Positions 1 through 64,000 of a stretch of DNA of 64,000 nt are shown here, piece by piece. The DNA is from a virus (Duplodnaviria; Heunggongvirae; Uroviricota; Caudoviricetes), in IMG/VR virus record IMGVR_UViG_2627854069_000003; one strand, given 5' to 3'. Positions within the stretch are counted from its first letter, which is position 1; each line of letters begins with the position of its first letter. The notes beneath the pieces are model-generated. The model saw only the letters and a program-made list of their open reading frames with translations. It was not told where the DNA came from and made no database searches. Both the position numbers and the translations under genes were made by a program.

Positions 1-273
1 GCGCTCGATAAGATCGTGTTGCCGGTGCTGATGCAAGCGCCGCTGACGATCGACATCGCCGGAACCGGCGCGGGCACCATCGCGCGAATGACCGCCGACT
101 GGACTGCCGCGATCGAAACGTGGTTCTCCACATACGAACCGACGGGCGGCGGGACACTCTGGATGGATCTGACGCTGATGTCGAATCTTACCGGCCAGCC
201 GATGCCGTTGCTGCGGATGCGGCGATTGATGCTGTCCATCGCGCAGGTGGTCCCGCCGCTACCATGCCGCTAG
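1..273 (+). CDS. hypothetical protein, 5'-truncated by window edge
   Basis: Open frame runs from position 1 to TAG at 271-273; no recognisable motif. Confidence 0.35.
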   Translation, partial: ALDKIVLPVLMQAPLTIDIAGTGAGTIARMTADWTAAIETWFSTYEPTGGGTLWMDLTLMSNLTGQPMPLLRMRRLMLSIAQVVPPLPCR

Positions 274-998
274 CGCGCCGCGACCGCGCGTTATGCGCGT
301 TCGTCGCGGCGCCGCTCCTGTGGGCCCTGCTCGCCGGCGTCGCCGCGGCGCAGGCGCTCGCGGAGCCGGCGGCGTCCACGGTGTCCGTGTGCGCCGCGGC
401 CATCACCGGCGCGTCCGGCACGACCGTCGACGTCAGTTATGCGGGGCTGCCTGGGAACCAGCCGAAGCTCTATGGAGACTTCGTCGCGCTGTGGCAAAGC
501 AGTGTCGTACCGTGGACGATCGCGCCCGCGGCACGGCTCGGCATTCCGACCGACGCCGAACTCGGAACGGTGGTGATGACCGGTGTGTCGATCAGCGCCA
601 CGGCGTACACGGTAGGCTATGCGGTCGGGCCGAAAGTCAACGACGTCTGCGCATCGGCGTTGCTCGCCGCCGACGGCTCGACGGGCGTTGTGGACACCGT
701 TACGCTTCGGCTCGCGTCGGTCGGCGCGACATCGCTTACGTTTCGGTACCACACGTTGTCGGGCTATCTGCCCGCGACCGCAGGCAACTGGGTCGGACTG
801 TGGCGAGGGCGCGCGAGTCCTTACAATGCGGCCGCCCCGGTAGCACGCGTGAAGGTCGCGGCAGACGTCACTGACGACAGCGTGGTGATGGAGGGCGTAA
901 CGCTGTCGCCGGGCGAAATCTATACGGCGATCTACTTCATGGGCGAACCGCTTACGACTGCTGCGGCGCTGCTCAATTTTGTCGCGCCGGCTAGGTGA
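264..998 (+). CDS. secreted hypothetical protein (N-terminal signal peptide MPLARRDRALCAFVAAPLLWALLAGVAAAQA)
   Basis: ATG at 264 overlaps upstream stop; hydrophobic signal-like N-terminus; 245 aa ORF. Confidence 0.5.
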   Translation: MPLARRDRALCAFVAAPLLWALLAGVAAAQALAEPAASTVSVCAAAITGASGTTVDVSYAGLPGNQPKLYGDFVALWQSSVVPWTIAPAARLGIPTDAELGTVVMTGVSISATAYTVGYAVGPKVNDVCASALLAADGSTGVVDTVTLRLASVGATSLTFRYHTLSGYLPATAGNWVGLWRGRASPYNAAAPVARVKVAADVTDDSVVMEGVTLSPGEIYTAIYFMGEPLTTAAALLNFVAPAR

Positions 999-1248
999 AG
1001 CGGCGGCATGGCGATCCGATCGTTCAGATATCCGGCTTCACGACAGTCGCGTCGATCTCCACCGGTCTCCTTGTCTGGGATTACTGCCCCTTGAGGCTAG
1101 CCTCATCAGAAATCGCTGACGAAGGTGCAACAGCAGGAACTTCGGGATCAGCAATTGCAGTTGGCACTGGAAGGTCAGACGAAGCAACTGCAGTTGTCGA
1201 TTGACCTGCCCCCTTCAATAGGGCCAATGGGCTTCTAGCAAAGTCCCT

Positions 1249-2082
1249 TTAAACCAACTCCTGGAAAGCGGCAGGAGCATCCGCGGCTGCCCGATGTTTC
1301 GCCGCAAACTCTGACGGCGCAAGGTAGTTCAGTGCGCTGTGCGGCCTTTGCTCGTTGTAGTCCTGACGCCATGCCGCGATAACAGCCCGAGCGTGCGCGA
1401 GCGTCGTGAACCAGTGCTCGTTAAGGCATTCGTCGCGGAACTTGCCGTTGAACGATTCGATGTACGCATTCTGCGTCGGCTTGCCCGCCTGAATCAACTT
1501 CAGTGTGACGCCGTTCGCATACGCCCACTGATCAAGCGCGCGGCTCGTAAATTCGGGGCCCTGGTCTGTTCTCAGCGCCTTGGGATAGCCCCGGAAGCGA
1601 GCTGCACGGTCCAATGCACGAGCGACATACAAACCTGAGATGCCATGGTCGACGACGATGTCGACAGCCTCTTTCGTGAAGTCGTCGACGACGGTCAGGC
1701 ACTTCACGCGCCGGCCGTTGGAAAGCGCATCCATCACGAAATCGATTGACCACACCTCGTTGGGCGCGCCCGGCAATGCCAGTTGCTCGCGCTCAATCAT
1801 GACGCCCTGGCGCTTGCGACGGCGCCGCACAGCCAGCCCTGCCTCACGGTACAGGCGATAGATGCGCTTGTGATTGGCGTGCATGCCTTCGCGTTCCACT
1901 AGGGCGTGCAGCCGGCGGTAGCCGAATCGACGACGTTCGTGCGCCAACTCCACCAGACGCGCCGCTAGCACCTCATTCTCGTGGTCCGGCTTCGCGTCGT
2001 AATGCAGCACGCTGCGAGAAAGCCCGACAAGCCGGCAGGCGCGGCGCTCGGAGATGTTCACCTTCTCCCGAATCGCCGACAC
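1249..2082 (-). CDS. IS407 OrfB transposase catalytic (DDE) part, expressed as OrfAB by -1 frameshift
   Basis: 277 aa with DDE integrase core (WSIDF..., DQGPEFTS..., ESFNGKFRDE). Confidence 0.9.
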   Translation of the reverse strand: MSAIREKVNISERRACRLVGLSRSVLHYDAKPDHENEVLAARLVELAHERRRFGYRRLHALVEREGMHANHKRIYRLYREAGLAVRRRRKRQGVMIEREQLALPGAPNEVWSIDFVMDALSNGRRVKCLTVVDDFTKEAVDIVVDHGISGLYVARALDRAARFRGYPKALRTDQGPEFTSRALDQWAYANGVTLKLIQAGKPTQNAYIESFNGKFRDECLNEHWFTTLAHARAVIAAWRQDYNEQRPHSALNYLAPSEFAAKHRAAADAPAAFQELV

Positions 2083-2105
2083 TGCTTCGCGTTTGGCTTG
2101 CGGGC

Positions 2106-2369
2106 TCAGGGCTTTCCCTTGACGACGACCTTCAGCGCTTCCATATCGAGCATTGCTTCGGCCAGCAGTTTCTTCAGCCGGGCATTCTCCACCTCGAGGT
2201 CCTTGAGCCGGCGGGCTTCCGAGACTTCCATGCCGCCGAACTTCGCGCGCCAGGTGTAGAACGACGCGTCACTGAACCCGTGCTTCCTGCACAGTTCCTT
2301 GACCGGCATCCCGGCCTCGGCTTCCTTCAGAAACCCGATGATTTGCTGTTCCGTAAAGCGCTTCTTCAT
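2106..2369 (-). CDS. IS407 OrfA transposase (HTH)
   Basis: 87 aa MKKRFTEQQIIGFLKEAEAGMPVKELCRKHGF... recognised IS3/IS407 orfA. Confidence 0.9.
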   Translation of the reverse strand: MKKRFTEQQIIGFLKEAEAGMPVKELCRKHGFSDASFYTWRAKFGGMEVSEARRLKDLEVENARLKKLLAEAMLDMEALKVVVKGKP

Positions 2370-2644
2370 GTTCGTCTTCTTCTCCGAAAACGAACTTTAC
2401 TAGACTCCGGCTGGCCCTGTTTGCAGGGGGCAGGTCACAACCCCAGATATTTCTTTGATTCTTTTTAGCATTCTTAATCTCCGGCGTTTGTTAATTCTAA
2501 GGCGCGCGTGAGACGTAGGGGTCGTCACGGCTCGCAACTTCGAACCACCTTACTAGCGACGATGCAATGGCTGAATCCAAGCCAGGTGATTGTACGCGCA
2601 CTATGTGTAGTGAACCGCGCCGGGAATCGTGGAGGCCGGTTGGT

Positions 2645-3499
2645 TTAAGTTAATGCAGGCAAGTCAGCGGCATTTCTGAGTTGCCTGTAGTAGTTTGCCT
2701 CAGCCTCAGCGGGCGGGATATAGCCGAGCGGTTCCATCAACCGATGATGGTTGTACCAGGCCACCCATTGCAGCGTTGCCAGTTCGACGGATTCCCTCGT
2801 TTTCCAAGGGGCGCGCCGATGAATCAGTTCCGTCTTGTACAGGCCATTGATCGTTTCGGCCAGCGCATTGTCGTAGCTGTCGCCCCGGCTGCCGACCGAC
2901 GGCTCGATGCCGGCCTCAGCCAGCCGTTCGCTGTACCGAATGCTGACATATTGCGCCCCTCTATCGGAGTGATGTATCAATGTCCCGTCGTCACCCGGTT
3001 GGCGAGCGTACAGCGCCTGTTCAAGTGCATCCAGAACAAAGTCCGTGGTCATCGACGAACTGACGCGCCAGCCAACGATGCGACGGGCGAACACGTCAAT
3101 GACGAACGCCACGTAAAGCCAGCCCCGCCATGTCGAGACGTAGGTGAAATCCGACACCCAAAGCTGATTCGGTCGCTCAGCCTTGAACTGCCGGTTCACC
3201 CGATCCAGCGGGCACGGCGCGCTCGCATCGGGAGTCGTCGTGCGAACTCGCTTGCCGCGAACTGCGCCTCGCAAGCCCTGCAGCTTCATCAACCGCCCGA
3301 CCGTGCAGCGTGCGACCAAGATGCCCTCACGGTTCATCTGCTTCCAGACCTTCGGCACGCCATAGACCTGCATGTTGGCCTGCCAGACACGCTTGATCTC
3401 CGGCTGCAGAAGCTCATCGCGTTTGGCGCGGGCGCAGCGTTTGGACGGATCGCGAAGCTGCGCAGCATGGCGTCGGTAGCCCGACGGGGCAATCCGCAA
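2645..3499 (-). CDS. IS3-family OrfB (DDE transposase catalytic domain; N-terminus supplied by frameshift from OrfA)
   Basis: WVSDFTYV..., HHSDRGAQY..., DNALAETINGLYKTE motifs. Confidence 0.85.
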   Translation of the reverse strand: MRIAPSGYRRHAAQLRDPSKRCARAKRDELLQPEIKRVWQANMQVYGVPKVWKQMNREGILVARCTVGRLMKLQGLRGAVRGKRVRTTTPDASAPCPLDRVNRQFKAERPNQLWVSDFTYVSTWRGWLYVAFVIDVFARRIVGWRVSSSMTTDFVLDALEQALYARQPGDDGTLIHHSDRGAQYVSIRYSERLAEAGIEPSVGSRGDSYDNALAETINGLYKTELIHRRAPWKTRESVELATLQWVAWYNHHRLMEPLGYIPPAEAEANYYRQLRNAADLPALT

Positions 3500-3555
3500 G
3501 ACCTTGCAGATCGGCTCGACCCCGAAGGTGTCGCGATGCTGATCAATGAAGGCCT

Positions 3556-3882
3556 TCAGGACTTGAAACGGCGGTCGAGCTCCGCCTGGGCGAAAAACGC
3601 GCTCGCCAGCTTGAGAATCTCGTTGGTCCGGCGCAGTTCCTTGACCTCGCGTTCCAGGGCCTTGATGCGTTCACGCTCGGTCGTGCTCACGCCATCGCGC
3701 TCCCCGCGGTCGACCTCGTCGCGTTTGACCCAATCCAGCAGCGTCTGCGGCGTACAGCCGATCATCGGCGCAATCGATTCGACCGCTGCCCACATCGACG
3801 GGTGTTCGCTACGCTGTTCGCGTACCAGACGCACTGCGCGCTCCCGCACTTCCGGGGAAAATTTGCTTGCCTTCTTGTTCAT
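3556..3882 (-). CDS. IS3-family OrfA (HTH transposase subunit)
   Basis: 108 aa [20 protein letters not shown]... leucine-zipper region [17 protein letters not shown]. Confidence 0.85.
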
Positions 3883-4279
3883 GACTCGATTCTCTCAAGA
3901 ATACGAGCCTCCACAAAATCCGGTGCGGTTCACACCCGGCCCGCTGAACGCGCTTGGGTGACCCGCTTGCCCGCGCCTGCGGCTTGGGGGCGCGGGGCTA
4001 CGCCCCCCACACAGAACCGCCGACGCTAGGGGTCGGCTATCGCTGCGGCGACGCTCTGCGAGCTGCCGGCGATTTCTGCGCGGCTCCCCCCGGCGTCGCG
4101 CTGACGGTGTGGGCACCGTGCAGCTCGCCGGGCTACGGCTGGACGCCTTGCCCCGCCGCGTTACTTCGCAACCAGGCGGCCCCCAGCTCCGCTCCCGGCC
4201 CTTGCCGGGCGGCTGCGCGCCTGTGGCTTGCCAGAACGGCCACCGACAGGCAACTCGCAGCCGACTGCTTGTGCTTGGT

Positions 4280-4450
4280 CATTTCCGTGACGCCATCACG
4301 GAAACAAGGTGGGTTCTCGTGGCGATCGCCACGAGAACCCACGACAGCCTGGCGGCAAATCAGGAGACGAACGAACGCGACAGGTTGTCACCGTCATTTC
4401 GTGATGGCGTCGCGCAGTCACGGATAGTTTTCGTGACGACACGTCACATC
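4280..4450. repeat. palindrome/iteron-like cluster
   Basis: Perfect 34-bp palindrome GTGGGTTCTCGTGGCGATCGCCACGAGAACCCAC (4309-4342) centred on GATC. Flanked by TTTCCGTGA-N5-TCACGGAAA (4283-4305) and GTGACGacaCGTCAC (about 4428). Motif TTT(C)CGTGAYG occurs three times. Confidence 0.5.
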
Positions 4451-4560
4451 AACGCTTTGATGCACTGTGACGCTGCCTATACTCTGGATGCGAGACAAAC
4501 ACGACCCCTTCACGTTGGACCTGTTTGTTGGGGATACAGCTCCACTACCGTCCAACGCGT

Positions 4561-4733
4561 CCATGCCCAAGATTGGCCGTCCACGAAAACCCGACGCGCT
4601 CAGCGATGCTGAGCGCGCCCGACGCTATCGCGCCCGAAAAAGGGCTCGTCACGCCGAGCTGAAGGACGACAGCAGGCCGCTTAGCTCGAAAGTCATCGAC
4701 TTGTCTGCGCTCGCGGCCTGGAAGCGCAAATAA
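4561..4733 (+). CDS. possible small basic DNA-binding protein
   Basis: 57 aa MPKIGRPRKPDALSDAERARRYRARKRARH...; GRPRK AT-hook-like; weak. Confidence 0.25.
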
Positions 4734-4778
4734 GGCGGCTATCGCCGCCACCGAGCTGTCGCCAGCGCGACGGCGTTA

Positions 4779-4975
4779 CTGCCGCCGTTCTTCTGAGTTC
4801 GTCGCTATTCCTGCGATGCAACCGCAATCCACCCCGACTGCACACGACCTGCGGTCACTTCGTGCGCCTCTGCACCCGGTCCCCCGCTGGGGGCTGCGGC
4901 TTTGACTGCGCTTGTTCCGTCCGTTTGGCTTGCGGTCTCTTACCGCAGGCGACGAACTCAGAAGAACGGCGGCAG
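4779..4975. repeat. 27-bp perfect inverted repeats (4779-4805 / 4949-4975) flanking a 143-bp GC-rich core with a nested 8-bp inverted repeat
   Basis: CTGCCGCCGTTCTTCTGAGTTCGTCGC and its exact reverse complement. Confidence 0.6.
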
Positions 4976-5061
4976 CAATGCCAGCGAGCACCATGCGACA
5001 TCCCGGGCAAGCATGGATTCAGGCTCGGAATCTTGAAGCCCGGCAGCAGTTGGAGGACACG

Positions 5062-5481
5062 ATGCAAGAATCATCCTTGGACATTGAGCAAATTTTGGGC
5101 GAAGTCATCTACCGATACACACGCTCGCAGGCGCTTTCGGATGGTGTTCTAGTGGACATCACGGAAACCGCGCGACAAGCCGGTTTCCGGGTGCCTGTTG
5201 CCATGACCGCGGCAGCGTGGAGTAAGGTCATTGCCTGGTCCGATGCCGATTCAGCGCGCCAGACGCACCAGGACGAGAGGGGGCGGCTTTGGGACGTAGT
5301 GTGGATGGGGTACATGGCGGCACGTCGGGTCAGCGCTGGTTGCCGGGTGCCATTTCAGCTTTACGTCGTGCCGCGTGGAGGGGCGGCGATACGCCCCAAG
5401 CTGATGACTTTGCACATGGTCATTGGCCCTGGTGATGAAGGCGAACCGGTCATCACCATCATGAACCCGAACGAAGACTGA
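5062..5481 (+). CDS. hypothetical protein
   Basis: ATG at 5062 preceded by GGAGG; 139 aa MQESSLDIEQILGEVIYRYTRSQALSDGVLVDITE... Confidence 0.5.
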   Translation: MQESSLDIEQILGEVIYRYTRSQALSDGVLVDITETARQAGFRVPVAMTAAAWSKVIAWSDADSARQTHQDERGRLWDVVWMGYMAARRVSAGCRVPFQLYVVPRGGAAIRPKLMTLHMVIGPGDEGEPVITIMNPNED

Positions 5482-5538
5482 ACCCTGCAGCCCGCCCGAT
5501 CAGGGCGGGCTGATGAAGCCAACTAAGGAGCTGACACT

Positions 5539-5721
5539 ATGAGCAACGCACCGGATGACATCGGCCCGGACATCAACCCCGCGACCGGCCTGCCGCTGAT
5601 TGACGACACCTACATCGACTTAGGCGGCAACCCATACGGCACCGATTCACACACGTGGCAGCCATCGTATAACCCAGGCCCCAGCTACGCGCCGCTACCG
5701 CCGACCTTCGACCCCTGGTGA
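5539..5721 (+). CDS. small Pro/Gly-rich hypothetical protein
   Basis: AAGGAG RBS 7 nt upstream of ATG; 60 aa. Confidence 0.4.
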   Translation: MSNAPDDIGPDINPATGLPLIDDTYIDLGGNPYGTDSHTWQPSYNPGPSYAPLPPTFDPW

Positions 5722-5739
5722 AGAGGCGCCAGCGCGCCT

Positions 5740-7596
5740 CTAGCGAGAGCGTGAGGCTACCGGTGCCGGAACCGGCACTGGTAGTTCTACGCCGTAATCC
5801 AGCTTCGCCAGACGCGCAGACATGTCAGCCAAGGTGAGCAACACCGTTTCGTCCTCGTAACCGTCCGCGACCTGGTTGTCCGACGACTCTTTATGGCCGC
5901 TGATGCAGCGCAGATTGACGCCAATTTTCCTGCCGTATGTCAGCAGCGTGTGCCGGAACGTGTGAGAGCCGCGTACCGCGTTTCCCTGCTCGTTAGTGAC
6001 GCCGTGTAGGCCGATGGTGCGCATGTAGTTCGCCACAAACTTTCCAGGCGCTGCGCCAGCATCACCGCTTGTCGGCGTCCACTGCGGAAATAGCCGCCGT
6101 GCTCCGCCACGCTTCGTTTGTTCGAGGTAGTCCGGTAGACCGAGCCGAACCAGTTCAGCATGCATCGGAATCGTACGCGGTTTGCCGGTCTTCACCGACT
6201 TGATGACGTCCGGGTCTGGGCTTTCGCCGGGCTCATTGGTCAACCGCAGCCACCAGATTCCGTCCTTGCTCCCCCAATCGCTCTGAGGGTTAATCTGGCA
6301 GATTTCTCGAACACGGGCGCCCGTGTACAGCTCTATCGCCAACAGCCAAAACTTATGCACCTGGGCAGGGCTGGCTACAATTTTCTTCATCCGGTCATTG
6401 AAGAAAATCAGGCTAATCTCGTCAGGCCGCAGCGCGCGCTGCTTGCGTTCGGTCGTCGTGCGTGACCCAAGATACGGGATATTCGTTGTCAGAGTTGTTG
6501 GGAACCCGACATCTTGCCAATCAGCAACGGCGCAGTCGATAAACGTGCGCAGTGACGCGAGATATGAACCTTCATAGGTCTTAAGCGACAGCGTTTCGCT
6601 CCACCCCTTGCTCGCCAAATCTCGGATGTTCTGACCGCTTTTCCGGCGTAGATCAGACCAGCGAGGCGGGAGTTTCTGGACGGTAAGCAGGAAGTCTTTG
6701 ACATGCGACTGACGCAGCTCGGTGATGGGCATGTCTCCCACCACTTCGAGGAAGGCGGGGAGAATGAATCGGTGCTTCTCGTTCATTGCCCGTTGAGCAG
6801 GCGGAAGATGTTCAAGGAACTCTTTGATAGCCGCAGATAGCATCATCACGTTCGCAACGCCGACGACCGCCCCAGATTCCCCCACCGGCCTTTTTAGCGG
6901 AGCGGCCGGGGTGGCAACGGGCCGGTCTTCGCCGTTATCGCGAGCCTGTACAACGCCAATGCCCGCCAGGTGCGCACGCACGAAAGCAAGCAGCAGCCTT
7001 CCTTCGTCCACTGTACCAATGAGCTCATCTGCGAGCCGGTATCCGTTCAGGTACAGCGTCTGATGCGTAACTTGCTGGAATGCACTGCAATCGCCCGTAG
7101 CCAAGGCTCGCCTCAACAGCCTCTCGGACTCGGAGTGGGCTGCCCGTGCCTCGCCCATTTCGAGCCCAGCTTGTTGGCCCACGGCGGCAGCCTCACGCCG
7201 CTGAATGTCTGCGATTTCGGTTGTGGCGAATACCGTTGAGAAGAACCGCTGCGCAACATCTGGGGTGACTTCGTTGAGGACTTCAAGGTCGTCCCATACA
7301 TGGAAGCCATTCTTGCTGAGCCGCTGCAACCCGTTGCGGGCCGAAGCAATCCGTTCTGTTGACTCGTGCGCCAGGCGGTCGCGTTCGCGGCAAGCCGTTC
7401 GGTAGTCCCCGCTGAGCTTTTCCTTGAACTCTCGTCTACCGATGATGTGCCGCACGTCTTCAGGCACGCCGCGACGAAAGAGGTACCCGGTACCGGTCCG
7501 GGTCTTGAACATGAATTGAGGCATACGGTCGTCCGTGGCCGTACCCCCTTGCTGCCTGTTGCCTTGTACCTGCTTTTGTACCTTCGTTTGTACCAT
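5740..7596 (-). CDS. tyrosine site-specific integrase (large, with N-terminal extension); alternative start at 7524
   Basis: C-terminal catalytic motifs ...GSHTFRHTLLTYGRKIGVNLRCISGHKE...Y; sits beside a tRNA-Ser 3' fragment. Confidence 0.85.
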   Translation of the reverse strand: MVQTKVQKQVQGNRQQGGTATDDRMPQFMFKTRTGTGYLFRRGVPEDVRHIIGRREFKEKLSGDYRTACRERDRLAHESTERIASARNGLQRLSKNGFHVWDDLEVLNEVTPDVAQRFFSTVFATTEIADIQRREAAAVGQQAGLEMGEARAAHSESERLLRRALATGDCSAFQQVTHQTLYLNGYRLADELIGTVDEGRLLLAFVRAHLAGIGVVQARDNGEDRPVATPAAPLKRPVGESGAVVGVANVMMLSAAIKEFLEHLPPAQRAMNEKHRFILPAFLEVVGDMPITELRQSHVKDFLLTVQKLPPRWSDLRRKSGQNIRDLASKGWSETLSLKTYEGSYLASLRTFIDCAVADWQDVGFPTTLTTNIPYLGSRTTTERKQRALRPDEISLIFFNDRMKKIVASPAQVHKFWLLAIELYTGARVREICQINPQSDWGSKDGIWWLRLTNEPGESPDPDVIKSVKTGKPRTIPMHAELVRLGLPDYLEQTKRGGARRLFPQWTPTSGDAGAAPGKFVANYMRTIGLHGVTNEQGNAVRGSHTFRHTLLTYGRKIGVNLRCISGHKESSDNQVADGYEDETVLLTLADMSARLAKLDYGVELPVPVPAPVASRSR

Positions 7597-7659
7597 ACGA
7601 AAAACAAAACCCCTTGAGACACCGGCGTATTCTGGCGATTCAAGGGGTTAGAGGCAACT

Positions 7660-7700
7660 TGGCGGAGAGAGGGGGATTCGAACCCCCGAGGACCATCTGA
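7660..7700 (-). other. 3' fragment of a tRNA-Ser gene (T-arm + acceptor 3' strand + CCA) = att-type direct repeat marking the junction between two integrated elements
   Basis: rc reads ...GGTCCTCGGGGGTTCGAATCCCCCTCTCTCCGCCA; no matching 5' acceptor strand GGAGAGA upstream, so not a complete tRNA. Confidence 0.6.
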
Positions 7701-8026
7701 AAATTAAGGGTTCGCGGGCAGTGCGATCCTAATTCCTGTCATTGTTCGCCATCCCGATCCCAGTCTTCGCCGCTCGAATACCCTCTTCCGCCCCAGTTCA
7801 AAGAACAGTAGCCTGAAGCAACGAACAAACCTTCGATGGGTTTCGAACCTGCGACACCATACGGGCTCGTGAGTTCATCAATGCTGTAGATGCCTACAGC
7901 CATGTGAAGGCAGAAAAACTCGCACCCATTTTGCGAGCGATGGGGCGCACCCTGTTGTTCCCAGCCTTCGGGTCTGTAGTCCTGCTGCGCTCGCGCGGAG
8001 GCAACCATAGCAGCACTGCCTATCGA

Positions 8027-8575
8027 TCACTTTTGCTTCGAGTCACGCTTGACGCGAAGCTTCCCATACTGGTCGTCTACCTCCTTCTTAGCAGACTCCT
8101 TCGCGATTTGATCTTGAACTATCTGGGCTGGAAACAGGGTCATAAACACAATCACCACTTGCCACATAGTTAGCACCGAGAGAATTACAAACGAGATTCC
8201 TCGCGCCACTTCTACGTGCGGCCGAACGGCAGGAACTTCTTTGATAAGAGGAGCACAAATCCCAAGCAGTAACAGCAGCCCAAGAATGATAGTGGAATGG
8301 ACTGCGGGGGTGAGCAGCACCCCCAAATTCCCGTTACTCCCGCCGTTTTTATTACCGCCCCTAAACGACACCTTCAAACGCTCCGGATAAATTATCGCCA
8401 ACCACGCACCAATAACCGCAAAGATAATAGAAGCCGTCGTCCGAAGAGCCTCATATAATGGCCATTGCTTTTCAAATGGAATATGACGCCCATAATAATA
8501 CCCCGCCACACAGACGATTATCGCAAATAAAATTGCGACAACGCGAAATATCATTGCGCCAATTCTATAAATCAT
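8027..8575 (-). CDS. small integral membrane protein (4 predicted TM helices), second gene of a low-GC two-gene operon
   Basis: 182 aa; hydrophobic segments about 7-27, 46-63, 85-110, 124-148; start overlaps upstream stop (ATGA); local GC about 45-50% versus about 66% around it. Confidence 0.6.
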   Translation of the reverse strand: MIYRIGAMIFRVVAILFAIIVCVAGYYYGRHIPFEKQWPLYEALRTTASIIFAVIGAWLAIIYPERLKVSFRGGNKNGGSNGNLGVLLTPAVHSTIILGLLLLLGICAPLIKEVPAVRPHVEVARGISFVILSVLTMWQVVIVFMTLFPAQIVQDQIAKESAKKEVDDQYGKLRVKRDSKQK

Positions 8576-9666
8576 TCCAATATCGCCAAAATACGACGCC
8601 TATGATCGTTCAATGACCCCGCCAGCACTTCCAAATCAACAATCTCTTCATTTCGTCGCTCAACATAAATTTCAAAACTATCGCTCGCCAGTGACCGCCG
8701 CAACCAGTATGCCTTGCTCCCCTCGCCCTGGAATTTGAATCCGATGTCGTCCCACATACGCTCATCGTCATTCTCATCCTCTCTTGCAAAGATTTCCCGG
8801 AGCTCGTCTATCGTCGGCTGATACTCCATTTCGACAAAAACCGATTTATCCATAACAACCGGTTGATCGTCGGGCCGACGTCCACGAATGAAGCTAACGA
8901 GCCCCTCCCACGTGGTACGTTGCACTCGATTTTCTACAGTCAAGTGCCCACGCCGCATCACACGCCTTATTCGGCCAACATTATCCAATATGTACTTCCT
9001 CTGACCATCTTTCACAAAAGCAAGCGTCTTGAATTTAGGATATTTCACACCATCCAAATTCACGCCATCTTCTGCGTACCCAACAACTACATCTTCGCCA
9101 TTTTCGTTTTGCCCGCCGACCACGTACCTAGCCTCCCTAGCAAGGAAACGCTCTACGTAATCCCTCATTCCTTGCTGACCGGATACGTTATGGATAAACC
9201 TGATACTCGCAATGAGGCTTCTTTGCGGTATCACCCAGAAATACGTGGCATATCCCGGGATGCTATTTTCAGCAATTTCGTTTATATGAACTTCAGGAGC
9301 TCCAACTGGCGAATCACGCGATATAGATGCAACTCCGCCTTCGTGGGCTGGCACTTCGTTCCAAGTTGCAAACACCCATTCGTTACCACGCGCCACAATC
9401 CCGGCTAGATAAATTGGGAGTCTTTCATCATTTGCCCCGCCGTCATCAAATAACTTCGTAAGTGACAAAGGCATCCCTGCGGACCAATCGCGTAATTGCT
9501 CAAACGTGTCCGAAATTCCGCCAAAGCTCGCTTGCCGACTGCCCCACGGGTAGTAGCCGCATTGGTCGATCTTGTAAAAAGTAATTTTTACTGTTTCATT
9601 AGGCACAATCTTTCCCCCGGTAACTTTGACGGAGTATGCAGGAAAAGACCATGCCTGTGCATCCAT
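8572..9666 (-). CDS. hypothetical soluble protein (364 aa), first gene of a putative SOS-regulated two-gene module
   Basis: Long ORF in an AT-rich segment; no motif I can assign (weak Rx5H RVMRRGH); LexA-type box 13 bp upstream of its ATG. Confidence 0.6.
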   Translation of the reverse strand: MDAQAWSFPAYSVKVTGGKIVPNETVKITFYKIDQCGYYPWGSRQASFGGISDTFEQLRDWSAGMPLSLTKLFDDGGANDERLPIYLAGIVARGNEWVFATWNEVPAHEGGVASISRDSPVGAPEVHINEIAENSIPGYATYFWVIPQRSLIASIRFIHNVSGQQGMRDYVERFLAREARYVVGGQNENGEDVVVGYAEDGVNLDGVKYPKFKTLAFVKDGQRKYILDNVGRIRRVMRRGHLTVENRVQRTTWEGLVSFIRGRRPDDQPVVMDKSVFVEMEYQPTIDELREIFAREDENDDERMWDDIGFKFQGEGSKAYWLRRSLASDSFEIYVERRNEEIVDLEVLAGSLNDHRRRILAILE

Positions 9667-9676
9667 GCCACTATGA

Positions 9677-9696
9677 TGCTGTATTTTTATACAGCA
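9677..9696. promoter_or_regulatory. LexA (SOS) box TGCTGTATTTTTATACAGCA (CTGT-N8-ACAG)
   Basis: Perfect palindromic match to the E. coli-type SOS box consensus TACTGTATATATATACAGTA, immediately upstream of the 8572..9666 gene. Confidence 0.6.
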
Positions 9697-9708
9697 TTTA
9701 ATGCGACG

Positions 9709-10395
9709 CTACCTAGAGCCGGCATGCGAGACCTCTCCGTCCGTCATGTCGTACGCTGGGTAGAGTTGTAACATCGCGCGAGCGGCCTCGACGTTCGACG
9801 TCGACAGCCACTCCTCCCAATCGTCCGGCCGAAGTATGACGACCGACCGCTTTTCGTCGCGCGGCTTATGCATGCGCGACATGATGCGATGGCCCTCGGC
9901 ATTGACGGTGATCATCGACATCGTGTGCGTCTGGTTCCCGTCTGCACCAATTAGCGTACGCCAGATCCCTGCAACACAATACGGCCGCCAACCGGTCACG
10001 CCGATTCGATGCCAGACGTTTCGGCCGGTCTCGTAGCATGGTTCGTAAATCCATTGCGCAGGAATCAGGCAGCGGCGACCTGCGCGCCACGCCGGCCCGT
10101 ATAGCGGCGACCGCCCAAGATTGTCATCGCGCACGTTCATCGTGCTACGCATGATCGGTGGCGCCTTCCCCTCGGCCTTCGCTTTCTCGATGTTCGCTTT
10201 CTGCAACGCGCGCGGCCAGTAACCAAACCCCGCGAGGAACGCCTCGACGTGCCCGTCGATCATCGCAACCGTAGGCGCAAGATAGTCCGGGTAGATCTCA
10301 GGCTCCCACGGCGTTCTCTTCCATAGGTCAATCAGGCCAAGCCGTAACTCGCTGATGCCCGGATCTTCGTCGGGGGCGCGATAGTTGGTGCACAC
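9709..10395 (-). CDS. SOS response-associated peptidase (SRAP/YedK/DUF159, abasic-site DNA-protein crosslink enzyme); likely true start GTG at 10395 giving N-terminal Met-Cys; the long ORF extends to ATG 10440
   Basis: Motifs align with YedK: ...GYWPRAL..., ...HRIMSRMHKPRDEKRSVVILRPDDWEEWL; AAGAGG RBS 7 nt upstream of the GTG-TGC (Met-Cys) start; catalytic Cys2 requires this start. Confidence 0.7.
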   Translation of the reverse strand: MCTNYRAPDEDPGISELRLGLIDLWKRTPWEPEIYPDYLAPTVAMIDGHVEAFLAGFGYWPRALQKANIEKAKAEGKAPPIMRSTMNVRDDNLGRSPLYGPAWRAGRRCLIPAQWIYEPCYETGRNVWHRIGVTGWRPYCVAGIWRTLIGADGNQTHTMSMITVNAEGHRIMSRMHKPRDEKRSVVILRPDDWEEWLSTSNVEAARAMLQLYPAYDMTDGEVSHAGSR

Positions 10396-10444
10396 GGCGG
10401 CACCTCTTTTCGGGGGATGGATCACTTCATCATAGTCCAAGATA

Positions 10445-10464
10445 TACTGTATAAAATTACAGGT
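10445..10464. promoter_or_regulatory. LexA (SOS) box TACTGTATAAAATTACAGGT (CTGT-N8-ACAG) upstream of the SRAP gene
   Basis: 17/20 match to the E. coli SOS box consensus; in the divergent promoter region between SRAP and the 10480 gene. Confidence 0.6.
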
Positions 10465-10479
10465 TTCCCGTATTACGAA

Positions 10480-11121
10480 ATGATCCTGCCACCGTTCAAT
10501 CCGCCCAAGCTACCCGAGATGACCGAGTGGTGGACGCGCTGCACATATGCTGACGTCCAGCGTCTGATTCTCGAAGTTCAGCACCAGCGCCTCACTTTGT
10601 GGGAGCTCCGCAGCTGCATCGCCGATGCGTCGCGCCGAGCGCGCGCGATCGACCCATCGTTGCTTGAGTATGGCGCACCGCTACGGAGGCTCGGCTTCAT
10701 CGTCGACAAGGAAATCGGTCGTGCCGCCCCATTCGCTCGCATGCAGGAACCGGTCGCGCCGTTTTCCGACGAGTGGCGTGCAAGGCAAGAAATCAGGTCA
10801 AAGCGCTGGGAGTCTCCGGACGACACGCCACCCGGCGCATCTCCGAAATCGATCCCAGAGTTTCAGCGGGTAACGTGGGAAGAACTGCGCGAGAAATGGC
10901 GTTTCGAGGAAGGCAAGAAGGTCGGCCGGCACACGTTCGAGCAACGCATGGCGCTCGAAATCGCGTATTTGCGAAGCCACATTGTTGGAAAGTCGCGAAA
11001 GCTCGTCGATGCAGCCCGGGTTGAAGCAGAGAAAAGCGGTGTGGAGTTGTTCGCGCTAGACCAGCTGAAACGCATTCTCGAGGTCGAGCGCGACGAAGAG
11101 GCGTTCTGCCGTATCACGTAG
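10480..11121 (+). CDS. hypothetical protein
   Basis: 213 aa MILPPFNPPKLPEMTEWWTRCTYADVQRL...; divergent from the SRAP gene. Confidence 0.45.
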   Translation: MILPPFNPPKLPEMTEWWTRCTYADVQRLILEVQHQRLTLWELRSCIADASRRARAIDPSLLEYGAPLRRLGFIVDKEIGRAAPFARMQEPVAPFSDEWRARQEIRSKRWESPDDTPPGASPKSIPEFQRVTWEELREKWRFEEGKKVGRHTFEQRMALEIAYLRSHIVGKSRKLVDAARVEAEKSGVELFALDQLKRILEVERDEEAFCRIT

Positions 11122-11250
11122 CGAGGACGAAACGACGAACGAGCCGGGTCTACTCGATGAGACGCGAAGACTAGGCTTGACTTCTGCGAACACTACCTCG
11201 GCTACCATGCCGCCCGCCGGACAGTGGTGGCGCCGCGAGCCGCCGACACG

Positions 11251-12372
11251 TCAAACTGGACCGGCCACTATGGGGTAGGGAATCGATCCTTTGGGCAAGC
11301 GCGGTGTTTTGAGGACCGCAGCCTTCGCGCTCAGCAATTCGTCGTCGCCTACCTCGAAGCGGCGCAGCCACGCTGCAGTTGATTCGCGCGTGTTGTAGAC
11401 CGGCGCGCCCGCGTTGACTGTGCCGCGCTGAAGAATGTCCATGCTTTCCGCTCGCACGCGCCGCAGCGCCTTGTCGAGGACGACGTAGGCCGGCGGCAAG
11501 AACGGGGGTTGCTCCTCGCGATCGGAGAGCCCCGACTCGGGCAACACGCCCGCACGAATGATAACGCCGGCCCCGTAGTCGCCGATGGCGAACCAACTCG
11601 GAGGCAGCTCCGACATCAGCGCGCGGATGCCACCGACAGCGTCCAACATGGGTTTGTCGATAGCCGTCAGCCAATTGACGGTCTTAATTTTGCCCTTCAG
11701 GTCACGGGCCGAGGTAGATCCAGGGTCGCCGACATCGAGCCCCGGCATAATTTGCGCGATCCAGTATTCTGTCGCTTCGTTCTCGTGAGGGGTGGTCGGG
11801 GAAAGGTTGACAGCAAAGCCCGCCTGCCCTTGGACGGCACCTAAGCGGCGCGCAGCGTCAAAGAACAGCTTGGCGAAGGCATCGGGGTTCTCTTGGACAG
11901 CGACGACCGGCCACGAGAATGCTAGGGAGTTGAGACCGCGGTTGCCCATCTTCTCTTGCCATTGGCGCTGGCCCACGACCTCGAACCTCCAAAAACTCGC
12001 GTCCGAAGCTTGCTCCCCGCCGACATAGCAGAAGTCGAAGCGGTCCTCAGGACCGAGCTTGCTGGCGGCGGCACGCAAAGGCTTCGCGCGCGCGAACGGC
12101 TGTGCGGCCTTCCCGTTACTCCATAGGAACGTCAACTTGCATTCCGGTGCAGCACAGTAGTCGTCGAAACAGTCGGCAATCGCCTCGCGGATGGCGGGAT
12201 CGAAAGCGCGCTCGAAATAAAGCGACGCGCGCACGACTACGGCCGCTCCGATTCCGCCGGTTGCATAGCGAGGTTCCAAAAGACCATTGGGCACCAGCGC
12301 TTTGCCCTGATTGGCCTTCGCCCATTCGAGAAAATTCTGATCCATGTTCACGTCGATGCCAGTAAAGCCCAA
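11251..12372 (-). CDS. putative immunity protein for the adjacent nuclease toxin (DUF3396/Imm-like)
   Basis: 373 aa gene immediately downstream of the toxin, 1-nt gap (stop/start abut); typical effector-immunity layout; family assignment from memory only. Confidence 0.5.
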   Translation of the reverse strand: MGFTGIDVNMDQNFLEWAKANQGKALVPNGLLEPRYATGGIGAAVVVRASLYFERAFDPAIREAIADCFDDYCAAPECKLTFLWSNGKAAQPFARAKPLRAAASKLGPEDRFDFCYVGGEQASDASFWRFEVVGQRQWQEKMGNRGLNSLAFSWPVVAVQENPDAFAKLFFDAARRLGAVQGQAGFAVNLSPTTPHENEATEYWIAQIMPGLDVGDPGSTSARDLKGKIKTVNWLTAIDKPMLDAVGGIRALMSELPPSWFAIGDYGAGVIIRAGVLPESGLSDREEQPPFLPPAYVVLDKALRRVRAESMDILQRGTVNAGAPVYNTRESTAAWLRRFEVGDDELLSAKAAVLKTPRLPKGSIPYPIVAGPV

Positions 12373-13107
12373 TTATGGAACGACAATGGGGGGCGGTGGC
12401 AACGGCAAGCCACCCATGCCAGGCGAGGTAACAGGACCGCGGTTCAGTAGTTGGCGCAGGGAACGCCCTAGCTCGGAGAGCGCCTCAGAAACCGCCCGGA
12501 GTGGGCTTTCGTTGGCGTCGTCGTCGGAGCAGTCACAGTCGCCGGGGCCCATGGTCGCAACCTTATCGGGCGAGCCGGCGATGCGCGCGTAGTCGTCCTC
12601 TTGCTCACGATCCCTTTCTTGAGGCGGGAATTTGATCTCCACCACGCTCTTGATGTTGTCCTGAGTTGGCGGCAGAGATCCGTCCTTGACAATCACCACG
12701 TCAGGGCGCCGAACTGCACCCGCACCGGCGGGATAGGCGTCTTTTCCACCAGGCCAATACTTTTGAATCCAGCCTGGCAGATAGGGATGCGGCTCCAAAG
12801 GAGACGCCGAGCGCATGATCGGTGACGGAGGGATCTGCGTCATGTCGTAGTTGACTTCCGACTTGTACGGGCTCTTCCATCCCATCGACCGATCCAGGTC
12901 GCGCAGGTTGCGCGAAACGCATTGCTGCTTGAGGCTTTGGCCCGATGCGCCAGTGTCTGGCTCGCGACTACACACACAAACGGCCTTGCAGATCACCTTC
13001 TTATCGACCGGGTCAGGCGTCGCGGGCCGAAGATGCACGGGCGTCGTTTCGCCCTTCGGCGACATGCCACCTTGACCGGAGTTGGCTCCGTAGGCGCGAC
13101 CACTCAT
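12373..13107 (-). CDS. polymorphic toxin with PD-(D/E)XK nuclease motif (T6SS effector-like), N-terminal Gly/Pro-rich linker
   Basis: ...RRPDVVIVKDG...NIKSVVEIKFPP (PD...E-x-K); start overlaps PAAR gene stop (ATGA). Confidence 0.6.
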   Translation of the reverse strand: MSGRAYGANSGQGGMSPKGETTPVHLRPATPDPVDKKVICKAVCVCSREPDTGASGQSLKQQCVSRNLRDLDRSMGWKSPYKSEVNYDMTQIPPSPIMRSASPLEPHPYLPGWIQKYWPGGKDAYPAGAGAVRRPDVVIVKDGSLPPTQDNIKSVVEIKFPPQERDREQEDDYARIAGSPDKVATMGPGDCDCSDDDANESPLRAVSEALSELGRSLRQLLNRGPVTSPGMGGLPLPPPPIVVP

Positions 13108-13664
13108 ATAACGCCGCCTTCACCGGGTCCCTGAGTCGACTCGGCCGAAAATTCCAGCGACCCAGCAGAGTTTGCCTCATGCCACTGCGTGTAGCCATCG
13201 GCATCAGTTTGGCCGGAAATTGTCCGTCCGTCCGCTGTTTGCAACACGTAGGGATGGTTTGCGATCGGCTTTCCAGTCGTCTCGTCAAATACCTGGAAGC
13301 GCCCGCGATATAGGCCGTCTGGTCCCTGTGGTGCCGACTGGGGGACAATGCTCTTCCCGCCGCCGATCGAATGGCCGCCGGCGGCCCCCGATGTCGGGGC
13401 AACCGTGGCGACGCCTTGCGACGCGATAAGCGTCGCGCCGCAGGCGGTCTTGTCTCCGTCCGTAGCGATTGGCCTGTCGCCAAACGTCATGTTTAGCTCG
13501 CGCTTTACGCTGACGATCGGGTAAATTCCGCCACAGCGGGGACACGTCACCATGTCGCCAAGCAACGCAATTGCCCTTCCATGAACCGTGTTGGCGGCAT
13601 TACAGCCGACCACGCGACCACCATGCGTGGTCGTGTCTCCCTCGCAAATAAACGCAAACCCCAT
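13104..13664 (-). CDS. PAAR-domain protein (T6SS spike-tip adaptor)
   Basis: MGFAFICEGDTTTHGGRVVGCNAANTVHGRAIALLGDMVTCPRCGG: PAAR-like GDxTxHGG + CxxC. Confidence 0.7.
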   Translation of the reverse strand: MGFAFICEGDTTTHGGRVVGCNAANTVHGRAIALLGDMVTCPRCGGIYPIVSVKRELNMTFGDRPIATDGDKTACGATLIASQGVATVAPTSGAAGGHSIGGGKSIVPQSAPQGPDGLYRGRFQVFDETTGKPIANHPYVLQTADGRTISGQTDADGYTQWHEANSAGSLEFSAESTQGPGEGGVI

Positions 13665-13859
13665 GCCGAAGTCTCCACAAGGAAATTTGCGGAGGAATGT
13701 AGCACGCGGGCAATTGTGGGAGCCACCCTGTCAGATCTGACAGGAATGCAGATCTGTTACCTCATGGACACCGTATATTTGGTCCGCTCACAGCATCAAA
13801 GCGGCACACACAGAATTTAGGTGTGAAGCCCCGGTCGCTCGACCGGGGCATTGGGAACG

Positions 13860-14744
13860 CTACTTCTTTTCTGGCGTGATGCCCCAACACTGCGCACCGC
13901 GCTCGTTCTCGGGAATCGCCTCGGGGTTGTGCTTACACTTGTCGATGGTGTCGAGCGCGGTACGGTAATTGATCACGAGAGGATCAACGATTCTGCTGAT
14001 CTGCTCGTCTTGCGCGAACTGGTCTGGAGTGGAACAGTCCGCGCCCATGTGCGCCGAATCCGACTTGTAAATCCCGCCAACCGTCAAAAACGATACCGCG
14101 CCGCTACGAGATGCAAAACTGATCGCGCCGGACAGTGCTTGTGAAGCGGTCAGGTATCGGCGCTCGTGAACGTACCCCGCCGCGTCGGCGTACCGTTCGA
14201 CTCGCTCTGGCTTACATGACACGATCGGCAAAACAGCATGCACAACGCGCCCTTTCAGATACTCGCGCGCGCCGTACACCGCCAGATCTCGCTGAAACTG
14301 ATCGACCGCAGCCTGTTTCTCCGGCGTGTCGATGTAGCCCGTCATGTCGTCGAACTCGAAATTTATCAATACCCATTCGCTGATGTTGATATTTGCGTTG
14401 TAAATTTCGTCGCGCGTCGGACCAACGCCGCCGTTCTCGGCCATCACCAACTGATGCAATGCCGTTCCGTCGACCACGCCGGGATACACGCCGATATCGG
14501 CACCGCGTGTCTTGAATGCGCTTTGTAGCGCGTCGATAGTTGCTTGCGCGCTCGACGCTGCTCCACCGCCCGACGTCGACGACGCGGCCGCAGCCATCAC
14601 TCGGGCGGAGCGTGCAGCAACGATCGGCGCCCCGGAATACGTCAATTTGATCGCCGGACCGGACGCTGTAGGCGCATCGTCGCCGCCGCCGCACGCGGCC
14701 AGTGTCGCCACCGTCACCATTGCAATAATCGTTTTCTTCATTTT
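13860..14744 (-). CDS. lipoprotein, hypothetical (phage moron)
   Basis: MKKTIIAMVTVATLAACGGG lipobox; AT-rich promoter region upstream. Confidence 0.6.
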   Translation of the reverse strand, partial: KMKKTIIAMVTVATLAACGGGDDAPTASGPAIKLTYSGAPIVAARSARVMAAAASSTSGGGAASSAQATIDALQSAFKTRGADIGVYPGVVDGTALHQLVMAENGGVGPTRDEIYNANINISEWVLINFEFDDMTGYIDTPEKQAAVDQFQRDLAVYGAREYLKGRVVHAVLPIVSCKPERVERYADAAGYVHERRYLTASQALSGAISFASRSGAVSFLTVGGIYKSDSAHMGADCSTPDQFAQDEQISRIVDPLVINYRTALDTIDKCKHNPEAIPENERGAQCWGITPEKK

Positions 14745-14904
14745 GATCTCAGGTTCTTGTTGATATCTCATGCCCCGCAGGCAAAATATTACACAACAAT
14801 TACGATTTGCTTCCACGAGCACAAAGTCAATTCACCGGCGAGATCGGTGCAAAGGCGGCTGGCACGCGTGCTCCCACACGCACACCGGTCGGCCCTGTTT
14901 CTCG

Positions 14905-15447
14905 TTACCGCTTGCAGCCCGGCGTCTCGCGCCGCACCGCACATACGTAGCCCTGTAGGGCCGTCAGTTTGTCGATCTCGCGCTGATCGTCGCCGGCGAC
15001 GCCGAAAACGCGTTCCGCAACCGCTGCGTCGACGTCTGCATAGGTGGCGGCACCATCGCCCACGCCGGCGGCGCTGGAATCGCTGGACACGCCGTCGCGA
15101 CCGGCTGCCGTGCAGTTTCGGACGGCGACGCGCAGCCGCTCAGTGCCAGCGGCAAGAGCAGCCCGCAGGCTGCGATTCTCTGCTTCATGCTCGATCCTCT
15201 CCTTCGTGGTTCGTTGGTCGACAGCGGCCACCGCCGACGCGGCTGCTTCGTGCGCGGCGACCGCGCGCTGCTCGGCATCGAGCGCGGCGCGCGAGATCAC
15301 GCTCAACGCTTCGGCGTGCCGTTGCGCGTCGAGCGCACGCGCTGCCTGCTCGTCGGCAAGCCGACGTGCGCCGATCAGGTGCTCGACGCCAGCGCCGGCC
15401 GCGATGCCGAGCAACGCGGCCAACAGATACGGAGCTGCTTTCGGCAT
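14905..15447 (-). CDS. Rz-like i-spanin (LysB-like)
   Basis: MPKAAPYLLAALLGIAAGAGV N-terminal TM then coiled-coil region; ATGA overlap with endolysin stop. Confidence 0.65.
   Translation of the reverse strand: MPKAAPYLLAALLGIAAGAGVEHLIGARRLADEQAARALDAQRHAEALSVISRAALDAEQRAVAAHEAAASAVAAVDQRTTKERIEHEAENRSLRAALAAGTERLRVAVRNCTAAGRDGVSSDSSAAGVGDGAATYADVDAAVAERVFGVAGDDQREIDKLTALQGYVCAVRRETPGCKR
14964..15188 (-). CDS. Rz1-like o-spanin lipoprotein embedded in the +1 frame of Rz
   Basis: MKQRIAACGLLLPLALSGCASP lipobox, Pro-rich, 74 aa, fully inside Rz. Confidence 0.6.
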   Translation of the reverse strand: MKQRIAACGLLLPLALSGCASPSETARQPVATACPAIPAPPAWAMVPPPMQTSTQRLRNAFSASPATISARSTN

Positions 15448-15956
15448 CACAGCCCCCTCTCGCACAACGCGCGCTCGGCCGCCCGGCGTTTCACGAGGCC
15501 GGGCAGCACACGACCGCCCGCCGTCACCCACTGCGGCCGGCCGCTGTCGGACTCGTTCAGCGCGCGGCACGCACCGCGCCAGTCGCCTGCGCTGAAGCGC
15601 TTCGCCGTCGTGCTGTTGCAGTAGGCGTTTGCGCCGACGTTGTAGGCGAAGCTCACAGCGGCCGCGAGCTGGTACGTGTGCCCCTTCAGCCCTGGCGTGC
15701 ACTTCAGCACCGGCTCGGCGTGCTCAATCAGCCGCTGCTCGAGACGCGCGCGGCACTCCTCGGGCGTGAAGCGCTGCCCCGCGCGCACGTCCTTCGTGTC
15801 GCCGTGGCACGCCGTGACGATCCCGATCGGGTCCGGCCGCGCGACGAGAACCTCCCCCTCAAACGCGGGGACGATAGAAAGAAGAAGGGCCGCTGTCGCG
15901 GCCCCTACCAATCCAATCAGTGTCTTCTTGTCAGCCATCGTGATGCTCCAATTCAC
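15447..15956 (-). CDS. phage endolysin (GH24 lysozyme with SAR signal-anchor)
   Basis: N-terminal TM KKTLIGLVGAATAALLLSIV followed by EGEV...ARPDPIGIVTACHGDT lysozyme motifs. Confidence 0.8.
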   Translation of the reverse strand: MNWSITMADKKTLIGLVGAATAALLLSIVPAFEGEVLVARPDPIGIVTACHGDTKDVRAGQRFTPEECRARLEQRLIEHAEPVLKCTPGLKGHTYQLAAAVSFAYNVGANAYCNSTTAKRFSAGDWRGACRALNESDSGRPQWVTAGGRVLPGLVKRRAAERALCERGL

Positions 15957-16143
15957 GCAGACGTGCGGCGAGCTCGATTTGCTCTCGACGGTCCTTACGT
16001 CGTGCGAAGTAAAAATTCAAACCGAAAGTCGCGATCGCCGTGAGAATGCCGACGATGACACCGATATCGGTCAACGTAAGCGACGACGCAACCGACGCAA
16101 TGCTCCCAGCGTAGCTCACGGCTTCCGTAGGACTAGCTCGCAT
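15931..16143 (-). CDS. holin (small, 1-2 TM)
   Basis: 70 aa, TM DIGVIVGILTAIATFGLNFYFA, charged C-terminus, directly upstream of the endolysin. Confidence 0.6.
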   Translation of the reverse strand: MRASPTEAVSYAGSIASVASSLTLTDIGVIVGILTAIATFGLNFYFARRKDRREQIELAARLRELEHHDG

Positions 16144-16185
16144 CTACTCCTCGCATAAATGAAAAAGCCGCGCGAAGGCGGTGGA

Positions 16186-16953
16186 TTAAATAATCCCAGT
16201 GCCATCTATCACCATGAACTGCATGCGCCAGCACTCTCGAAACGTCGTAATGTTCGGCGACCTTCCCCCGTTGTAAATCCGCGTTCCCCATCCGACGTCG
16301 CCACCGTTCACCCGAACCGTGCCGATTTCAAGGATGTCCCAAAGTCGCTGATTGCTGTTCGACGAGCCCCAGATATAGTGCGACGCCCACATACTCGAGA
16401 TCAGCACTGGCCGTCCGTACGAACGCAGTTGCCAAGGTGGATTCGGCGCGCCCTCGACCGTCCATCCTTCGCCGCCATTCGCGGGCATGTAAGCGTCATA
16501 CACGACATCGAGCACACGAAAGAAGGGACTCGCGGCATCGGCAATCAGTTGACCTTGCTGGTCGAACACCTGTAGGCCATACCGGCTCCCGCTCGGCGGC
16601 ACGTTCGAAAAGACAAACAACCTCACGGTCGTCTGCGCTTCGGTAATAAGTCGAACCGTATACGTCCTGCCGTCATTGCTGCTCGCATCCCAAAGAGAAA
16701 TTCCCACGCCGGCGTCGGCCGAAAAGGCATACAACGGCATGTTGGCCGAGAACGTGAACGAGGCAACCCAGAAGTCGCCGTGATATTGGAGATTGGCGTT
16801 GTTGCGCACGGTATCGATGCCAATCCATTGCGACACGGTCGACATCGATTGCACAAGCTGATAGTTCGGAGTCTGCCCGTCAATCTGGAAGACGCCGGAC
16901 TCCGTGAACGCCTGGAATCCGACTCCCATCAAAACACCCCGTATATGAGCCAC
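16186..16953 (-). CDS. phage tail-associated hypothetical protein (downstream of J)
   Basis: 255 aa; shares the motif LQ(I/V)FD..G.L with the next small ORF. Confidence 0.45.
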   Translation of the reverse strand: MAHIRGVLMGVGFQAFTESGVFQIDGQTPNYQLVQSMSTVSQWIGIDTVRNNANLQYHGDFWVASFTFSANMPLYAFSADAGVGISLWDASSNDGRTYTVRLITEAQTTVRLFVFSNVPPSGSRYGLQVFDQQGQLIADAASPFFRVLDVVYDAYMPANGGEGWTVEGAPNPPWQLRSYGRPVLISSMWASHYIWGSSNSNQRLWDILEIGTVRVNGGDVGWGTRIYNGGRSPNITTFRECWRMQFMVIDGTGII

Positions 16954-17255
16954 CCCGGCACGGGCGTTCGGTAACTACTGCTACCGTCGGTGCTATATCG
17001 CCATGAAACGCCGCCCGCACCGATCTGTACGATCGGAACGGGTGCGTTCATCGAGATATGCTGGAACAGCCAGTCCGGCATGAAAGACCAGAACGGCGTC
17101 CCGCGCGAAAGATCTACCGATACACCGCCCGCGGCGCCGCCCTGAATTCGCTGCATGCCCATTACGCGCCCGCATCGCGTCGTGCCGTCGAGCATCAGAC
17201 GACCGGTGGCATCGAAGATCTGCAAACCCGCCTTCATTCGTTCCACCTCCCCCAA
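16929..17255 (-). CDS. phage hypothetical protein (paralogous N-terminus to 16186..16953)
   Basis: 108 aa. Confidence 0.35.
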   Translation of the reverse strand: MGEVERMKAGLQIFDATGRLMLDGTTRCGRVMGMQRIQGGAAGGVSVDLSRGTPFWSFMPDWLFQHISMNAPVPIVQIGAGGVSWRYSTDGSSSYRTPVPGWLIYGVF

Positions 17256-20200
17256 CGCACCAGAATGCCCCCGTTAGGGAAGTACACTCTTCCGCCGTTT
17301 CCATCGATCACGGTCCGATAACCACTACCATCGGTCGAATTGATTTCAAACCAACCGCTCTTGTCGAGCCGCCATCCCTGCCGCCCCGCGATGTAGTTGT
17401 CGGACTGGATATAGCTGCCGATCATCGCGTTCGTGATCCAGCCCGCACCGATCAGCGCCTGACGCAAGAACACCTGCCCGCCCTGCACGACGAACGGCGC
17501 ACCGATCACACCCGAGCCGTCCTCGTCGATCACGGCGAACCGCTTCGCCGACACGAGCACCTGTGATTCGACGACGCCGTTGTCGTTATCGAGCCCCACG
17601 CCGATCGACGCCATGTACTTGTGACCATCGACGGTCGTTTGCACTTTGATCTGATACGACGCCGCGACACGCCCGTTCAGGTCGGCGTACGACTTCGCGA
17701 CGGTTTGCACCGCGGCTGCGTTGTCGTTCACCTTCGCCTGTACGGTCGTGATCTGCTGCGCCTGTGCGCGATCCGCCTCGACGCGCGCGATCGTTTCCGT
17801 CTGTACCGCGGCGCTCAGGAGGTTCGAGCTCGATCGCTGCTCTGCGGCGACCGTGTCGATCTTCTTCGCGACCGCCATGTCGCCCTCGGCAATCGCCGAC
17901 TGCAACGACCAGACGCCGGCGCTGAGCGTCTCGTCGCCCGCGTAAATCGTCGCGTCGCCGGCCATCGGCGGGGTGATCAGATCGATCGGCTCGCGAAGAT
18001 CCGAGCCAAGCGCCGACTTCCCGATCTGTCCAGCGAAGTACTTCTCGTAGTCGCTTTGATCCGTGCTCGGCTGCCCCTGCACACCCGGCCCCTTCGCCGG
18101 AAACCACGGCCCGACGTTGCCCGACGTATCGACCAGGCGCGCCCAGAAATAGAAAACCTGTCCGACCGCGAGCCCCTGATACGACGTCGCGGCCTGCGGA
18201 TACGCGAAGTCCGAGAACTTGATCGCGTCATCGCGGCTCGGCGTGCGGCTGTACCAGATCTCCGTTCGTTGCGTGTCGCCGGCGGACCCGTCGCCCGGGA
18301 ACGCCCACTTCAGGTCGATCCCATATACGATGCCCGTCGCGGTCAGCGACACCACCGACGGCGGCGGAGTGGTCTTCCCCGTGAGCACCGTATCGACGCC
18401 GTATGCCGGAATCGACGTCACGCCGAGCGCATTCTCCGCTCGCACGCGTGCGAGGTACTTCCCCTGATAGATGCCCGGCACCTCGACCTGCAGGCCGCCC
18501 GTCGACGGTACCCGGACCCACTCGCCGTTATCCTTCCGCCATTCCACGAGGTAGCTCGTCGCGTGATTCGCTGCGTCCCACACGATCACCATCGTCGTCT
18601 TCGAGATGCCCTGATCGACCACCGAGTATGTCGAGAGGCGGACGTTCGACGGCGGCGGCTGCACCGACGGCGGAACGATCGTGATCGGCCGTTGCTGGAT
18701 CTGCGCGCCGTCGTCGATTGCCGCGTACTTCCCCGGCTCGTACTGCGTCGCGTTGATCGTATAGACGATCTGGCCGTCGTCGTCGCTCTCCTGCACGCTC
18801 ACCACGCGATACTGCTGCGCCGCGAGCTCGTTGCTCTCGACCATCCACACCGCGCCCGGCACCGGATCGGCGTCGAACCGCTCGACGAGCGTGACCGTGT
18901 CGCCGTTGACCGCTTTGACAGCACGCGCCTGCGCGAGGCCCGACGGCAGGATCGCCGTGAAGCGATCGCCGGCCGAGACCGTCGGCGCCTTGTCGAGCGT
19001 GATCGTCTCGCCGGCCGCAGCGCGGATGCGCCCGCCGATCCGGCGGCCCGCCTTGCGCGGATCGGCGACGGCGATCACCTGTCCCGGCGCACAAAGCGTC
19101 CCATCGAGCCCGACCTGAAACGACACCGTCCCGGTCTCGTACCGCGACGTCAGCAGCAGCCAGCGCCCGAGGCGGTGCGCCTGAGCCTGCGACGTGCAGC
19201 CGAACGCCGTGACTTCCGTCTTGATGACGCCATAGCGGGCGATCCCGTCATCGTCCTGCACGGGCTCGACAGCCTGCTTATACTGGTTCGTCGGATCGTT
19301 GTAGCTGACAAGCGCGACCGTGTAACGCGTCTTGCGCTCGCTTCCGACGTACTTGAATGAACCGCCGACGACGTTCGCGGCCGTGTACAGGTAGACCGGA
19401 TCGGACGGCATATCGGCCGACGCGACGACGGAGCCAGCGCCCCAGTATGAAATTCCGCGAAAAACGCTCGCAAGATCCTGCATCACCTTGAACGCGTCCG
19501 CGCGCGTCTGGATCACGCAATTGCATGTGAAACGCGGTTCCTTGCCGCCCTTCCCGTCTGATACCAGTTCGTCACAGTGACGCGCGATTGCGTACAGCGC
19601 CCACTTGTCGACCATCGACGCGTCGACTCGATCGCCCAACCCGTAGAGCTTGTTCAGCAACAGGCCGTAGTAGACCCAAGCCGGATTGTTCGTCCATGCC
19701 GTCTTGAACGTGCCGTCCCACGTACCCGAATATGTGCGAGTCCCCGAGTCGTAGTTTGTCGGAACACGGAAGATCATCATCCCCCGCACGTGATACGAGC
19801 GCACCGGCACGCTTGAGAACGAGCGCGCGTCGAACGTCATGCCGACGAGCGCCGTCATCGGATAGCGGAGCTTTCGATCGACGATCTCGGTGATCGCTTC
19901 GATATTGATCGAATCAGCGATCGTCGCCGTGTGCGCGTTCGGCGTGATGCGACGCACACGGATCAGCCAACCGTTTTTCGCACGCGGCAGCTCGATCCGA
20001 TGCGAGCGCTCGTAGAGCGACGTCGTCTTGCCGTCGAACGCGCCGGCCAGCACCTGCGCATACGATCCGCCGTCGACCGACAGATCGATCGCGTAGTCGA
20101 CGCGATAGCCCGTGATATTGCCGTTCGATGTGTCTTGACGCTGTAGCGCCGGCACGCCGAAGCGCACACGCACCGCGGTCAGTTGCGTATTCTGGATCTG

Positions 20201-20548
20201 GCGCACCCACGGCGCGTCGGACGTGAGCGGCACACCGACGCCGGCCTCGCGCTCGACGGCTGGAAAGCCGGGGATGTAGTCCTGATCCTGCGTGCCGGTA
20301 CGGACGTCGACGGTGTAGTTCTGGAAGTTCAGCGAGCCGTCCGCGTTCTGGATCGGCGTGCCGTCGAGATAGACCGACTGCAGGCCATTCACCAGCCCCA
20401 CGATCGGCCCCTCCGAGATCACGTCGAGCACCTTCGCGCGCGCGATCGAATGTAGGCTGTCGGGCGATTCGCTACCGCCACCGCCGCCACCGCCCCCCTT
20501 CGCACCGTAGATTCGCTTCAGCCCACCTTCGGCGTAGAGCTTCTTCAA
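17234..20548 (-). CDS. host specificity / central tail fibre protein (lambda gpJ-like)
   Basis: 1104 aa, Gly run near N-terminus, fibronectin-III-like region, position after gpI. Confidence 0.9.
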   Translation of the reverse strand: MKKLYAEGGLKRIYGAKGGGGGGGGSESPDSLHSIARAKVLDVISEGPIVGLVNGLQSVYLDGTPIQNADGSLNFQNYTVDVRTGTQDQDYIPGFPAVEREAGVGVPLTSDAPWVRQIQNTQLTAVRVRFGVPALQRQDTSNGNITGYRVDYAIDLSVDGGSYAQVLAGAFDGKTTSLYERSHRIELPRAKNGWLIRVRRITPNAHTATIADSINIEAITEIVDRKLRYPMTALVGMTFDARSFSSVPVRSYHVRGMMIFRVPTNYDSGTRTYSGTWDGTFKTAWTNNPAWVYYGLLLNKLYGLGDRVDASMVDKWALYAIARHCDELVSDGKGGKEPRFTCNCVIQTRADAFKVMQDLASVFRGISYWGAGSVVASADMPSDPVYLYTAANVVGGSFKYVGSERKTRYTVALVSYNDPTNQYKQAVEPVQDDDGIARYGVIKTEVTAFGCTSQAQAHRLGRWLLLTSRYETGTVSFQVGLDGTLCAPGQVIAVADPRKAGRRIGGRIRAAAGETITLDKAPTVSAGDRFTAILPSGLAQARAVKAVNGDTVTLVERFDADPVPGAVWMVESNELAAQQYRVVSVQESDDDGQIVYTINATQYEPGKYAAIDDGAQIQQRPITIVPPSVQPPPSNVRLSTYSVVDQGISKTTMVIVWDAANHATSYLVEWRKDNGEWVRVPSTGGLQVEVPGIYQGKYLARVRAENALGVTSIPAYGVDTVLTGKTTPPPSVVSLTATGIVYGIDLKWAFPGDGSAGDTQRTEIWYSRTPSRDDAIKFSDFAYPQAATSYQGLAVGQVFYFWARLVDTSGNVGPWFPAKGPGVQGQPSTDQSDYEKYFAGQIGKSALGSDLREPIDLITPPMAGDATIYAGDETLSAGVWSLQSAIAEGDMAVAKKIDTVAAEQRSSSNLLSAAVQTETIARVEADRAQAQQITTVQAKVNDNAAAVQTVAKSYADLNGRVAASYQIKVQTTVDGHKYMASIGVGLDNDNGVVESQVLVSAKRFAVIDEDGSGVIGAPFVVQGGQVFLRQALIGAGWITNAMIGSYIQSDNYIAGRQGWRLDKSGWFEINSTDGSGYRTVIDGNGGRVYFPNGGILVRWGRWNE

Positions 20549-21120
20549 ACCTGATCCTCCGCATAGATTCCAGAACTGACTACCTTCGAACCGACGATCA
20601 TTTCGCCGATAACGAGTGGCACCGGCTCACCTTGTGCGGCACTGTTCACGGGTCCGTTGAAGTAGTACGACGTGCCGTTGTTGGCCGCCCCGGCGAGGCC
20701 GGCCTGTTGTGGACTGAGCATCTGCACGATGCCGCCGAGCGCAATCGACGCACCGAGCCCCATCAGCGACGTGCCCCACGGCTGCGCGAAACCGAACGTC
20801 GCCACCGCGCCGACGGCGACGAGTGCGGCGCCGAGGATCGTGTTGAAGAGCCCGCCGCGCTTGCTGCCGACAATCACCGGCGCGATACGGATCTCGTCGC
20901 GCCCGACTGGATGCTCGAGCTCATCCTCGTCGAGATTGCGCCGGCCGTTGAACACCGCAAACGTCAGGCCGTCGTCGCGCGCCGACATCAGAAACGCGCG
21001 GAAACCAGGAATCAGCACCGACAGCGCGCGCACCGCCTCCGCGGTCGACGAAACCGCCAGACGATGCACTCTTCCGAAACGCCCACCGAGCACCCCATAC
21101 AACCGTATCGTGCGAAGCAT
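20545..21120 (-). CDS. tail assembly protein (lambda gpI-like)
   Basis: MLRTIRLYGVLGGRFGRVHRL... C-terminal hydrophobic/Gly-rich region typical of gpI. Confidence 0.7.
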   Translation of the reverse strand: MLRTIRLYGVLGGRFGRVHRLAVSSTAEAVRALSVLIPGFRAFLMSARDDGLTFAVFNGRRNLDEDELEHPVGRDEIRIAPVIVGSKRGGLFNTILGAALVAVGAVATFGFAQPWGTSLMGLGASIALGGIVQMLSPQQAGLAGAANNGTSYYFNGPVNSAAQGEPVPLVIGEMIVGSKVVSSGIYAEDQV

Positions 21121-21125
21121 GTCGC

Positions 21126-21878
21126 TCACTTCCGATCTCCCACATAACGCAGCACCGTCGTGCAGCAGTCGGCCCACATTCCGCCCCATACCGCGCGTAC
21201 CGAGAGCTTCCCGTACGGATGGTGGAGGAACTGTCCGTCACCCAGATAAACGCCCGCGTGATTCGGCACGTCGTTCTTGCTGCGGATCTGCATCAGCGGC
21301 ACGTCGCCGACCTGCAACGTTACGTCGCGGCCGACGTCGAGAAAGCCGGCGTCCTGATAGTGATTGAGGTAGAGGTTTGACCGGCCATCGTCCCACCAGC
21401 CGTCCTCGCGGTCGAAATCGGGCAGCACCACGCCACGCTCGCCGAGATACCAGTCGCGCACGATCGCGTAGCAGTCGTGTACGCCATGCACGTACTGGCG
21501 GCCGATCAACCTCGCGACGTAGCCAGACGGTCCGAATTCGCACCAGTCATCGACGCCTATTGAGCCGTCGGCCTGCACGCCGAGCGACACGATCACCCAC
21601 TTCGCGATGCCGCTGCGCTCGCACATCGCGCGATCCGCGTCGCTCGGCTGCGCCGACGCCCCCGGATGCGAATGCACGAGTGCGACAATCTCGCCCATGT
21701 CTTCGGCCGCGGCGTAGTCCTCCGACGCGAGCGCGAACTGGTCGGTCGGCACGGCTGCGAGGTTCCGGCAGCGCACGTACACCTCGCCGCGTGCCGCCTT
21801 CACGACGAGCCCGCAGCACTCGCGCGGATACTCGGCGAGCGCATGAGCCCCGATCGCCTTCTTGATCTGTTCGTCCAT
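21126..21878 (-). CDS. tail assembly protein (lambda gpK-like; MPN/JAB + NlpC/P60 domains)
   Basis: HSHPG JAMM motif (ALVHSHPGASAQPSDAD) and Cys/His peptidase region. Confidence 0.8.
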   Translation of the reverse strand: MDEQIKKAIGAHALAEYPRECCGLVVKAARGEVYVRCRNLAAVPTDQFALASEDYAAAEDMGEIVALVHSHPGASAQPSDADRAMCERSGIAKWVIVSLGVQADGSIGVDDWCEFGPSGYVARLIGRQYVHGVHDCYAIVRDWYLGERGVVLPDFDREDGWWDDGRSNLYLNHYQDAGFLDVGRDVTLQVGDVPLMQIRSKNDVPNHAGVYLGDGQFLHHPYGKLSVRAVWGGMWADCCTTVLRYVGDRK

Positions 21879-21927
21879 AAAAAAACCCGCCGTGTGGCGG
21901 GTCCTCATATCGAAATTGAATTGCGCT

Positions 21928-22611
21928 TCACGCCATCGTGTCGCACAGGAAGCCGCCGAACGGCAACGCGTTGTTCACGCCGAATCGGCGCTCGCAGCCG
22001 CTGATCTTCTTGCTGCATCGATCGAGCGCAGGGTCGCTCACCGGGTTGTCGTCCCTGTCGAAGCACGCCGCACCGGTATAGCCGCACTCGGAACCGCGAT
22101 AGTCAGATTGGCAGATCGATATGATTTGCCGCTTCGGCAGTTGCTGGCCGCCAAAGTCGAGCGGAGACGACAGCGTGAACTCGACGTGCAAGCCCGGCTG
22201 CTCGTCGCTCTTCTGCTCGATCCGCCATTGCTGCGTCGGCAACTCTTCGTGCGGGTCTGCCGTTGGGTTGCCGGCCGGGAAATTCACGGCGTCTAGATAG
22301 CGCGCGAGTGTCCGGCGCCGAATCACTTTCGCGCCGACGAGATCGCCAAGTGCAACGCACAGCGCCGAGATCGTCCCGTTGATGTCGCCTACCCGCAGTG
22401 TCGGCGACGGCTGTTGCGCATCCGATGTCTGTTCGAAGCCCGCTGCCTGAATCGGCCACGGCTTGTATTCGTGCCCCTGCCACACGATCGACGTCGACTG
22501 CAAGTGCCCATGAAAGCGCAGTACGTCGGCGCCGAGCGCCGTGCAGTCGACCTCAAATAGCTCGATCAGCCGGCCCGGCTCAAGCTGCTGAATGTCCGCG
22601 GTGATGGTCAC
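21928..22611 (-). CDS. minor tail protein (lambda gpL-like)
   Basis: C-terminal Cys cluster CQSDYRGSECGYTG...CSKKISGCERRFG typical of gpL. Confidence 0.8.
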   Translation of the reverse strand: MTITADIQQLEPGRLIELFEVDCTALGADVLRFHGHLQSTSIVWQGHEYKPWPIQAAGFEQTSDAQQPSPTLRVGDINGTISALCVALGDLVGAKVIRRRTLARYLDAVNFPAGNPTADPHEELPTQQWRIEQKSDEQPGLHVEFTLSSPLDFGGQQLPKRQIISICQSDYRGSECGYTGAACFDRDDNPVSDPALDRCSKKISGCERRFGVNNALPFGGFLCDTMA

Positions 22612-23996
22612 TTCGCCGCCTCCAATTCCGCAATCCGCTTGATCGCGTCCTGTAACGCAGCATCCGTCTCAAGCAGCCCAGCCAACAGCACGCCGACGGC
22701 ATTCGTGTAACGGAAGGTCAGCGACGGGCGCCCGTTTGGCGGCCCGCTCTCACCAAAGATTTCCTTGCCGCTCTCGTCGTACTGACGCACGATGAAATCG
22801 CCGTCCTCATCGATCTCCGGCCCCTCGCCGAGCAGCTCCGGGAAGTCCCACCACTCGTTCGCGATGACGCCCGCCTGTCGCCCTGCCTCCGGGCTGCTCT
22901 TTGGCAGATACGTCACCCCCCGCTTACCGCGCAGCCGCGCCATCACGTTCTCAAGCGTCCGGATATCGGATTTGAAAGCACGGTCGGACGCCTGATTGAA
23001 GTTCGATGCGGTCAACACGCCGAATGTCGTGGCGTTGTAGTTGACGCACTGCAACTCGGCGACCGAGGTGTTGTTGGAGATCCGAAGCTGCGCGCCGACG
23101 GTGTTGTTCAGCCCGGAAAATCCGAGGTAGCTGAGGCCGCCCATTCCGTTCAGGTACAGCGACGCTTGCGTATGAAGCCCTGTTGCACCGACGGCGATTT
23201 CCTGCGCCTGCGTGAACGTCTTCTTCGTCCCGACGTATTGCGGCGTGTCGAGCGTCATCGGTTGCGCAAGATTGCCGCTGTGCCAGAGATAGCCGAGGTA
23301 TTTGCCGTCAACCGTTGCCCCAAGCTGGCCGGCCGTCTTCTTCCCCCAGTCGAATCGGAGGGCGCTCCCCTTGGCGCATACCGTGACAACCTCGTCGTTG
23401 ACGCGAAACGTATGGTCGTTGAGTAGGTATTGGTACGATCCCCCTGCGTCCGGAGACCACCAACCCACCGACCCACTATTCCCGTAGAAATAGCCGGGCA
23501 TCTTGCCGAGGTACAAATGGCCTTCGTCGCTCGATTGCCCGGCCCGGATATCTCCACCTACAGTGAGATTTCCGCTGATAACTTCATCCGGCATCATCTT
23601 GCCGCGCTCAGCGGCGTGCCAGATCTTCACGCCGTCGGAGACGTACTTCACCCAGTCGCCGGTATTCAGCGACGTTAGCTGTGACATGTCGCCTGCCTGC
23701 AGTTTGATCGATACCTTCTGCTGCACGTTGAACAGGTGGATGCACGAATTCGGCCTCACAGACGCCGCGAGCGGCATACCGATTACCTTGCCTGCATCAG
23801 CCATCCACAGCCCATATCGCTTTCCGACGTCTTCGGGCCTGAGATCCGCGCTGTCGTTCAGAAATCCGAGATCGAGCGGGGTCGAACGCTCGACCACGTC
23901 GAAATTCTCGTTCGTCTTGATGTGCGCGACACGATTGTTGTCGCCGCCGCTTCCGCCGGGCGGCTCGCCCAAGATGATTTTTTGAAGAACCGACAT
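22608..23996 (-). CDS. tail fibre/spike protein with C-terminal S74 intramolecular-chaperone domain
   Basis: Start MSVLQKII 8 bp after the gpM stop; hallmark SDIRTLENV (SDxRLKENI-like) near the C-terminus. Confidence 0.6.
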   Translation of the reverse strand: MSVLQKIILGEPPGGSGGDNNRVAHIKTNENFDVVERSTPLDLGFLNDSADLRPEDVGKRYGLWMADAGKVIGMPLAASVRPNSCIHLFNVQQKVSIKLQAGDMSQLTSLNTGDWVKYVSDGVKIWHAAERGKMMPDEVISGNLTVGGDIRAGQSSDEGHLYLGKMPGYFYGNSGSVGWWSPDAGGSYQYLLNDHTFRVNDEVVTVCAKGSALRFDWGKKTAGQLGATVDGKYLGYLWHSGNLAQPMTLDTPQYVGTKKTFTQAQEIAVGATGLHTQASLYLNGMGGLSYLGFSGLNNTVGAQLRISNNTSVAELQCVNYNATTFGVLTASNFNQASDRAFKSDIRTLENVMARLRGKRGVTYLPKSSPEAGRQAGVIANEWWDFPELLGEGPEIDEDGDFIVRQYDESGKEIFGESGPPNGRPSLTFRYTNAVGVLLAGLLETDAALQDAIKRIAELEAAK

Positions 23997-24004
23997 CTGA
24001 TCTC

Positions 24005-24343
24005 CTACGCAGAAAACGTCTGTTCGAACTGCGCCGTCATCGTGTACGCGGCGCCGTTCTTGATCGGCTCGGAGTACTTCTCGCAGACGAACAACCCGCG
24101 CGCGCGAAGCGGCGGGGTCCAATAGAACGACTCCGCGCCCGCATGCCGATCGAGGAAATCGATAATTGCCGAGATCTTCGCCGCATTGCCGACAAACCGC
24201 AGGTTGAATGTCGACTCGCGATTGTTCAGGCCGTCCGCGGCCCGCTGCGTGTAGCCGTCGCCGAACTGGGCTTTGCGTACGCGCAACGTCGTATCGCCGC
24301 CGTGCCCCTGCACCGTCGACGGCCATTCGAATGTGTCTTTCAT
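24005..24343 (-). CDS. minor tail protein (lambda gpM-like)
   Basis: 112 aa MKDTFEWPSTVQGHGGD...; ATGA overlap with tape-measure stop. Confidence 0.75.
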   Translation of the reverse strand: MKDTFEWPSTVQGHGGDTTLRVRKAQFGDGYTQRAADGLNNRESTFNLRFVGNAAKISAIIDFLDRHAGAESFYWTPPLRARGLFVCEKYSEPIKNGAAYTMTAQFEQTFSA

Positions 24344-27300
24344 CCTGCCATCCCGTTTTGCGCTCTCCACAAGGTTCCGCCCTGCCGGCGTTCCCGTTGT
24401 ATGAGCTCGCGTATCATCTGTTCCAGTCTCTTTCGGAACTCGCCAACCGCAATTAGGCTCGCAGGGTTCGACGATCCGCCCTCGATCGAAACTGGCGCGC
24501 TGACCGAGATCCCGCCGTCGCGCGCCGGCGAATCCCCTTCTCCCGCGCTCCCGCCAACGAGCCCACCCGCGGCGAATCGCGCGAAGCCGGATCGTCCGCC
24601 CGCGTTCAATCGTTCGAGGTGTGCGCGCACGCCCGGCTGCGACACCACCGCGGCGCGGACCACGAACTCTCCGTTCGATAGCTGCGCCGGGATGCTGTCG
24701 CTCGTAGACGTTCCCGGCCCCCACACCGCACCGCCCGTCGCGAGATGAAAGCCGTACACGTTCGAACCGACAGCCGCGCTTGCGGCGCCACCAAGCGCGC
24801 CAACAGCATCGGAAACACCGCCAAAACCCAACGCGGAGCCGATCGTCCCGAACACCTGAGACATCGCCGCGCGCGCCGAAAACCGCGCAAGATCGGCGAT
24901 CATGCTGTCGACCAGCCCGCGGAAATTGAGCTTGCCCGACGTCGCGAACGACACGAGCGCATCCTCGGCATTGCGGAACGAACTCGTCAGCGCGTCCTCG
25001 GCCAACTGCGCAGCGTTCTGCGCCGATTCCTGATAAACCGCCAGTGCCCGCTTCACGCCAACGCGCCAGTCCGCCTGCAACGCGAGCCGCTGCTCGAGAT
25101 ACCCGCGCTCGCGCGCGACCTGCTCCGCCTCGGCCGTGTTGATGCGCTCGATCTCGGCGAGGTACTCGGGCGACCCGAGCGTGCCGTCTTTTCGCGCGCC
25201 CTTCGTCAATTCGTCCCGCCGACGGCGAAACTCGTCGCTCACACGATTGACCGCCTGATTCAGCTCGCGCGCGTTGTCACCCATCGACATTGCCGCAAGC
25301 TCGCGCTTCACGTCACGCTGACGTTCTGCCGCGTAGTCGCCGAGCTCCGCGTCGATCTGGGCGCTGCGCTCCTTCAGCTTGTTGATCGCGTCTCGATAGC
25401 GCACCTCCTTTTCCAACTGCGCCGCTTGCTCGTACATTCCGCGAATCGCCTGCTGATCACGAAGCAGGCTCTTGTCGTCGTCCGACAGCTTCTTGCGCTT
25501 GCCGCGTAGATCCGTCACCTTCTGATCGAACGCGAGGAGATCCTTTTGCGACTGCGTCAGCTTGTCGGTTGCAACCGCCTCGACGCGCAGTTGCGCAATC
25601 CGCTGCCGGATGTTGTCGAGCATGCGCTCGCTTTCCAGCGAATGAACACCGCCGGCCTTCGTGGCGCGAGCCGCGGCAGCGTTAGTTGAGACACGCGACG
25701 TCTGCGCAGCCGCAGACGCGACCGTCTCGTCGAAAGCCTGTTGCCCGCGCGCGGCTGCCGCGGCGCGTGCCGCGTCGGCATTGAAGCCGAATTTCTCGAA
25801 TTTCTTGCTCGACAGGTCGGCCTGGAACTCCTCAAGCGCCTTCGCGACCACCATCTGCTGATTCATCAGCGCGAGCTCGCGCGTCAGATTGTCGATGTTG
25901 GTTCGCGCCCCAGCCGCAGCCTTCGCGTCCTTGTCGGCGATCGCCTTTTCGAGGGACTTGTACGCATCCGCCCGTCCGGCGACGAGGCCAGCCATACGGG
26001 CCTGCGCGTCATTTGCGCCCTTTGTCCGCGCTTCGTACTCGGCCTTCTGGCGGGCCGTCATACCGATGACGTCGGATTCCTCCCTGAGCTTGTGGACGTA
26101 TTTCTCCCAAGCCTCCGATGCCATGCCGCCGGCAAAGAAGTTGCTTTCCTCCGCAAGCAAGCGAATTCCTGCAGCCGCATCGCGTCCGGATGCCCCCATC
26201 GCAGAAAGGGCCTCGGAGTTTTTCCGTGCCGCCCCTTCTGCCTTGTCGATCGCTTCGGCTGCGGAAATCAGAGACTCGCGAAGCTCAGCTCCACCGCCGG
26301 ACGCCTTCACAAATTCATCGATAAGCCCCAGCCGGGTTTTCGATTTCTCGACAACACTGTCGGTCGATGCCTCGACCGCGCGAAGAGACACGTTGAATTT
26401 GTCGACCGCTTCCTGCGCTTCCGGCGAGATGACAGCTATCCCGCCGTCCATTGACGCCGGCATAACCGCCTGCGTCGCCTTGAAAGCAAGCGTCTGATAG
26501 CCCGCCGCGGCATCGGTATTTGCGCGCCGCCCAACCTTTTCAACACGAAGCCGCTCAGATTCCTGTAACAGTGGCGTCAGTTGCCGATATTTGTCGATGA
26601 TCTGATCGAGCGGTGCCTGCATGTCGATCAGGCTCGACGTCGCACTGCTCGCGTTGTCGCGGAACAGCAACCAGTTCGCGGCGGCGCCGAGCGCGACCGA
26701 GCCCACGGTCGCCAGAATCCCCGGCAAGCCGCCGACTGCCGCCAGCAAGCCCGAGCCGACCGAGCGCATCATCGTGCCCGTACGCGCGAGCGCCGTCTGC
26801 GCCGTCGCCGCGCTTTCGGTCGCCGTCTTCAGCCCCGCCGCGCTCGCGGTCGCCGCGCGTTCTGCCCGCTCGCGAGCCTGCGTGGCAAGCGCAACATCGC
26901 GCTCGGCTTGCGCGAGGCCGCGATCCGTCTCGGCCAGCGACGCCGTATAACGCGCTTTGTCGATCGTGCCTTGCTTCGCCGCCGCCTCAAGCGCCGTCCG
27001 TCGCTGCTGCGCGAGCGCGAGCGACGCCTCGGCGCGCTCGAGTTCCTGCTGCGCGGCGGCGGTCTCGCGAGCGATGATCGCCGCATAGGGCATGCCCACG
27101 ATGCGCGCGCCGATTTCCTGACTGCTGGCAACGTTCGCACGCGCCGTCGCGACGTGCGCTTGCGCCGCCGCCTCGACGGCACGCGCTTCGGCAAGCTTCG
27201 CTTCGGTGTACTTGATCGAACCGGCCGTCAACGCCGACTGCATCGCGAGGCTTTCGCGCATCGCGCGCATGCCCGCGAGTTCGGCCTGTGCTGCCGCCTC

Positions 27301-28404
27301 CGCTGCCTGCGCGTTTTGAAGCTTCGCCGCAGCAGCAGCTCGATCGCCCTGCGCTTTGGCGAGCGCCGCCTGCGCCGCCTCATGCTGCTTGATCGTCTCC
27401 TCGACGAGCGCTCGCCGGGCGCCGACCCACGCTGTCGCCGCCTGTGTCGCCGCGACTGCGGATTGCCCGAAGTACACGGCGATCCGCCCGGCCGCGAGCG
27501 ATACGCCGAGCTTCACGATACCGTCGAGGTGATCCGCGACGTACGTGATCCCCTCCGCAAGCCTCGCGCTCGCGCCCGTCGCTTGATCCGACTCGCCGAT
27601 ATACTTGACGATCTCCGTCTGCAGGCGCGTCATCGTCTGCCCGACCGTCGCCTGCATTTTCTCGAACAGCGCATCCGTGCCGCCCGCCGCGCGCTTCAGC
27701 GCCTCGACGAGATTACCGACGGTCAGCTTTCCCTCTTCGGCCATCGACTTGAGCTGCGCCGAACTCTTGCCCATGCCGCGCGCGATAGCATCCGCGACGC
27801 CCGGCAACTCTTCGAGCACGCTATTCAGATCCTGACCGCGCAACTGCCCCGCCGCGAATGCTTGCCCAAGCTGCACGAGCCCCATGCGGGCAGTATCTGC
27901 CGAGACACCCGACAACGCGACCGCCTTGCTGATCGTGGTGACAAGCGGGCCGACCTGTTTGATAGACAACCCGAGATGCGACGCGTTGTTCGCGATCCGC
28001 TGATACAGCTCGGCCGTCGCGTCGAGCGGCTGCCGAGTATCGCGCGCGATGCGCAGCACATCGTTCTGCGCGACCGCGAAATCGATCTGATCCCGCGTGA
28101 CGATCCGGAGCCGGTTGCTCAAGTTCGTCCACTCGTCGGCGTACTCGATCAACTGATGCACGCCGAACGCTGCCGCGGCGGCTTGCGCGTATTCACGGAT
28201 CGAGCCGCGTGCCGCGTCGAGCGCGCGCACCGTGACCTGCACACTCGCCGCATTCGAAGCAAATGCCGCGTCTGCCGTGCGCCCGCCGTCGCGCACTGCA
28301 TTGAAATACGAGCCGGCCGTCGACGAGAGACCGCGCATGCGGCGGTCGTATTCGGTCGTATTCGCCGTGACGCTGACGATCAGCTCGCGAAGGCTCGTTG
28401 CCAT
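24340..28404 (-). CDS. tail tape measure protein
   Basis: 1354 aa, Ala/coiled-coil-rich, between the G/T chaperones and gpM. Confidence 0.9.
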   Translation of the reverse strand: MATSLRELIVSVTANTTEYDRRMRGLSSTAGSYFNAVRDGGRTADAAFASNAASVQVTVRALDAARGSIREYAQAAAAAFGVHQLIEYADEWTNLSNRLRIVTRDQIDFAVAQNDVLRIARDTRQPLDATAELYQRIANNASHLGLSIKQVGPLVTTISKAVALSGVSADTARMGLVQLGQAFAAGQLRGQDLNSVLEELPGVADAIARGMGKSSAQLKSMAEEGKLTVGNLVEALKRAAGGTDALFEKMQATVGQTMTRLQTEIVKYIGESDQATGASARLAEGITYVADHLDGIVKLGVSLAAGRIAVYFGQSAVAATQAATAWVGARRALVEETIKQHEAAQAALAKAQGDRAAAAAKLQNAQAAEAAAQAELAGMRAMRESLAMQSALTAGSIKYTEAKLAEARAVEAAAQAHVATARANVASSQEIGARIVGMPYAAIIARETAAAQQELERAEASLALAQQRRTALEAAAKQGTIDKARYTASLAETDRGLAQAERDVALATQARERAERAATASAAGLKTATESAATAQTALARTGTMMRSVGSGLLAAVGGLPGILATVGSVALGAAANWLLFRDNASSATSSLIDMQAPLDQIIDKYRQLTPLLQESERLRVEKVGRRANTDAAAGYQTLAFKATQAVMPASMDGGIAVISPEAQEAVDKFNVSLRAVEASTDSVVEKSKTRLGLIDEFVKASGGGAELRESLISAAEAIDKAEGAARKNSEALSAMGASGRDAAAGIRLLAEESNFFAGGMASEAWEKYVHKLREESDVIGMTARQKAEYEARTKGANDAQARMAGLVAGRADAYKSLEKAIADKDAKAAAGARTNIDNLTRELALMNQQMVVAKALEEFQADLSSKKFEKFGFNADAARAAAAARGQQAFDETVASAAAQTSRVSTNAAAARATKAGGVHSLESERMLDNIRQRIAQLRVEAVATDKLTQSQKDLLAFDQKVTDLRGKRKKLSDDDKSLLRDQQAIRGMYEQAAQLEKEVRYRDAINKLKERSAQIDAELGDYAAERQRDVKRELAAMSMGDNARELNQAVNRVSDEFRRRRDELTKGARKDGTLGSPEYLAEIERINTAEAEQVARERGYLEQRLALQADWRVGVKRALAVYQESAQNAAQLAEDALTSSFRNAEDALVSFATSGKLNFRGLVDSMIADLARFSARAAMSQVFGTIGSALGFGGVSDAVGALGGAASAAVGSNVYGFHLATGGAVWGPGTSTSDSIPAQLSNGEFVVRAAVVSQPGVRAHLERLNAGGRSGFARFAAGGLVGGSAGEGDSPARDGGISVSAPVSIEGGSSNPASLIAVGEFRKRLEQMIRELIQRERRQGGTLWRAQNGMAG

Positions 28405-28417
28405 AGTGTTTTCTCGC

Positions 28418-28696
28418 CTACTTTGCCATGCGCATCAGGGCGGCTTGAAACGAATCACCGCCCCCTTCCTCTGCCGTCGCGTGCTCACCGGACCATTTCG
28501 GCATCATGTCCGACACCTTGACCTTGGCACCCTGCGACTGAAACGCCGCCGCCGCGATCATCGCCGCATGCAGATCCGCACGATCGTCTGCAACCGGCGA
28601 TTCCGCGTCGAACCCGATCCAGAGACTCAGCTCGGCAGACGACATCTGCTCGCGCAGCTCGGCCAACGTCTTGCCGAGCCGCAGCGCGAGCGACAT
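28418..28696 (-). CDS. tail assembly chaperone T-segment (expressed as G-T fusion by -1 frameshift)
   Basis: Frame open upstream across an A AAA AAG slippery heptamer at 28729-28735 in the G frame. Confidence 0.5.
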   Translation of the reverse strand: MSLALRLGKTLAELREQMSSAELSLWIGFDAESPVADDRADLHAAMIAAAAFQSQGAKVKVSDMMPKWSGEHATAEEGGGDSFQAALMRMAK

Positions 28697-29166
28697 CAGG
28701 AAGCGGAGGCCTGGGGTTCGGCGGAAGGCTTTTTTGCGTCTTCAACCGGATCGACGTCGAGCTTGCCGAATTCGAGCGCCTTCACGACAATGCGGTTGTG
28801 CACGGGGCCGAACGCCGTCGCGACTGCGGTCGCGTCGCCGTCCGAGAACAGCCGTCGCCAGCCGTCCAGCGTTTCACCGAACACGACGCGAACGAACAGT
28901 CGCGCATTCGCCTGCATGTGCGCGTCGTCGCTTGCGCGCGTGAACTTCTCGCGAACAGCCATCTCGTCGTCGCCCTCCGTCACCCCGGCGATGTCCCGAA
29001 GCGCTTCGATCCAGAACATGCGGTCGCCGACGGTCGGCTCGCGCACGGCGATCTTCTCGTCGTTCCACTCCGGCACAGTCATCAGCTCGTGCCGCCAGCC
29101 GGTCAGCGGATTGAGCGCAGCGGCGCGCAGGTTCGACAGCCCTTGATTTTCGTTTTCCACGTACAT
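28696..29166 (-). CDS. tail assembly chaperone (lambda gpG-like)
   Basis: 156 aa acidic protein between the major tail gene and tape measure; slippery site near its 3' end. Confidence 0.65.
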   Translation of the reverse strand: MYVENENQGLSNLRAAALNPLTGWRHELMTVPEWNDEKIAVREPTVGDRMFWIEALRDIAGVTEGDDEMAVREKFTRASDDAHMQANARLFVRVVFGETLDGWRRLFSDGDATAVATAFGPVHNRIVVKALEFGKLDVDPVEDAKKPSAEPQASAS

Positions 29167-29186
29167 CTCCTATCTGTGCTCCGTAG

Positions 29187-29642
29187 TTAGGCCGCCGGCG
29201 GCGGCACAAGCTTCGGCGCGCCGCTCACGCGAACGCTGTACGTCGCCGAGATCAGCCCGTTGACCGACGCCGCCCACGTGTACTGACGCACCATGCCGGC
29301 GAACAGAAACTGCGATTTGTCGGCGAACGTGACGCGGAACACGTGCTTTTCACCTGTCACACGTGCGGCACGCAGAATGTTTTGCCCTTCGTCGTTCGAC
29401 TGGTAATTGCCATCGACCGAGAATTCACCCGGATCGGGTAAGCCAAGCTCGGACTCCTTTTCATCGCTCGCAAACGTCGTCGCGTCGATTTCTTCCGATT
29501 GCCCGCCCTGCCATTGAATCTGCTTGCCCGTCGCACTCAGATCGACGAACACCAGATCGGCCGCGTCGAGATCGGTCGACGCCACTTTCGAGACCTCGAC
29601 CTTGGTCCCCTGCGCCCTGGTGCGCTTGCTCTTGTCAGCCAT
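29187..29642 (-). CDS. major tail (tube) protein
   Basis: MADKSKRTRAQGTKVEVSK...; position and size. Confidence 0.65.
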   Translation of the reverse strand: MADKSKRTRAQGTKVEVSKVASTDLDAADLVFVDLSATGKQIQWQGGQSEEIDATTFASDEKESELGLPDPGEFSVDGNYQSNDEGQNILRAARVTGEKHVFRVTFADKSQFLFAGMVRQYTWAASVNGLISATYSVRVSGAPKLVPPPAA

Positions 29643-29704
29643 ATGCCCCTCACAAATGAAAATGGCCCGCACGTGGCGGGCCGATTGAATCGTTGCACTA
29701 TCGG

Positions 29705-30052
29705 TCAGAACTCGACCGAAAACTCCAAACTGACGCGAAACAGTCCTGTATCTGAGGCGTAATCGTCCGGCAATTCGTCGACGCCGCCGACCGAAAACAG
29801 ATCCTGCACCGACGTCGCCCGGTCGACCGCCAAGTCGGCAAGCCGATCGGCGTCAGTGAACGTCGGCGCGTAGCAGTCGATCTGATAGGAACCGGAACGG
29901 CCGCCGGTCAGCCCGGCGAGCGCCATGTCGAGCTCGCCGTGAACGCGCGTGACGACGAAATACGGCGCCGGCGCCTTCTGCGGCGCAACGCCGAGGTATC
30001 CCTTGGCGCCACCGATGCCCTGTAACGCATCGCGAATGACGATCGTGCTCAC
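29705..30052 (-). CDS. tail terminator (gpU-like)
   Basis: 115 aa, position between gp10-family and major tail genes. Confidence 0.55.
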   Translation of the reverse strand: MSTIVIRDALQGIGGAKGYLGVAPQKAPAPYFVVTRVHGELDMALAGLTGGRSGSYQIDCYAPTFTDADRLADLAVDRATSVQDLFSVGGVDELPDDYASDTGLFRVSLEFSVEF

Positions 30053-30471
30053 CGGCGGCCCCCCAGCGTGCGGTCGATTGCGCGCGCCAGCTCGGTGCGA
30101 ATCGCCCCTTCCGCCTCGCCGATCGACGCATCGAACGCCGGCCGCATGAACGGCTGCGCCTTCATGTACTGCGTGCCGAATTCGTCGAAGCGCCAGTAAA
30201 ACGCGTTGCTCGGCGAATCGGCCTTGCCCTTCGACCGGACACGTACGCCTGCTGTCGCCAAGCCCGGAGCGTCTTTCTGCCGAAGTGCTGCTGAGACGAT
30301 ATTGCGGCGCAGCTTCCCGGTTTTCTTCGGTGCGCGCTTACGCGCCTCGTCGCGTATCACCTTCGCACCGGCCACCGTCGCGCGCCGCAGCGCCTTCGTC
30401 GACTGCGATTTCGCAAGCTTCTCGAAATCCGCACGCAGGTCGGCGAGCCCGACAATCTGAATGCTAGACAT
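30049..30471 (-). CDS. HK97 gp10-family tail-completion/head-tail joining protein
   Basis: MSSIQIVGLADLRADFEKLAKS...RATVAGAKVIRDEARKRAP typical family N-terminus. Confidence 0.7.
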   Translation of the reverse strand: MSSIQIVGLADLRADFEKLAKSQSTKALRRATVAGAKVIRDEARKRAPKKTGKLRRNIVSAALRQKDAPGLATAGVRVRSKGKADSPSNAFYWRFDEFGTQYMKAQPFMRPAFDASIGEAEGAIRTELARAIDRTLGGRR

Positions 30472-30799
30472 ACTTTTCTCCCACCTTCACCGACAGGTCG
30501 AGATACCCTTTCGCACGGTTCGGCAGCACTGCGACGATGTCGTAAATTTGATCGCCGTATCGAACCCGCATTTCACTATCGACATCGAGTCGGAATCGAA
30601 TCCTCATGCTCGCGACGGCGGAGCTACGGACAGCCCCCGAGACGACGTACTCCTTCCCACTCAGAAACCGCACATTCGCCCAAACGCTTGCATGCACCAC
30701 CCAGTCATTGGGCAAAGGCTCACCGTTCTCGTTTTCACCGCCTCCGCGCTTCTCAAGCGAAATTCTCTCTGTCAGATCGCCAGATCTCAGCATGATCAA
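30464..30799 (-). CDS. head-tail adaptor / head closure protein
   Basis: 111 aa, gene order. Confidence 0.6.
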   Translation of the reverse strand: MIMLRSGDLTERISLEKRGGGENENGEPLPNDWVVHASVWANVRFLSGKEYVVSGAVRSSAVASMRIRFRLDVDSEMRVRYGDQIYDIVAVLPNRAKGYLDLSVKVGEKYV

Positions 30800-31161
30800 A
30801 CCCCGAGGCCCGTACGGTATGGGAACAACAGTGCCTTCGCCCCACTCGGAAGTTCCATGACGCTCGCGGACGTGCCCGCAACGACATCCTCGCGATAGGC
30901 GTATAGCTTGCCGATCGTCAGCAGAATTGCTGTGCGAATCACATCATTTGCAACCACCGGATCGTCATCTGTGGTTTGTTCTGCTATCGCCGCCTGCATT
31001 TCCTCATCGTTCGCGTAGATCTTGCGGTCGATGTAGTCCGATGCAGACTGCGTCGCTGCGTTGATGTAGATCCTGATGAGGTCGTCTGCGACACCTTCAT
31101 CCTCCCGCAGGTGCGCGAGCGCCAACTCGAGCGAGACAATGGGCGTTTGACCTTTCATCAA
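30796..31161 (-). CDS. head-tail connector (gp6-like) protein
   Basis: 121 aa acidic protein after the capsid gene. Confidence 0.6.
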   Translation of the reverse strand: MMKGQTPIVSLELALAHLREDEGVADDLIRIYINAATQSASDYIDRKIYANDEEMQAAIAEQTTDDDPVVANDVIRTAILLTIGKLYAYREDVVAGTSASVMELPSGAKALLFPYRTGLGV

Positions 31162-31386
31162 TTACGTCCGCCCTTTGTTTTGCGGCGCAGCGGCCTTCTT
31201 GTTCGCAGGCGCCGGGGCCACGGCCTTCGATTCCGGCGGATCAGCGTCGCGAACGAGGCCATTTGCCCGCAGCTCGGCCGCACGTTGACGCGAAACCGGA
31301 TATGGCGCGCTCGCCGGGTTCTTGTCCCCGTCCACGCCGCCGTATGTGCGTATGGGCTTCACCCACACTTGATTCGGGTTGTTCAT
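31162..31386 (-). CDS. small phage protein (possible head decoration/scaffold remnant)
   Basis: 74 aa MNNPNQVWVKPIRTYGG... ATG verified at 31386. Confidence 0.4.
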   Translation of the reverse strand: MNNPNQVWVKPIRTYGGVDGDKNPASAPYPVSRQRAAELRANGLVRDADPPESKAVAPAPANKKAAAPQNKGRT

Positions 31387-31448
31387 CGTCAGCACCGTGA
31401 TAAAAAATGGCCACCCAAAGGTGGCCGCTGTCAGTTGCGAAACGCCGA

Positions 31449-32711
31449 TCAGTTGCCGGCTTTCTCCGCCAACGAACCGGTCACGAACGATTCCGGGCGG
31501 TAGACCGCAAGCGCCAGACGCTCCTCGGCGCGGATCGACACCATGTTCTTTTCGAAATCGTCGACGTTCTCGGTCGACAGCAGAACCTCGATCTCCATGC
31601 GATCGAAAATCTGCGCCGCCATCGAGAAGGCGCCGACGAGGAATTCGTTCGCCGTCATGGCTTGCGTCTCGACGACCGGCAGATTCCACAGTCGCGGCGT
31701 CGTACCGTTGACCGGATTGCCGACGATATAGCGCCCCTGGGCGTCCTTCGTCAGCTCGATCGATGCCCAGTCGATGGGATTCAGGACGATCCCGGTCGCC
31801 GGGAATTCGGCGAGAACCGCCTGCAGAAGCGCCAGACGAATCCTGTCGATCGGCGTCGCATTCGTGAGCGTGATGGACGGCGCGAATGCCGACGCTTGCG
31901 GCAAGATGCCGAGGATGTTCGCTCCCGTGCCGTCACCCTTGAGCAGTTGATTTTCCTCGGCGAGTTGGAGGCCATACCGGGCGCGGCCGTCGATGTACGA
32001 CTGCAGCGCCGGCGCATCGTCGAGAATTTGGCGCGACGCCTTGAACAGATGCGCGATCGTGCGAACCGGCTGGTTCTTCAGGTTGAACGTCAGATCCGAA
32101 GTCGGCTTCTGCGCACCCTCGGCGACTGTCGCGGCGTTGTTCGTGAAGCCGGTTTCGACGGTGTACTCGATGCTGCTCGACGACGTTTGGCCGGGCATGA
32201 GCAGATTGCGAATCGTCATCTGCCGCTGCGGCGGAGCGATGATCCCGGCTTGACGGTCTGCCGCGACCAGCGAGTTGCTGCCGCTGACGCCGGCACCGAC
32301 CGTTGCCGGTACGTTCATGATGCTCTTGCGATCGACGCGAACGCGCACCGACTTGCGCGCGCTTCCGTCCATCCCCTTCATCTCCTCGGATTCGGTCACG
32401 AGTTGACCAAGCGTCTTCGGCACTTCGGGTTCGGCGCTACCGCCGCCGCGAGCCAGCTTTTGCTCGGCCTCCAGCAGGCGGGCTTGGAGTTCACCTTGCT
32501 TGATCAACAGCTCGTCGACCGTGGCTTTCGTTTCTGCGCCCAGGTCCCCAGCCTTCTTCGCTTCAGCGAGCGCCTTCTCGCCGGCGGATTTCACTTCGTC
32601 GCCGATGCGCTTGAGTTCCTTCGTGACGGTTTCGAGCACTTGCTCCGCGTGCGAGTCGCTACCGCTCTTGCGGCCGAACTGTCGCGGTTCGTTCATGTGA
32701 CCCATGTTCAT
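31449..32711 (-). CDS. major capsid protein, HK97 family
   Basis: 420 aa with the scaffold-like N-terminal delta domain (coiled coil KALAEAKKAGDLGAETKATVDELLIKQGELQ). Confidence 0.9.
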   Translation of the reverse strand: MNMGHMNEPRQFGRKSGSDSHAEQVLETVTKELKRIGDEVKSAGEKALAEAKKAGDLGAETKATVDELLIKQGELQARLLEAEQKLARGGGSAEPEVPKTLGQLVTESEEMKGMDGSARKSVRVRVDRKSIMNVPATVGAGVSGSNSLVAADRQAGIIAPPQRQMTIRNLLMPGQTSSSSIEYTVETGFTNNAATVAEGAQKPTSDLTFNLKNQPVRTIAHLFKASRQILDDAPALQSYIDGRARYGLQLAEENQLLKGDGTGANILGILPQASAFAPSITLTNATPIDRIRLALLQAVLAEFPATGIVLNPIDWASIELTKDAQGRYIVGNPVNGTTPRLWNLPVVETQAMTANEFLVGAFSMAAQIFDRMEIEVLLSTENVDDFEKNMVSIRAEERLALAVYRPESFVTGSLAEKAGN

Positions 32712-33394
32712 TCCTTGAAAGTAAGAGATTTGAGGCCGTCCAGCAGCCGATTCACGTCGTTCGCCACGTCACCAGACTCACTCTGGAGCAGATGTTTCAG
32801 GCCGCGATTGGCGATAACCGCGGCCATGGACTTCGAGAAGCCTGCCTCGCGCAGGAACCGCTCGAATTCCGGAAGTGACGGCAATCCGCCGTGCGCGATG
32901 ATCGATTTCACTGCGTCGATTCGCGCATCAGCGTTTGCCGGATTAGTAACGATGCTGATCTCGACCAGATCGACTTCGTTCAGCGTGCGAATCCCCGTTT
33001 TTTCGTTGTAATCCGACGAAAGCACGTAGTAGCCGATCGACAGTCCCGTGATGGCCTTTGCTTTCATTCCTCGATACGCGATCTTTGCATTCGGCGCTTC
33101 GTCGATCCACAGATCGCCATCGCCGTAGAGGCCCTTGTCGTCCTCCTTGAGGTTGGTCCACGATCCGATCGGCGTATACGAGTCGTGCTGCCACAGGATC
33201 GGCAATGCCCGGCCACTCTTCTTGAGCGCCGCGAGACTATTGGAGAAGGCTCCCGGAGCGACAATCTCCTGGTAGCTGTCGACGACCCCAAACACCGACC
33301 CATACCCCGAAAACTCGCCGGCGTCGTCGACCGACTTGACATCGAGATCGAAGGCACGGACCTTATAGCCGCCCTTACTGCTCTTGCGCTGCAT
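32708..33394 (-). CDS. prohead serine protease, HK97 family
   Basis: 228 aa, ILWQHD..., position between portal and capsid. Confidence 0.85.
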   Translation of the reverse strand: MQRKSSKGGYKVRAFDLDVKSVDDAGEFSGYGSVFGVVDSYQEIVAPGAFSNSLAALKKSGRALPILWQHDSYTPIGSWTNLKEDDKGLYGDGDLWIDEAPNAKIAYRGMKAKAITGLSIGYYVLSSDYNEKTGIRTLNEVDLVEISIVTNPANADARIDAVKSIIAHGGLPSLPEFERFLREAGFSKSMAAVIANRGLKHLLQSESGDVANDVNRLLDGLKSLTFKE

Positions 33395-34688
33395 GTGTTT
33401 TTTCCTCCTGGGAGAGCCACGCTTTCAAGGCATCTTGCGCAGCCGCAGCGGCCGTCCTCTCGCCTAGTTTGTCGATAGGGAGCAACGCTGACTGAACCGT
33501 CAGCACTGCGGCATTGCCATCCATCGGCGGCAAGTTTTCCTTCGCTCGACACTCATCACGCGTCATGATCCCGTTCTGAGTCATCGTTGAATAGAAGCTC
33601 GCACGCCCTGCACTATCTGCACGGAGCAGACCCTCGACGGAGAACTGGGCGAAGTACTTCGTGCGTTCCTGCGGCGTGAGGCAACCTCGTCGGATAGCCT
33701 GCTCGATACGCGTCAGCCAAGGGCGCAGCGCGAAGGTGAGAAAGCCGATCATCTGTTGCTCGATACCGGTCCCCCAACTGGTCGATTTTTCGCTGTGCCC
33801 CACCATGAACGGTGGAACGCGGAACCAACGGCAGATTTCCTCGACGTTGAACGCCTTTGTCTCAAGCAACTGGACGTCACCCGGGTTCATGGTGATCGCC
33901 TGGTATTTCATGCCCGCTTCCAGCACCATCGTCTTACCAGCCTGCATCGCGCCGCCGAACTGCGCGGCAAGGCTCCCGCGAATCTCTTCCCGCTTGTCCT
34001 TTTGCAAAACCTGGTCCGTCGATAGGACGCCAGACGGACGCAGTCCGTTCTTGAATACGCTGCTGCTCGTCTTGTTCGCCGCGATTGCATTGCCGAATAC
34101 CTCACGCGCATAGGCAATCACGGACACCCCCATCCAGCCGTTCAGGCTGAATCCTCGGAAATGCAGGACATCGTCCTCGGTGAGCACAAGTCCGCTGCCG
34201 TCGATGTCGCGATAGGTGTACTGCAGTGCGCCTGTCGTGAGTCGCTTTACCGTCATGCGCTGCGGCAACATCAGTTCGAGACCGATGATCGTTCCGGCCG
34301 ACCGCAGCTTGCGGGCATATCCGTTTCCCCACAGCAACATCGAAGCGACGATGACTTCCCAGAATTCAACCGCGGTGTTGTCCGCGTTCGGCTGGTTGTG
34401 GAGCACTTCGTAAAGCTGATGCGAGATCGCAAGTGACCGCGTGCCGTCGGCCCCCTTCTGGTGCAGGTTGAGCGGTAGCGTCGCCACCGTTTCGGCAATG
34501 AGACGCACGCACGCCCATGCCGCTGACAACTGCATCGCTGAATCGACCGTGACCGTTTCGCCACTCGACGACTCGAGCCCACCCCACGCTGACCAGAATG
34601 AGCCATCTGTGAGCGAAATCGGCACGCCGAGCCACTTCAGGATGCCGGACTTGATGCGCCCTGGCGCCTTTTGCTTGCTTTGGCTCAT
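33375..34688 (-). CDS. portal protein, HK97 family
   Basis: Start MSQSKQKAPGRIKSGILKW directly after the terminase stop. Confidence 0.85.
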   Translation of the reverse strand: MSQSKQKAPGRIKSGILKWLGVPISLTDGSFWSAWGGLESSSGETVTVDSAMQLSAAWACVRLIAETVATLPLNLHQKGADGTRSLAISHQLYEVLHNQPNADNTAVEFWEVIVASMLLWGNGYARKLRSAGTIIGLELMLPQRMTVKRLTTGALQYTYRDIDGSGLVLTEDDVLHFRGFSLNGWMGVSVIAYAREVFGNAIAANKTSSSVFKNGLRPSGVLSTDQVLQKDKREEIRGSLAAQFGGAMQAGKTMVLEAGMKYQAITMNPGDVQLLETKAFNVEEICRWFRVPPFMVGHSEKSTSWGTGIEQQMIGFLTFALRPWLTRIEQAIRRGCLTPQERTKYFAQFSVEGLLRADSAGRASFYSTMTQNGIMTRDECRAKENLPPMDGNAAVLTVQSALLPIDKLGERTAAAAAQDALKAWLSQEEKTHAAQEQ

Positions 34689-36358
34689 ACGATGATGGGA
34701 CTCTCGAAGAATTCGTGAATACTTGAACGACTGTCGGGATTCAACGCCATGAGGGAAATCGCGTTGAACATGGCCATCAGCGGATCGATCTTCCCAGTCC
34801 CCGACACCTGTTTCGTGATATTCACGGCGTTTCCGACCGGCACAACACGTGCATTTCCGACGCACCACCCCATCAAATCCTGACCGCCATGCACCAGAAC
34901 GCCTTCGGCGAGTTTGCGCTCGGCGGTTTTGATCGCGCCGGACAGTTTCCACCCCTGCGATATCCCAATGACCTTGTCCTGCGGCACCTCCGCCTCGACC
35001 AGAGCATCGAGTACCCCTCCGATGCCGGCCGGATCGACTCCCACTCGGTCGAGTAGCCCGGCGCGCTCGATAGTCGCGACGATTTCAGCAACATCGGTCA
35101 CGTCGTCGCCGATCTGGCTCACAACGGTGAGATCGCCCGCACTCTCGAAGTCGCGCAACCGCGGCGCAATCTCTTTCCGCCGCTCGAACACGGAGAAATG
35201 CGCCCAGGCATGCGTCCACAGCAGCCAACGCCGGGTATCTCGCTCACGACCGATGACAGCAACCCCGAGCAAGTCGTCCAGGCCGCCGCCATCAATGCCG
35301 ACGTCGATTACCTCGCTGCGGTCGATCACTTCTTCGAGAGAGATTCGCGGCACACGCACCGCAACCTCCCAGAATTCCGCCCCGGCCCAGCGATCGGACC
35401 GGAGGTTCATGCCGATCTCGATGTTCAGGTGTTTGGCGAGGAACTGCTGAAACGACCCGTCGGTTTTCGATCGATTCTTTGTGAGCTGATCCTCAAGCCA
35501 TTCGGCGCTAACTGATCGACCGAGGTTGGGGTTCGTGATGTAGTAGTTGCGCGGATCGAGATACGCCTTCGTCTCGATCATCTTGGCAGGGAACTCGTAC
35601 AGCACGCCGAGCGACTTCCTGTCGTCGATCTTGCCGTCCCGGACGTCGCGGTAGTACTGCAACTTCTCCCTGAACACCCCGGCGGGCGGCTCGTCGCTTT
35701 GCGTCGACAGATAGATCACCCATCCTTCGTCGCGCGACACCTGACCGCCAGTGGCCTCCATGAACATGGCTTCAGCATTGGCCCGTTTCCCGAACACCCA
35801 GTGCTCATCGACGAGGATTCGACCGGACTTCTTGCCCGATACCGTATCGGTATCGGCAGCCACAACCTTCAGCGTGGCTCGACTGACACGATGCGTGATC
35901 GTGCGGATGTGATCCTGAATATGGAACAGCGCAGATAGCTCCTCGTCTGCGCGGATCATGCCCGCCGCTGGCTTGAAGCTGTTGTCGGCAACTTCCTTCG
36001 TAGGAGCGAGAATCAGGTGCTCCTCTTCCTCGCGCCAGCACAAAATGACGGCCGTCAGCATGATCCCGGCCGCAATTGTTGATTTCGTGTTCTTCTTGCT
36101 GATGAGCAGGAAGAACTCACGAATCAGCTGCTTGCCCGTATCGGCGTCGTACGCGCCGAAGATTGCGGCTACGAAATCGAATACCCATTGCTCGCTGCAC
36201 TCGCCAAACGTCGGCTTGCCGGGAAGATCGCTAACCCGCAGCTCTTTGAAGATCGCGACCGCTTGCTCCGCCTGGTCCGGGAAAATCGGTGGCGGAATGA
36301 TCGATCGACGCTCGATCAACCTCGTTTCCCAATCCGGGCATGCCGTTGTCCATTCCAT
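34685..36358 (-). CDS. terminase large subunit
   Basis: 557 aa; Walker-type N-terminal region and nuclease C-terminal region. Confidence 0.9.
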   Translation of the reverse strand: MEWTTACPDWETRLIERRSIIPPPIFPDQAEQAVAIFKELRVSDLPGKPTFGECSEQWVFDFVAAIFGAYDADTGKQLIREFFLLISKKNTKSTIAAGIMLTAVILCWREEEEHLILAPTKEVADNSFKPAAGMIRADEELSALFHIQDHIRTITHRVSRATLKVVAADTDTVSGKKSGRILVDEHWVFGKRANAEAMFMEATGGQVSRDEGWVIYLSTQSDEPPAGVFREKLQYYRDVRDGKIDDRKSLGVLYEFPAKMIETKAYLDPRNYYITNPNLGRSVSAEWLEDQLTKNRSKTDGSFQQFLAKHLNIEIGMNLRSDRWAGAEFWEVAVRVPRISLEEVIDRSEVIDVGIDGGGLDDLLGVAVIGRERDTRRWLLWTHAWAHFSVFERRKEIAPRLRDFESAGDLTVVSQIGDDVTDVAEIVATIERAGLLDRVGVDPAGIGGVLDALVEAEVPQDKVIGISQGWKLSGAIKTAERKLAEGVLVHGGQDLMGWCVGNARVVPVGNAVNITKQVSGTGKIDPLMAMFNAISLMALNPDSRSSIHEFFESPIIV

Positions 36359-36837
36359 CAGTCGACCTTCTTGCCACCGTTAGCGACCAACCGTGGCGGA
36401 GCCGCCGGCGCGAATCGACCCGCGGCCTTCTTCGCCGCCTCGGCGCTCTGCTCCTTCTTGCCCCCCTCGCCGAGCTTCTTATGCACGAACGGCATCAGCG
36501 CCTTCGCCGCGTCGATACGCAGCTTCGGCTCGGTTCGCGAATCGTTCATGGCTGCGAGAAGAAACGCCTTCGGGTCAGTGAAGTTCGTCATCGCGTCCAG
36601 GTCGAAGCTGGCCGGCTTCTGCGGCGGCGGCGACTGCGGCGCGTCTCCAACGACCCCGGATTCCGACTGCACTCGATTCGCGGCGAGATACAGGACCACA
36701 TCCTTGTCTTTAACAAGGCGCGATCCGGCCGACGATGCCGTCGCGGGGCTGTAGCCTGCCGCGATAGCCGCGTCCTTATTGGACTTGCCGGCTAAAACAG
36801 CGTCGGCGAACTTCCGCTTTTTCGCTGTTAAAGCCAT
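36358..36837 (-). CDS. terminase small subunit
   Basis: MALTAKKRKFADAVLAGKSNKDAAIAAGYS typical small terminase N-terminus. Confidence 0.7.
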   Translation of the reverse strand: MALTAKKRKFADAVLAGKSNKDAAIAAGYSPATASSAGSRLVKDKDVVLYLAANRVQSESGVVGDAPQSPPPQKPASFDLDAMTNFTDPKAFLLAAMNDSRTEPKLRIDAAKALMPFVHKKLGEGGKKEQSAEAAKKAAGRFAPAAPPRLVANGGKKVD

Positions 36838-36956
36838 TAACAAAATCCTGAAAAGGGGAAATTTTCTGCGCGTGGGGGAGGGATCGGTGTCCAGCGATAC
36901 GGGCCGCCAGAGATTTACCTCCCCCCACCCCGCCAACAAATGAGAATAGATCGCGC

Positions 36957-37310
36957 TTACATGCACCTAGCCCGGGCGCGCGCCTCGTCGGCAGTCTTCG
37001 CCTTGTGGCAGTCGTCACACAGCAGTCTCAGGTTCTCATCGTCGTTGCTGCCGCCCTGTTCGAGTGGCACATCGTGGTCAACCTGATCGCGCCACGACAT
37101 CCATGCACAGCCGCATCGCTGACACTTGAACTGCTGGGCAATGGCGATGCGCTCGCGCGTCTGCATCCAACTCCGACCACGAATGCGCGGCGTTGAGCCA
37201 GCCTTCGCCTCAAGCGTCGGCACGCGCATCGGAGCCGTCACTTGAATGCGAGGCTTCAGCGTCTGGAGCTTCGGTCTACTCACCCTCGCCCCCAGCGACG
37301 AGCGCGCCAT
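36957..37310 (-). CDS. HNH endonuclease (terminase-associated)
   Basis: CQRCG...DHDVPLEQGG...CDDCH zinc/HNH motifs; directly upstream of the terminase genes. Confidence 0.8.
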   Translation of the reverse strand: MARSSLGARVSRPKLQTLKPRIQVTAPMRVPTLEAKAGSTPRIRGRSWMQTRERIAIAQQFKCQRCGCAWMSWRDQVDHDVPLEQGGSNDDENLRLLCDDCHKAKTADEARARARCM

Positions 37311-37362
37311 ACCCCCGGTGCTTGCGTGGTTTCATCGGGCGTCGAACCATTTCTCAACCTCC

Positions 37363-37399
37363 GCTAACTTTATTTGCATACATGTTAGCAATCTGCTAA
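37363..37399. promoter_or_regulatory. operator palindromes of the TA promoter (GCTAAC/GTTAGC repeats; TTAGCAatcTGCTAA)
   Basis: Three GCTAAC/GTTAGC hexamers within 40 bp, 10 bp upstream of the toxin ATG. Confidence 0.4.
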
Positions 37400-37408
37400 C
37401 ATACGTTC

Positions 37409-37666
37409 ATGCACTCAATCGAATTCACCAAACAAGCCGCCCAAGCCCTCAAGGCAATGCCGCGCAACATTTCGGCGACGATTCGGGCAAAGATCGATGC
37501 ACTGGCTGCCGATCCCTACGCACCGAATCCGAACGCAAAGAAGCTGGCAGGCCAACCCGGCTACCGGCTCCGAGTTGGCGATTGGCGTGTGTTGTACGAA
37601 ATCGAAGATGGCCGCGTCGTGATCGTTGTGCTGGCCGTCAAACCCCGTGGAGGTGCCTACAAATGA
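37409..37666 (+). CDS. RelE/ParE-family toxin (toxin-upstream, HigB-like arrangement)
   Basis: 85 aa ...GYRLRVGDWRVLYEIEDGRVVIVVLAVKPRG. Confidence 0.85.
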   Translation: MHSIEFTKQAAQALKAMPRNISATIRAKIDALAADPYAPNPNAKKLAGQPGYRLRVGDWRVLYEIEDGRVVIVVLAVKPRGGAYK

Positions 37667-38058
37667 CCGAAGTTCAATTTATCGAGCAGGACGGCCACCG
37701 GGCCTTTGCCGTGGTCCCCATCGAACTGTGGGACCGCGTGAAGGACCTGATCGAAGATCTCGAAGATGAAGCGCTCTACGCGCAGGCCAAGGCAAGCGAC
37801 GACGGCCGCCGCATCCCGGCCGCCGTGCTCGATGCCGAACTGGCGGGCGATCACCCTGTTCGTGCCTGGCGCAATCATCTGCGCATGACGCAAGACGCAC
37901 TCGCGACAGCGGCTGGGATCAGCAAGCCGTATCTCAGCCAGATCGAAACCCGTCAGCGCGTCGGCACTACTGACGTGCTATCCAAAATCGCAAGCGCGCT
38001 TTCTGTACCCGTCGACGACTTGATCGAACCACCGGCCGGCCAGCCCGAGCAGCCGTGA
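37663..38058 (+). CDS. antitoxin with C-terminal XRE-type HTH
   Basis: ATGA overlap with toxin stop; HTH LRMTQDALATAAGISKPYLSQIETRQR. Confidence 0.75.
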   Translation: MTEVQFIEQDGHRAFAVVPIELWDRVKDLIEDLEDEALYAQAKASDDGRRIPAAVLDAELAGDHPVRAWRNHLRMTQDALATAAGISKPYLSQIETRQRVGTTDVLSKIASALSVPVDDLIEPPAGQPEQP

Positions 38059-38091
38059 CGCGACGTATCGCGCACGGCTCTTCATCGCGTA

Positions 38092-38571
38092 TCACGGAGC
38101 CGTCAGCATAGGAATCAGCCGCACCCGACGCGAATATGCTGACTCCGACTTGCCTTCGAGAACCGAGTCGGCGCCGTAAAGCGCACCGTCGATCACCGCT
38201 CGCACGGAGATATGCGCTCGCCCGTATTTTGTCAACGTGCCGAGACGCGGGATTGTCACCACCGCCGTCGGCTCTTTCTCTTCCTCTCCGATCCGAACGG
38301 AACCATCGGATGCGATGAACCATCCGAGGCCAGCGATGTACGTCGTGCCATCCGCCGCGACCTGCGTGCGGAGCGTGGGCCGCGCAGCATTGTGCATCTT
38401 TTCCAGCGCGCTTTCGCCCCACCATGACTCCGTCGCTCGTCCGTCGCCAGCCTTGTACCGGACGAGGTAGCCGTTCTCAGCATTCGCATACTCTGCCCGA
38501 CCGATCACGTCGCCGAGTTCGCCGCTCGCCTTGATGCGAAGCACGTCGTTGATCGAAAACTTGAAGTTCAT
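38092..38571 (-). CDS. hypothetical protein
   Basis: 159 aa, AAGGGAGAAG RBS upstream. Confidence 0.5.
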   Translation of the reverse strand: MNFKFSINDVLRIKASGELGDVIGRAEYANAENGYLVRYKAGDGRATESWWGESALEKMHNAARPTLRTQVAADGTTYIAGLGWFIASDGSVRIGEEEKEPTAVVTIPRLGTLTKYGRAHISVRAVIDGALYGADSVLEGKSESAYSRRVRLIPMLTAP

Positions 38572-39054
38572 TGTGGCTTCTCCCTTATGTGCTGCGGCGA
38601 CCGAATCGCTTCGGATCGTAGTAGGCGCTGCATGCGGCTTGACTAGGTCGCGCTTATCGTCGGTCAGCGTAGTGCAGTCGCATAAATGCGATCATCGACA
38701 CGACTGCGCGCACCCAGCGCGGGCGGCGACGAAACGCCATAACAGCCATATGAACTCCGGGCGCGTAAACGAAAAAACCCGCGAGGCCTTCACCTAGCGG
38801 GATGTCCAGCATCATTACCGATAGCCACATTGCAACGTCCGCCGCGATCATGGGGCCGTATGGTCTGCAAAGTCAGAGCCAGTTATGGGCCCGGTTCCGT
38901 TGCATCGGCTGTACGCCCCCTTTGATTAGCATGTCTCGATGCACTACTCTTTCTCAGAGACCAATCGCTTTTCGCACAATAACTGCTCACGACTCTACAT
39001 GTTGCGCACCATACATCTGCGCTGGCGTCTCGGCTAGTACACGGGGAAGCTGAA

Positions 39055-39390
39055 ATGCGAATCAAATACTGTGGTGCAATCGCGCTACTGGTATCAATGA
39101 CAGCAGCGCCACAACAGGCACCCGCCGACAGAGCAATCGATAAATCCGATAGCTTTCAAACGCACTTCAACTGGACTGGGAAAAACGATAATTCTGGCTT
39201 TAAGGGCTCCGAGTTTGGCAGCACAAAAGTACCGGCCCAAGCACCTAGCCTAGCGGGAGATGGCAGACCCACAATTGTTTGCAATGATGCCGCGCTGAAG
39301 AATCGAATCTCGGATTTGGAGAAGTACGTGCAACTTCTCCAAGCAAAAATCACGATCCTCGAAAGCTCCACGAAAGAAAATGGCAAGTGA
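39055..39390 (+). CDS. secreted hypothetical protein (signal peptide)
   Basis: MRIKYCGAIALLVSMTAAPQQAPA signal; AT-rich moron. Confidence 0.5.
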   Translation: MRIKYCGAIALLVSMTAAPQQAPADRAIDKSDSFQTHFNWTGKNDNSGFKGSEFGSTKVPAQAPSLAGDGRPTIVCNDAALKNRISDLEKYVQLLQAKITILESSTKENGK

Positions 39391-39790
39391 CTCCTCGCAA
39401 GCCTTGGCAGAAGTCAACAAAGCGATCGCGTCGCAAGCCGCGGCGGTCGACGCTTCAAGTGGCGTTGCAGCCCAAGGCTCTCAACTAGTCGTCCAAGAAA
39501 CCAGTTGGTGGTCTGTCGAAAACGCAATGACGATTAGCGCCGTAGTGCTCGCGTTCGGCTTGGTGACAATCGGAATCGCGGCGTGGTTGATACTCCGACG
39601 CATACCGCACAATGCTGTCCTGCGCGTTCTGGGAACTGTGCTCATCCTTGTGTTTGCCGTCTTCCTAGTCGTCGCTGGGTACAGCGATAAGCAGATCGCG
39701 TCGGTTCTTGGCCTCTTGGGTACGGTCGCCGGCTACTTGCTCGGGAAAAGTGAGAACTCCAATCCGCCCGAGCGCAAAGATCAAACGTAA
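39380..39790 (+). CDS. membrane protein (about 3 TM)
   Basis: Overlaps upstream gene by 11 nt; TM segments AVVLAFGLVTIGIAAWLIL and VLGTVLILVFAVFLVVAGY. Confidence 0.5.
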   Translation: MASDSSQALAEVNKAIASQAAAVDASSGVAAQGSQLVVQETSWWSVENAMTISAVVLAFGLVTIGIAAWLILRRIPHNAVLRVLGTVLILVFAVFLVVAGYSDKQIASVLGLLGTVAGYLLGKSENSNPPERKDQT

Positions 39791-39916
39791 TTTGAAACAT
39801 ATGCCACCGAGGCAAACAAAAAGCCCCGCTCGGCGAACCGGCGGGGCTTCTCGCATGCAACTTGTGCAGTATGGCGGAAATCATATACTGCTGTAACAGG
39901 AGCGTCAAGTAGGTAT

Positions 39917-40477
39917 GTGGCACGCCCGCGCGGTTCAGTGGAGAACTGGGGAATGGCGGCGAACGCGAAGGTCAGCAACGAAAAGAAGAACCTCAACCGG
40001 CTGGCAGGCGAGTTTCTGGTCGCCTCACGCCTGACTCAGCGTGGCTACATGGTGGCACTGCAATGGGGTACGACTATCGGCTACGACGTTCTCGTGTTCG
40101 ACAAGAGCGGCAACTCGGCCTTCCTTGAAATCAAATCGTCCGCGTCAAACTCTCGCCGCTGGCTGCTCCAACAGAAATACGCGAACCCGCGCGCGGACAA
40201 GATACCAGCGAACCGCCGATTTGTTTGCTGTGTAGATCTGGCAATCAAGGGCAAAGAGCCGGATGTCTACGTGTTCCCCGCAACGGTCGTAGCGGATGGG
40301 TTGCACTACTTCTTCGCCAGCAAATTCCCAAACAGCCCCAGTTATCACTTGTCACTCGACTTCAAGCCGCAATACCGCACGAAGGAGGACGGGGTGTTGA
40401 CGGTCGGGCAACACATCGAGGCCGAGACATTCTTGGAAAACTATGCCGTGATCGGAATCGAGACCGTCACGGGATAG
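39917..40477 (+). CDS. PD-(D/E)XK / Hjc-like restriction-endonuclease-fold protein
   Basis: E...D...E-x-K pattern: LAGEFLVASRL..., GYDVLVFDK..., AFLEIKSS. Confidence 0.5.
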   Translation: MARPRGSVENWGMAANAKVSNEKKNLNRLAGEFLVASRLTQRGYMVALQWGTTIGYDVLVFDKSGNSAFLEIKSSASNSRRWLLQQKYANPRADKIPANRRFVCCVDLAIKGKEPDVYVFPATVVADGLHYFFASKFPNSPSYHLSLDFKPQYRTKEDGVLTVGQHIEAETFLENYAVIGIETVTG

Positions 40478-40589
40478 AACGCCACCGGACAACCGGATGC
40501 CCTGACATTTCACTCGACTCACTCGCGATTCGCTGTCGGTCCCGATAGTCACGAACGCCGATATCGACCATGAACGGTCAATCGACTTC

Positions 40590-40811
40590 TTGATGGGAAT
40601 CGTTGACATACGAGTGGCCGATACCTCGACAGGCCGAGCTATGTATCTACTGTATTGCGATGAGACGAACTTTCAGAAGCTCTCGGGTGACTTCTTCGTC
40701 TACGGAGGAATCATTATTGATGGCGCGAAGGCAGGCAAGTACCGTGAGAAATACTTGGCCTTGCGCGACTTCTTGCAGGCTCAAGGCATCGAGATTGAGC
40801 AGGTCTTGTAG
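40590..40811 (+). CDS. small hypothetical protein (possibly a truncated DUF3800-like N-terminus)
   Basis: MYLLYCDETNF... motif; only 73 aa. Confidence 0.3.
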   Translation: MMGIVDIRVADTSTGRAMYLLYCDETNFQKLSGDFFVYGGIIIDGAKAGKYREKYLALRDFLQAQGIEIEQVL

Positions 40812-41188
40812 ATCAAATATGGGTATCCCCGCACGCATAGATCGCAAGGCGGCATGGCCTTCGCGCCTCGCAGCCCTCTCCGAGAACGTCACGCCGTGGC
40901 GATACAACGGCAACGTTCTGGCTACGGATCTTTGACTTTGAGTGACTCCAATGGGGTGGATCAAATGTCGTTTGTGGATCGATCTTCGCCGCTCGGAAGT
41001 CTAACAGGGGTCGGAACCTTCGCACGAAGACTGCGGCCGGAAGCGGCCATTAATGTTCCTCCCCGACGACGCGGTGGGTGTCCGCCCTGAGACGCATAGC
41101 GGACATTTACGAAGTGTGGTGGAGATTCATGGTAGTGCCGTGTTGGCCGATGTATGCTATTGGTCCACGGATTCACGCTCAAACAACA

Positions 41189-43207
41189 ATGATTACCGAT
41201 CGCGACATCGAAGCTTTTATCGAATGCGCAGACAAAGCGTCTCAATCGCCGCTGGAGCTGAATGGCGAAGCCTGTGACGATATCCAGGCGCGTGTACATG
41301 CAACCGTTTGTCCTGGCGAACGTTCTATGAATGACATGCAGGCTCTAGGACGTACATTATTTCGCCGCGCCCAACTCCAACCCGGGCTTCATGCCTACGC
41401 GACTTATGCTCGGCATCTAACGCGCTTCACATCGAGCGAAAAGACCTTTTGTGACTTCAGCGAAATTGACCGTTGGCGAGAGGCAATTCAATATCTAGAT
41501 CTTCTTCAGCGCCTGCAAGGTTCGTTGTTTGATCCAAATCGCACCGTTGACATGGAACGCGATATCGCAGTTACCTCCGCCATTGCGCGACTGCAGCAGG
41601 AAGGATATCGGTTTTCACCGAAAGATGAGCGAATCGATTTTATGGAGGGCGAGCTGGACCGTTGCGCACAGGACCTATTCGATGATTTCCGCAAAGTGGA
41701 TGGATTTAGAATATCCTATCTTCTGTTACGTCATCTTCAGAAAAACAATCGATTTAAAGGCGGGCGCTATCTAACAGGACGTATCTCTCGACCACTTGCC
41801 GAGGCAAACCCAAAACCCGCCCCGCCCCTTGGCTATCTGCTGAACCTTGCTGCTGCCAATCTTTCCGTGGAGCGCGTACAGAACTGCACCGATGAGGCAG
41901 TGGGAAAAATCTTTGCGAAAGCGGCCGATATAGTTGCGGCACTTGATGTCGAAACCTACAATCCGTATGCACATATGTACCGATCGCATGATCGCCTACC
42001 CATTTATCTTCGGGAGATGTTCATCGCGGATCACGCGCTAGCGTTTCGGCAGATCAGCCCAACGGACGCCTTAGAGATGATGAGCGGTCTCTTTGACTGG
42101 GTCAATAACGATACCGTTCGTTCGAAGATGGGATGGTCCCTTGAAGATCTATTCGCATTGATGCGATGGCTCTTTGCCTATGTCTCGCCTGAAGCGATTA
42201 ATGCCACGCTCAGTAGAGAAATCTTGGGGCGCTCTGGAATTCCCGAGGATCGATTGCAAAAATTGTTGGAATGCATATCGCACAATCCGTCGAGTATAAA
42301 TAGTGAATATCGCACGCCCGATGCGACGAAGGCGAACATGAGCACAAAACCATTGATTGCCACCTCAGACGGCCGCTATTTCCTGTTTTCGCTTTCCATA
42401 AGTGCTATCGGATTCTACGAGGTTGCTGCCGCGACATTGCGGAGTGTATTCGGATCACGCGCAGATCAAGACCTTGGGGATGCAATTGAACCCTACGTTG
42501 CAAGAATGTTCGAGAGTCGCGGAATCAAACCCTCTGTGCTGTCTAGGAAGTACAGTATGAACGGAGTAAGAGGTGAATGCGATCTCATCATCGAAGCAGA
42601 TCGAGCGATTCTGCTCATCGAGTTAAAGAAGAAATCAATGACGCGTGCGGCACAAGCCGGCGATTCATACGGCGGTTTTTTTGATCTCTTCGGAGGAGTG
42701 TTTAGTGCGCAGGAACAATTGGGGCAACATGAGCTTTTGCTGCGGCAATACGGCTACCTTGAATTTGAGAATGGAACGCAGGTAAGGCTGAACAATCGCA
42801 GTGTTGAGCGATTGGCGGTGACGCTTCTAGACTGGGGCGGAACACAGGACGGCATGGTACTCAGGAGCATTGCGCCGGTCTTGATCGGATCATCGCTTAA
42901 CTACCCGAATGCGACCGAGGATCAAATCAAACAGCTTGCGAAGGTAAACAGAACGTTAAGTGTGCTCGGCATGCAACAGGTCGAGTTGCTGAAACTTGGG
43001 GTTGAGCCTCGGGATTTGCATACAAATTGGTCGTTCATGAGCGTACCGCAACTCATGGCGCTTTTGAACGGCGTGCACAATGCAGACACCTTCTATAACG
43101 CATTGCGGAACGTCCGATCAGTCCACACTGGCTCGCTGGACTTCTACCAGGAGCTTGCGTGGTGGCCCGACACCGCGCGCGCCGCGTGGACAAGAAAGAG
43201 CATGTGA
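41189..43207 (+). CDS. large hypothetical protein with C-terminal PD-(D/E)XK nuclease motif (Shedu/DUF4263-like?) - candidate defence protein
   Basis: 672 aa; GECDLIIEADRAILLIELKKK (D-x13-E-x-K); AT-rich relative to the prophage backbone. Confidence 0.6.
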   Translation: MITDRDIEAFIECADKASQSPLELNGEACDDIQARVHATVCPGERSMNDMQALGRTLFRRAQLQPGLHAYATYARHLTRFTSSEKTFCDFSEIDRWREAIQYLDLLQRLQGSLFDPNRTVDMERDIAVTSAIARLQQEGYRFSPKDERIDFMEGELDRCAQDLFDDFRKVDGFRISYLLLRHLQKNNRFKGGRYLTGRISRPLAEANPKPAPPLGYLLNLAAANLSVERVQNCTDEAVGKIFAKAADIVAALDVETYNPYAHMYRSHDRLPIYLREMFIADHALAFRQISPTDALEMMSGLFDWVNNDTVRSKMGWSLEDLFALMRWLFAYVSPEAINATLSREILGRSGIPEDRLQKLLECISHNPSSINSEYRTPDATKANMSTKPLIATSDGRYFLFSLSISAIGFYEVAAATLRSVFGSRADQDLGDAIEPYVARMFESRGIKPSVLSRKYSMNGVRGECDLIIEADRAILLIELKKKSMTRAAQAGDSYGGFFDLFGGVFSAQEQLGQHELLLRQYGYLEFENGTQVRLNNRSVERLAVTLLDWGGTQDGMVLRSIAPVLIGSSLNYPNATEDQIKQLAKVNRTLSVLGMQQVELLKLGVEPRDLHTNWSFMSVPQLMALLNGVHNADTFYNALRNVRSVHTGSLDFYQELAWWPDTARAAWTRKSM

Positions 43208-43476
43208 AGATGCCATCTGCAAGCGCTGGAACCCTACGCGACAACATCTTTGAATGACCGCGTGACGGGACGATGGTCCGCACACGATGCGAAAACCGAG
43301 TGGGCCAGCGATTGGCACAGAGACCTTAGAAAGTGAGTAGTGAAGCGGTCGACAGATGCATGAAAAATAGCAACGGTCACGCGGATTGTTCCTTTTGTCC
43401 GTCCGGTCTCGCACACTTATCAAATTACGTCGAGAGCGTGCCGATAGGCTCTTTTGGGTCGGTAACGGTCGAAACA

Positions 43477-44846
43477 GAGCCTGTCAGAATTTTAGTGTAC
43501 CGAGGTCATGAGACGATAACGGAAATTACATCCTATGACCGAAGCAACCGTGACCAAGAAGAGCAAGAACCCGAAAGCGTCGAAGCTGTTTCCCGATGAG
43601 CTGATCGATCAATTGCTTGCCCAGGTTCAGGGCAAGGATGCCGAGTCGATCCTGGGTGAATCGGGGCTGGCCGGTCAGCTCAAGAAGCAACTGGCCGAAC
43701 GCATGCTCGCGGCCGAGTTGAGCCATCATCTGGAGGCCGAGACCGAGCAAGGCAAGGCTGGCAATTACCGCAACGGCACGAGCCCCAAGACGGTCCTCAC
43801 GCCCAACGGCGAACTGAAGCTAGATATTCCACGCGACCGGCAGGCGACGTTCGAGCCGCAATTGGTGGGCAAGTATCAACGCCGGCTGCCCGGTTTCGAC
43901 GATCATGTCATCAGCATGTATGCGCGCGGCATGAGCGTTCGCGAGATTCAGGGCCATCTGCTGGAACTGTACGGACTGCAGGTGTCGCCCGACCTGATTT
44001 CGACGGTCACCGACGAGGTGCTGGCCGACGTCGAGCAGTGGCAGCAACGCCCGCTCGAGGCTATGTATCCGATCGTGTACTTCGACGCTCTGCGGCTAAA
44101 GATTCGCGACGAAGGCACGGTCAAGAACAAGGCGGTGTATCTGGCGCTAGGCATCCGTGCCGACGGCCGCAAGGAAGTGCTGGGTCTGTGGATCGAGCAA
44201 ACCGAAGGCGCCAAGTTCTGGCTGAAGGTCTTCAACGAGCTGAAGAATCGCGGCTTGCACGACATCCTGATCGCGGTGGTCGACGGCTTGCGCGGCTTCC
44301 CCGAAGCGATCGAGGCGGTCTATCCGGCCGCCCAAATCCAGACCTGCATCGTGCATCTGATCCGCAATTCGCTGAATCTGGCGAGTTGGAAGGACCGCAA
44401 GCCGCTGGCCGCCGCGATCAAGCCGATCTACCAGGCCGCCACGGCCGAGGCGGCGGCAGGGGCACTGGATGCCTTTGCGCAAAGCGAGTGGGGCCGCAAA
44501 TTCCCTACCGTCGCGGCCATGTGGCAGCGCCAATGGGAACAGGTGATTCCCTTCTTCGCCTATCCGCCCGAGGTGCGTCGAATCGTATATACGACAAACG
44601 CCATCGAGAGCATGCACATGCAGTTGCGCAAGATCGTCAAGAATCGCGGCCACTTCCCAAGCGACGAAGCCGCCAGCAAATTGCTGTATCTGGCCTTGCG
44701 CAACATCGAAAAGGACTGGAAGATGCCGCCTATCACTTGGCGGCAAGCCATCAATCAGTTCGCCATTCTGTTCGGCGAGCGATTCACCGCCGCCATCAGC
44801 TGAGATTTTTAACCGACCTCGGCACACGAAATTCCTGACACGTCCT
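43477..44846 (+). mobile_element. IS256-family insertion sequence with 8-bp target-site duplication
   Basis: IRs GAGCCTGTCAGAATTTTAGTG / rc GAGGACGTGTCAGGAATTTCGTG; flanking direct repeat (T)CGAAACA. Confidence 0.8.
43535..44803 (+). CDS. IS256-family transposase
   Basis: 422 aa with DDE motifs of the IS256 family (…YLALGIRADG…, …DGLRGFPEAIE…). Confidence 0.9.
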   Translation: MTEATVTKKSKNPKASKLFPDELIDQLLAQVQGKDAESILGESGLAGQLKKQLAERMLAAELSHHLEAETEQGKAGNYRNGTSPKTVLTPNGELKLDIPRDRQATFEPQLVGKYQRRLPGFDDHVISMYARGMSVREIQGHLLELYGLQVSPDLISTVTDEVLADVEQWQQRPLEAMYPIVYFDALRLKIRDEGTVKNKAVYLALGIRADGRKEVLGLWIEQTEGAKFWLKVFNELKNRGLHDILIAVVDGLRGFPEAIEAVYPAAQIQTCIVHLIRNSLNLASWKDRKPLAAAIKPIYQAATAEAAAGALDAFAQSEWGRKFPTVAAMWQRQWEQVIPFFAYPPEVRRIVYTTNAIESMHMQLRKIVKNRGHFPSDEAASKLLYLALRNIEKDWKMPPITWRQAINQFAILFGERFTAAIS

Positions 44847-44947
44847 CGAAACACGATTCACTACTCTTGAAGTGACGCCGACCGCAGCGCCCTCCTGCGC
44901 AACACTGGCACTGAAACGTCGCATCGGCGGCCCACCGAAAGCGCGTT

Positions 44948-45607
44948 TCACGCGGATTCCGCTATACCGCTTATCAGCCCTGTCTCTTCAAAGTATGCCG
45001 TAAGCCGCCCCACCGCTAGCGCCTCCACTTCTCGCAAGCGCTGCTCAATCTTTTGATATGCGCGCTTGTACGTCATATGGCTCGCGCCGAAGCTGCGCTC
45101 AAGATCGCGGAAACTGATCGTCGCCCTCGCGTGATTCGCATACAGCCGAGCGAGCAGGCAGTCGAGCGCGAGGTTCGAAATGCCGGGGAAAGACGGTTCC
45201 AGCCAACGCGAAAGTCTCTGGATCGCCTCAGCGCGCTCGGCGAGGAAGTAGAAGCGTTTCACGCCGTCGGCGTCCCGCGTATCTCCCATCTGCCCGAAAC
45301 GCGCGATCACCGCCCATTTCTCGACGTCCATCAGCTTCGTGCGGACCGCGCTCACCACGGCGGCGCATTGCGCCCGCACTTCCGCCATGTCGAGCCCACT
45401 GAAATTCACGGTCGATTCGGCGGCCGAACCGGTCAGTTGCCCGAGCCACTTGCGCTGATCTTCCGACAGTTCGGGCTCGAGCTCCATTGCCCGAATGAGC
45501 GCCGTTCGGAGCACGTTCTTCGCGCGTGGCTCGCTCGCCAGAATCAGAAACGACACGTGCAGCGCTTGGCGAGTGCTGTCGAAAATGAAATCCATTTGTT
45601 GTCTCAT
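44948..45607 (-). CDS. hypothetical phage early protein
   Basis: 219 aa. Confidence 0.45.
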   Translation of the reverse strand: MRQQMDFIFDSTRQALHVSFLILASEPRAKNVLRTALIRAMELEPELSEDQRKWLGQLTGSAAESTVNFSGLDMAEVRAQCAAVVSAVRTKLMDVEKWAVIARFGQMGDTRDADGVKRFYFLAERAEAIQRLSRWLEPSFPGISNLALDCLLARLYANHARATISFRDLERSFGASHMTYKRAYQKIEQRLREVEALAVGRLTAYFEETGLISGIAESA

Positions 45608-45960
45608 GGAAGAACGCGGAACGGGGTACCCCAGTACACCAGCCAGTTGATCAGGACGGTGCGGATCTCCTCGCTTCGAGGAAACCGCATTTCGATTTGG
45701 CCATCTTCGAGCTCGATACCCTCTAGCGGGCAGCCGGGAAACGCGATGAACCGGTTCCCTGTGAGCGCCTCATTTCTCCGCACTGCCATCTTTGCCACCG
45801 GTTCTACGACATCACTCATGTTGAAGTAGAGATAGGCGCTCACGACATCCCCCGCACGTTCCATTCGGCGTCGCCGCTCTCGATGAATGCCCCGAGCACG
45901 CGCGACTTCTTGTTGTCGATCCAGTACGCCCTTGTCCGAAACACGTCCGGCGCGACCCAA
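45604..45960 (-). CDS. hypothetical protein (start uncertain: 45960/45864/45819)
   Basis: Overlapping small ORFs in the early operon. Confidence 0.3.
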   Translation of the reverse strand: MGRAGRVSDKGVLDRQQEVARARGIHRERRRRMERAGDVVSAYLYFNMSDVVEPVAKMAVRRNEALTGNRFIAFPGCPLEGIELEDGQIEMRFPRSEEIRTVLINWLVYWGTPFRVLP

Positions 45961-46223
45961 CGAATGTCGCTCGGCGCGATGTGGGTTCGGTGATGCTCCG
46001 GGATGAACGCGTCGACTTCGACGGTCGCCAGCAATTGGCGCTTGACCGTCACGACGCGCGCAATCCGGTACACGGTCGTGAGCAACGGTCTATGCATTTC
46101 GGCACTGATCGTCGGCCCCATTCCGTGCCGTCGTTTAAAGCAGTGCCGCCCGGCTGGCAACTGCACCGTCAAAATCACTGGCAATTTGCATCTCCCATCT
46201 TTCGAGCCCGCACCGGCTCCCAT
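45840..46223 (-). CDS. hypothetical protein (start uncertain, probably 46121)
   Basis: Small ORF in the early operon. Confidence 0.3.
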   Translation of the reverse strand: MGAGAGSKDGRCKLPVILTVQLPAGRHCFKRRHGMGPTISAEMHRPLLTTVYRIARVVTVKRQLLATVEVDAFIPEHHRTHIAPSDIRWVAPDVFRTRAYWIDNKKSRVLGAFIESGDAEWNVRGMS

Positions 46224-46630
46224 TCCTCATATGCCCGGTCCCACGTTGCGACCTTCTCCACGCGTGGCGCCGGGCCAAAGTCGAGCCAGTAATGACAAGG
46301 TCCGCATCCGGGCACGGTGTACTCGTGCTTCGCCTTGATCCCGGCACCCTTTCCATGCTTCGACTGGTTCGAGTGACAATCGACGACAGATTCATGCGAC
46401 CACCCAATCGAACAGCAGACGCCCGGCACGCGGAGGTAGCATTCCTCGCCGCGGCAAACCGCCAAATACTTCAAGCCCTCGGCAACCGTCACCCTCTTGA
46501 TCCGGCTCACGATCGCCTTCTGACGCTTCAGCGTCGCCGTTCGCGTCAGGCTGCTGAACGGCGAATGCGGCTTCCGCTTGAATCCAGATCGTTTCATTGA
46601 TGCCGGCTGCTTTGCTCGCGTGACGCGCAC
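46175..46630 (-). CDS. DUF1364-family (YbcO-like) Cys-rich phage protein, putative nuclease
   Basis: Cys pattern CRGEECYLRVPGVCC...CH...GCGPCH. Confidence 0.5.
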   Translation of the reverse strand: MRVTRAKQPASMKRSGFKRKPHSPFSSLTRTATLKRQKAIVSRIKRVTVAEGLKYLAVCRGEECYLRVPGVCCSIGWSHESVVDCHSNQSKHGKGAGIKAKHEYTVPGCGPCHYWLDFGPAPRVEKVATWDRAYEEWEPVRARKMGDANCQ

Positions 46631-46968
46631 GAACGGATCATTCGATCAACGGCGAGTACCGCGTGCGCGATCGCTGCGCTGCGTTCTCGGTGTTGCTCAG
46701 CCGCTCGCTTCAAGATGCGCTCCTGCGGCGACTCCGTCGGCGACGGAAGATCCTTGAGCACGCAGCGGTACGTGACGGGACGCGAGCCTTCGATCCGTTC
46801 AACGCACTTCTTGCCGAGGAGGTTTCGTATGCGCCCCTTCACGGTATCGGTCGTCATCGATGCTTCGTATGCGATCTGCTCAATTGTCAGTCCGCGGCGG
46901 CCGGCCTTTCGCTTCAAGCAATCGCAGATCAACCAGTTACCCGAGCTCAAGCTCACTGTCTTCTTCAC
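46594..46968 (-). CDS. hypothetical DNA-binding protein
   Basis: 124 aa. Confidence 0.4.
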   Translation of the reverse strand: MKKTVSLSSGNWLICDCLKRKAGRRGLTIEQIAYEASMTTDTVKGRIRNLLGKKCVERIEGSRPVTYRCVLKDLPSPTESPQERILKRAAEQHRERSAAIAHAVLAVDRMIRSCASREQSSRHQ

Positions 46969-47318
46969 TCGATCTCCTGAATCGTGATGCCGTGCTCTCG
47001 GAGCATCAGCTTTCGTTTAATGACGTAGTCCTTGTTCTTCCGCGTGATGGCCGACTTCACATCCTCGACAACAAGCTCGCCCGCGGAATTGCGATAGGTG
47101 AAGTCGGCGACGTATTCGACGGCTCGCTCGATCGAGCCGTCCGAGCGCCGCTGACGCGCGATCAGCTCGAACTCCACCTGAAGACGAAGTTCGCTGATGT
47201 GGCCTGCCTCCTGTTGCCGACTCAATTCGAACCACCGTGAACGCTCGCGCTTGCTGTCGAACTTGATGCCGTCGTACTCGCACTTCGTGTTGCGGTACTT
47301 CGAGCGCTTCGCCGTCAT
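46965..47318 (-). CDS. DUF1064-family phage protein (possible longer form from GTG at about 47506 with GGAGG RBS)
   Basis: MTAKRSKYRNTKCEYDGIKFDSKRE...VEYVADFTY... typical DUF1064. Confidence 0.55.
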   Translation of the reverse strand: MTAKRSKYRNTKCEYDGIKFDSKRERSRWFELSRQQEAGHISELRLQVEFELIARQRRSDGSIERAVEYVADFTYRNSAGELVVEDVKSAITRKNKDYVIKRKLMLREHGITIQEIE

Positions 47319-47512
47319 TGCTGGCGGGAAGATCGGCCTGTCGAGGTCGCCTGAAGCAATCTCGTCGAATTCCGAATTCGGTTGATTGCCCGCGCGGCGC
47401 GCCAATTCACGCTCGGCGAAGCTGCGGCCGATGGTTCGGTCGTCGCGCACGCGTGCCGTGCCAACCATCGCCGTACCCTCGGGAACAACCAGCGGCCAAG
47501 AAGTACGCTTCG

Positions 47513-48505
47513 TCACGTCGCCTCCTGATCGCGCGGGATGTCGTTGAAGTACCGGTAGAGCTGCTCGTAGGTCGCGTTCCCAAAGCGGGCAGCCTCGCGG
47601 AGCATTTCCTCCATCGCCTCGCCGGGCCCGTCCGCCTTGACGACGCGCGCCTTGAAACGCATGAACACTTCGCCGTCGCGCTGCTCGATGCCCAGTTGCT
47701 TGCCGCGGTCGGTGACGCCCTGCGCGCTCTTGTGCCAGTCGGAAGGAACGTCCTGCCCGCTCGTCGCCGTGCTGTCCGGCTTCACCGGGAACAGCCCCGT
47801 CCAGCCGCGCAGCACCGCTTCGTCGATGCAGTCCGCCGGGGCGTGCCCAAGCTCTCTCAGCTTCTCGAGGCGGCGCAGCGACACCTTCGCCGCCGGGCGC
47901 GTCCACGGCGCCGACTTCTCCGACGCTTTCGCCTCGCGGTGCTCGCACCAGTCGAGCCATGCGTCGAGGGGCAGCCAGTCGGGCAGTTCGATTGATCGCA
48001 GTTCGCCATGCAACGCAACTCGCGGCGCACGCCGCGCGGGTTGATGGTTCTCTGATGGTTCTATGACGGTTCCTGATGATTCGGGTGCAAAAGCTTTGCA
48101 CCCTTTAGTGCTGTGATTTGCACCCTTTATGTCGCCAGTTGCACCCTTTACGTCGTCGTTTGCACCCTTTCCATTGGGTGCATTTTTTGCACCCTTTGAA
48201 CCCGACGAAATGGGCGCAAGTTCTGCACCGTTTATCCAGTCCGGATTGATTCGGTATTCGCGCGTGTTCCCACGCCCGCCCTTCGATTCGCTCACGAGAA
48301 TCAGCCAGCCGGACTGCTGCATCCGGCGAAGCTGGTACTGCACCGCACGCGGCGATTGGCGCGTCTTCGCAGCCAGCTTGTCGACGCTCGGATAGATGTG
48401 TGTGCCGTCGTCGTGCGAATGGTCCGCGAGTGCCAGCGCGAGAATCATCTCGCCGCCGCCCTCGGGATAGCGCTCGAACACCGCGTTCATAACCTTGACG
48501 CTCAT
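47513..48505 (-). CDS. phage replication initiation protein (N-terminal winged-HTH)
   Basis: MSVKVMNAVFERYPEGGGEMILALALADHSHDDGTHIYPSVDKLAAKTRQSPRAVQYQLRRMQQSGWL. Confidence 0.7.
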   Translation of the reverse strand: MSVKVMNAVFERYPEGGGEMILALALADHSHDDGTHIYPSVDKLAAKTRQSPRAVQYQLRRMQQSGWLILVSESKGGRGNTREYRINPDWINGAELAPISSGSKGAKNAPNGKGANDDVKGATGDIKGANHSTKGCKAFAPESSGTVIEPSENHQPARRAPRVALHGELRSIELPDWLPLDAWLDWCEHREAKASEKSAPWTRPAAKVSLRRLEKLRELGHAPADCIDEAVLRGWTGLFPVKPDSTATSGQDVPSDWHKSAQGVTDRGKQLGIEQRDGEVFMRFKARVVKADGPGEAMEEMLREAARFGNATYEQLYRYFNDIPRDQEAT

Positions 48506-48658
48506 AGGCTCCTCAGTGCCCGCACGGCAGCTCGCCGCGAGCGTCAGTCTTTGCGCCACACGACAAACACATGCGCTCGGTAGCCACGCGAGCCGTTACT
48601 GCGTCGGGCGTCATTTCGCCGGCGTGCGCCGGGCCTGCTTCTTGGACGTCGGTCGGAT

Positions 48659-48919
48659 TCAAGACGTCCTCCCGAGAGTCAAGCGATAGGCGCTCGGCTG
48701 GCCGGGCCGGCGCGTAACGTGCAGCACGCCGGCTTCCTCCAATGCGCGGAGGGCGGACGACACCGTGACGCGCGTAACGCTCGCGAACTCGGCAATGTCG
48801 TCGATTGACGGATCGCAATTCCCCTTCTCATCGGCCAACCTCGCCAGAAAGATCAGGATCACCTTGGCCGTCGGCGGGAGCTGCTCGCGCATAGCGCGGT
48901 TGAGGTACTCGAAACTCAT
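48659..48919 (-). CDS. winged-helix DNA-binding protein
   Basis: 86 aa ...DIAEFASVTRVTVSSALRALEEAGVL. Confidence 0.55.
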   Translation of the reverse strand: MSFEYLNRAMREQLPPTAKVILIFLARLADEKGNCDPSIDDIAEFASVTRVTVSSALRALEEAGVLHVTRRPGQPSAYRLTLGRTS

Positions 48920-49740
48920 TCGGCAGCCTCCTGTGCGCTTTCCGCGTCATCGATGCCGAGCACCCACCGCAGCGCCGCCAAGCGCTCGCCCGTCGCCTCC
49001 GTGAGCGCCGCCTCGATCTGCTTACGCGAGCGCACGCGTGCCGCCGTACCGCCGAGCACAGCCTTCTGCGCACGCGAACGCGCATGCCCTTCTTTGCCGT
49101 CCGCAGCGTCGATCAGCGCCTGAACCTTCGCGCGTTGCTCGTCCGGAGGCAGCTTCGCGAGCTTCAACGCGTGCGACACCGTGATCTGTTCCGCTTCGAC
49201 GGCGTCGCGCACCGCCATGCAGCAGTCGAGCAACTTCAACGCGGCACGCACAGTCGGCACCTCGACGCCGAACGCGACAGCGATTGCGTCCTCGGTATGG
49301 CCGACGTCGAGCATGCGGGCCATCTTCTCGGCCCGGTTGATCGGCGAGTCCTCTTCGCGGATCTCGTTCGTGCTGACCATCATTCCGACGAACGACTTGT
49401 CGCTGTCGCGCATGACGCGTTTCGGGATCGCCGGGATCGTGATCGGCTCTTCGCCTGCCTCGATCAGCAGGCGATTCAGCTCGCGCGCGTTGATCACGCG
49501 GCGGCGGCCGTCGATCACGAGGTTTTCGCCCGTCTCCGGGTCTTTGTAGAAGAGCACCGGCTCGAGCACGCCTTGCGCGCGGTAGTTCCGAACCGTCTTC
49601 GAGTTCGGCGCCTGATGCACGCGCCGGTCGTACAGTGGGTGCTTCGGGTCCGTGACGAGCGTCAGCTTGTCCGGATCCATCGAGAGAACGTTGCCCTTGC
49701 CTGATGCCCCGTAGACGTCGATTGAGTTTTTGGCCATCAA
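48916..49740 (-). CDS. ParB-like nuclease domain protein
   Basis: ParB/Srx N-terminal motif ...VLEPVLFYKDPETGENLVIDGRRRVINA... Confidence 0.75.
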   Translation of the reverse strand: MMAKNSIDVYGASGKGNVLSMDPDKLTLVTDPKHPLYDRRVHQAPNSKTVRNYRAQGVLEPVLFYKDPETGENLVIDGRRRVINARELNRLLIEAGEEPITIPAIPKRVMRDSDKSFVGMMVSTNEIREEDSPINRAEKMARMLDVGHTEDAIAVAFGVEVPTVRAALKLLDCCMAVRDAVEAEQITVSHALKLAKLPPDEQRAKVQALIDAADGKEGHARSRAQKAVLGGTAARVRSRKQIEAALTEATGERLAALRWVLGIDDAESAQEAAE

Positions 49741-49771
49741 TGGCTCCTATTGAGATAGTTTGTGAATGGAG

Positions 49772-50746
49772 CTATTCGCAGAGCCCGTATGCAGACGCGC
49801 ACGCGGTCGGCGGCTCGGCGTCGGCGAGAAGATCGTATTGCCGTCCGCCGCGGGTCGTCTTCGACCATTCGACGACTGAATAGATGGTGCTGCCCTGCCC
49901 CGCATGCCCCTGCGTGCCCAGGTGAAAGAACGAGACTGGCGAGCGCGGGCGGCATACTTCAGACACCAGCCGCTCCCACGCGGCGATGCGCTCTATGTGC
50001 TCCGGAAAGCGTCGCGCGATCTCGCGGATCTCGACCTTCTGCGCGTTGATACACGGCATGCAGCCGACGCGCGACATGCCCTCGCGGTAGAGGGGATTCG
50101 GGTCGATACCAGCACACTCGTGCGCCTCGAATACGTCGGCGACGTTCCAGCGCAGAATCGGGCGGAAGACGGCGTAATGGCCGCCTCGGATCTCGTACGA
50201 TGGCAGCCAGCGTCGCGCCTCGCTCTCGTCCGCGCGGACGCCCTGCCACGACTCGACGAAGTAACCAGCGTCGATCAGGTCAAGCGCGTATTCGGTCAGC
50301 GGGTTCCGCTTGAGATACTCGGTACAGAACTGGCGTTTTCGCGACGGGAACCCGCCGCGCAACATGCAGAGATCCAAATACGGGTTGCCGCTCGGGTGAA
50401 GCAGTTCGAGCGCGCGCGCCGCCGCCTGAGGCGTCCAGTTGTACATGAACTCACGCTTGCCGTAGACCGCCGACTCAGGCTCGCCAGCAGCGATCCGCGC
50501 GAGGTTCGCCCGCTTCGTCGCGAACTCGTCGGCGAAGTCGGCGCGCACAACGTCGACGGAAATATCGAGCGCGCGTGGTAGATATTCGAGCGCGTACTCG
50601 TACGTCGACTCGTGCTCATTGCCTGTATCCGCAAACACGGCGCGCACGTTCTCGCGACCGTGCAACTCAAGCGCAACGCACAGCGTCGCGGTACTGTCCT
50701 TGCCGCCAGACAGCGAGACGACATGAAGGATCGGCCGCTCGCTCAT
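49772..50746 (-). CDS. PAPS reductase-family (PP-loop, DndC/QueC-like) protein
   Basis: SLSGGKDS PP-loop motif at the N-terminus (start MSERPILHVV). Confidence 0.75.
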   Translation of the reverse strand: MSERPILHVVSLSGGKDSTATLCVALELHGRENVRAVFADTGNEHESTYEYALEYLPRALDISVDVVRADFADEFATKRANLARIAAGEPESAVYGKREFMYNWTPQAAARALELLHPSGNPYLDLCMLRGGFPSRKRQFCTEYLKRNPLTEYALDLIDAGYFVESWQGVRADESEARRWLPSYEIRGGHYAVFRPILRWNVADVFEAHECAGIDPNPLYREGMSRVGCMPCINAQKVEIREIARRFPEHIERIAAWERLVSEVCRPRSPVSFFHLGTQGHAGQGSTIYSVVEWSKTTRGGRQYDLLADAEPPTACASAYGLCE

Positions 50747-50838
50747 GCAATCGCCTCCCGCATGGAAGGCTCTACCGCGGATGCGATATGATTTGTACAC
50801 AGGAACGTGCACATTCCAATATCGAGAGAGACCAACCC

Positions 50839-51474
50839 ATGGCTACCATCGTCCACGACTGCCCTCATTGCCTTGCGACAAGGGCAGCGTTTGACGTCGC
50901 CTTCGCACAACCACACCCGACGCAAGGCGGTTTGTGGAACGTCCTCGCCGTTTGTCCGGCGTGCGGACTTGCTATATACGCGAACGTCCGAAGTCCATCG
51001 CCGAACTACAACCCGAAGGCGTACATCGGGAACCTGATGTTGGCACATGGCTATTTCGTAGCAAAAGTGTTTCCAGAGACAGAGCAATCGCCAGCGCCGG
51101 AGCACGTCCCGGAGGCTGCGGGTAGAGCATATGAGCAAGGGGCGCGATGTCTGAGCCGAAGCGATTTCACACCTGCCGCAGCGATGTTTCGGCGCTGTTT
51201 GGAAATTGCCCTCAAAAAATTCAGCCCGGACATTGAAGCGTGGAAACTCGAGAAGAGAATCGACAAGCTCGCGGACGCTGGCAAGATCACGCAGGATCTG
51301 AAAACCTGGGCGCACCGGGTCCGTCTTGACGGGAACGATGCCTTGCACGAGGAAGAAGAATTTACGCGCGAGTCGGCCACTGAGCTTATGGAATTCACGA
51401 GACTGCTGCTGACCTATCTCTACACTCTTCCCGAAAAGATTCGACTTAGATTGGGGCAAGCAGACGCTAATTAG
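50839..51474 (+). CDS. zinc-finger + DUF4145 domain protein (Abi/defence-associated domain)
   Basis: CPHC...CPAC N-terminus; C-terminal KTWAHRVRLDGNDALHEEEEFTRESATELMEFTRLLLTYLY resembles DUF4145; opposite strand to the surrounding operon; AT-rich. Confidence 0.55.
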   Translation: MATIVHDCPHCLATRAAFDVAFAQPHPTQGGLWNVLAVCPACGLAIYANVRSPSPNYNPKAYIGNLMLAHGYFVAKVFPETEQSPAPEHVPEAAGRAYEQGARCLSRSDFTPAAAMFRRCLEIALKKFSPDIEAWKLEKRIDKLADAGKITQDLKTWAHRVRLDGNDALHEEEEFTRESATELMEFTRLLLTYLYTLPEKIRLRLGQADAN

Positions 51475-51644
51475 GCAAACACTTCGTCCGGAACATGGCA
51501 CTCGCGTTGCCCAAATTGCTCGGTCGGCTTGGACGCAGCGCGTCGGCTTGCCCTTGGCAATACGGCAACTCGAGACCGATGCGGCACACCGAATCTCGCC
51601 GATCTTGCGATCTTGGAAATTGAACAGATCCACAAATAGACAGT

Positions 51645-52085
51645 TCATTCGGCCATACCGCGCAGCCGCGCAGCGAGATTGAACAGCACCTGTGCGTGCT
51701 GGAAGATGCGCGCTTCGACACGCACAACCTCGGAGTGCTCGACGCGCCCGTCTTCGAGCGTCTTGACGATCTCTCGGCCAACCAGACCGTGCGTCGACCA
51801 CGCCTTGCCCATCAGTTCGACGATCGCGGCGTCGCAGCAGTCCACAGCGCTCGGCAACTTCACGAGCGCATAACCCCGCGCCGTAGCCCACGCTTCGAGC
51901 ATCCGATCGTCGTCGGTCACGTCCGTCGCGCGAACCGCGTCAGCGAGCCCGAGGTGATGCGTAGCGTTGTTTGGGTTCACCTTGTTCCGCAGCACCGCCG
52001 CCGACATACCAAGACGCGGCGCGAGCGACTCACTGCCGCCCGGGTAATCGTGAACAACCGCGTATGCGGCGTCGATGATGTTCAT
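51645..52085 (-). CDS. phage CII-like transcriptional activator
   Basis: 146 aa MNIIDAAYAVVHDYPGGSESLAPRLGMSAAVLRNKVNPNNATHHL... (Phage_CII family). Confidence 0.65.
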   Translation of the reverse strand: MNIIDAAYAVVHDYPGGSESLAPRLGMSAAVLRNKVNPNNATHHLGLADAVRATDVTDDDRMLEAWATARGYALVKLPSAVDCCDAAIVELMGKAWSTHGLVGREIVKTLEDGRVEHSEVVRVEARIFQHAQVLFNLAARLRGMAE

Positions 52086-52103
52086 TCAATCCTCATCTGA
52101 ACG

Positions 52104-52505
52104 TTGTTCGTCACGGTAAGGACTACTAAAGTGTGTCCCTATGACGTGAACGAAATTTCAACTTCCTCGACCACGCCATGCAGGCGCGATCTACTGCATT
52201 GGGCGAGGGTCCCGGACTTTCGTCTTAGAATTGGCAGCTCTCAAACAACCACTTCTCTACGGGCCCTCATGGAAGTTCCAAATCACGAACTCGAAATTCT
52301 TGCTAACCGCGTCCTCATTCAAACGATCATTGCGGCACTCGAAGTGGCGCATCCCGGCTCCGAGGCAACGATCAAACGGCTAATTGAGAAATTCACTCAG
52401 GTCGACGGCCTAGACCCATTGAGCGAAAAGATTGCCGAGATTGCTTTGCGGGTCGTCTCTAACGAGCCCGAGAAACCAGCTCTGACGCTCGTAAAGTCCG
52501 ACTAA
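52104..52505 (+). CDS. hypothetical protein (start uncertain)
   Basis: ORF only. Confidence 0.25.
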   Translation: MFVTVRTTKVCPYDVNEISTSSTTPCRRDLLHWARVPDFRLRIGSSQTTTSLRALMEVPNHELEILANRVLIQTIIAALEVAHPGSEATIKRLIEKFTQVDGLDPLSEKIAEIALRVVSNEPEKPALTLVKSD

Positions 52506-52717
52506 GCTTTTTGGTCAATGCGGCGATGTCCGGCTCGCGTTCCGCACGATGTGCTTCGATCGCCGGCCGGATCAGCCACAGGACGAAACGCGCGTACATG
52601 CGCTTCATGAAATCTCCTTCTGCAGAGGGTTACATAGGATAACGTTAACCTACACAAGATAAAACACCCAATAGCGCTCCCAACCACCTTCATCTAACGA
52701 ATGCAGACGAGGCTGCA

Positions 52718-52960
52718 TTAGAGAGTCAGTTCTGTCTCTCCGACGATATCGGGCCAGACGTCTCGAACTACGTTGAGAGGAAACAGATCGCGCCGACAAA
52801 CGGCGCCCATCGTCGCCTGCTCGATCGGCCAGCCGAACGGTATTGGTACAGGCCTACGCCTATTGGCCCATGCGCTGATATCAGAGGCGTGAGCGCCGAT
52901 GGCTTCAGCCAACTTGACAAGCCGGCCGCGCTCCGCGTCGAGGTAGGTTCTCAGATCCAT
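52718..52960 (-). CDS. Cro-like repressor (YdaS/Cro HTH)
   Basis: MDLRTYLDAERGRLVKLAEAIGAHASDISAWANRRRPVP. Confidence 0.6.
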   Translation of the reverse strand: MDLRTYLDAERGRLVKLAEAIGAHASDISAWANRRRPVPIPFGWPIEQATMGAVCRRDLFPLNVVRDVWPDIVGETELTL

Positions 52961-52967
52961 ACCGAGA

Positions 52968-53030
52968 CTTTAGCGAAACGCAAAACCTTTGTCTATAGCG
53001 TTTCGCGCATGTACGGCTTTAGCGTTTTGC
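52968..53030. promoter_or_regulatory. operator cluster (three 13-bp sites TTTAGCGAAACGC / TATAGCGTTTCGC / TTTAGCGTTTTGC) between the cro-like and cI-like genes
   Basis: Motif repeated at about 25-bp spacing in the divergent intergenic region. Confidence 0.55.
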
Positions 53031-53045
53031 TATTGAATTTGATAC

Positions 53046-53438
53046 ATGAAGGACATCGACGAAATCAGGCGAGACAATCTGCGGCTCCTCGAGACGGAAT
53101 GCGGCAGCCCCACGGCCGCGGCGAAAATGCTCGATATGAGTCTCGCCCAATACGCTAACCTGCGCGATGGCGCGAGGGACTCCCAGACCGGCAAGAAGCG
53201 CGGCATGCGCAAGGACACCGCCCGGCGAATCGAAGAAGCTGCGGGTAAGCCGCGTGGCTGGCTCGACATCGACCACGAGCAGAACTCTGCCTCCCCAAAG
53301 GCGGGAAGCCGCACGCCCGCGGGATGGGAGCGGCTTGACGCAGGCGGTCGGGCTCAGGTCGAGGCGTTTATTAAGGGCCTTCTGGCCCGCCCCCACCAAT
53401 CCGACCCAAAAGATGACGATCGCCCATCAGGTGACTGA
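53046..53438 (+). CDS. CI-like HTH transcriptional regulator (no S24 peptidase domain)
   Basis: N-terminal HTH AAAKMLDMSLAQYANLRDG. Confidence 0.55.
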   Translation: MKDIDEIRRDNLRLLETECGSPTAAAKMLDMSLAQYANLRDGARDSQTGKKRGMRKDTARRIEEAAGKPRGWLDIDHEQNSASPKAGSRTPAGWERLDAGGRAQVEAFIKGLLARPHQSDPKDDDRPSGD

Positions 53439-53905
53439 ATCGCGAACGTAGTAACTCGTAGAGACCCGCGATAGGTTCCAGAGACCCATCCCTGAAACAG
53501 AATTCTCTCGTTTCAACGACGCGCCCGCCCTGCAGGGTGACGCCCCGTGCGCTCCTATCAAGGAGAACGTTCCAGCGTCCGTCAGGACGCCGCCGCTGAA
53601 CAAGTGCGACAGCGCCCAACAAATCGGGATTGACTGTTGCAACGACTCTAACTAAATCCCCCGGCTTACATCGCAGGCGCGCTGTCGCTTCTTCCTTCAA
53701 GGTGGCCCTCTTTCATCTTATTAAATACTGTGCATATATACAGTATTCTGCCAAGGACAATCCGGCCTAACAACGTCAATTCTGTCAGGGTGTAAGGAAA
53801 CAGCGCCCCCCCCCCCTCACTTCATCAATCGTTCAACGGATCACGTAGCCGCGCCCGACCATACGCACACGAAGTCGATGTAGGAAGAAACAAAATTTCT
53901 TCGGA

Positions 53906-53950
53906 GATTTCGCGTTTCGCTATAGACAAAGATTTCGCGTTTCGCTAAAG
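53906..53950. promoter_or_regulatory. second operator cluster (2 copies GATTTCGCGTTTCGCTAWAG, the same motif in inverted orientation)
   Basis: Contains the reverse complement of the TAWAGCGAAACGC operator motif twice. Confidence 0.45.
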
Positions 53951-54334
53951 TTCGACCCATGGCAGCACCGAACGCTGCGCCACCGCTCCGGCGGATCGAT
54001 CTTTAAGAGTGCCAGCGCACCGGGACCCGCCCCGCGGGAGCAACCGGTCGGCTCAACGGTGTAGCCGAGAAACGGGGTAGCGCCCGACACCACTCAGCTT
54101 TCATGAGATGGGGTCCTGCCGATGCGGACGTGGTCTGGCCACGGCGAGGGAGCCAGAGGACGCCGGAGTTGGTCGCGACGCACGTGGCGGTTCGCGAGAT
54201 AGCCGGATTGACGTTCGGAGGGGAAAGCGAAGCCGGGAGTCGCGGCAGTGGCCCCATCCCATGAAGACTGACAAGGAAGCAGAGGCGATTAGTGTTACGC
54301 CCCGATCGTTGTATTGAATTCGGAGTGCTAAATC

Positions 54335-54610
54335 ATGAGGGGAAATGAGGATCGCGATCGTGACTCTTCGAAAGGAGATCCAGTGGAAACGAAACGGAAG
54401 ATCCCGACCGTCTCGGTCGAGTGGTTGGAGAACGCGGCAGCTGACCTTGAGGTGAGCGCAAACGCGAGCCGCGAGACGTGGGCCTTGCTCGGCCTATCCC
54501 ATCGATACAGCGAGAACATCGGCCGCGCTCACGCTATGCGACATGCGGCGCGCATGAAGCTCGACTACGACCGACGCATGTTCCTGCGTACGGTCGGGCT
54601 CAAGGTCTAG
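54335..54610 (+). CDS. small hypothetical protein
   Basis: 91 aa. Confidence 0.3.
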   Translation: MRGNEDRDRDSSKGDPVETKRKIPTVSVEWLENAAADLEVSANASRETWALLGLSHRYSENIGRAHAMRHAARMKLDYDRRMFLRTVGLKV

Positions 54611-55120
54611 GAATTCGATCATGAGCCAACCCGCAAAGAACCTGCTCGAGCTGCGCCGCATGCCTCGCGGTGCGCTCGTCGAACACCTGCTGCGCGAAGT
54701 TGCGCGAGACCTGATTGCAACCGGCGTCACCACAGTTCGAAACGACGCCCGAATCACCGCACGACCGGAGACACGATGGAACGACAAATGATCAGCGAGT
54801 ACATCCGCGGTTGGAACGATCGAGCACTCGGCCGCGCCCCCCGCGCCAGCACGATCGGATATCGGCTCGGCTACAAAGACGCGCGCAAGAACTGACATGA
54901 ACATGCTCAAGGTTTGGGTAGGGGCCGCGGTAGCAGTCGCCCTATTCCTCTGGCTGTGCGCACAAGCAGATGAGCACGAAGACGTGTTCGAACAAACGGT
55001 GCCGCATCTTTCAACCTGATAGCAGACAAATTTCGGCACAAGATTTCATGCAATTAATTTCGCATTCCTAATCCCCGCTCGCCGCGCGCGGGATTTCCTC
55101 TCGGATAAGCGCGGCCTTTC

Positions 55121-55157
55121 GGCGGGGCGGCCCGTATGTGCGCCCCGCCCTTTTTTA
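55121..55157 (+). terminator. rho-independent terminator (GGCGGGGCGG...CGCCCCGCC + TTTTTT)
   Basis: GC stem followed by a T6 run. Confidence 0.45.
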
Positions 55158-55348
55158 CCGGAGATACCCATCAAAACCGCTTCGAAGTTCATCGTCGCGG
55201 CCGTGCTGTTTCTGGTGCTGCTGTCGATCGTAACCCCATGGCTGGTGAATCAGGACAGCAGCATCACCCTGCTCGCCGTGCCGTTCGTATGGCTGGCGTA
55301 TGCCGCCGCTTTCGTGAAATTTCTTCCCCCTCAACCCAAGGAGAACAA

Positions 55349-56161
55349 GTGAAACGCCTGTTTCTGATTTCGATCGTCGCACCCTTGATGTTCCTCGTGA
55401 CCGGTTGCGACAACGTCCCGGCCGGCTATGTCGGCGTGAAGGTGCAACGCTACGGCGACGACCGCGGCGTCAACGTCGAGGTGAAAGGCCCCGGCCGCTA
55501 CTTCAACGGGCCGAACGTCGACATGTTCATCTTCCCGACGTTCACACAGTCCTACGTGTGGGACAAGGCGGGCAAGTCCGACGAGTCGTTCACCTTCCAG
55601 ACGATTGAAGGTCTGTCGGTCAACACCGATATCGGCGTCAGCTACGCGATCCCCCGAGAGAACGCGCCGAAGGTGTTCCAGAAGTACCGGCGCGGCGTTG
55701 ACGAAATCACGGGCGTCTATCTGCGCGCGATCGTGCGCGACGCACTGAATCTCGCCGGCGCATCGATGGCTGTCGAGGACGTCTACGGCAAGGGCAAGGC
55801 GGCACTGCAGCAGCGCGTCGAGGACGAGGTCAAGGCAAACGCCGCGCAGGTCGGGATCAGCGTCGAGAAAGTCTACTTCGTGAACCAGATGCGCCTCCCC
55901 GAACAAGTCATGAACTCGATCAACGGGAAGATCGCCGCGACGCAGATCGCGCAGCAGAAAGAGAACGAACTGCGCGCTGCCGAGGCGGACGCAGCGAAGC
56001 AAGTCGCGATCGCCAAGGGCGAGGCCGAAGCGCTCGAAGTGAAAGCGAAAGCACTGCGCGAGAACAGCCAGATTCTGCAACAGATGGCGATCGAGAAATG
56101 GGACGGCAAGCTTCCCCAGTACATGGGCTCGAACAGCGTCCCGTTCGTCCAGATCAAGTAA
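55349..56161 (+). CDS. SPFH/band-7 (prohibitin-like) lipoprotein
   Basis: GTG start with AAGGAG RBS; lipobox LVTGC; SPFH-like core. Confidence 0.7.
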   Translation: MKRLFLISIVAPLMFLVTGCDNVPAGYVGVKVQRYGDDRGVNVEVKGPGRYFNGPNVDMFIFPTFTQSYVWDKAGKSDESFTFQTIEGLSVNTDIGVSYAIPRENAPKVFQKYRRGVDEITGVYLRAIVRDALNLAGASMAVEDVYGKGKAALQQRVEDEVKANAAQVGISVEKVYFVNQMRLPEQVMNSINGKIAATQIAQQKENELRAAEADAAKQVAIAKGEAEALEVKAKALRENSQILQQMAIEKWDGKLPQYMGSNSVPFVQIK

Positions 56162-56212
56162 CGAAATTCTGAGCCCACGCCCGGCTCTCCCCTCGGATAT
56201 GGGCGGCCTTTA

Positions 56213-56240
56213 AGGGTGGCCAGTTCGGCACCCTCTTTTT
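56213..56240 (+). terminator. putative rho-independent terminator
   Basis: GGGTGGCC...GGCACCC stem then CTTTTTCTT. Confidence 0.35.
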
Positions 56241-56433
56241 CTTCCGCGGAGATTCAAGAGCGGACGCTCGGCGGTGGCGGTTGGGTCCCGCCACTCCCTC
56301 AAATTGATGCCAAGCACTCATGCAACGCTGCCTTATGCGAGCGCTGAGTGTCCGCCCTTGAACCCCCGCTTTGCTGGCACCTGTACGGGCCAGCATTTTT
56401 CCGAATTCCAATGATGCGCATGAGGGCCAAGCC

Positions 56434-57141
56434 ATGAAAGAACTGCAACAAGCCGTCTCCGCTGCCTTCTCGAACATCGTCGCGGCCGGCGCGATCGAGA
56501 AGGCGATCGAAGAAAAGTTGACGAAGACGATCACGTCGATCATCGACGAGGAACTTCGCTCGTACTCGACCTTCGGCGAGCAATTGAAAGAGCACGTCAA
56601 AGCCGCGCTGCAAGTCGATTTTCATAACCTTGGTCTGCCCGGATACAACGACCTCATTCTCAAGATCATCCGACAGCAGGTCGACGCGCAGTTGAATGCA
56701 ACGATCGAAACGCAGATCGAGCAGCAGATGAAGGAGCTGCTCGCACCCGCACCGGCAGAGATCAAGCTTTCGCAACTCGTCGAGGAATTCATCAAGGACG
56801 AGCACACCAATCGCCAATACCGCTCGTGTTCGTGCGACGAGTCGGATCAGATCACGCTGATTGTTCGCGAAGCGAGCGGCGGCAGCTTGAAGTTTCATCA
56901 CATCCACTTGGACACGGAGCGCGGTACCGACTACTACAGTTGCCCATACCAGATCGATGTCCACGACGGCCGCGTGTACAGCGTCCAACTCGACCGAAAG
57001 GACCCGAGCAAGACGCTGTTCGTCGGCCCCATGAATGGCTTCAAGCGCCGGCTGTTCCAGCTCTACGCCGCCGGCACAAAGCTGATCATCGACGGCGACG
57101 AGAACACCATCAACACGTACTACCCGGGGCGCGACTACTGA
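56434..57141 (+). CDS. hypothetical protein
   Basis: 235 aa MKELQQAVSAAFSNIVAAG... Confidence 0.5.
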   Translation: MKELQQAVSAAFSNIVAAGAIEKAIEEKLTKTITSIIDEELRSYSTFGEQLKEHVKAALQVDFHNLGLPGYNDLILKIIRQQVDAQLNATIETQIEQQMKELLAPAPAEIKLSQLVEEFIKDEHTNRQYRSCSCDESDQITLIVREASGGSLKFHHIHLDTERGTDYYSCPYQIDVHDGRVYSVQLDRKDPSKTLFVGPMNGFKRRLFQLYAAGTKLIIDGDENTINTYYPGRDY

Positions 57142-57155
57142 ACCGCGAGGCGAAA

Positions 57156-57941
57156 ATGACGAACAGAACAAATATTGTGAGTGTCGAATCGCTCGACACA
57201 TGCCCGCACGACTACGTGCGGACAGACTGCGTTTGCACCGAATGCGGAGGGCGAGCGCCCGCGAGAGTGCATCCGATAGACGCGGAACCGCGCGCAAACG
57301 GCATCGTGAACCTGACTCAGTACGCATTCGAGCTTGTCGGCGCCGTCGACAGGCTACCTGAATCGCCGCAGCGCGACGAGGTGTTGAAGCAGGCAAAGGC
57401 TCTTCGGCTCGATCTCGCAACCGCGACACCCGACTCGCTCTTCGACGGCTTCGTTTCGCTCGAAGGTCTGCGCGCCAAGCTGCTCGCACCGCGCGAGATC
57501 AAACGCGACGATCAGGGCTGGTTGACACATCCCGCACTTCCCCTCTGCGACGAGGATGTGCGCGTCGACAGGTTCTTCAAGGCGTTCGGCATCGAATCAG
57601 CATTCGTCAGCATGGAATCCGACGTCGACGCCGAGAGTTACGAGCAGTACCACGAACGCGCCGACGCCGATTGCAGCGCATGGACGCCGACGCCACCTGA
57701 TGGCGAAGGTTGGGCGTTGCTCGAGATCTATGACACCGAAGACGGCCCGCACGCGCTGTTTGCACGTGCAATTCCCCCCAAGGTGCGCCGCGATCGCACA
57801 CGGCATACAACGGAGCCGACCGGGCGCACACCCGCAGAACAAGCCGCATATCGGGCGGGGGTCGACGAAGGTAAGAGACAAATGGCTCTCGTCGTCCTGC
57901 AATCGCGCAAGCCGATCGACAGGCTAATGGAGGATCTTTGA
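57156..57941 (+). CDS. hypothetical protein (N-terminal Cys cluster)
   Basis: 261 aa ...CPHDYVRTDCVCTECGG. Confidence 0.5.
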   Translation: MTNRTNIVSVESLDTCPHDYVRTDCVCTECGGRAPARVHPIDAEPRANGIVNLTQYAFELVGAVDRLPESPQRDEVLKQAKALRLDLATATPDSLFDGFVSLEGLRAKLLAPREIKRDDQGWLTHPALPLCDEDVRVDRFFKAFGIESAFVSMESDVDAESYEQYHERADADCSAWTPTPPDGEGWALLEIYDTEDGPHALFARAIPPKVRRDRTRHTTEPTGRTPAEQAAYRAGVDEGKRQMALVVLQSRKPIDRLMEDL

Positions 57942-59713
57942 ACGTGACGAAGAAATCGACGGACGCAAGCACCGAGGTCCAGCGCGTTACTACAGCGACG
58001 CTGACGGATGAACAGCGAAGGTTGATCGAACGCGCAGAAGAACGCCTTCGCGGCCGCGGCTCTGAAGATGCAGTCGCGGCGAATGGGCTACTCGAAGTGC
58101 TGATTGCCCACCCTGCCCGCGCCGCCGCTGACGGAGCGTCGGCCGTTATTGCCGAACTCGCGAGCATGACGCGCATGTTTCATGCCGCCTGCCACGATCT
58201 TGGCCTCATCAATGAGGCACTCGGACTCGATCCGGACGACGGCGGAGCTGCGCCGATCCTCGCGGCGATCGGGGAACTGAAGACCCGCACCGTATCCCCT
58301 GTCGAGCAGCACGAAGCAGCGCCGGCCGACGTAACGTTGCCTTACGAAAATGCGCTGCATGAGCTGATTCGAAAGATCATGCCCGATCTGGATAGCGGCG
58401 ACATCCTAGCTGACGCGCAAACGGCCATCAGTGCAGTCGCTTGTCGCACGATGACCGATGCGCAGATTGACGCGACATGGGCAAATCTCGACGCGCGAGG
58501 CTCATCGCTCTATGAGCCGCATCAATGGGAAGTCGAGATGCGGCGGCGGTTCGCCCGCGCCATCATCGCTGCGACACCAGCACCCGCGCAGACCGAACCG
58601 CCAGCGGCGGACGAGCGGGCGACGCTCTCGCTCAATCCGCTGCAACTGCGCTGGATCAAGGATAACGTCCGCGATGCCTACGACACGGGCTATAACGATG
58701 CGCGTCGCAACAGCGCAGTAAGCGGGGATAGCGCGCCCGGTTATCGCGGCCGCGAGATTGAGAAAGCTAAGGGAGACGAACTGGCGGCGGCTCTTGAACG
58801 TGCAGCCCGCGCCTCGTCGCCCAATGCGGCAGACGAGCGGGCGGCGGAAGCGCGCGAGGACCACGAGTGCGTCTACGAGAACGGTGACGGTATCTGCCGC
58901 GAGTGCGCCGAGCTTGCGAAGCGCCCGAAGCCTTTCGGGTATGCGCGCGCGATCGACTATCGGATCACTGGACAGGAACCGGAGGATCACGAACTGTGCA
59001 GCGCGGATGCTCCCGGCGCGTTTGCCATCTACCGCGCCTCGTCGCCCAATGCGGCGGGGGCGCCATCAGGGGCGACCCCGGCCGGCTATGTGCTCGTGCC
59101 GATCGAGCCCACACCGGAAATGTGTTTGGCGATGCGAGAAGCGGTCGGCGCAGGCTGGGAGGATTCCCTTGTTTGGGCGGGCGGTGTAGCAGCTGCCCCG
59201 CAACCTCCCGCCCCGGCATCCGCCCCTGACGAAGAAGCCTTTGTGGTGAAGCGCCTTTCGGAATCGCTGGCTGACGTCTACACGACTCTCATTGGCGATG
59301 ACAAGGTGGACGTCGACGACAACCTTAACGCGATCCAGCGCGTCGAGAGGGCCGCTCAGGTGTTGCGCCTTGAACTCGAACTCTACCGTGCGCAGGCATC
59401 CGCTCCTGTCGTGCTAACGGACTCAGCGCGCGACGTTCTCGCCGAGCGCCGCCGACAGATCGAGCGGGAAGGCTGGACGCCTGCACGTGACGACCAATAC
59501 CGCGATCACGAATTGTCCTGCGCCGCAGGCTGCTATGCGATGTACACGCTCGCGTATCCGGCAGGCGATCCGCCGCCGGCGTGGCCGTGGGCCGCCGATT
59601 GGTGGAAGCCGACGACGCATCGTCGAAATCTCGTGAAGGCCGGCGCGCTGATCCTCGCCGAAATCGAGCGGCTCGACCGATCCGCCGCCCGCCCCCAAGG
59701 AAGCCAATCATGA
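57938..59713 (+). CDS. hypothetical phage protein (TTG/GTG start after GGAGG)
   Basis: 591 aa; overlaps upstream stop. Confidence 0.5.
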   Translation: MNVTKKSTDASTEVQRVTTATLTDEQRRLIERAEERLRGRGSEDAVAANGLLEVLIAHPARAAADGASAVIAELASMTRMFHAACHDLGLINEALGLDPDDGGAAPILAAIGELKTRTVSPVEQHEAAPADVTLPYENALHELIRKIMPDLDSGDILADAQTAISAVACRTMTDAQIDATWANLDARGSSLYEPHQWEVEMRRRFARAIIAATPAPAQTEPPAADERATLSLNPLQLRWIKDNVRDAYDTGYNDARRNSAVSGDSAPGYRGREIEKAKGDELAAALERAARASSPNAADERAAEAREDHECVYENGDGICRECAELAKRPKPFGYARAIDYRITGQEPEDHELCSADAPGAFAIYRASSPNAAGAPSGATPAGYVLVPIEPTPEMCLAMREAVGAGWEDSLVWAGGVAAAPQPPAPASAPDEEAFVVKRLSESLADVYTTLIGDDKVDVDDNLNAIQRVERAAQVLRLELELYRAQASAPVVLTDSARDVLAERRRQIEREGWTPARDDQYRDHELSCAAGCYAMYTLAYPAGDPPPAWPWAADWWKPTTHRRNLVKAGALILAEIERLDRSAARPQGSQS

Positions 59714-60660
59714 GTGAGAACAGCAAAATCGAATGGTGCGACCACACGTTCAACCCGTGGGAAGGCTGCCAGAAGGTCGGCCCGGGATGCGACCACTGCT
59801 ACGCGGAAGCGCGCAACACGCGTTTCGGTGGCGGCAAGCCCGTCAACTGGGGACCGGGCGCGCCGCGTCGCCGCACGTCGCCGGCGAACTGGCGCAAGCC
59901 GCTCGCATGGAATGCGGCGCACGACGAGTTCTTCTCCGCTCACGGGCGGCGCCAGCGTGTGTTCTGCGCGTCGCTCGCCGACGTGTTCGACAACGCCATC
60001 GATCCGGAGTGGCGCGTCGACCTGTTCAGGTTGATTGCCAAGACACCGAACCTCGATTGGCTGCTGCTGACGAAGCGCATCGGCAACGTCCCGGCGATGC
60101 TGCGCGAAACCGGAATCGACCGACTGCCGGACAACGTCTGGCTCGGCGCGACGATCGTCAATCAGGCTGACGCCGATCGCGATATTCCGAAGCTGCTCGC
60201 GATGCCCGCGCGAGTGCGTTTCTTGTCGATGGAGCCGCTGCTCGGGTCCGTGGAGTTGGCGTCGAGCGGGGCCCTCTGGTCGGACATGAACGGGAATATC
60301 GTCAACGCACCTTCGCGCGGGCTGCGGGGTGTCGACTGGGTCATCGTCGGCGGCGAAAGCGGCCCCGGCGCGCGGCCGATGCATCCAAATTGGGCGCGTG
60401 ATCTGCGCGGCCAGTGTGCGGACGCAGGCGTGCCATTCCTGTTCAAGCAATGGGGCGAATGGTGCCCGCGCGGTCCCGAAAGTATGGGCTACCCACTTTT
60501 CGACAACGTGCCGCGTCTGCGGATCACCGATGTCGGAGAAATCGGTCAGCAGCTCGGCGCGCGCGGCAGTAACGATTGCTGGATGCAACGCGCAGGCAAG
60601 CGCGCCGCCGGCCGCCTGCTCGACGGCCGCACACACGACGAATTCCCGGAGGCGCGATGA
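59710..60660 (+). CDS. phage Gp37/Gp68-family (DUF5131) protein
   Basis: MSENSKIEWCDHTFNPWEGCQKVGPGCDHCYAEA... characteristic N-terminus. Confidence 0.75.
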   Translation: MSENSKIEWCDHTFNPWEGCQKVGPGCDHCYAEARNTRFGGGKPVNWGPGAPRRRTSPANWRKPLAWNAAHDEFFSAHGRRQRVFCASLADVFDNAIDPEWRVDLFRLIAKTPNLDWLLLTKRIGNVPAMLRETGIDRLPDNVWLGATIVNQADADRDIPKLLAMPARVRFLSMEPLLGSVELASSGALWSDMNGNIVNAPSRGLRGVDWVIVGGESGPGARPMHPNWARDLRGQCADAGVPFLFKQWGEWCPRGPESMGYPLFDNVPRLRITDVGEIGQQLGARGSNDCWMQRAGKRAAGRLLDGRTHDEFPEAR

Positions 60661-61319
60661 AAGAACGTCCGATCCTTTTCAGCGGCCCGATGGTGCGCGC
60701 CATCCTCGACGGCCGAAAGACCCAAACGCGGCGCATCGTGAAGTGCCAACCACCTGATGACGTCGCACCAATCACCGTCGCGCGTTACAACCCGACGATC
60801 ATCGATCGGCACGGCGAGCAAGCGCCCGGCCTCGAGATCTTCGGCGCGTTCAGCGACGACGGTGAATGGGGATGCAAGTCGCCGTTCGGAGAGCCCGGCG
60901 ACCGGCTATGGGTGCGCGAAACGCACCTGAACTGGTGGAAACTCAATGAGGCGAATCCCGACGGCCCGCGCGAGTTTTCTCACGTCGCAGCATACGCGGC
61001 CGATGGATATGAGCTGCAGCCCGGCGAGACGTGGATTCCGTCGATCCACATGCTGCGCGCTGCCTCGCGCATCACGCTCGAGATTACCGGCGTGCGCGTC
61101 GAGCGGTTGCAGGACATCAGCGAGGTCGACGCAATTTCAGAGGGCATCGATAAGACTGCTGCGGGCTTCTGGAGCACGTACGGTCAGTGCGACGTCGATG
61201 GCACATACTCGCCCCGACTTTCTTACCAGTGCCTATGGAACAGCCTCAACGCCGCTCGCGGCTTCGGATGGGATGCCAATCCGTGGGTGTGGGTCGTCGA
61301 GTTCGCTAAGTCGGTCTAA
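60657..61319 (+). CDS. ASCH/PUA-like domain protein
   Basis: MKERPILFSGPMVRAILDGRKTQTRR typical ASCH N-terminus; ATGA overlap. Confidence 0.6.
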   Translation: MKERPILFSGPMVRAILDGRKTQTRRIVKCQPPDDVAPITVARYNPTIIDRHGEQAPGLEIFGAFSDDGEWGCKSPFGEPGDRLWVRETHLNWWKLNEANPDGPREFSHVAAYAADGYELQPGETWIPSIHMLRAASRITLEITGVRVERLQDISEVDAISEGIDKTAAGFWSTYGQCDVDGTYSPRLSYQCLWNSLNAARGFGWDANPWVWVVEFAKSV

Positions 61320-61321
61320 CG

Positions 61322-61651
61322 CTAGAGATCGCCTTCGTCGATCTGAATCACGAAGGGGTCAGGCACATCAACAGGGCCCAGCGGGTCGTACCGAACAATA
61401 CGCAATGCGACGATCTCACGTATACGCCTTTCGATTCTCGCCTGTTCCGTCGCATTGCCAGTTTCATGACGGTTGATCGCGTCAACATCGATCACGATTA
61501 CCATCGGCGCATTGCGCCGCAGCGCATCGTCTCGACCTGCAACCTGCCACCTAACGATAACGTGATTGCTTCGACTCCCTTCCAGAAACTCCACGTCCGA
61601 TGGAAAGTCGTCATGCAGTATGAAATCCAACCACTCCGACTCGCGAGACAT
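61322..61651 (-). CDS. hypothetical protein
   Basis: 109 aa. Confidence 0.35.
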   Translation of the reverse strand: MSRESEWLDFILHDDFPSDVEFLEGSRSNHVIVRWQVAGRDDALRRNAPMVIVIDVDAINRHETGNATEQARIERRIREIVALRIVRYDPLGPVDVPDPFVIQIDEGDL

Positions 61652-61699
61652 GTCGACCTCCTCGAAGAGGGATGGCTCAATCGTAGCAAAATGTTTAAA

Positions 61700-61972
61700 T
61701 CATGAAAGTGAATTATCGATGCGTCTCCGCGCCTCGTCCCGTCGGTATTCGATCGCCAGCTCACGCGTAATCGTTTTGCCGGCCGGTAGCATGCGAATCG
61801 GCGCCTCGAGAAACAGCACCTCGCCATCGCGTGTGCGAACAATCGACATGCCGACCAGCACGCGCGGGCCAAGAGTATCGCCCTCCCGCTCGGTTGCCTC
61901 GATTTCGACGTCGTAGCCACGGTATGTAAATCGCTTGAGCATGGCCTGCCTCAACCGTATCGCGCGAGCCAT
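61700..61972 (-). CDS. small hypothetical protein (paralogue of the next gene)
   Basis: TYRGYDVEIE versus TMRGYHVDCT. Confidence 0.3.
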   Translation of the reverse strand: MARAIRLRQAMLKRFTYRGYDVEIEATEREGDTLGPRVLVGMSIVRTRDGEVLFLEAPIRMLPAGKTITRELAIEYRRDEARRRIDNSLS

Positions 61973-62160
61973 TCAACAGCGAACGATCGCGCCCGCTCGA
62001 CGGCCGCCTCTTCGGTTTCGTGCTCCCCGAGATTCTTGAACGACGCTTCCGGGTTGTAGCCGATGTAGGTGAACGTCACCTGTGCGGCGAACTGACCGTC
62101 CTCGGTCACGCGCGGCGTGCAGTCGACGTGATAGCCGCGCATCGTGAATAAATGCTTCAT
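61951..62160 (-). CDS. small hypothetical protein
   Basis: 69 aa. Confidence 0.3.
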   Translation of the reverse strand: MKHLFTMRGYHVDCTPRVTEDGQFAAQVTFTYIGYNPEASFKNLGEHETEEAAVERARSFAVEWLARYG

Positions 62161-62241
62161 TTGAATCAGATCATAAAACGAACCGGGGCAATCGTAGCAC
62201 TCCCGGGTTTCATGAGTCTGATGGTGCGACGCGCGTGGGCG

Positions 62242-62478
62242 TCAGTGCTGGATTGAATTCACCGCGAGCCACACGCGGGACTCAGCCTCGCCCGTCAAGA
62301 CGCGTGCAAACGCTGCGCCGCACGTCGAGCACTCGTAATGCTCTTCTCGACATTCGCCTTGGAACACGCCTGCACCGACCATCACAACATGCTCGGACGT
62401 AACGGTCGACGGTTGCCCGTGCAGTTCGGCGCACTCGGCACACAGCTTGATCGTCTCGAACTCCACCACTATCCCCAT
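62242..62478 (-). CDS. zinc-ribbon small protein
   Basis: CAEC...CSTC pairs. Confidence 0.35.
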   Translation of the reverse strand: MGIVVEFETIKLCAECAELHGQPSTVTSEHVVMVGAGVFQGECREEHYECSTCGAAFARVLTGEAESRVWLAVNSIQH

Positions 62479-62627
62479 AAGTTTTGAAATCGAAATGCAA
62501 GGAATCCTAGCATGAGCAACAGCATGAAAACCGCCTGCTATCACGTGAAGCGGCAGCGCGCCACGCAGCCACTGAGACCTCGTCAATTCGACGGCCGTTC
62601 GCGAATCAGATTTCGTGAGACACGCCA

Positions 62628-62921
62628 ATGATCGCGGCCTTCGCATCCCGGTATGTCACCGTGCTCAAGTTCTGTGACATGACCGGCTATACGGAAGACG
62701 CGGTGAAATCCAAACGCCGCGATGGTGTGTGGCTAGAAGGACAACTGTGGATTAAGGCGCCGGACGGGCGCATTTTGATTGATATCGAGGGGTATGAAAG
62801 ATGGGTAGAAACGGCACGGGTGTCCGCGCCATTAGTGGCAGTTCGATCGAAGTCACCTTCACCTATAAGGGCGTCCGTTGTCGCGAGCGCATCCGCCTCG
62901 AGCCCACGCCCGCTAACCTAA
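62628..62921 (+). CDS. putative excisionase / DNA-binding protein (start 62628 or 62679)
   Basis: Small basic ORF directly upstream of and overlapping the integrase start. Confidence 0.4.
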   Translation: MIAAFASRYVTVLKFCDMTGYTEDAVKSKRRDGVWLEGQLWIKAPDGRILIDIEGYERWVETARVSAPLVAVRSKSPSPIRASVVASASASSPRPLT

Positions 62922-64000
62922 AAGCGGCTGCCAATTTTCTCGGTGCGGTTCGCACCGCCATCGCAAACGGAACTTTCGACTACCGAGTTTCCTTCCCGGA
63001 GTCAAAACGGATAGCGCAGTTCGTCGAGCGGCAAGGCGATGCCCTGATGGTCGGAGCGTTCCTAGACACGTGGCTTGAACGGCAGGAAGACGTTCTAGCG
63101 GCCAGCACGATCGAGGGTTACAAAAAAATCATCAAGGGGACTCTGAAACCTGCGTTCGGCCATCTTGTAATGTCGGACGTGCGTCGCTCCCACGTACGCG
63201 AATGGGCTTCGAAGCAGAAATTCGGCAATAAACGGATGACCAACGTGCTGTCGGTTTTCCGTGCGGCGCTCGCCGAGGCCGTGCAAGACGAGATCGTCGA
63301 GACAAACGTTCTGTACGGGTGGACGTATCAGCGAAACGACGCCCCGGGCCGAGACGACGATGTCGATCCCTTCACCGCGGAGGAACAGGCTGCGATTCTC
63401 GGCGCGATGGTCGGGCAAGAAAAAAATCTGTTCCAGTTTGCGTTTTGGACTGGCCTGCGGACATCCGAGTTGATCGCCCTTCAGTGGAGCGACGTTGATT
63501 GGGAACGCGGAATCGTTCGCGTGCAACGGGCACGGACGCGAGCTGCTCGCGTCGCTAAGAAGGTCGAGGACACGAAAACGCGCGGCAGCCGCCGCAACGT
63601 AAAGTTGCTTGAGCCCGCACTCGCCGCCCTTAACGACCAAAAACGATTCTCTTCGCTTCTCGGTGGCTCGATCTTCCTGAATCCTCGAACCGGCGAAGCG
63701 TGGAGCGGCGACAACGTGATCTGGCTAGCGTGGAACCGCGCCATTGAAAAATCGGCAGCGCGCTACCGTCGCCCTTACCAGACGCGGCACACCTACGCGA
63801 GTATGATGCTGTCGGCTGGCGAACCGCCGATGTGGGTCGCTAGCCAGATGGGCCATATCAGCCTAAAGATGATCGAGCAACGATACGGCCGATGGATCAA
63901 GGACGCGGCGCCCGATGCCGGAAGACGAGCTGAAGCCTTATTCGGCGGCGCTGTCGCGCGCGCTCGAAGGGCGACTGACGGGTCGGGGGGAAACGACTGA
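62801..64000 (+). CDS. tyrosine integrase (phage)
   Basis: MGRNGTGVRAISGSSIEVTFTYKGVRCRERI... typical N-terminus; C-terminal R..H..R..Y (YQTRHTYASMM...Y). Confidence 0.85.
   Translation: MGRNGTGVRAISGSSIEVTFTYKGVRCRERIRLEPTPANLKAAANFLGAVRTAIANGTFDYRVSFPESKRIAQFVERQGDALMVGAFLDTWLERQEDVLAASTIEGYKKIIKGTLKPAFGHLVMSDVRRSHVREWASKQKFGNKRMTNVLSVFRAALAEAVQDEIVETNVLYGWTYQRNDAPGRDDDVDPFTAEEQAAILGAMVGQEKNLFQFAFWTGLRTSELIALQWSDVDWERGIVRVQRARTRAARVAKKVEDTKTRGSRRNVKLLEPALAALNDQKRFSSLLGGSIFLNPRTGEAWSGDNVIWLAWNRAIEKSAARYRRPYQTRHTYASMMLSAGEPPMWVASQMGHISLKMIEQRYGRWIKDAAPDAGRRAEALFGGAVARARRATDGSGGND

Follow-up and report, generated by a model that had tools for sequence, protein, structure and literature searches.

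A probable orphan T6SS effector module carried as a moron by the temperate Burkholderia phage phiBt-TXDOH

In Pseudomonas aeruginosa, the PAAR2 cluster PA0821–PA0824 includes TseV (PA0822) and TsiV (PA0821), as described by Wang et al. (2021, FEBS J) and relayed in later work (PMC9635880; PMC11751169). The tseV gene of this cluster has been classed as an H2-T6SS effector gene (PMC11751169), and an effector role for the stand-alone TseV was proposed from its position beside a PAAR gene (PMC9635880). The TseV2 and TseV3 proteins of Salmonella bongori, members of the Plu1493 clade of the VRR-Nuc superfamily, are structure-specific nucleases that were experimentally found to be delivered by the T6SS and to cause double-strand breaks, and they are neutralized by the DUF3396 proteins TsiV2 and TsiV3 (PMC9635880). 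Genes for PAAR, a VRR-Nuc TseV and TsiV also form a moron of the temperate P2-like Burkholderia gladioli phages AB4 and Mana, where they were read by the authors as a T6SS effector cassette that may give lysogens a competitive advantage (PMC13366799, 2026). The kind of system is already known: RefSeq names the genes by their domains, and the B. gladioli phages are a reported case of phage carriage. Here we describe a three-gene moron of Burkholderia phage phiBt-TXDOH that we consider likely to be a complete orphan T6SS effector module of the PAAR2/TseV-TsiV kind.

Location and relatives of the cassette

The analysed stretch of 64,000 nucleotides (the window) is the integrated form of phiBt-TXDOH, a temperate lambda-like siphovirus of the genus Stanholtvirus in the phi1026b/phiE125 group. 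Window positions 9000–17500 are 100% identical to the phage record OK095358.1, and the match (100%) starts exactly at window position 7660, equal to record position 27357, which is annotated as attP. The relevant features are as follows:

7660..7689, no strand: att core at the prophage end, equal to the phiBt-TXDOH attP and to the 3′ end of tRNA-Ser-GGA
9709–10395: SRAP-family gene with a canonical LexA box in front
11251..12345, minus strand: TsiV-family (DUF3396) immunity protein, 364 aa, by Pfam PF11876
12373..13107, minus strand: TseV-type stand-alone nuclease toxin, 244 aa, PD-(D/E)xK/VRR-Nuc, by motif, fold and family alignment
13104..13664, minus strand: PAAR spike-tip protein, 186 aa, by Pfam PF05488

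The cassette, which is on the minus strand, lies 3.6 kb from the prophage end, on its inner side, and is part of the packaged phage genome, with the lysis genes on one side and the attachment site on the other; Rz spanin, endolysin and SRAP genes are its neighbours. An earlier note, all of whose sequence features were found where it had placed them, described the three genes as cargo between the lysis genes and an SOS module. The neighbouring genes confirm this position, and the 'SOS module' is more exactly the SRAP-family gene preceded by its canonical LexA box.

Like the cassette, the PAAR2 cluster of P. aeruginosa combines a separate PAAR gene with a stand-alone VRR-Nuc toxin of ~240 aa and a DUF3396 immunity protein. 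The original annotation of phi1026b already listed similarity to NP_249512, NP_249513 and NP_249514, which we take to be PA0821–PA0823 from the consecutive numbering, and an inspected Pseudomonas homologue locus has the same PAAR/toxin gene overlap. However, the PAAR2 cluster is located on a chromosomal island and the phiBt-TXDOH copy on a packaged temperate phage, the inspected Pseudomonas locus contains two PAAR and two immunity genes rather than one of each, and its toxin is only about 48% identical to that of the cassette. The S. bongori pairs share with the cassette the VRR-Nuc superfamily and DUF3396 immunity. In S. bongori, however, the toxin is fused to a PAAR-like domain (DUF4150), whereas the cassette encodes a separate canonical PF05488 PAAR protein with a C-terminal adaptor-like domain; with PAAR on a separate polypeptide, loading of the toxin must be non-covalent. 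Finally, AB4 and Mana are P2-like myoviruses of B. gladioli, whereas phiBt-TXDOH is a siphovirus of another host species, and the study of AB4 and Mana gives neither expression nor promoter analysis (PMC13366799).

Among the phage relatives, the same three genes are present at 90–98% amino acid identity in phi1026b, phiE125 and phi644-2 (the phi1026b cassette being 93–96% identical). The range is the same across phi1026b, phi644-2 and phiBtTUL1a, as opposed to only 57–85% for the adjacent lipoprotein. In the sister phage vB_RY3, two unrelated genes occupy the same slot, which is flanked by the gp31-like and lipoprotein genes. In IMG/VR, 22 prophage contigs carry the cassette in this slot, and 15 contigs carry divergent versions without those neighbours. 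The cassette thus occupies a slot that varies among related phages, as is characteristic of morons. Its base composition is not distinct (60–62% G+C versus a window average of 60.4%), and the dN/dS values of the three genes (0.05–0.07; 0.07 for the PAAR gene against phi1026b and 0.05 for the immunity gene) indicate strong purifying selection. In uninduced early-log cells, few prophage genes are expressed as highly as those of the phi1026b cassette: RNA-seq of strain DD503 gave 186,000, 132,500 and 77,624 RPKM for phi1026bp29, bp30 and bp31, respectively (PMC2920897, Table 3), compared to 59,976 RPKM for the repressor, with most phi1026b structural genes undetectable (PMC2920897).

Outside phages, 74 of 80 species-level loci (Burkholderiaceae, Oxalobacteraceae, Pseudomonas, Acinetobacter, Xanthomonas and Bordetella) preserve this gene order, in which PAAR, bearing the C-terminal extension, is followed by the toxin and then TsiV. 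TsiV is encoded directly downstream of the VRR-Nuc toxin in all but two of the 80, and the PAAR and toxin genes overlap by 4 nt in the gene-called Pseudomonas and Burkholderia examples. A search around these loci for the genes that neighbour the cassette in phiBt-TXDOH yielded only a single weak SRAP match, suggesting that the phage slot is specific to Stanholtvirus-type prophages. No vgrG or T6SS genes were found in the window or adjoining any of the inspected relatives. Some chromosomal copies reside in defence islands, with one relative located among SIR2/HerA-like and HicAB genes.

The PAAR, nuclease and immunity proteins

The PAAR-like N terminus that the earlier note had recognized in the 186-aa protein (MGFAFICEGDTTTHGG..CPRCGG at its start) is confirmed by the profile search, in which PAAR_motif (PF05488) matches residues 8–81 over profile positions 1–70 of 70 (E = 8.7e-22; 77.6 bits versus a cut-off of 27). 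The note had named the lack of a PAAR fold as grounds for abandoning its reading, and the fold is present in the predicted structure: the top six Foldseek matches in the PDB (9vyi, 4jiw_D, 4jiv_D, 9f4b, 6p1z_D and 4ku0_D; probability 1.0) are all PAAR proteins, with TM-scores normalized to the target of 0.62–0.72 for the top PAAR matches. The AlphaFold model, based on an alignment of database proteins only, has a pLDDT of 75 (80–94 for aa 1–80), with the N-terminal cone comprising aa 1–85. Residues H14, C41, C44 and C75 are invariant across 23–24 homologues and, at the apex of the cone, are likely zinc ligands. By homology, the cone would bind the tip of a VgrG trimer and be secreted by the T6SS.

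The cone is followed by a conserved beta-sandwich extension (about aa 98–165) with the motif RGRFQ..D..T..P...H.Y....G....G.TD..G.T.W. In fold searches, this domain matched MG-type beta-sandwiches, and the protein weakly matches, at the sequence level (E = 0.04), the N-terminal part of chain 6h56, a VgrG2b effector domain. A Pfam search with the isolated domain returned nothing significant, so the label 'TTR-like' refers only to the fold and the weak VgrG2b match. The extension is presumably a cargo-binding adaptor.

The start codon of the toxin gene overlaps the stop codon of the PAAR gene (ATGA at 13104–13107), and the two genes are predicted to be translationally coupled. Both this overlap and the PD...ExK nuclease motif had been pointed out in the earlier note, and both are present: the motifs are RRPD(136)VVIV and VVE(157)IK(159)F, with D136, E157 and K159 invariant in a 25-sequence family alignment. 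This region maps to the predicted strands 137–140 (beta-2) and 152–158 (beta-3), and the three residues, together with E84 on beta-1, are the candidate catalytic residues. The fold is restriction endonuclease-like, with only modest fold-search scores. VRR_NUC (PF08774) scores 19.7 bits on the toxin (E = 8.9e-4), below the cut-off of 23.8, and many of the homologues, listed at roughly 47–68% identity, have a precomputed PF08774 match. The toxin sequence has no match in the PDB at E ≤ 1 and hence none to any solved toxin structure; its N-terminal half yielded nothing significant in Pfam, and no significant NCBIfam family was found for the PAAR, toxin or immunity protein. A GGMS..G.TT motif is conserved within the N-terminal 30 aa despite their disorder, and the C-terminal tail is rich in proline. 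The Gly/Pro-rich stretch that had been noted before RRPD does exist, but its interpretation as an inter-domain linker was wrong, because aa ~100–131 form a low-confidence insertion inside the nuclease core, with invariant H107, L110, P111 and W118. By analogy with the fused homologues TseV2 and TseV3, the protein would be a toxic nuclease delivered by the T6SS.

The third open reading frame (11251–12372, minus strand) could start at a TTG at 12372, yielding 373 aa, but the ATG at 12345, as annotated in phi1026b, is the likely start. The gap between the toxin and immunity genes is accordingly 0–27 nt. The assignment as an immunity gene, for which the earlier note had correctly named the Imm/DUF3396 family, is supported by the TsiV profile (PF11876, formerly DUF3396; E = 3.3e-64; 217 bits versus a cut-off of 25) and by a phmmer match over residues 28–337 to the crystal-structure sequence of P. 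aeruginosa PA0821 (7DRG chain A; E = 4.2e-59). Homology suggests that the protein neutralizes the toxin.

The cassette promoter and its dyad

Three features were recognized between the lipoprotein gene and the PAAR gene:

13696..13704, minus strand: putative extended −10 element TGCTACATT, which follows the ACAG arm of the dyad at a distance of 23 nt
13727..13744, no strand: 18-bp perfect dyad CCTGTCAGATCTGACAGG, holding the CTGT-N8-ACAG of 13728–13743
13828..13849, minus strand: GC-rich 9-bp hairpin that immediately follows the upstream lipoprotein gene and separates it from the cassette promoter

The dyad, CCTGTCA-N4-TGACAGG (cassette-family consensus nCC(T/C)GTCA-N4-TGACAGGn), is one of only two perfect palindromes of at least 18 bp in the window, with 0.38 expected per shuffled window. 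In the Stanholtvirus phages, as well as in divergent cassettes of phages and of non-phage loci, it is located at −73 to −80 relative to the PAAR ATG and keeps a fixed distance to the −10 element; it was found only in cassettes of the Burkholderia lineage. The −10 element, as (G/A)TGCTA(C/A)A(T/G)T, recurs in most Burkholderia/Paraburkholderia cassettes, with or without the dyad, at an unchanged distance to the ATG. It was detected through conservation only; a sigma-70 scan of the cassette promoter found no −35/−10 pair and no recognizable −35. The stem of the hairpin, which lacks a U-tract, is conserved in four phages, and the surrounding 71-nt stretch folds at −28.2 kcal/mol (z = −3.65 versus shuffles), consistent with a terminator; no significant structure was found after the immunity gene. 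The conserved −10 element and dyad, together with the upstream hairpin, suggest a moron with a putative promoter of its own, and in the lysogen the cassette may also be co-transcribed with the upstream lipoprotein gene.

The earlier note regarded the 16-bp palindrome CTGTCAGATCTGACAG at 13728–13743, 64–79 nt upstream of the PAAR ATG, as a possible SOS box, in which case the cassette would be under LexA control and the effector induced along with the prophage after DNA damage. We consider this very improbable, despite the exact CTGT-N8-ACAG core, the enrichment of this pattern in the window (5 found versus 0.43 expected), the retention of both arms around a variable spacer in all phi1026b-type phages, the E. 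coli-type LexA motif of Burkholderia (PMC3323433) and the presence of three other, clearly canonical boxes in the prophage. On a 20-bp LexA matrix derived from E. coli operators, with a training range of 13.9–31.9 bits, the site reaches only 4.1 bits, whereas the boxes at 53726, 9677 and 10445 score 25–28 bits. The spacer is 50% G+C, and the flanks are CC/GG rather than TA/TA. Moreover, the LexA-critical CTG is replaced by CCG in five orthologous cassettes and CTGT by CTGC in two others, whereas positions outside the LexA core (CC..TCA/TGA..GG) are conserved. The site, which covers about −55 to −38, is also located upstream of the −35 position. Repression without DNA damage is contradicted, for the phi1026b orthologue, by its uninduced level of 77,624–186,000 RPKM, ~5–20 times above that of the adjacent bp32/bp33, which flank a canonical LexA box (PMC2920897, Table 3). 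The dyad is thus probably a conserved operator of the cassette promoter, and improbably a LexA box.

The leading, if tentative, candidate is a regulator of the LuxR type. The dyad resembles lux/cep-type boxes (cep box consensus of LuxR-family quorum-sensing regulators, CTGTAAAAGTTACCAGTT; PMC1766932), which likewise are 18–20-bp dyads with CCTGT...ACAGG arms located just upstream of the −10 in promoters without a −35. The −10 follows the right half-site at a spacing of 27 nt in the cassette promoter and of 25 nt in the burI/cepI promoter (PMC4540015). On a matrix of ten CepR-regulated sites (training minimum, 14.4 bits), the phiBt-TXDOH dyad scores 6.3 bits and its variants 7.6–16.0 bits, some non-phage variants reaching 13–16. 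T6SS-1 substrate genes of B. thailandensis are activated by quorum sensing (PMC4868534), but strict quorum dependence would fit poorly with the high expression of the phi1026b cassette already in early-log cells.

Possible roles of the cassette

Profile, structural and comparative evidence all support the main reading of the earlier note, that is, prophage-borne cargo consisting of PAAR, a PD-(D/E)xK nuclease and DUF3396 immunity, and the cassette probably enables phage-carrying bacteria to kill neighbours that lack the phage. In a lysogen, with the structural genes of the phage silent, the operon's own promoter would drive its transcription, the upstream palindrome serving as the operator for a dimeric host regulator other than LexA, and coupling would yield the nuclease in a 1:1 ratio with the PAAR protein. 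As gene linkage and conservation suggest, the nuclease would dock non-covalently on the C-terminal extension of PAAR, the cone of which would cap a VgrG trimer of the host; the antibacterial T6SS-1 of B. thailandensis/pseudomallei is the most plausible source of this trimer. Upon firing, the nuclease would enter neighbouring cells and, similar to the fused homologues TseV2 and TseV3, cleave branched or structured DNA, producing double-strand breaks. TsiV would occlude the DNA-binding site of the toxin, thereby protecting the producer and sibling lysogens. Non-lysogenic competitors would be killed by the lysogens, to the benefit of the host, and loss of the prophage would be penalized. A stronger version, in which the prophage exploits the host T6SS as a 'greenbeard' or addiction device that culls contacted cells devoid of TsiV (non-lysogens and prophage-losers), with LuxR-type quorum-sensing control through the dyad rather than SOS control, appears unlikely; if true, such control would connect a weapon carried by the phage with the T6SS-1 effector regulon that quorum sensing controls in B. 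thailandensis.

Alternatively, the cassette could act mainly inside the cell, in toxin-antitoxin, abortive infection or prophage addiction fashion, with the nuclease and TsiV forming a post-segregational or anti-phage pair and PAAR being a passenger. T6SS effector-immunity pairs do resemble type II toxin-antitoxin systems (PMC9635880), TsiV weakly matches the PADLOC candidate defence family PDC-M20B (E = 7e-13), the cassette is in a prophage cargo region adjoining a PDC-M18-like candidate defence pair, and, as described above, one chromosomal relative lies amid SIR2/HerA-like and HicAB genes. Nevertheless, we regard this role as quite improbable. An irrelevant PAAR is hard to reconcile with the presence of PAAR, bearing the same extension, before the toxin in 74 of the 80 loci, with overlapping genes in the gene-called examples; the toxin and PAAR match no PADLOC model even at E ≤ 10; and the fused homologues are proven T6SS effectors (PMC9635880). 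Delivery and intracellular roles could, in any case, coexist. Least credible, with hardly any probability, is a virion function, whereby PAAR sharpens the tail tip of the phage and the nuclease belongs to the phage proteins that are ejected. In contractile-tailed phages, PAAR proteins do form the tips of the tail spikes; T4 gp5.4, phiKZ gp163.1 and P1 UpfC are among the structural matches of the cassette protein, and its gene is a few kilobases from the tail genes. However, this lambda-like siphovirus has J, I, K, L and M tail-tip proteins and no annotated VgrG/gp5-like spike to be capped, and the cassette is situated past the lysis genes, gives way to other genes in vB_RY3, is expressed in lysogens with silent structural genes and occurs as the same trio in non-phage loci with none of the neighbour genes of the phage.

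A T6SS effector module thus remains the preferred reading of the cassette, and its value is corrective rather than revelatory: in an older paper these genes bear the name 'restriction-modification moron', the toxin and immunity genes are labelled hypothetical in the GenBank record of phiBt-TXDOH, and the tempting LexA interpretation is probably wrong. The temperate phages of the phi1026b/phiE125 group, which are common in B. pseudomallei and B. thailandensis, appear to carry a complete, expressed T6SS effector-immunity module. If this module is functional, lysogeny would alter the range of neighbours that a strain can kill or tolerate, which matters for prophage maintenance as well as for how strains compete in soil and mixed infections.

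Architecture of the cassette and its place in the prophage

The cassette consists of three co-oriented genes, and every element that the earlier note had described here (the three genes, their motifs and the palindrome at 13728-13743) is real:

11251-13664, minus strand: the three-gene cassette
13104-13664, minus strand: gene 1, PAAR protein of 186 aa (Pfam PAAR_motif)
12373-13107, minus strand: gene 2, toxin of 244 aa with RRPD136 and E157-I-K159; its ATG overlaps the TGA of gene 1
11251-12345, minus strand: gene 3, TsiV/DUF3396 immunity protein, with the likely start at 12345

The PAAR protein covers the whole PAAR_motif profile (E=8.7e-22; 77.6 bits versus a cut-off of 27), and H14, C41, C44 and C75 are invariant in the alignment of its homologues. 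The best PDB matches of its alignment-based AlphaFold model (pLDDT 75) are the solved PAAR proteins P1 UpfC, E. coli c1882, V. cholerae VCA0105, phiKZ gp163.1 and T4 gp5.4, with TM-scores of 0.62-0.72 normalised to the target. Residues ~98-165 are predicted to form a second, conserved domain, a beta-sandwich with the motif RGRFQ...TD..G.T.W, which matches MG-type sandwiches in structure and, in sequence, shows a weak similarity (E=0.04) to the N-terminal part of chain 6h56, the effector domain of VgrG2b. The match of the toxin to Pfam VRR_NUC is sub-threshold (19.7 bits; cut-off 23.8). Its relatives in the database number 332; of those listed, nearly all are ~225-248 aa long and most have PF08774, and those with a name go under 'VRR-NUC domain-containing protein'. 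D136, E157 and K159 are invariant in an alignment of 25 sequences, as are E84, a CDC motif and four N-terminal cysteines. The stretch at aa 100-131, previously taken for a Gly/Pro-rich inter-domain linker, is instead an insertion within the nuclease core, separating beta-1 from beta-2, and has invariant residues. The gene 3 protein matches the P. aeruginosa PA0821 crystal-structure sequence (PDB 7DRG; E=4.2e-59).

Window positions 9000-17500 are 100% identical to Burkholderia phage phiBt-TXDOH (TXDOH; OK095358.1), a plaque-forming Stanholtvirus in whose record the first cassette gene is named a T6SS PAAR-repeat protein. The phage match starts exactly at 7660, the annotated attP core at the 3' end of tRNA-Ser-GGA, and the integrase gene is truncated by the right end; the window is therefore an integrated prophage. 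An ARAGORN scan of the window gave no tRNA gene, so the intact tRNA must be located past the right end. The cassette lies 3.6 kb inside the left end of the prophage, preceded in the direction of transcription by the holin, endolysin, Rz and lipoprotein genes and followed by a gp31-like gene and an SRAP gene. It is therefore part of the DNA that the phage packages, and occupies the region from the lysis genes to att in which cargo is classically found.

The DNA outside this end has features of its own. A second integrase-like gene (5740-7596, minus strand; DUF6538 and Phage_integrase) directly outside the att core at 7660-7689 suggests that another integrative element sits in tandem at this tRNA-Ser site. 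At 34 bp, GTGGGTTCTCGTGGCGATCGCCACGAGAACCCAC (4309-4342) is the longest of the window's perfect palindromes; it is located in the flanking host or island DNA. An ORF pair there (2106-2369 and 1249-2082, adjacent on the minus strand) resembles a two-ORF IS3-family transposase, judging only by how the translations begin in a rough ORF call.

A self-contained module that behaves as a phage moron

The cassette is a self-contained module found both in and outside phages. When a single genome per species was scanned, 80 loci were obtained; in 74 of them a PAAR gene immediately precedes the toxin, and TsiV, present twice in some loci, comes after it. Most of these PAAR genes align into the C-terminal extension. 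The families and genera represented are Burkholderiaceae, Oxalobacteraceae, Pseudomonas, Acinetobacter, Xanthomonas, Achromobacter and Bordetella. Where genes were called, the PAAR and toxin reading frames share 4 nt, no vgrG gene is found near the cassette, and the context is ordinary chromosome, IS-rich islands or defence islands. Save for one weak SRAP match, none of the neighbour genes of this phage recur around the non-phage loci. Of the computational arguments for the toxin being PAAR cargo, the strongest is the tight linkage of a PAAR-plus-adaptor gene to a stand-alone toxin.

Within phages, the cassette behaves as a replaceable, selected and expressed moron. The same three genes, named PAAR, VRR-NUC and DUF3396 in RefSeq, are present in phi1026b, phiE125, phi644-2, phiBtTUL1a and PhiBP82.1, and two unrelated genes occupy the slot in vB_RY3. 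In the three phages compared, identity to TXDOH is 90-98% for the cassette proteins and 57-85% for the adjoining lipoprotein, which is far more variable among sister phages; between TXDOH and phi1026b, dS is 0.33-0.54 and dN/dS 0.05-0.07 for all three cassette genes. In IMG/VR, 22 prophage contigs carry the cassette in the same slot, and a further 15 contigs carry divergent cassettes (47-57% identity) without those neighbour phage genes, many near a contig end. RNA-seq of the uninduced phi1026b lysogen DD503 in early log phase gave 186,000 (PAAR), 132,500 (VRR-NUC) and 77,624 (DUF3396) RPKM, all above the phage repressor (59,976 RPKM), with most structural genes silent (PMC2920897, Table 3). 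The label given there to the phi1026b genes, 'restriction modification moron' (PMC2920897), is replaced by the present analysis.

The lipoprotein gene between the lysis genes and the cassette (13860-14741, minus strand) encodes a signal peptide, MKKTIIAMVTVATLAACGG, and has a weak YfdX match; its phi1026b orthologue, at 199,000 RPKM, is among the top-expressed prophage genes in lysogens (PMC2920897). It is followed by a conserved 9-bp GC hairpin (13828-13849).

The promoter dyad and its candidate regulators

The earlier note regarded the palindrome CTGTCAGATCTGACAG (13728-13743) as a possible LexA/SOS box. CTGT-N8-ACAG is indeed over-represented in the window (5 observed versus 0.43 expected), and three canonical LexA sites score 25-28 bits on a symmetrised 20-bp matrix built from E. 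coli operators:

9677-9696: TGCTGTATTTTTATACAGCA, directly upstream of the ORF 8572-9666 of the PDC-M18-like pair
10445-10464: TACTGTATAAAATTACAGGT, between the SRAP and gp31-like genes; conserved in phi1026b, phi644-2, phiBtTUL1a and vB_RY3
53726-53745: TACTGTGCATATATACAGTA, ~26 nt ahead of an early-region ORF of 109 aa on the minus strand (53371-53700)

By contrast, the cassette site reaches only 4.1 bits, when even the weakest operator of the training set has 13.9. It is part of an 18-bp perfect dyad, CCTGTCAGATCTGACAGG (13727-13744), with related dyads, such as ACCTGTCAGCACTGACAGGA, GCCCGTCAACATTGACAGGA, CCCTGCCAACTCTGACAGGA and CCCTGTCAAAACTGGCAGGA, at -73 to -80 from the PAAR ATG in orthologous promoters, including those of divergent phage and non-phage cassettes (PAAR identity 50-65%). 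Wherever both occur, the dyad is ~23 nt upstream of a conserved extended -10 element, TGCTACATT. Whereas the bases CC..TCA/TGA..GG are conserved, the LexA-critical CTG is changed to CCG or CTGC in several variants. This pattern, together with the high uninduced expression in phi1026b, makes LexA control of the cassette very unlikely.

In its form (CCTGT-N8-ACAGG), size, absent -35 and spacing to the -10, the dyad is like LuxR-type boxes, the right half-site being 27 nt from the -10 versus 25 nt in the burI/cepI promoter (PMC4540015). Cep boxes follow the consensus CTGTAAAAGTTACCAGTT (PMC1766932). In B. thailandensis, quorum sensing activates T6SS-1 substrate genes, not apparatus genes (PMC4868534). 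The TXDOH dyad reaches only 6.3 bits on a CepR-site matrix, some variants 13-16 bits, and the already high early-log expression of the phi1026b cassette counts against quorum-type control. A LuxR-type protein is the leading candidate regulator.

TXDOH and phiBtTUL1a have two copies of an 8-bp palindrome, CAGATCTG, spaced by 23 bp, one inside the dyad (13732-13739) and one just upstream (13755-13762); phi1026b and phi644-2 lack this arrangement, which could reflect an auxiliary half-site or chance. The 109-aa ORF could be a LexA-controlled antirepressor governing induction. In PADLOC, the overlapping minus-strand genes at 8027-9666 (8572-9666, 364 aa; 8027-8575, 182 aa) are matched to a candidate anti-phage system, PDC-M18A (E=9e-146) and PDC-M18B (E=1e-70). 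Being absent in the four related phages inspected, the pair looks like extra cargo adjoining att, and the canonical LexA box in front suggests an SOS-induced, prophage-borne candidate defence system.

Proposed role and relation to known systems

Among characterised systems, the cassette is closest to the P. aeruginosa PAAR2 cluster (TseV PA0822, TsiV PA0821) and S. bongori TseV2/TseV3. The latter two are T6SS-delivered, structure-specific nucleases that cut splayed arms, producing double-strand breaks, and are neutralised by DUF3396 proteins (PMC9635880). For P. aeruginosa TseV, of the stand-alone type, an effector role was proposed from gene position (PMC9635880), and tseV is classed with H2-T6SS effector genes (PMC11751169). 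By homology, the nuclease in a lysogen would dock on the phage-encoded PAAR protein, at its C-terminal beta-sandwich. The PAAR protein would in turn cap a VgrG of the host, the one of T6SS-1 being the most plausible, and firing would carry the toxin into neighbours, with lysogens protected by TsiV.

An intracellular defence or addiction system is suggested by the match of TsiV to the PADLOC candidate PDC-M20B (E=7e-13), DUF3396 proteins having therefore been independently picked up as defence-island residents, and by the defence-island contexts of some relatives. Such a role leaves the near-obligatory PAAR partner unexplained, but is compatible with, rather than exclusive of, the T6SS role. 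That the PAAR protein is a virion component is contradicted by the siphovirus tail, with no spike protein in the annotation, by the position of the cassette beyond the lysis genes, by its replacement in a sister phage and by its expression in lysogeny.

The kind of system is already known as PAAR2/TseV-TsiV, the Pfam name of the family states its function, and the same type of cluster was described as a moron in B. gladioli P2-like phages in a 2026 paper (PMC13366799). To this, the present analysis makes two modest additions, namely, the evidence against the LexA reading and the description of a predicted, conserved operator intrinsic to the cassette.

Follow-up and report, generated by a model that had tools for sequence, protein, structure and literature searches.

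The 64,000-nucleotide stretch of viral DNA analyzed here (the window) carries a long gene of lower GC content than its surroundings, and the question it raises is what kind of nuclease this gene encodes and what such a nuclease does in a prophage. The window, a Burkholderia thailandensis prophage, matches Burkholderia phage phiBt-TXDOH at 100% identity; no att repeats were found, and the prophage borders were placed by comparison with the phiBt-TXDOH record. The complete nuclease gene spans positions 41189..43207 on the plus strand (stop codon 43205-43207) and encodes 672 aa. The longest open reading frame at this site starts upstream at a GTG (41078..43207, 709 aa). The ATG at 41189, which yields the 672-aa protein, is also the start in more distant homologues (MIT.../MIK...), and the ORF list together with this shared start codon confirms the frame given in the original prediction. 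The protein is 100% identical to WP_144410571.1, a hypothetical protein of B. thailandensis, in a database comparison. The GenBank record of phiBt-TXDOH calls the same gene at only 410 aa, which we attribute to how the record was annotated, the DNA being 100% identical. The gene is intact and under purifying selection (dN/dS of 0.20 against the B. ubonensis orthologue). Its GC content is 0.512, compared with a window mean of 0.604 (SD 0.036, same-size windows), and ranks 12th lowest among 620 windows. The term "AT-rich" thus stands here for 51% GC. No clear Shine-Dalgarno sequence precedes the ATG at 41189, and neither a promoter/terminator scan nor a repeat search around the gene gave anything above shuffled controls.

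The gene sits in a variable cargo block of the phage lineage (38092..44853), a few kb from cos, between a ParE/HTH pair (37409-38058) and a gp77 homologue on the minus strand (44948-45607). In phi1026b and phiE125 these conserved flanks are ~6.6 kb apart, compared with ~11.7 kb here, and enclose different genes; vB_PR2b has yet another gene set at the same site. A single-gene insertion, as first proposed, is ruled out, because the low-GC stretch (~38750-43500) lies within a ~6.8-kb variable block (38.1-44.9 kb) that holds several small ORFs, a DUF3800 remnant and an IS256-family element. The nuclease gene is on the strand opposite to the flanking replication and packaging modules. Upstream of it, the ORF at 40590..40811 (plus strand) had been taken for a broken DUF3800-like fragment, and it indeed matches only positions 1-46 of 149 of the Pfam profile PF12686 (E 3.8e-4, 21.6 bits for a cutoff of 21), with no full-length match to that profile. 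Close downstream, two ORFs of greater length in other frames (40603-40935 and 40854-41090) have no Pfam match. The IS256-family insertion sequence (43477..44845, plus strand; Transposase_mut, E 9.9e-124) begins 270 bp downstream of the nuclease gene. The 8-bp target-site duplication on either side of it, TCGAAACA, was read from the sequence at 43469-43476 and 44846-44853. The same element occurs at a different site in phages vB_RY3 and vB_RY5. The neighbouring 186-aa and 364-aa proteins had no match in the PDB. At this hotspot, sister phages carry a PADLOC PDC-S49-like gene (E 3.5e-20) or a protein whose match to Schlafen/AlbA_2 is weak (E 4.9e-5, just under the Pfam cut-off). This comparison of sister-phage cargo supports the view that the gene is prophage cargo in a reshuffled, defence-type hotspot.

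Four regions can be distinguished in the protein, all encoded on the plus strand. Residues 1-308 (41189..42112) form a mostly helical, family-specific N-terminal region that we presume to be a sensor or regulatory region. Residues 309-424 (42113..42460) form a "pre-core" module, recognized by hhalign and an NCBIfam HMM as common to the anti-phage protein GapS1, with a conserved K387-P388 "KPLI" segment and an FYE..LR helix. The PD-(D/E)XK (restriction-endonuclease-fold) core, delimited by conserved residues and the AlphaFold (AF2) fold, covers residues 425-545 (42461..42823). Finally, residues 546-672 (42824..43204) comprise a conserved DWGGTQD segment and, after it, a C-terminal domain of helices, again family-specific; D548, G550, Q553, D554 and Y653 are near-invariant in the alignment of family members, and the AF2 model places helices over residues 550-671.

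The predicted catalytic residues of the core are E434 (42488-42490), D465 (42581-42583), E478 (42620-42622), K480 (42626-42628) and Q510 (42716-42718), all on the plus strand. The motif string GECDLIIEADRAILLIELKKK (residues 462-482, plus strand, 42572..42634) has the spacing D465-x12-E478-x-K480 in the translation, which corrects the D-x13-E-x-K given earlier. In a 42-sequence alignment with a mean column identity of 26%, D465, E478, K480 and Q510 never vary, and E434 is conserved to 90% or more. The pattern D-x12-E-x-K recurs in 158 of 160 family proteins, and its extended form GECD-x12-E-x-K in 97 of the 160; judged from these alignments, the conservation of the motif exceeds chance. The AF2 model (pLDDT 76, pTM 0.73) has a restriction-endonuclease-like alpha/beta fold. 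The modelled fold and the acidic residue followed by (D/E)-x-K both place the protein in the PD-(D/E)XK superfamily, with a canonical FokI-like core (E434, D465, E478-x-K480, Q510). What had been called a C-terminal PD-(D/E)XK nuclease thus stands as regards fold and invariant residues; it is not strictly C-terminal, as the core occupies residues ~425-545 of 672 and ~125 residues lie beyond it.

The core had been likened to Shedu/DUF4263-type nucleases. Shedu (SduA, DUF4263) resembles the present protein in being a single gene with an N-terminal regulatory region and a PD-(D/E)XK nuclease, and in a Shedu-type scheme the N-terminal domain would sense free DNA ends and gate the C-terminal nuclease within a tetramer. 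The profile tests contradict this assignment. Pfam, which contains DUF4263, had no match to the 672-aa protein at E≤0.1. Among the 42 family members, none matched DUF4263 at E≤0.01 and none matched the PADLOC Shedu model, and the structure was not nearer to SduA than to other PD-(D/E)XK enzymes. We therefore reject membership of Shedu on the DUF4263/SduA profile tests and regard a Shedu-type mechanism as highly improbable; the relatives that emerged instead are GapS1, by profile, and Upx, by structure.

GapS1 is a single-protein anti-phage system described from Vibrio GMT islands and E. coli prophages (bioRxiv 10.1101/2023.03.28.534373). Its sequence was reached from the first ~380 nt of the homologues synthesized in that study: one fragment led to a PGAP-annotated gapS1 gene, and searching complete E. 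coli genomes with the other ~380-nt fragment returned no match. The E. coli homologue used here is the one cloned for the phage assays of the GAPS1 paper (bioRxiv 10.1101/2023.03.28.534373). The NCBIfam GapS1 HMM (NF047931) matched residues 307-488 with 32.1 bits (E 5.4e-8; profile positions 128-320 of 455), short of its curated cutoff of 320 bits, and matched only 5 of the 42 family members at E≤0.01. Aligning the family against GapS1 with hhalign gave a probability of 93.4% and an E-value of 2.5e-7 over 194 columns (residues 309-512), pairing E434 with E283, D465 with D315, E478-K480 with D328-K330 and Q510 with Q361 of the E. coli homologue. The pre-core segment (residues 300-424) on its own aligned in the same register (hhalign E 3.1e-5), and hhalign of residues 513-672 or 546-672 against GapS1 returned nothing. 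A reciprocal HMM search matched 30 of 30 GapS1 proteins, always in the same region. Pairwise BLASTP against GapS1 was not significant, and the GapS1 profile matched no solved structure in the PDB. Judged by profile comparison, the closest sequence relative of the 672-aa protein is GapS1; because the score is 32 rather than 320 bits and BLASTP is not significant, the relationship is remote and concerns only ~30% of the protein.

Within this region the likeness is specific. Both proteins have a homologous module of ~200 residues, consisting of a pre-core with a conserved K-P motif and a PD-(D/E)XK core, with identical acidic-x12-(D/E)-x-K spacing and an aligned downstream Gln. In the E. coli homologue, D315 and K330 have a 15-residue spacing, the same as that between D313 and K328 of the Vibrio protein. 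The GAPS1 study lists D313A and K328A mutant plasmids and reports escape mutants in the T7 capsid gene (gene 10); a phage capsid protein activates GAPS1, and dormancy follows (bioRxiv 10.1101/2023.03.28.534373). GapS1, too, is a single gene on mobile elements, and the E. coli homologue is likewise prophage cargo. The two differ in length (~505-530 aa for GapS1 compared with 672 aa) and at the third catalytic position, where GapS1 has D-x-K and the 672-aa protein E-x-K. Residues 1-308 show no detectable similarity to GapS1, and neither they nor residues 513-672 have a detected counterpart there.

Structural comparison points to a second relative. Searching the PDB by sequence, with the protein or with the family profile, gave nothing significant. 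[quoted passage not shown] In the model the similarity extends beyond the nuclease core, and so the closest solved structure to the predicted fold, with the non-catalytic N-terminal region included, is that of the validated defence protein Upx. The family profile had no match to the 9wuf sequence at E≤10. PADLOC-DB, which we take to include the Gao-2020 Upx model, had no match for the 672-aa protein and gave no Upx profile match. [quoted passage not shown] The 672-aa protein departs from this dual-nuclease, three-domain arrangement in having a single core, at 425-545, with an additional helical domain behind it. It also differs from FokI-type enzymes: sequence identity to their cleavage domains (FokI 2fok, BspD6I 2p14, 2ewf) is only 11-13%, and it has no recognizable DNA-recognition domain or partner methyltransferase. 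The YraN/UPF0102 family gives weak HMM matches over a ~60-residue core (E 1.8e-5 to 1e-2, in 10 of the 42 members) at scores far under the family cutoffs; YraN proteins differ in having ~120 aa and only the core. One plasmid homologue is annotated as "YraN family protein".

The 672-aa protein belongs to an unnamed family of ~690-aa proteins. An exhaustive HMMER search (E≤1e-3) found 1,195 clusters at 50% identity, 763 of them at E≤1e-30, nearly all full length, compared with the 13 proteins (single query) or 12 (42-sequence profile) retrieved by word-indexed searches. The family has no Pfam, NCBIfam or PADLOC model, and its database names are all "hypothetical protein". Scanning GTDB genomes with a degenerate DNA pattern for GECD-x12-E-x-KKK and validating the matches by hmmsearch identified 65 true family members among 76 matches, from at least 10 phyla. 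Genomic settings are varied. In one IMG/VR prophage a family member lies exactly between gpA and the portal gene gpQ, the old/tin defence hotspot of P2 and a documented anti-phage locus (PMC9122126). Others are found on plasmids (17 records, of which 12 are conjugative), on a metagenomic contig of IncP type, in an integrase island alongside EACC1 and a caspase, and in a mutS-adjacent island alongside PAAR/Tox-REase-5/DUF5677/Ymh genes. One member has a weak N-terminal TIR-like extension. A survey of 183 neighbouring genes, which is descriptive, has no background control and used a crude ORF caller, revealed no common partner gene; type I R-M, SMODS+SAVED, AAA_21/AAA_15, HEPN, HipA, integrases and transposases are among these neighbours. 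The family is horizontally mobile, with members standing alone in variable cargo sites (the Stanholtvirus hotspot of the window, P2 gpA-gpQ, plasmids and integrase islands).

How, then, should the gene be read? Given the distant kinship to two proven single-protein systems, GapS1 and Upx, it is most likely a phage-defence gene, and not Shedu. One competing view is that the protein serves the mobile element and not host immunity, through competition between elements, addiction or maintenance, or DNA processing in the phage cycle. Carriage on phages, conjugative plasmids and islands would fit such a role, as would the weak resemblance to small nucleases of the YraN type, themselves of unknown role, and the fact that the phage still forms plaques with the nuclease gene on board. 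Against it, sister phages of the same genus lack the gene and have unrelated cargo at the same site, from which we infer that it is dispensable for the phage cycle; its strand, opposite to the replication and packaging modules, its low-GC cargo block and the documented anti-phage character of the P2 gpA-gpQ site also speak against it. We consider a role in the service of the element unlikely.

Rather unlikely as well is the view that the protein works alone as a restriction-type endonuclease (type IV or type IIS-like), its N-terminal region binding DNA directly (modified or otherwise non-self DNA, for example) and its FokI-like domain cutting without a protein trigger. No recognized DNA-binding domain reaches significance, no methyltransferase is adjacent (a DNA methylase is only 1 of the 183 neighbours elsewhere), and in both of its specific relatives, GapS1 and Upx, activation comes from phage proteins. 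The gene could also be pictured as a non-functional leftover, in decay, of a reshuffled hotspot, given the adjoining DUF3800 fragment and IS256 insertion, the several frameshifted homologues in other genomes and the 410-aa GenBank call. This picture is scarcely credible for a full-length frame that is co-linear with homologues across phyla, has all its catalytic residues intact and evolves at the low dN/dS given above, and the short call reflects annotation; we therefore reject a decayed pseudogene.

The best reading, in our analysis, is a candidate trigger-activated, single-protein defence nuclease: a stand-alone, prophage-borne sensor-nuclease that probably shields the lysogen from superinfecting phages or from other DNA that invades it. 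By analogy with GapS1 and Upx, the helical N-terminal region (~420 residues) and the helical domain at the C-terminus would keep the nuclease inactive until a protein or structure made by a phage binds to it and sets it free. The released nuclease would then cut DNA, and infection would stall as the infected cell stops growing or dies. More tentatively, we suggest that the family of ~1,200 clusters could be a widespread, unrecognized single-protein anti-phage system which, with GapS1 and part of Upx, derives from one ancestral module of helical sensor and FokI-like nuclease, the N- and C-terminal additions tuning what is sensed in each lineage. If such a common module exists, the protein may act as a dimer with an arrangement like the elongated, two-nuclease one of Upx.

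Should the family be a defence system, annotation at present is overlooking a widespread defence gene altogether (~1,200 clusters in at least 10 phyla, on phages, plasmids and islands). GapS1 and Upx, so far treated as unrelated, would be joined by a common sensor-nuclease module, and this link, if true, would aid the search for what such proteins sense. Because phages like phiBt-TXDOH are being explored against B. pseudomallei, an exclusion nuclease carried by the prophage would bear on host range and on how phage cocktails are designed.

The prophage matches Burkholderia phage phiBt-TXDOH (OK095358.1, genus Stanholtvirus) with 100% identity; that phage was recovered as plaques on B. pseudomallei Bp82. 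Comparison with the phage record places it from position 7660 (the attP/tRNA-Ser end of that record) through the end of the window. The longest frame of the nuclease gene runs from 41078 (GTG) to 43207, and the ATG at 41189 gives a protein of 672 aa that is identical to WP_144410571.1, a 'hypothetical protein' of B. thailandensis. Because more distant homologues begin at the equivalent Met (MIT.../MIK...), 41189-43207 is the right gene extent, as originally predicted. OK095358.1 annotates only the 410-aa C-terminal part (BtTXDOH_14, window 41975-43207, record 5219-6451), together with BtTXDOH_13, a small overlapping ORF read in a different frame (window 41529-41774, record 4773-5018). Despite the shorter CDS, the 672-aa frame is open over its whole length and conserved, and since the DNA is identical to the window, the 410-aa call is an annotation error.

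We built an AlphaFold2 model on 12 homologues (pLDDT 76, pTM 0.73). In the model the N-terminal region, up to residue ~420, is mostly helical; an alpha/beta core (residues ~425-545) and a helical C-terminal domain (residues 550-672) follow. By translation, GECDLIIEADRAILLIELKKK at 42572..42634 corresponds to residues 462-482 and gives the motif D465-x12-E478-x-K480, not the D-x13-E-x-K spacing first reported. The PD-(D/E)XK core had been correctly recognized; with ~190 residues beyond the motif, the domain is not strictly C-terminal. Across 42 aligned sequences, whose columns average 26% identity, D465, E478, K480 and Q510 never vary, and the conservation of E434 is 90% or higher. Of 160 family proteins, 158 show the D-x12-E-x-K spacing. 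Given the invariant catalytic residues and a dN/dS of 0.20 against the B. ubonensis orthologue, the product is an intact, constrained PD-(D/E)XK nuclease whose activity is predicted. NCBIfam antiphage_GapS1 matched residues 307-488 below threshold (E 5.4e-8, 32 bits versus a cutoff of 320), and YraN-type PD-(D/E)XK proteins gave weak NCBIfam matches over residues 425-489.

GAPS1 is a single-protein system whose activation leads to dormancy and whose T7 escapers carry changes in capsid gene 10; the paper also lists D313A and K328A mutant plasmids, and an E. coli homologue, EJP5250929.1, was cloned for its phage assays (bioRxiv 10.1101/2023.03.28.534373). A complete E. coli genome yielded the sequence of this homologue, which PGAP annotates as gapS1. 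D313 and K328 of GAPS1 are 15 residues apart, as are D315 and K330 of the E. coli homologue. Pairwise BLASTP between the nuclease and the homologue was not significant. Profile-profile comparison of the family with GapS1 gave a probability of 93.4% (E 2.5e-7, 194 columns), aligning nuclease residues 309-512 with GapS1 residues 149-363 and pairing E434 with E283, D465 with D315, E478-x-K480 with D328-x-K330, and Q510 with Q361. The pre-core segment alone (300-424) matched in the same register (E 3.1e-5), and for residues 1-308 and 513-672 this comparison found nothing in GapS1. The HMM searches were reciprocal and co-linear: the family HMM matched 30 of 30 GapS1 proteins; in the other direction, 53 of 160 family proteins were matched by the GapS1 HMM at a per-comparison E<1e-3. 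The two are therefore, judged by sequence, distinct families with a common module of ~200 residues. The E. coli GapS1 homologue is prophage cargo (E. coli Ecol_AZ147, locus L099 3001-4527); it directly follows the integrase and CI repressor of a P2-like prophage, at the prophage's end.

Upx is a 1,272-aa monomer of three domains with a canonical FokI-like core at its extreme C-terminus (D1161, E1176, K1178); its trigger is the phage terminase according to one study and gp16 according to another (PMC13099982, PMC13601566). The family shows no sequence-level signal to Upx (cryo-EM structure 9wuf). Upx is the closest structural analogue of the modelled nuclease and possibly a remote relative, and not a member of the same family.

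The nuclease gene belongs to a large unnamed family. A word-indexed search with the nuclease returned only 13 proteins, mostly from Burkholderia and Paraburkholderia. When 1.84 billion cluster representatives were searched exhaustively with a profile, 1,195 matched at E<=1e-3 (763 at E<=1e-30), nearly all over their full length; the median length is 693 aa. We also ran a degenerate DNA pattern for GECD-x12-E-x-KKK on GTDB contigs (one genome per species), and 65 of the 76 places found encode true family members. These derive from Alpha-, Beta-, Gamma- and Deltaproteobacteria, Campylobacterota, Bacteroidota, Cyanobacteria, Acidobacteriota, Nitrospirota, Spirochaetota, Bacillota, Myxococcota and Binatota, and from one Methanobrevibacter assembly. 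None of 42 family members had a meaningful Pfam match or a convincing match to PADLOC models, and the database names encountered were 'hypothetical protein' and, once, 'YraN family protein'. One member, P0054 (988 aa, JGI metagenome), has an N-terminal extension of ~350 residues that begins FYSWQ... and is weakly TIR-like (Pfam CAP12-PCTIR_TIR, E 0.0048; PADLOC TIR effector, E 7.8e-4). In some metagenome-derived genomes (L011-L013, L026, L069, L088 and L098) the member is split into two adjacent ORFs by frameshifts or assembly errors, which suggests occasional decay of the gene.

Family members occur in several mobile settings. In one P2-like prophage (L015) the family gene has replication gene A on one side and portal gene Q on the other; in L022 it lies at Q-P and in L016 beside gene A. 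Rousset et al. (PMC9122126) describe the gpA-gpQ site as the old/tin defence hotspot. Seventeen plasmid records also carry members, and 12 of these plasmids are conjugative. Further members come from a metagenomic contig of IncP type, from an island that is bounded by an integrase and also holds EACC1 plus a caspase, and from a mutS-adjacent island with PAAR, Tox-REase-5, DUF5677 and Ymh genes. The 183 immediate neighbours at ~70 loci, a descriptive survey without background control, include integrases, transposases, a relaxase, type I R-M subunits, SMODS+SAVED, AAA_21/AAA_15, HEPN and HipA. No Pfam family recurred among them more than four times per batch of ~92, so the family has no conserved partner.

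In this phage, the gene sits in a variable block (the hotspot) a few kb from cos. One flank of the block is a toxin-antitoxin-like pair (37409-38058), in which an HTH_3 protein comes after a ParE/RelE-type toxin (Pfam ParE_toxin, 3.4e-12); the other is a gp77 homologue (44948-45607, minus strand). The pair is conserved at the hotspot edge in phi1026b, phiE125 and relatives, and sister phages carry different cargo between the same flanks. For instance, phi1026b carries gp79 and the 464-aa gp78 (L100 1496-2890), which is weakly Schlafen/AlbA_2-like (E 4.9e-5; 24.3 bits, just under the Pfam cut-off of 25.3). Phage vB_PR2b carries a homologue of a 186-aa ORF and a 577-aa protein (L101 2145-3878) matching the PADLOC candidate PDC-S49 (E 3.5e-20). 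Both gp78 and the 577-aa protein are candidate defence genes. The phiBt-TXDOH cargo comprises several small ORFs, an N-terminal DUF3800 remnant (the broken neighbour proposed earlier), the nuclease gene and an intact IS256-family element (43477-44845; transposase 43535-44803). The terminal inverted repeats of this element are imperfect, and an 8-bp target-site duplication, TCGAAACA, flanks it at 43469-43476 and 44846-44853. A ~94%-identical copy occupies a different place in vB_RY3 and vB_RY5, and thus the element moves between Burkholderia phages. The 186-aa ORF (39917-40477) contains a D...E-x-K-like stretch, YDVLVFDKSGNSAFLEIKSS, and weakly matches NOV_C (E 0.0024) and PADLOC PDC-S36 (E 0.0014). 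Its ~92%-identical copy lies in the same hotspot of vB_PR2b and vB_E253, upstream of a PDC-S49-like gene. This ORF is possibly another small cargo gene with a nuclease-like product.

The GC content of the nuclease gene is 51.2% versus a window mean of 60.4% (SD 3.6%), the 12th lowest of 620 same-size windows. The gene is AT-rich in this relative sense, and the single-gene insertion is not upheld, as the low-GC stretch (~38750 to 43500) includes other small ORFs. At its start, two small overlapping plus-strand ORFs (39055-39790) encode a 111-aa product with a signal-peptide-like N-terminus and heptad-like C-terminus, and a 136-aa product with predicted membrane helices. Neither has a family match, and they could form a membrane-associated exclusion pair. 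With 49% GC, the lowest value in the window, a second low-GC stretch (7660-9700) directly adjoins the att end on the prophage side and is probably another cargo site. It holds two minus-strand ORFs, one of 182 aa encoding a multi-pass membrane protein (8027-8575) and one of 364 aa (8572-9666) without a match in a PDB sequence search. Just outside this left border of the prophage lies a 618-aa tyrosine-recombinase-like ORF (5740-7596), suggesting that another integrative element is arranged in tandem at the same tRNA-Ser site; the window itself showed no tRNA gene.

The nuclease fold, its conservation, homology and context fit a sensor-nuclease that acts alone, moves horizontally and shares its functional class with GapS1 and Upx; gating, trigger, substrate and phenotype are inferred. 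The large non-catalytic region would gate the FokI-like nuclease until a phage-derived trigger shows up, and the triggered nuclease would arrest or kill the infected cell. There is a small chance that the nuclease instead serves the mobile element itself, and it is rather improbable that it is a directly DNA-sensing type IV/IIS-like enzyme. Membership in Shedu, the label of the original prediction, is contradicted by the tests, with no Pfam or PADLOC family matching the protein, and is very hard to sustain. Decay of this gene is equally implausible, being contradicted by the intact frame and purifying selection. The original observation stands with minor amendments, and the broader idea of a defence nuclease in a reshuffled hotspot holds up. 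As a putative sensor-nuclease, the gene is a good candidate for testing, and a conceptually unsurprising one.
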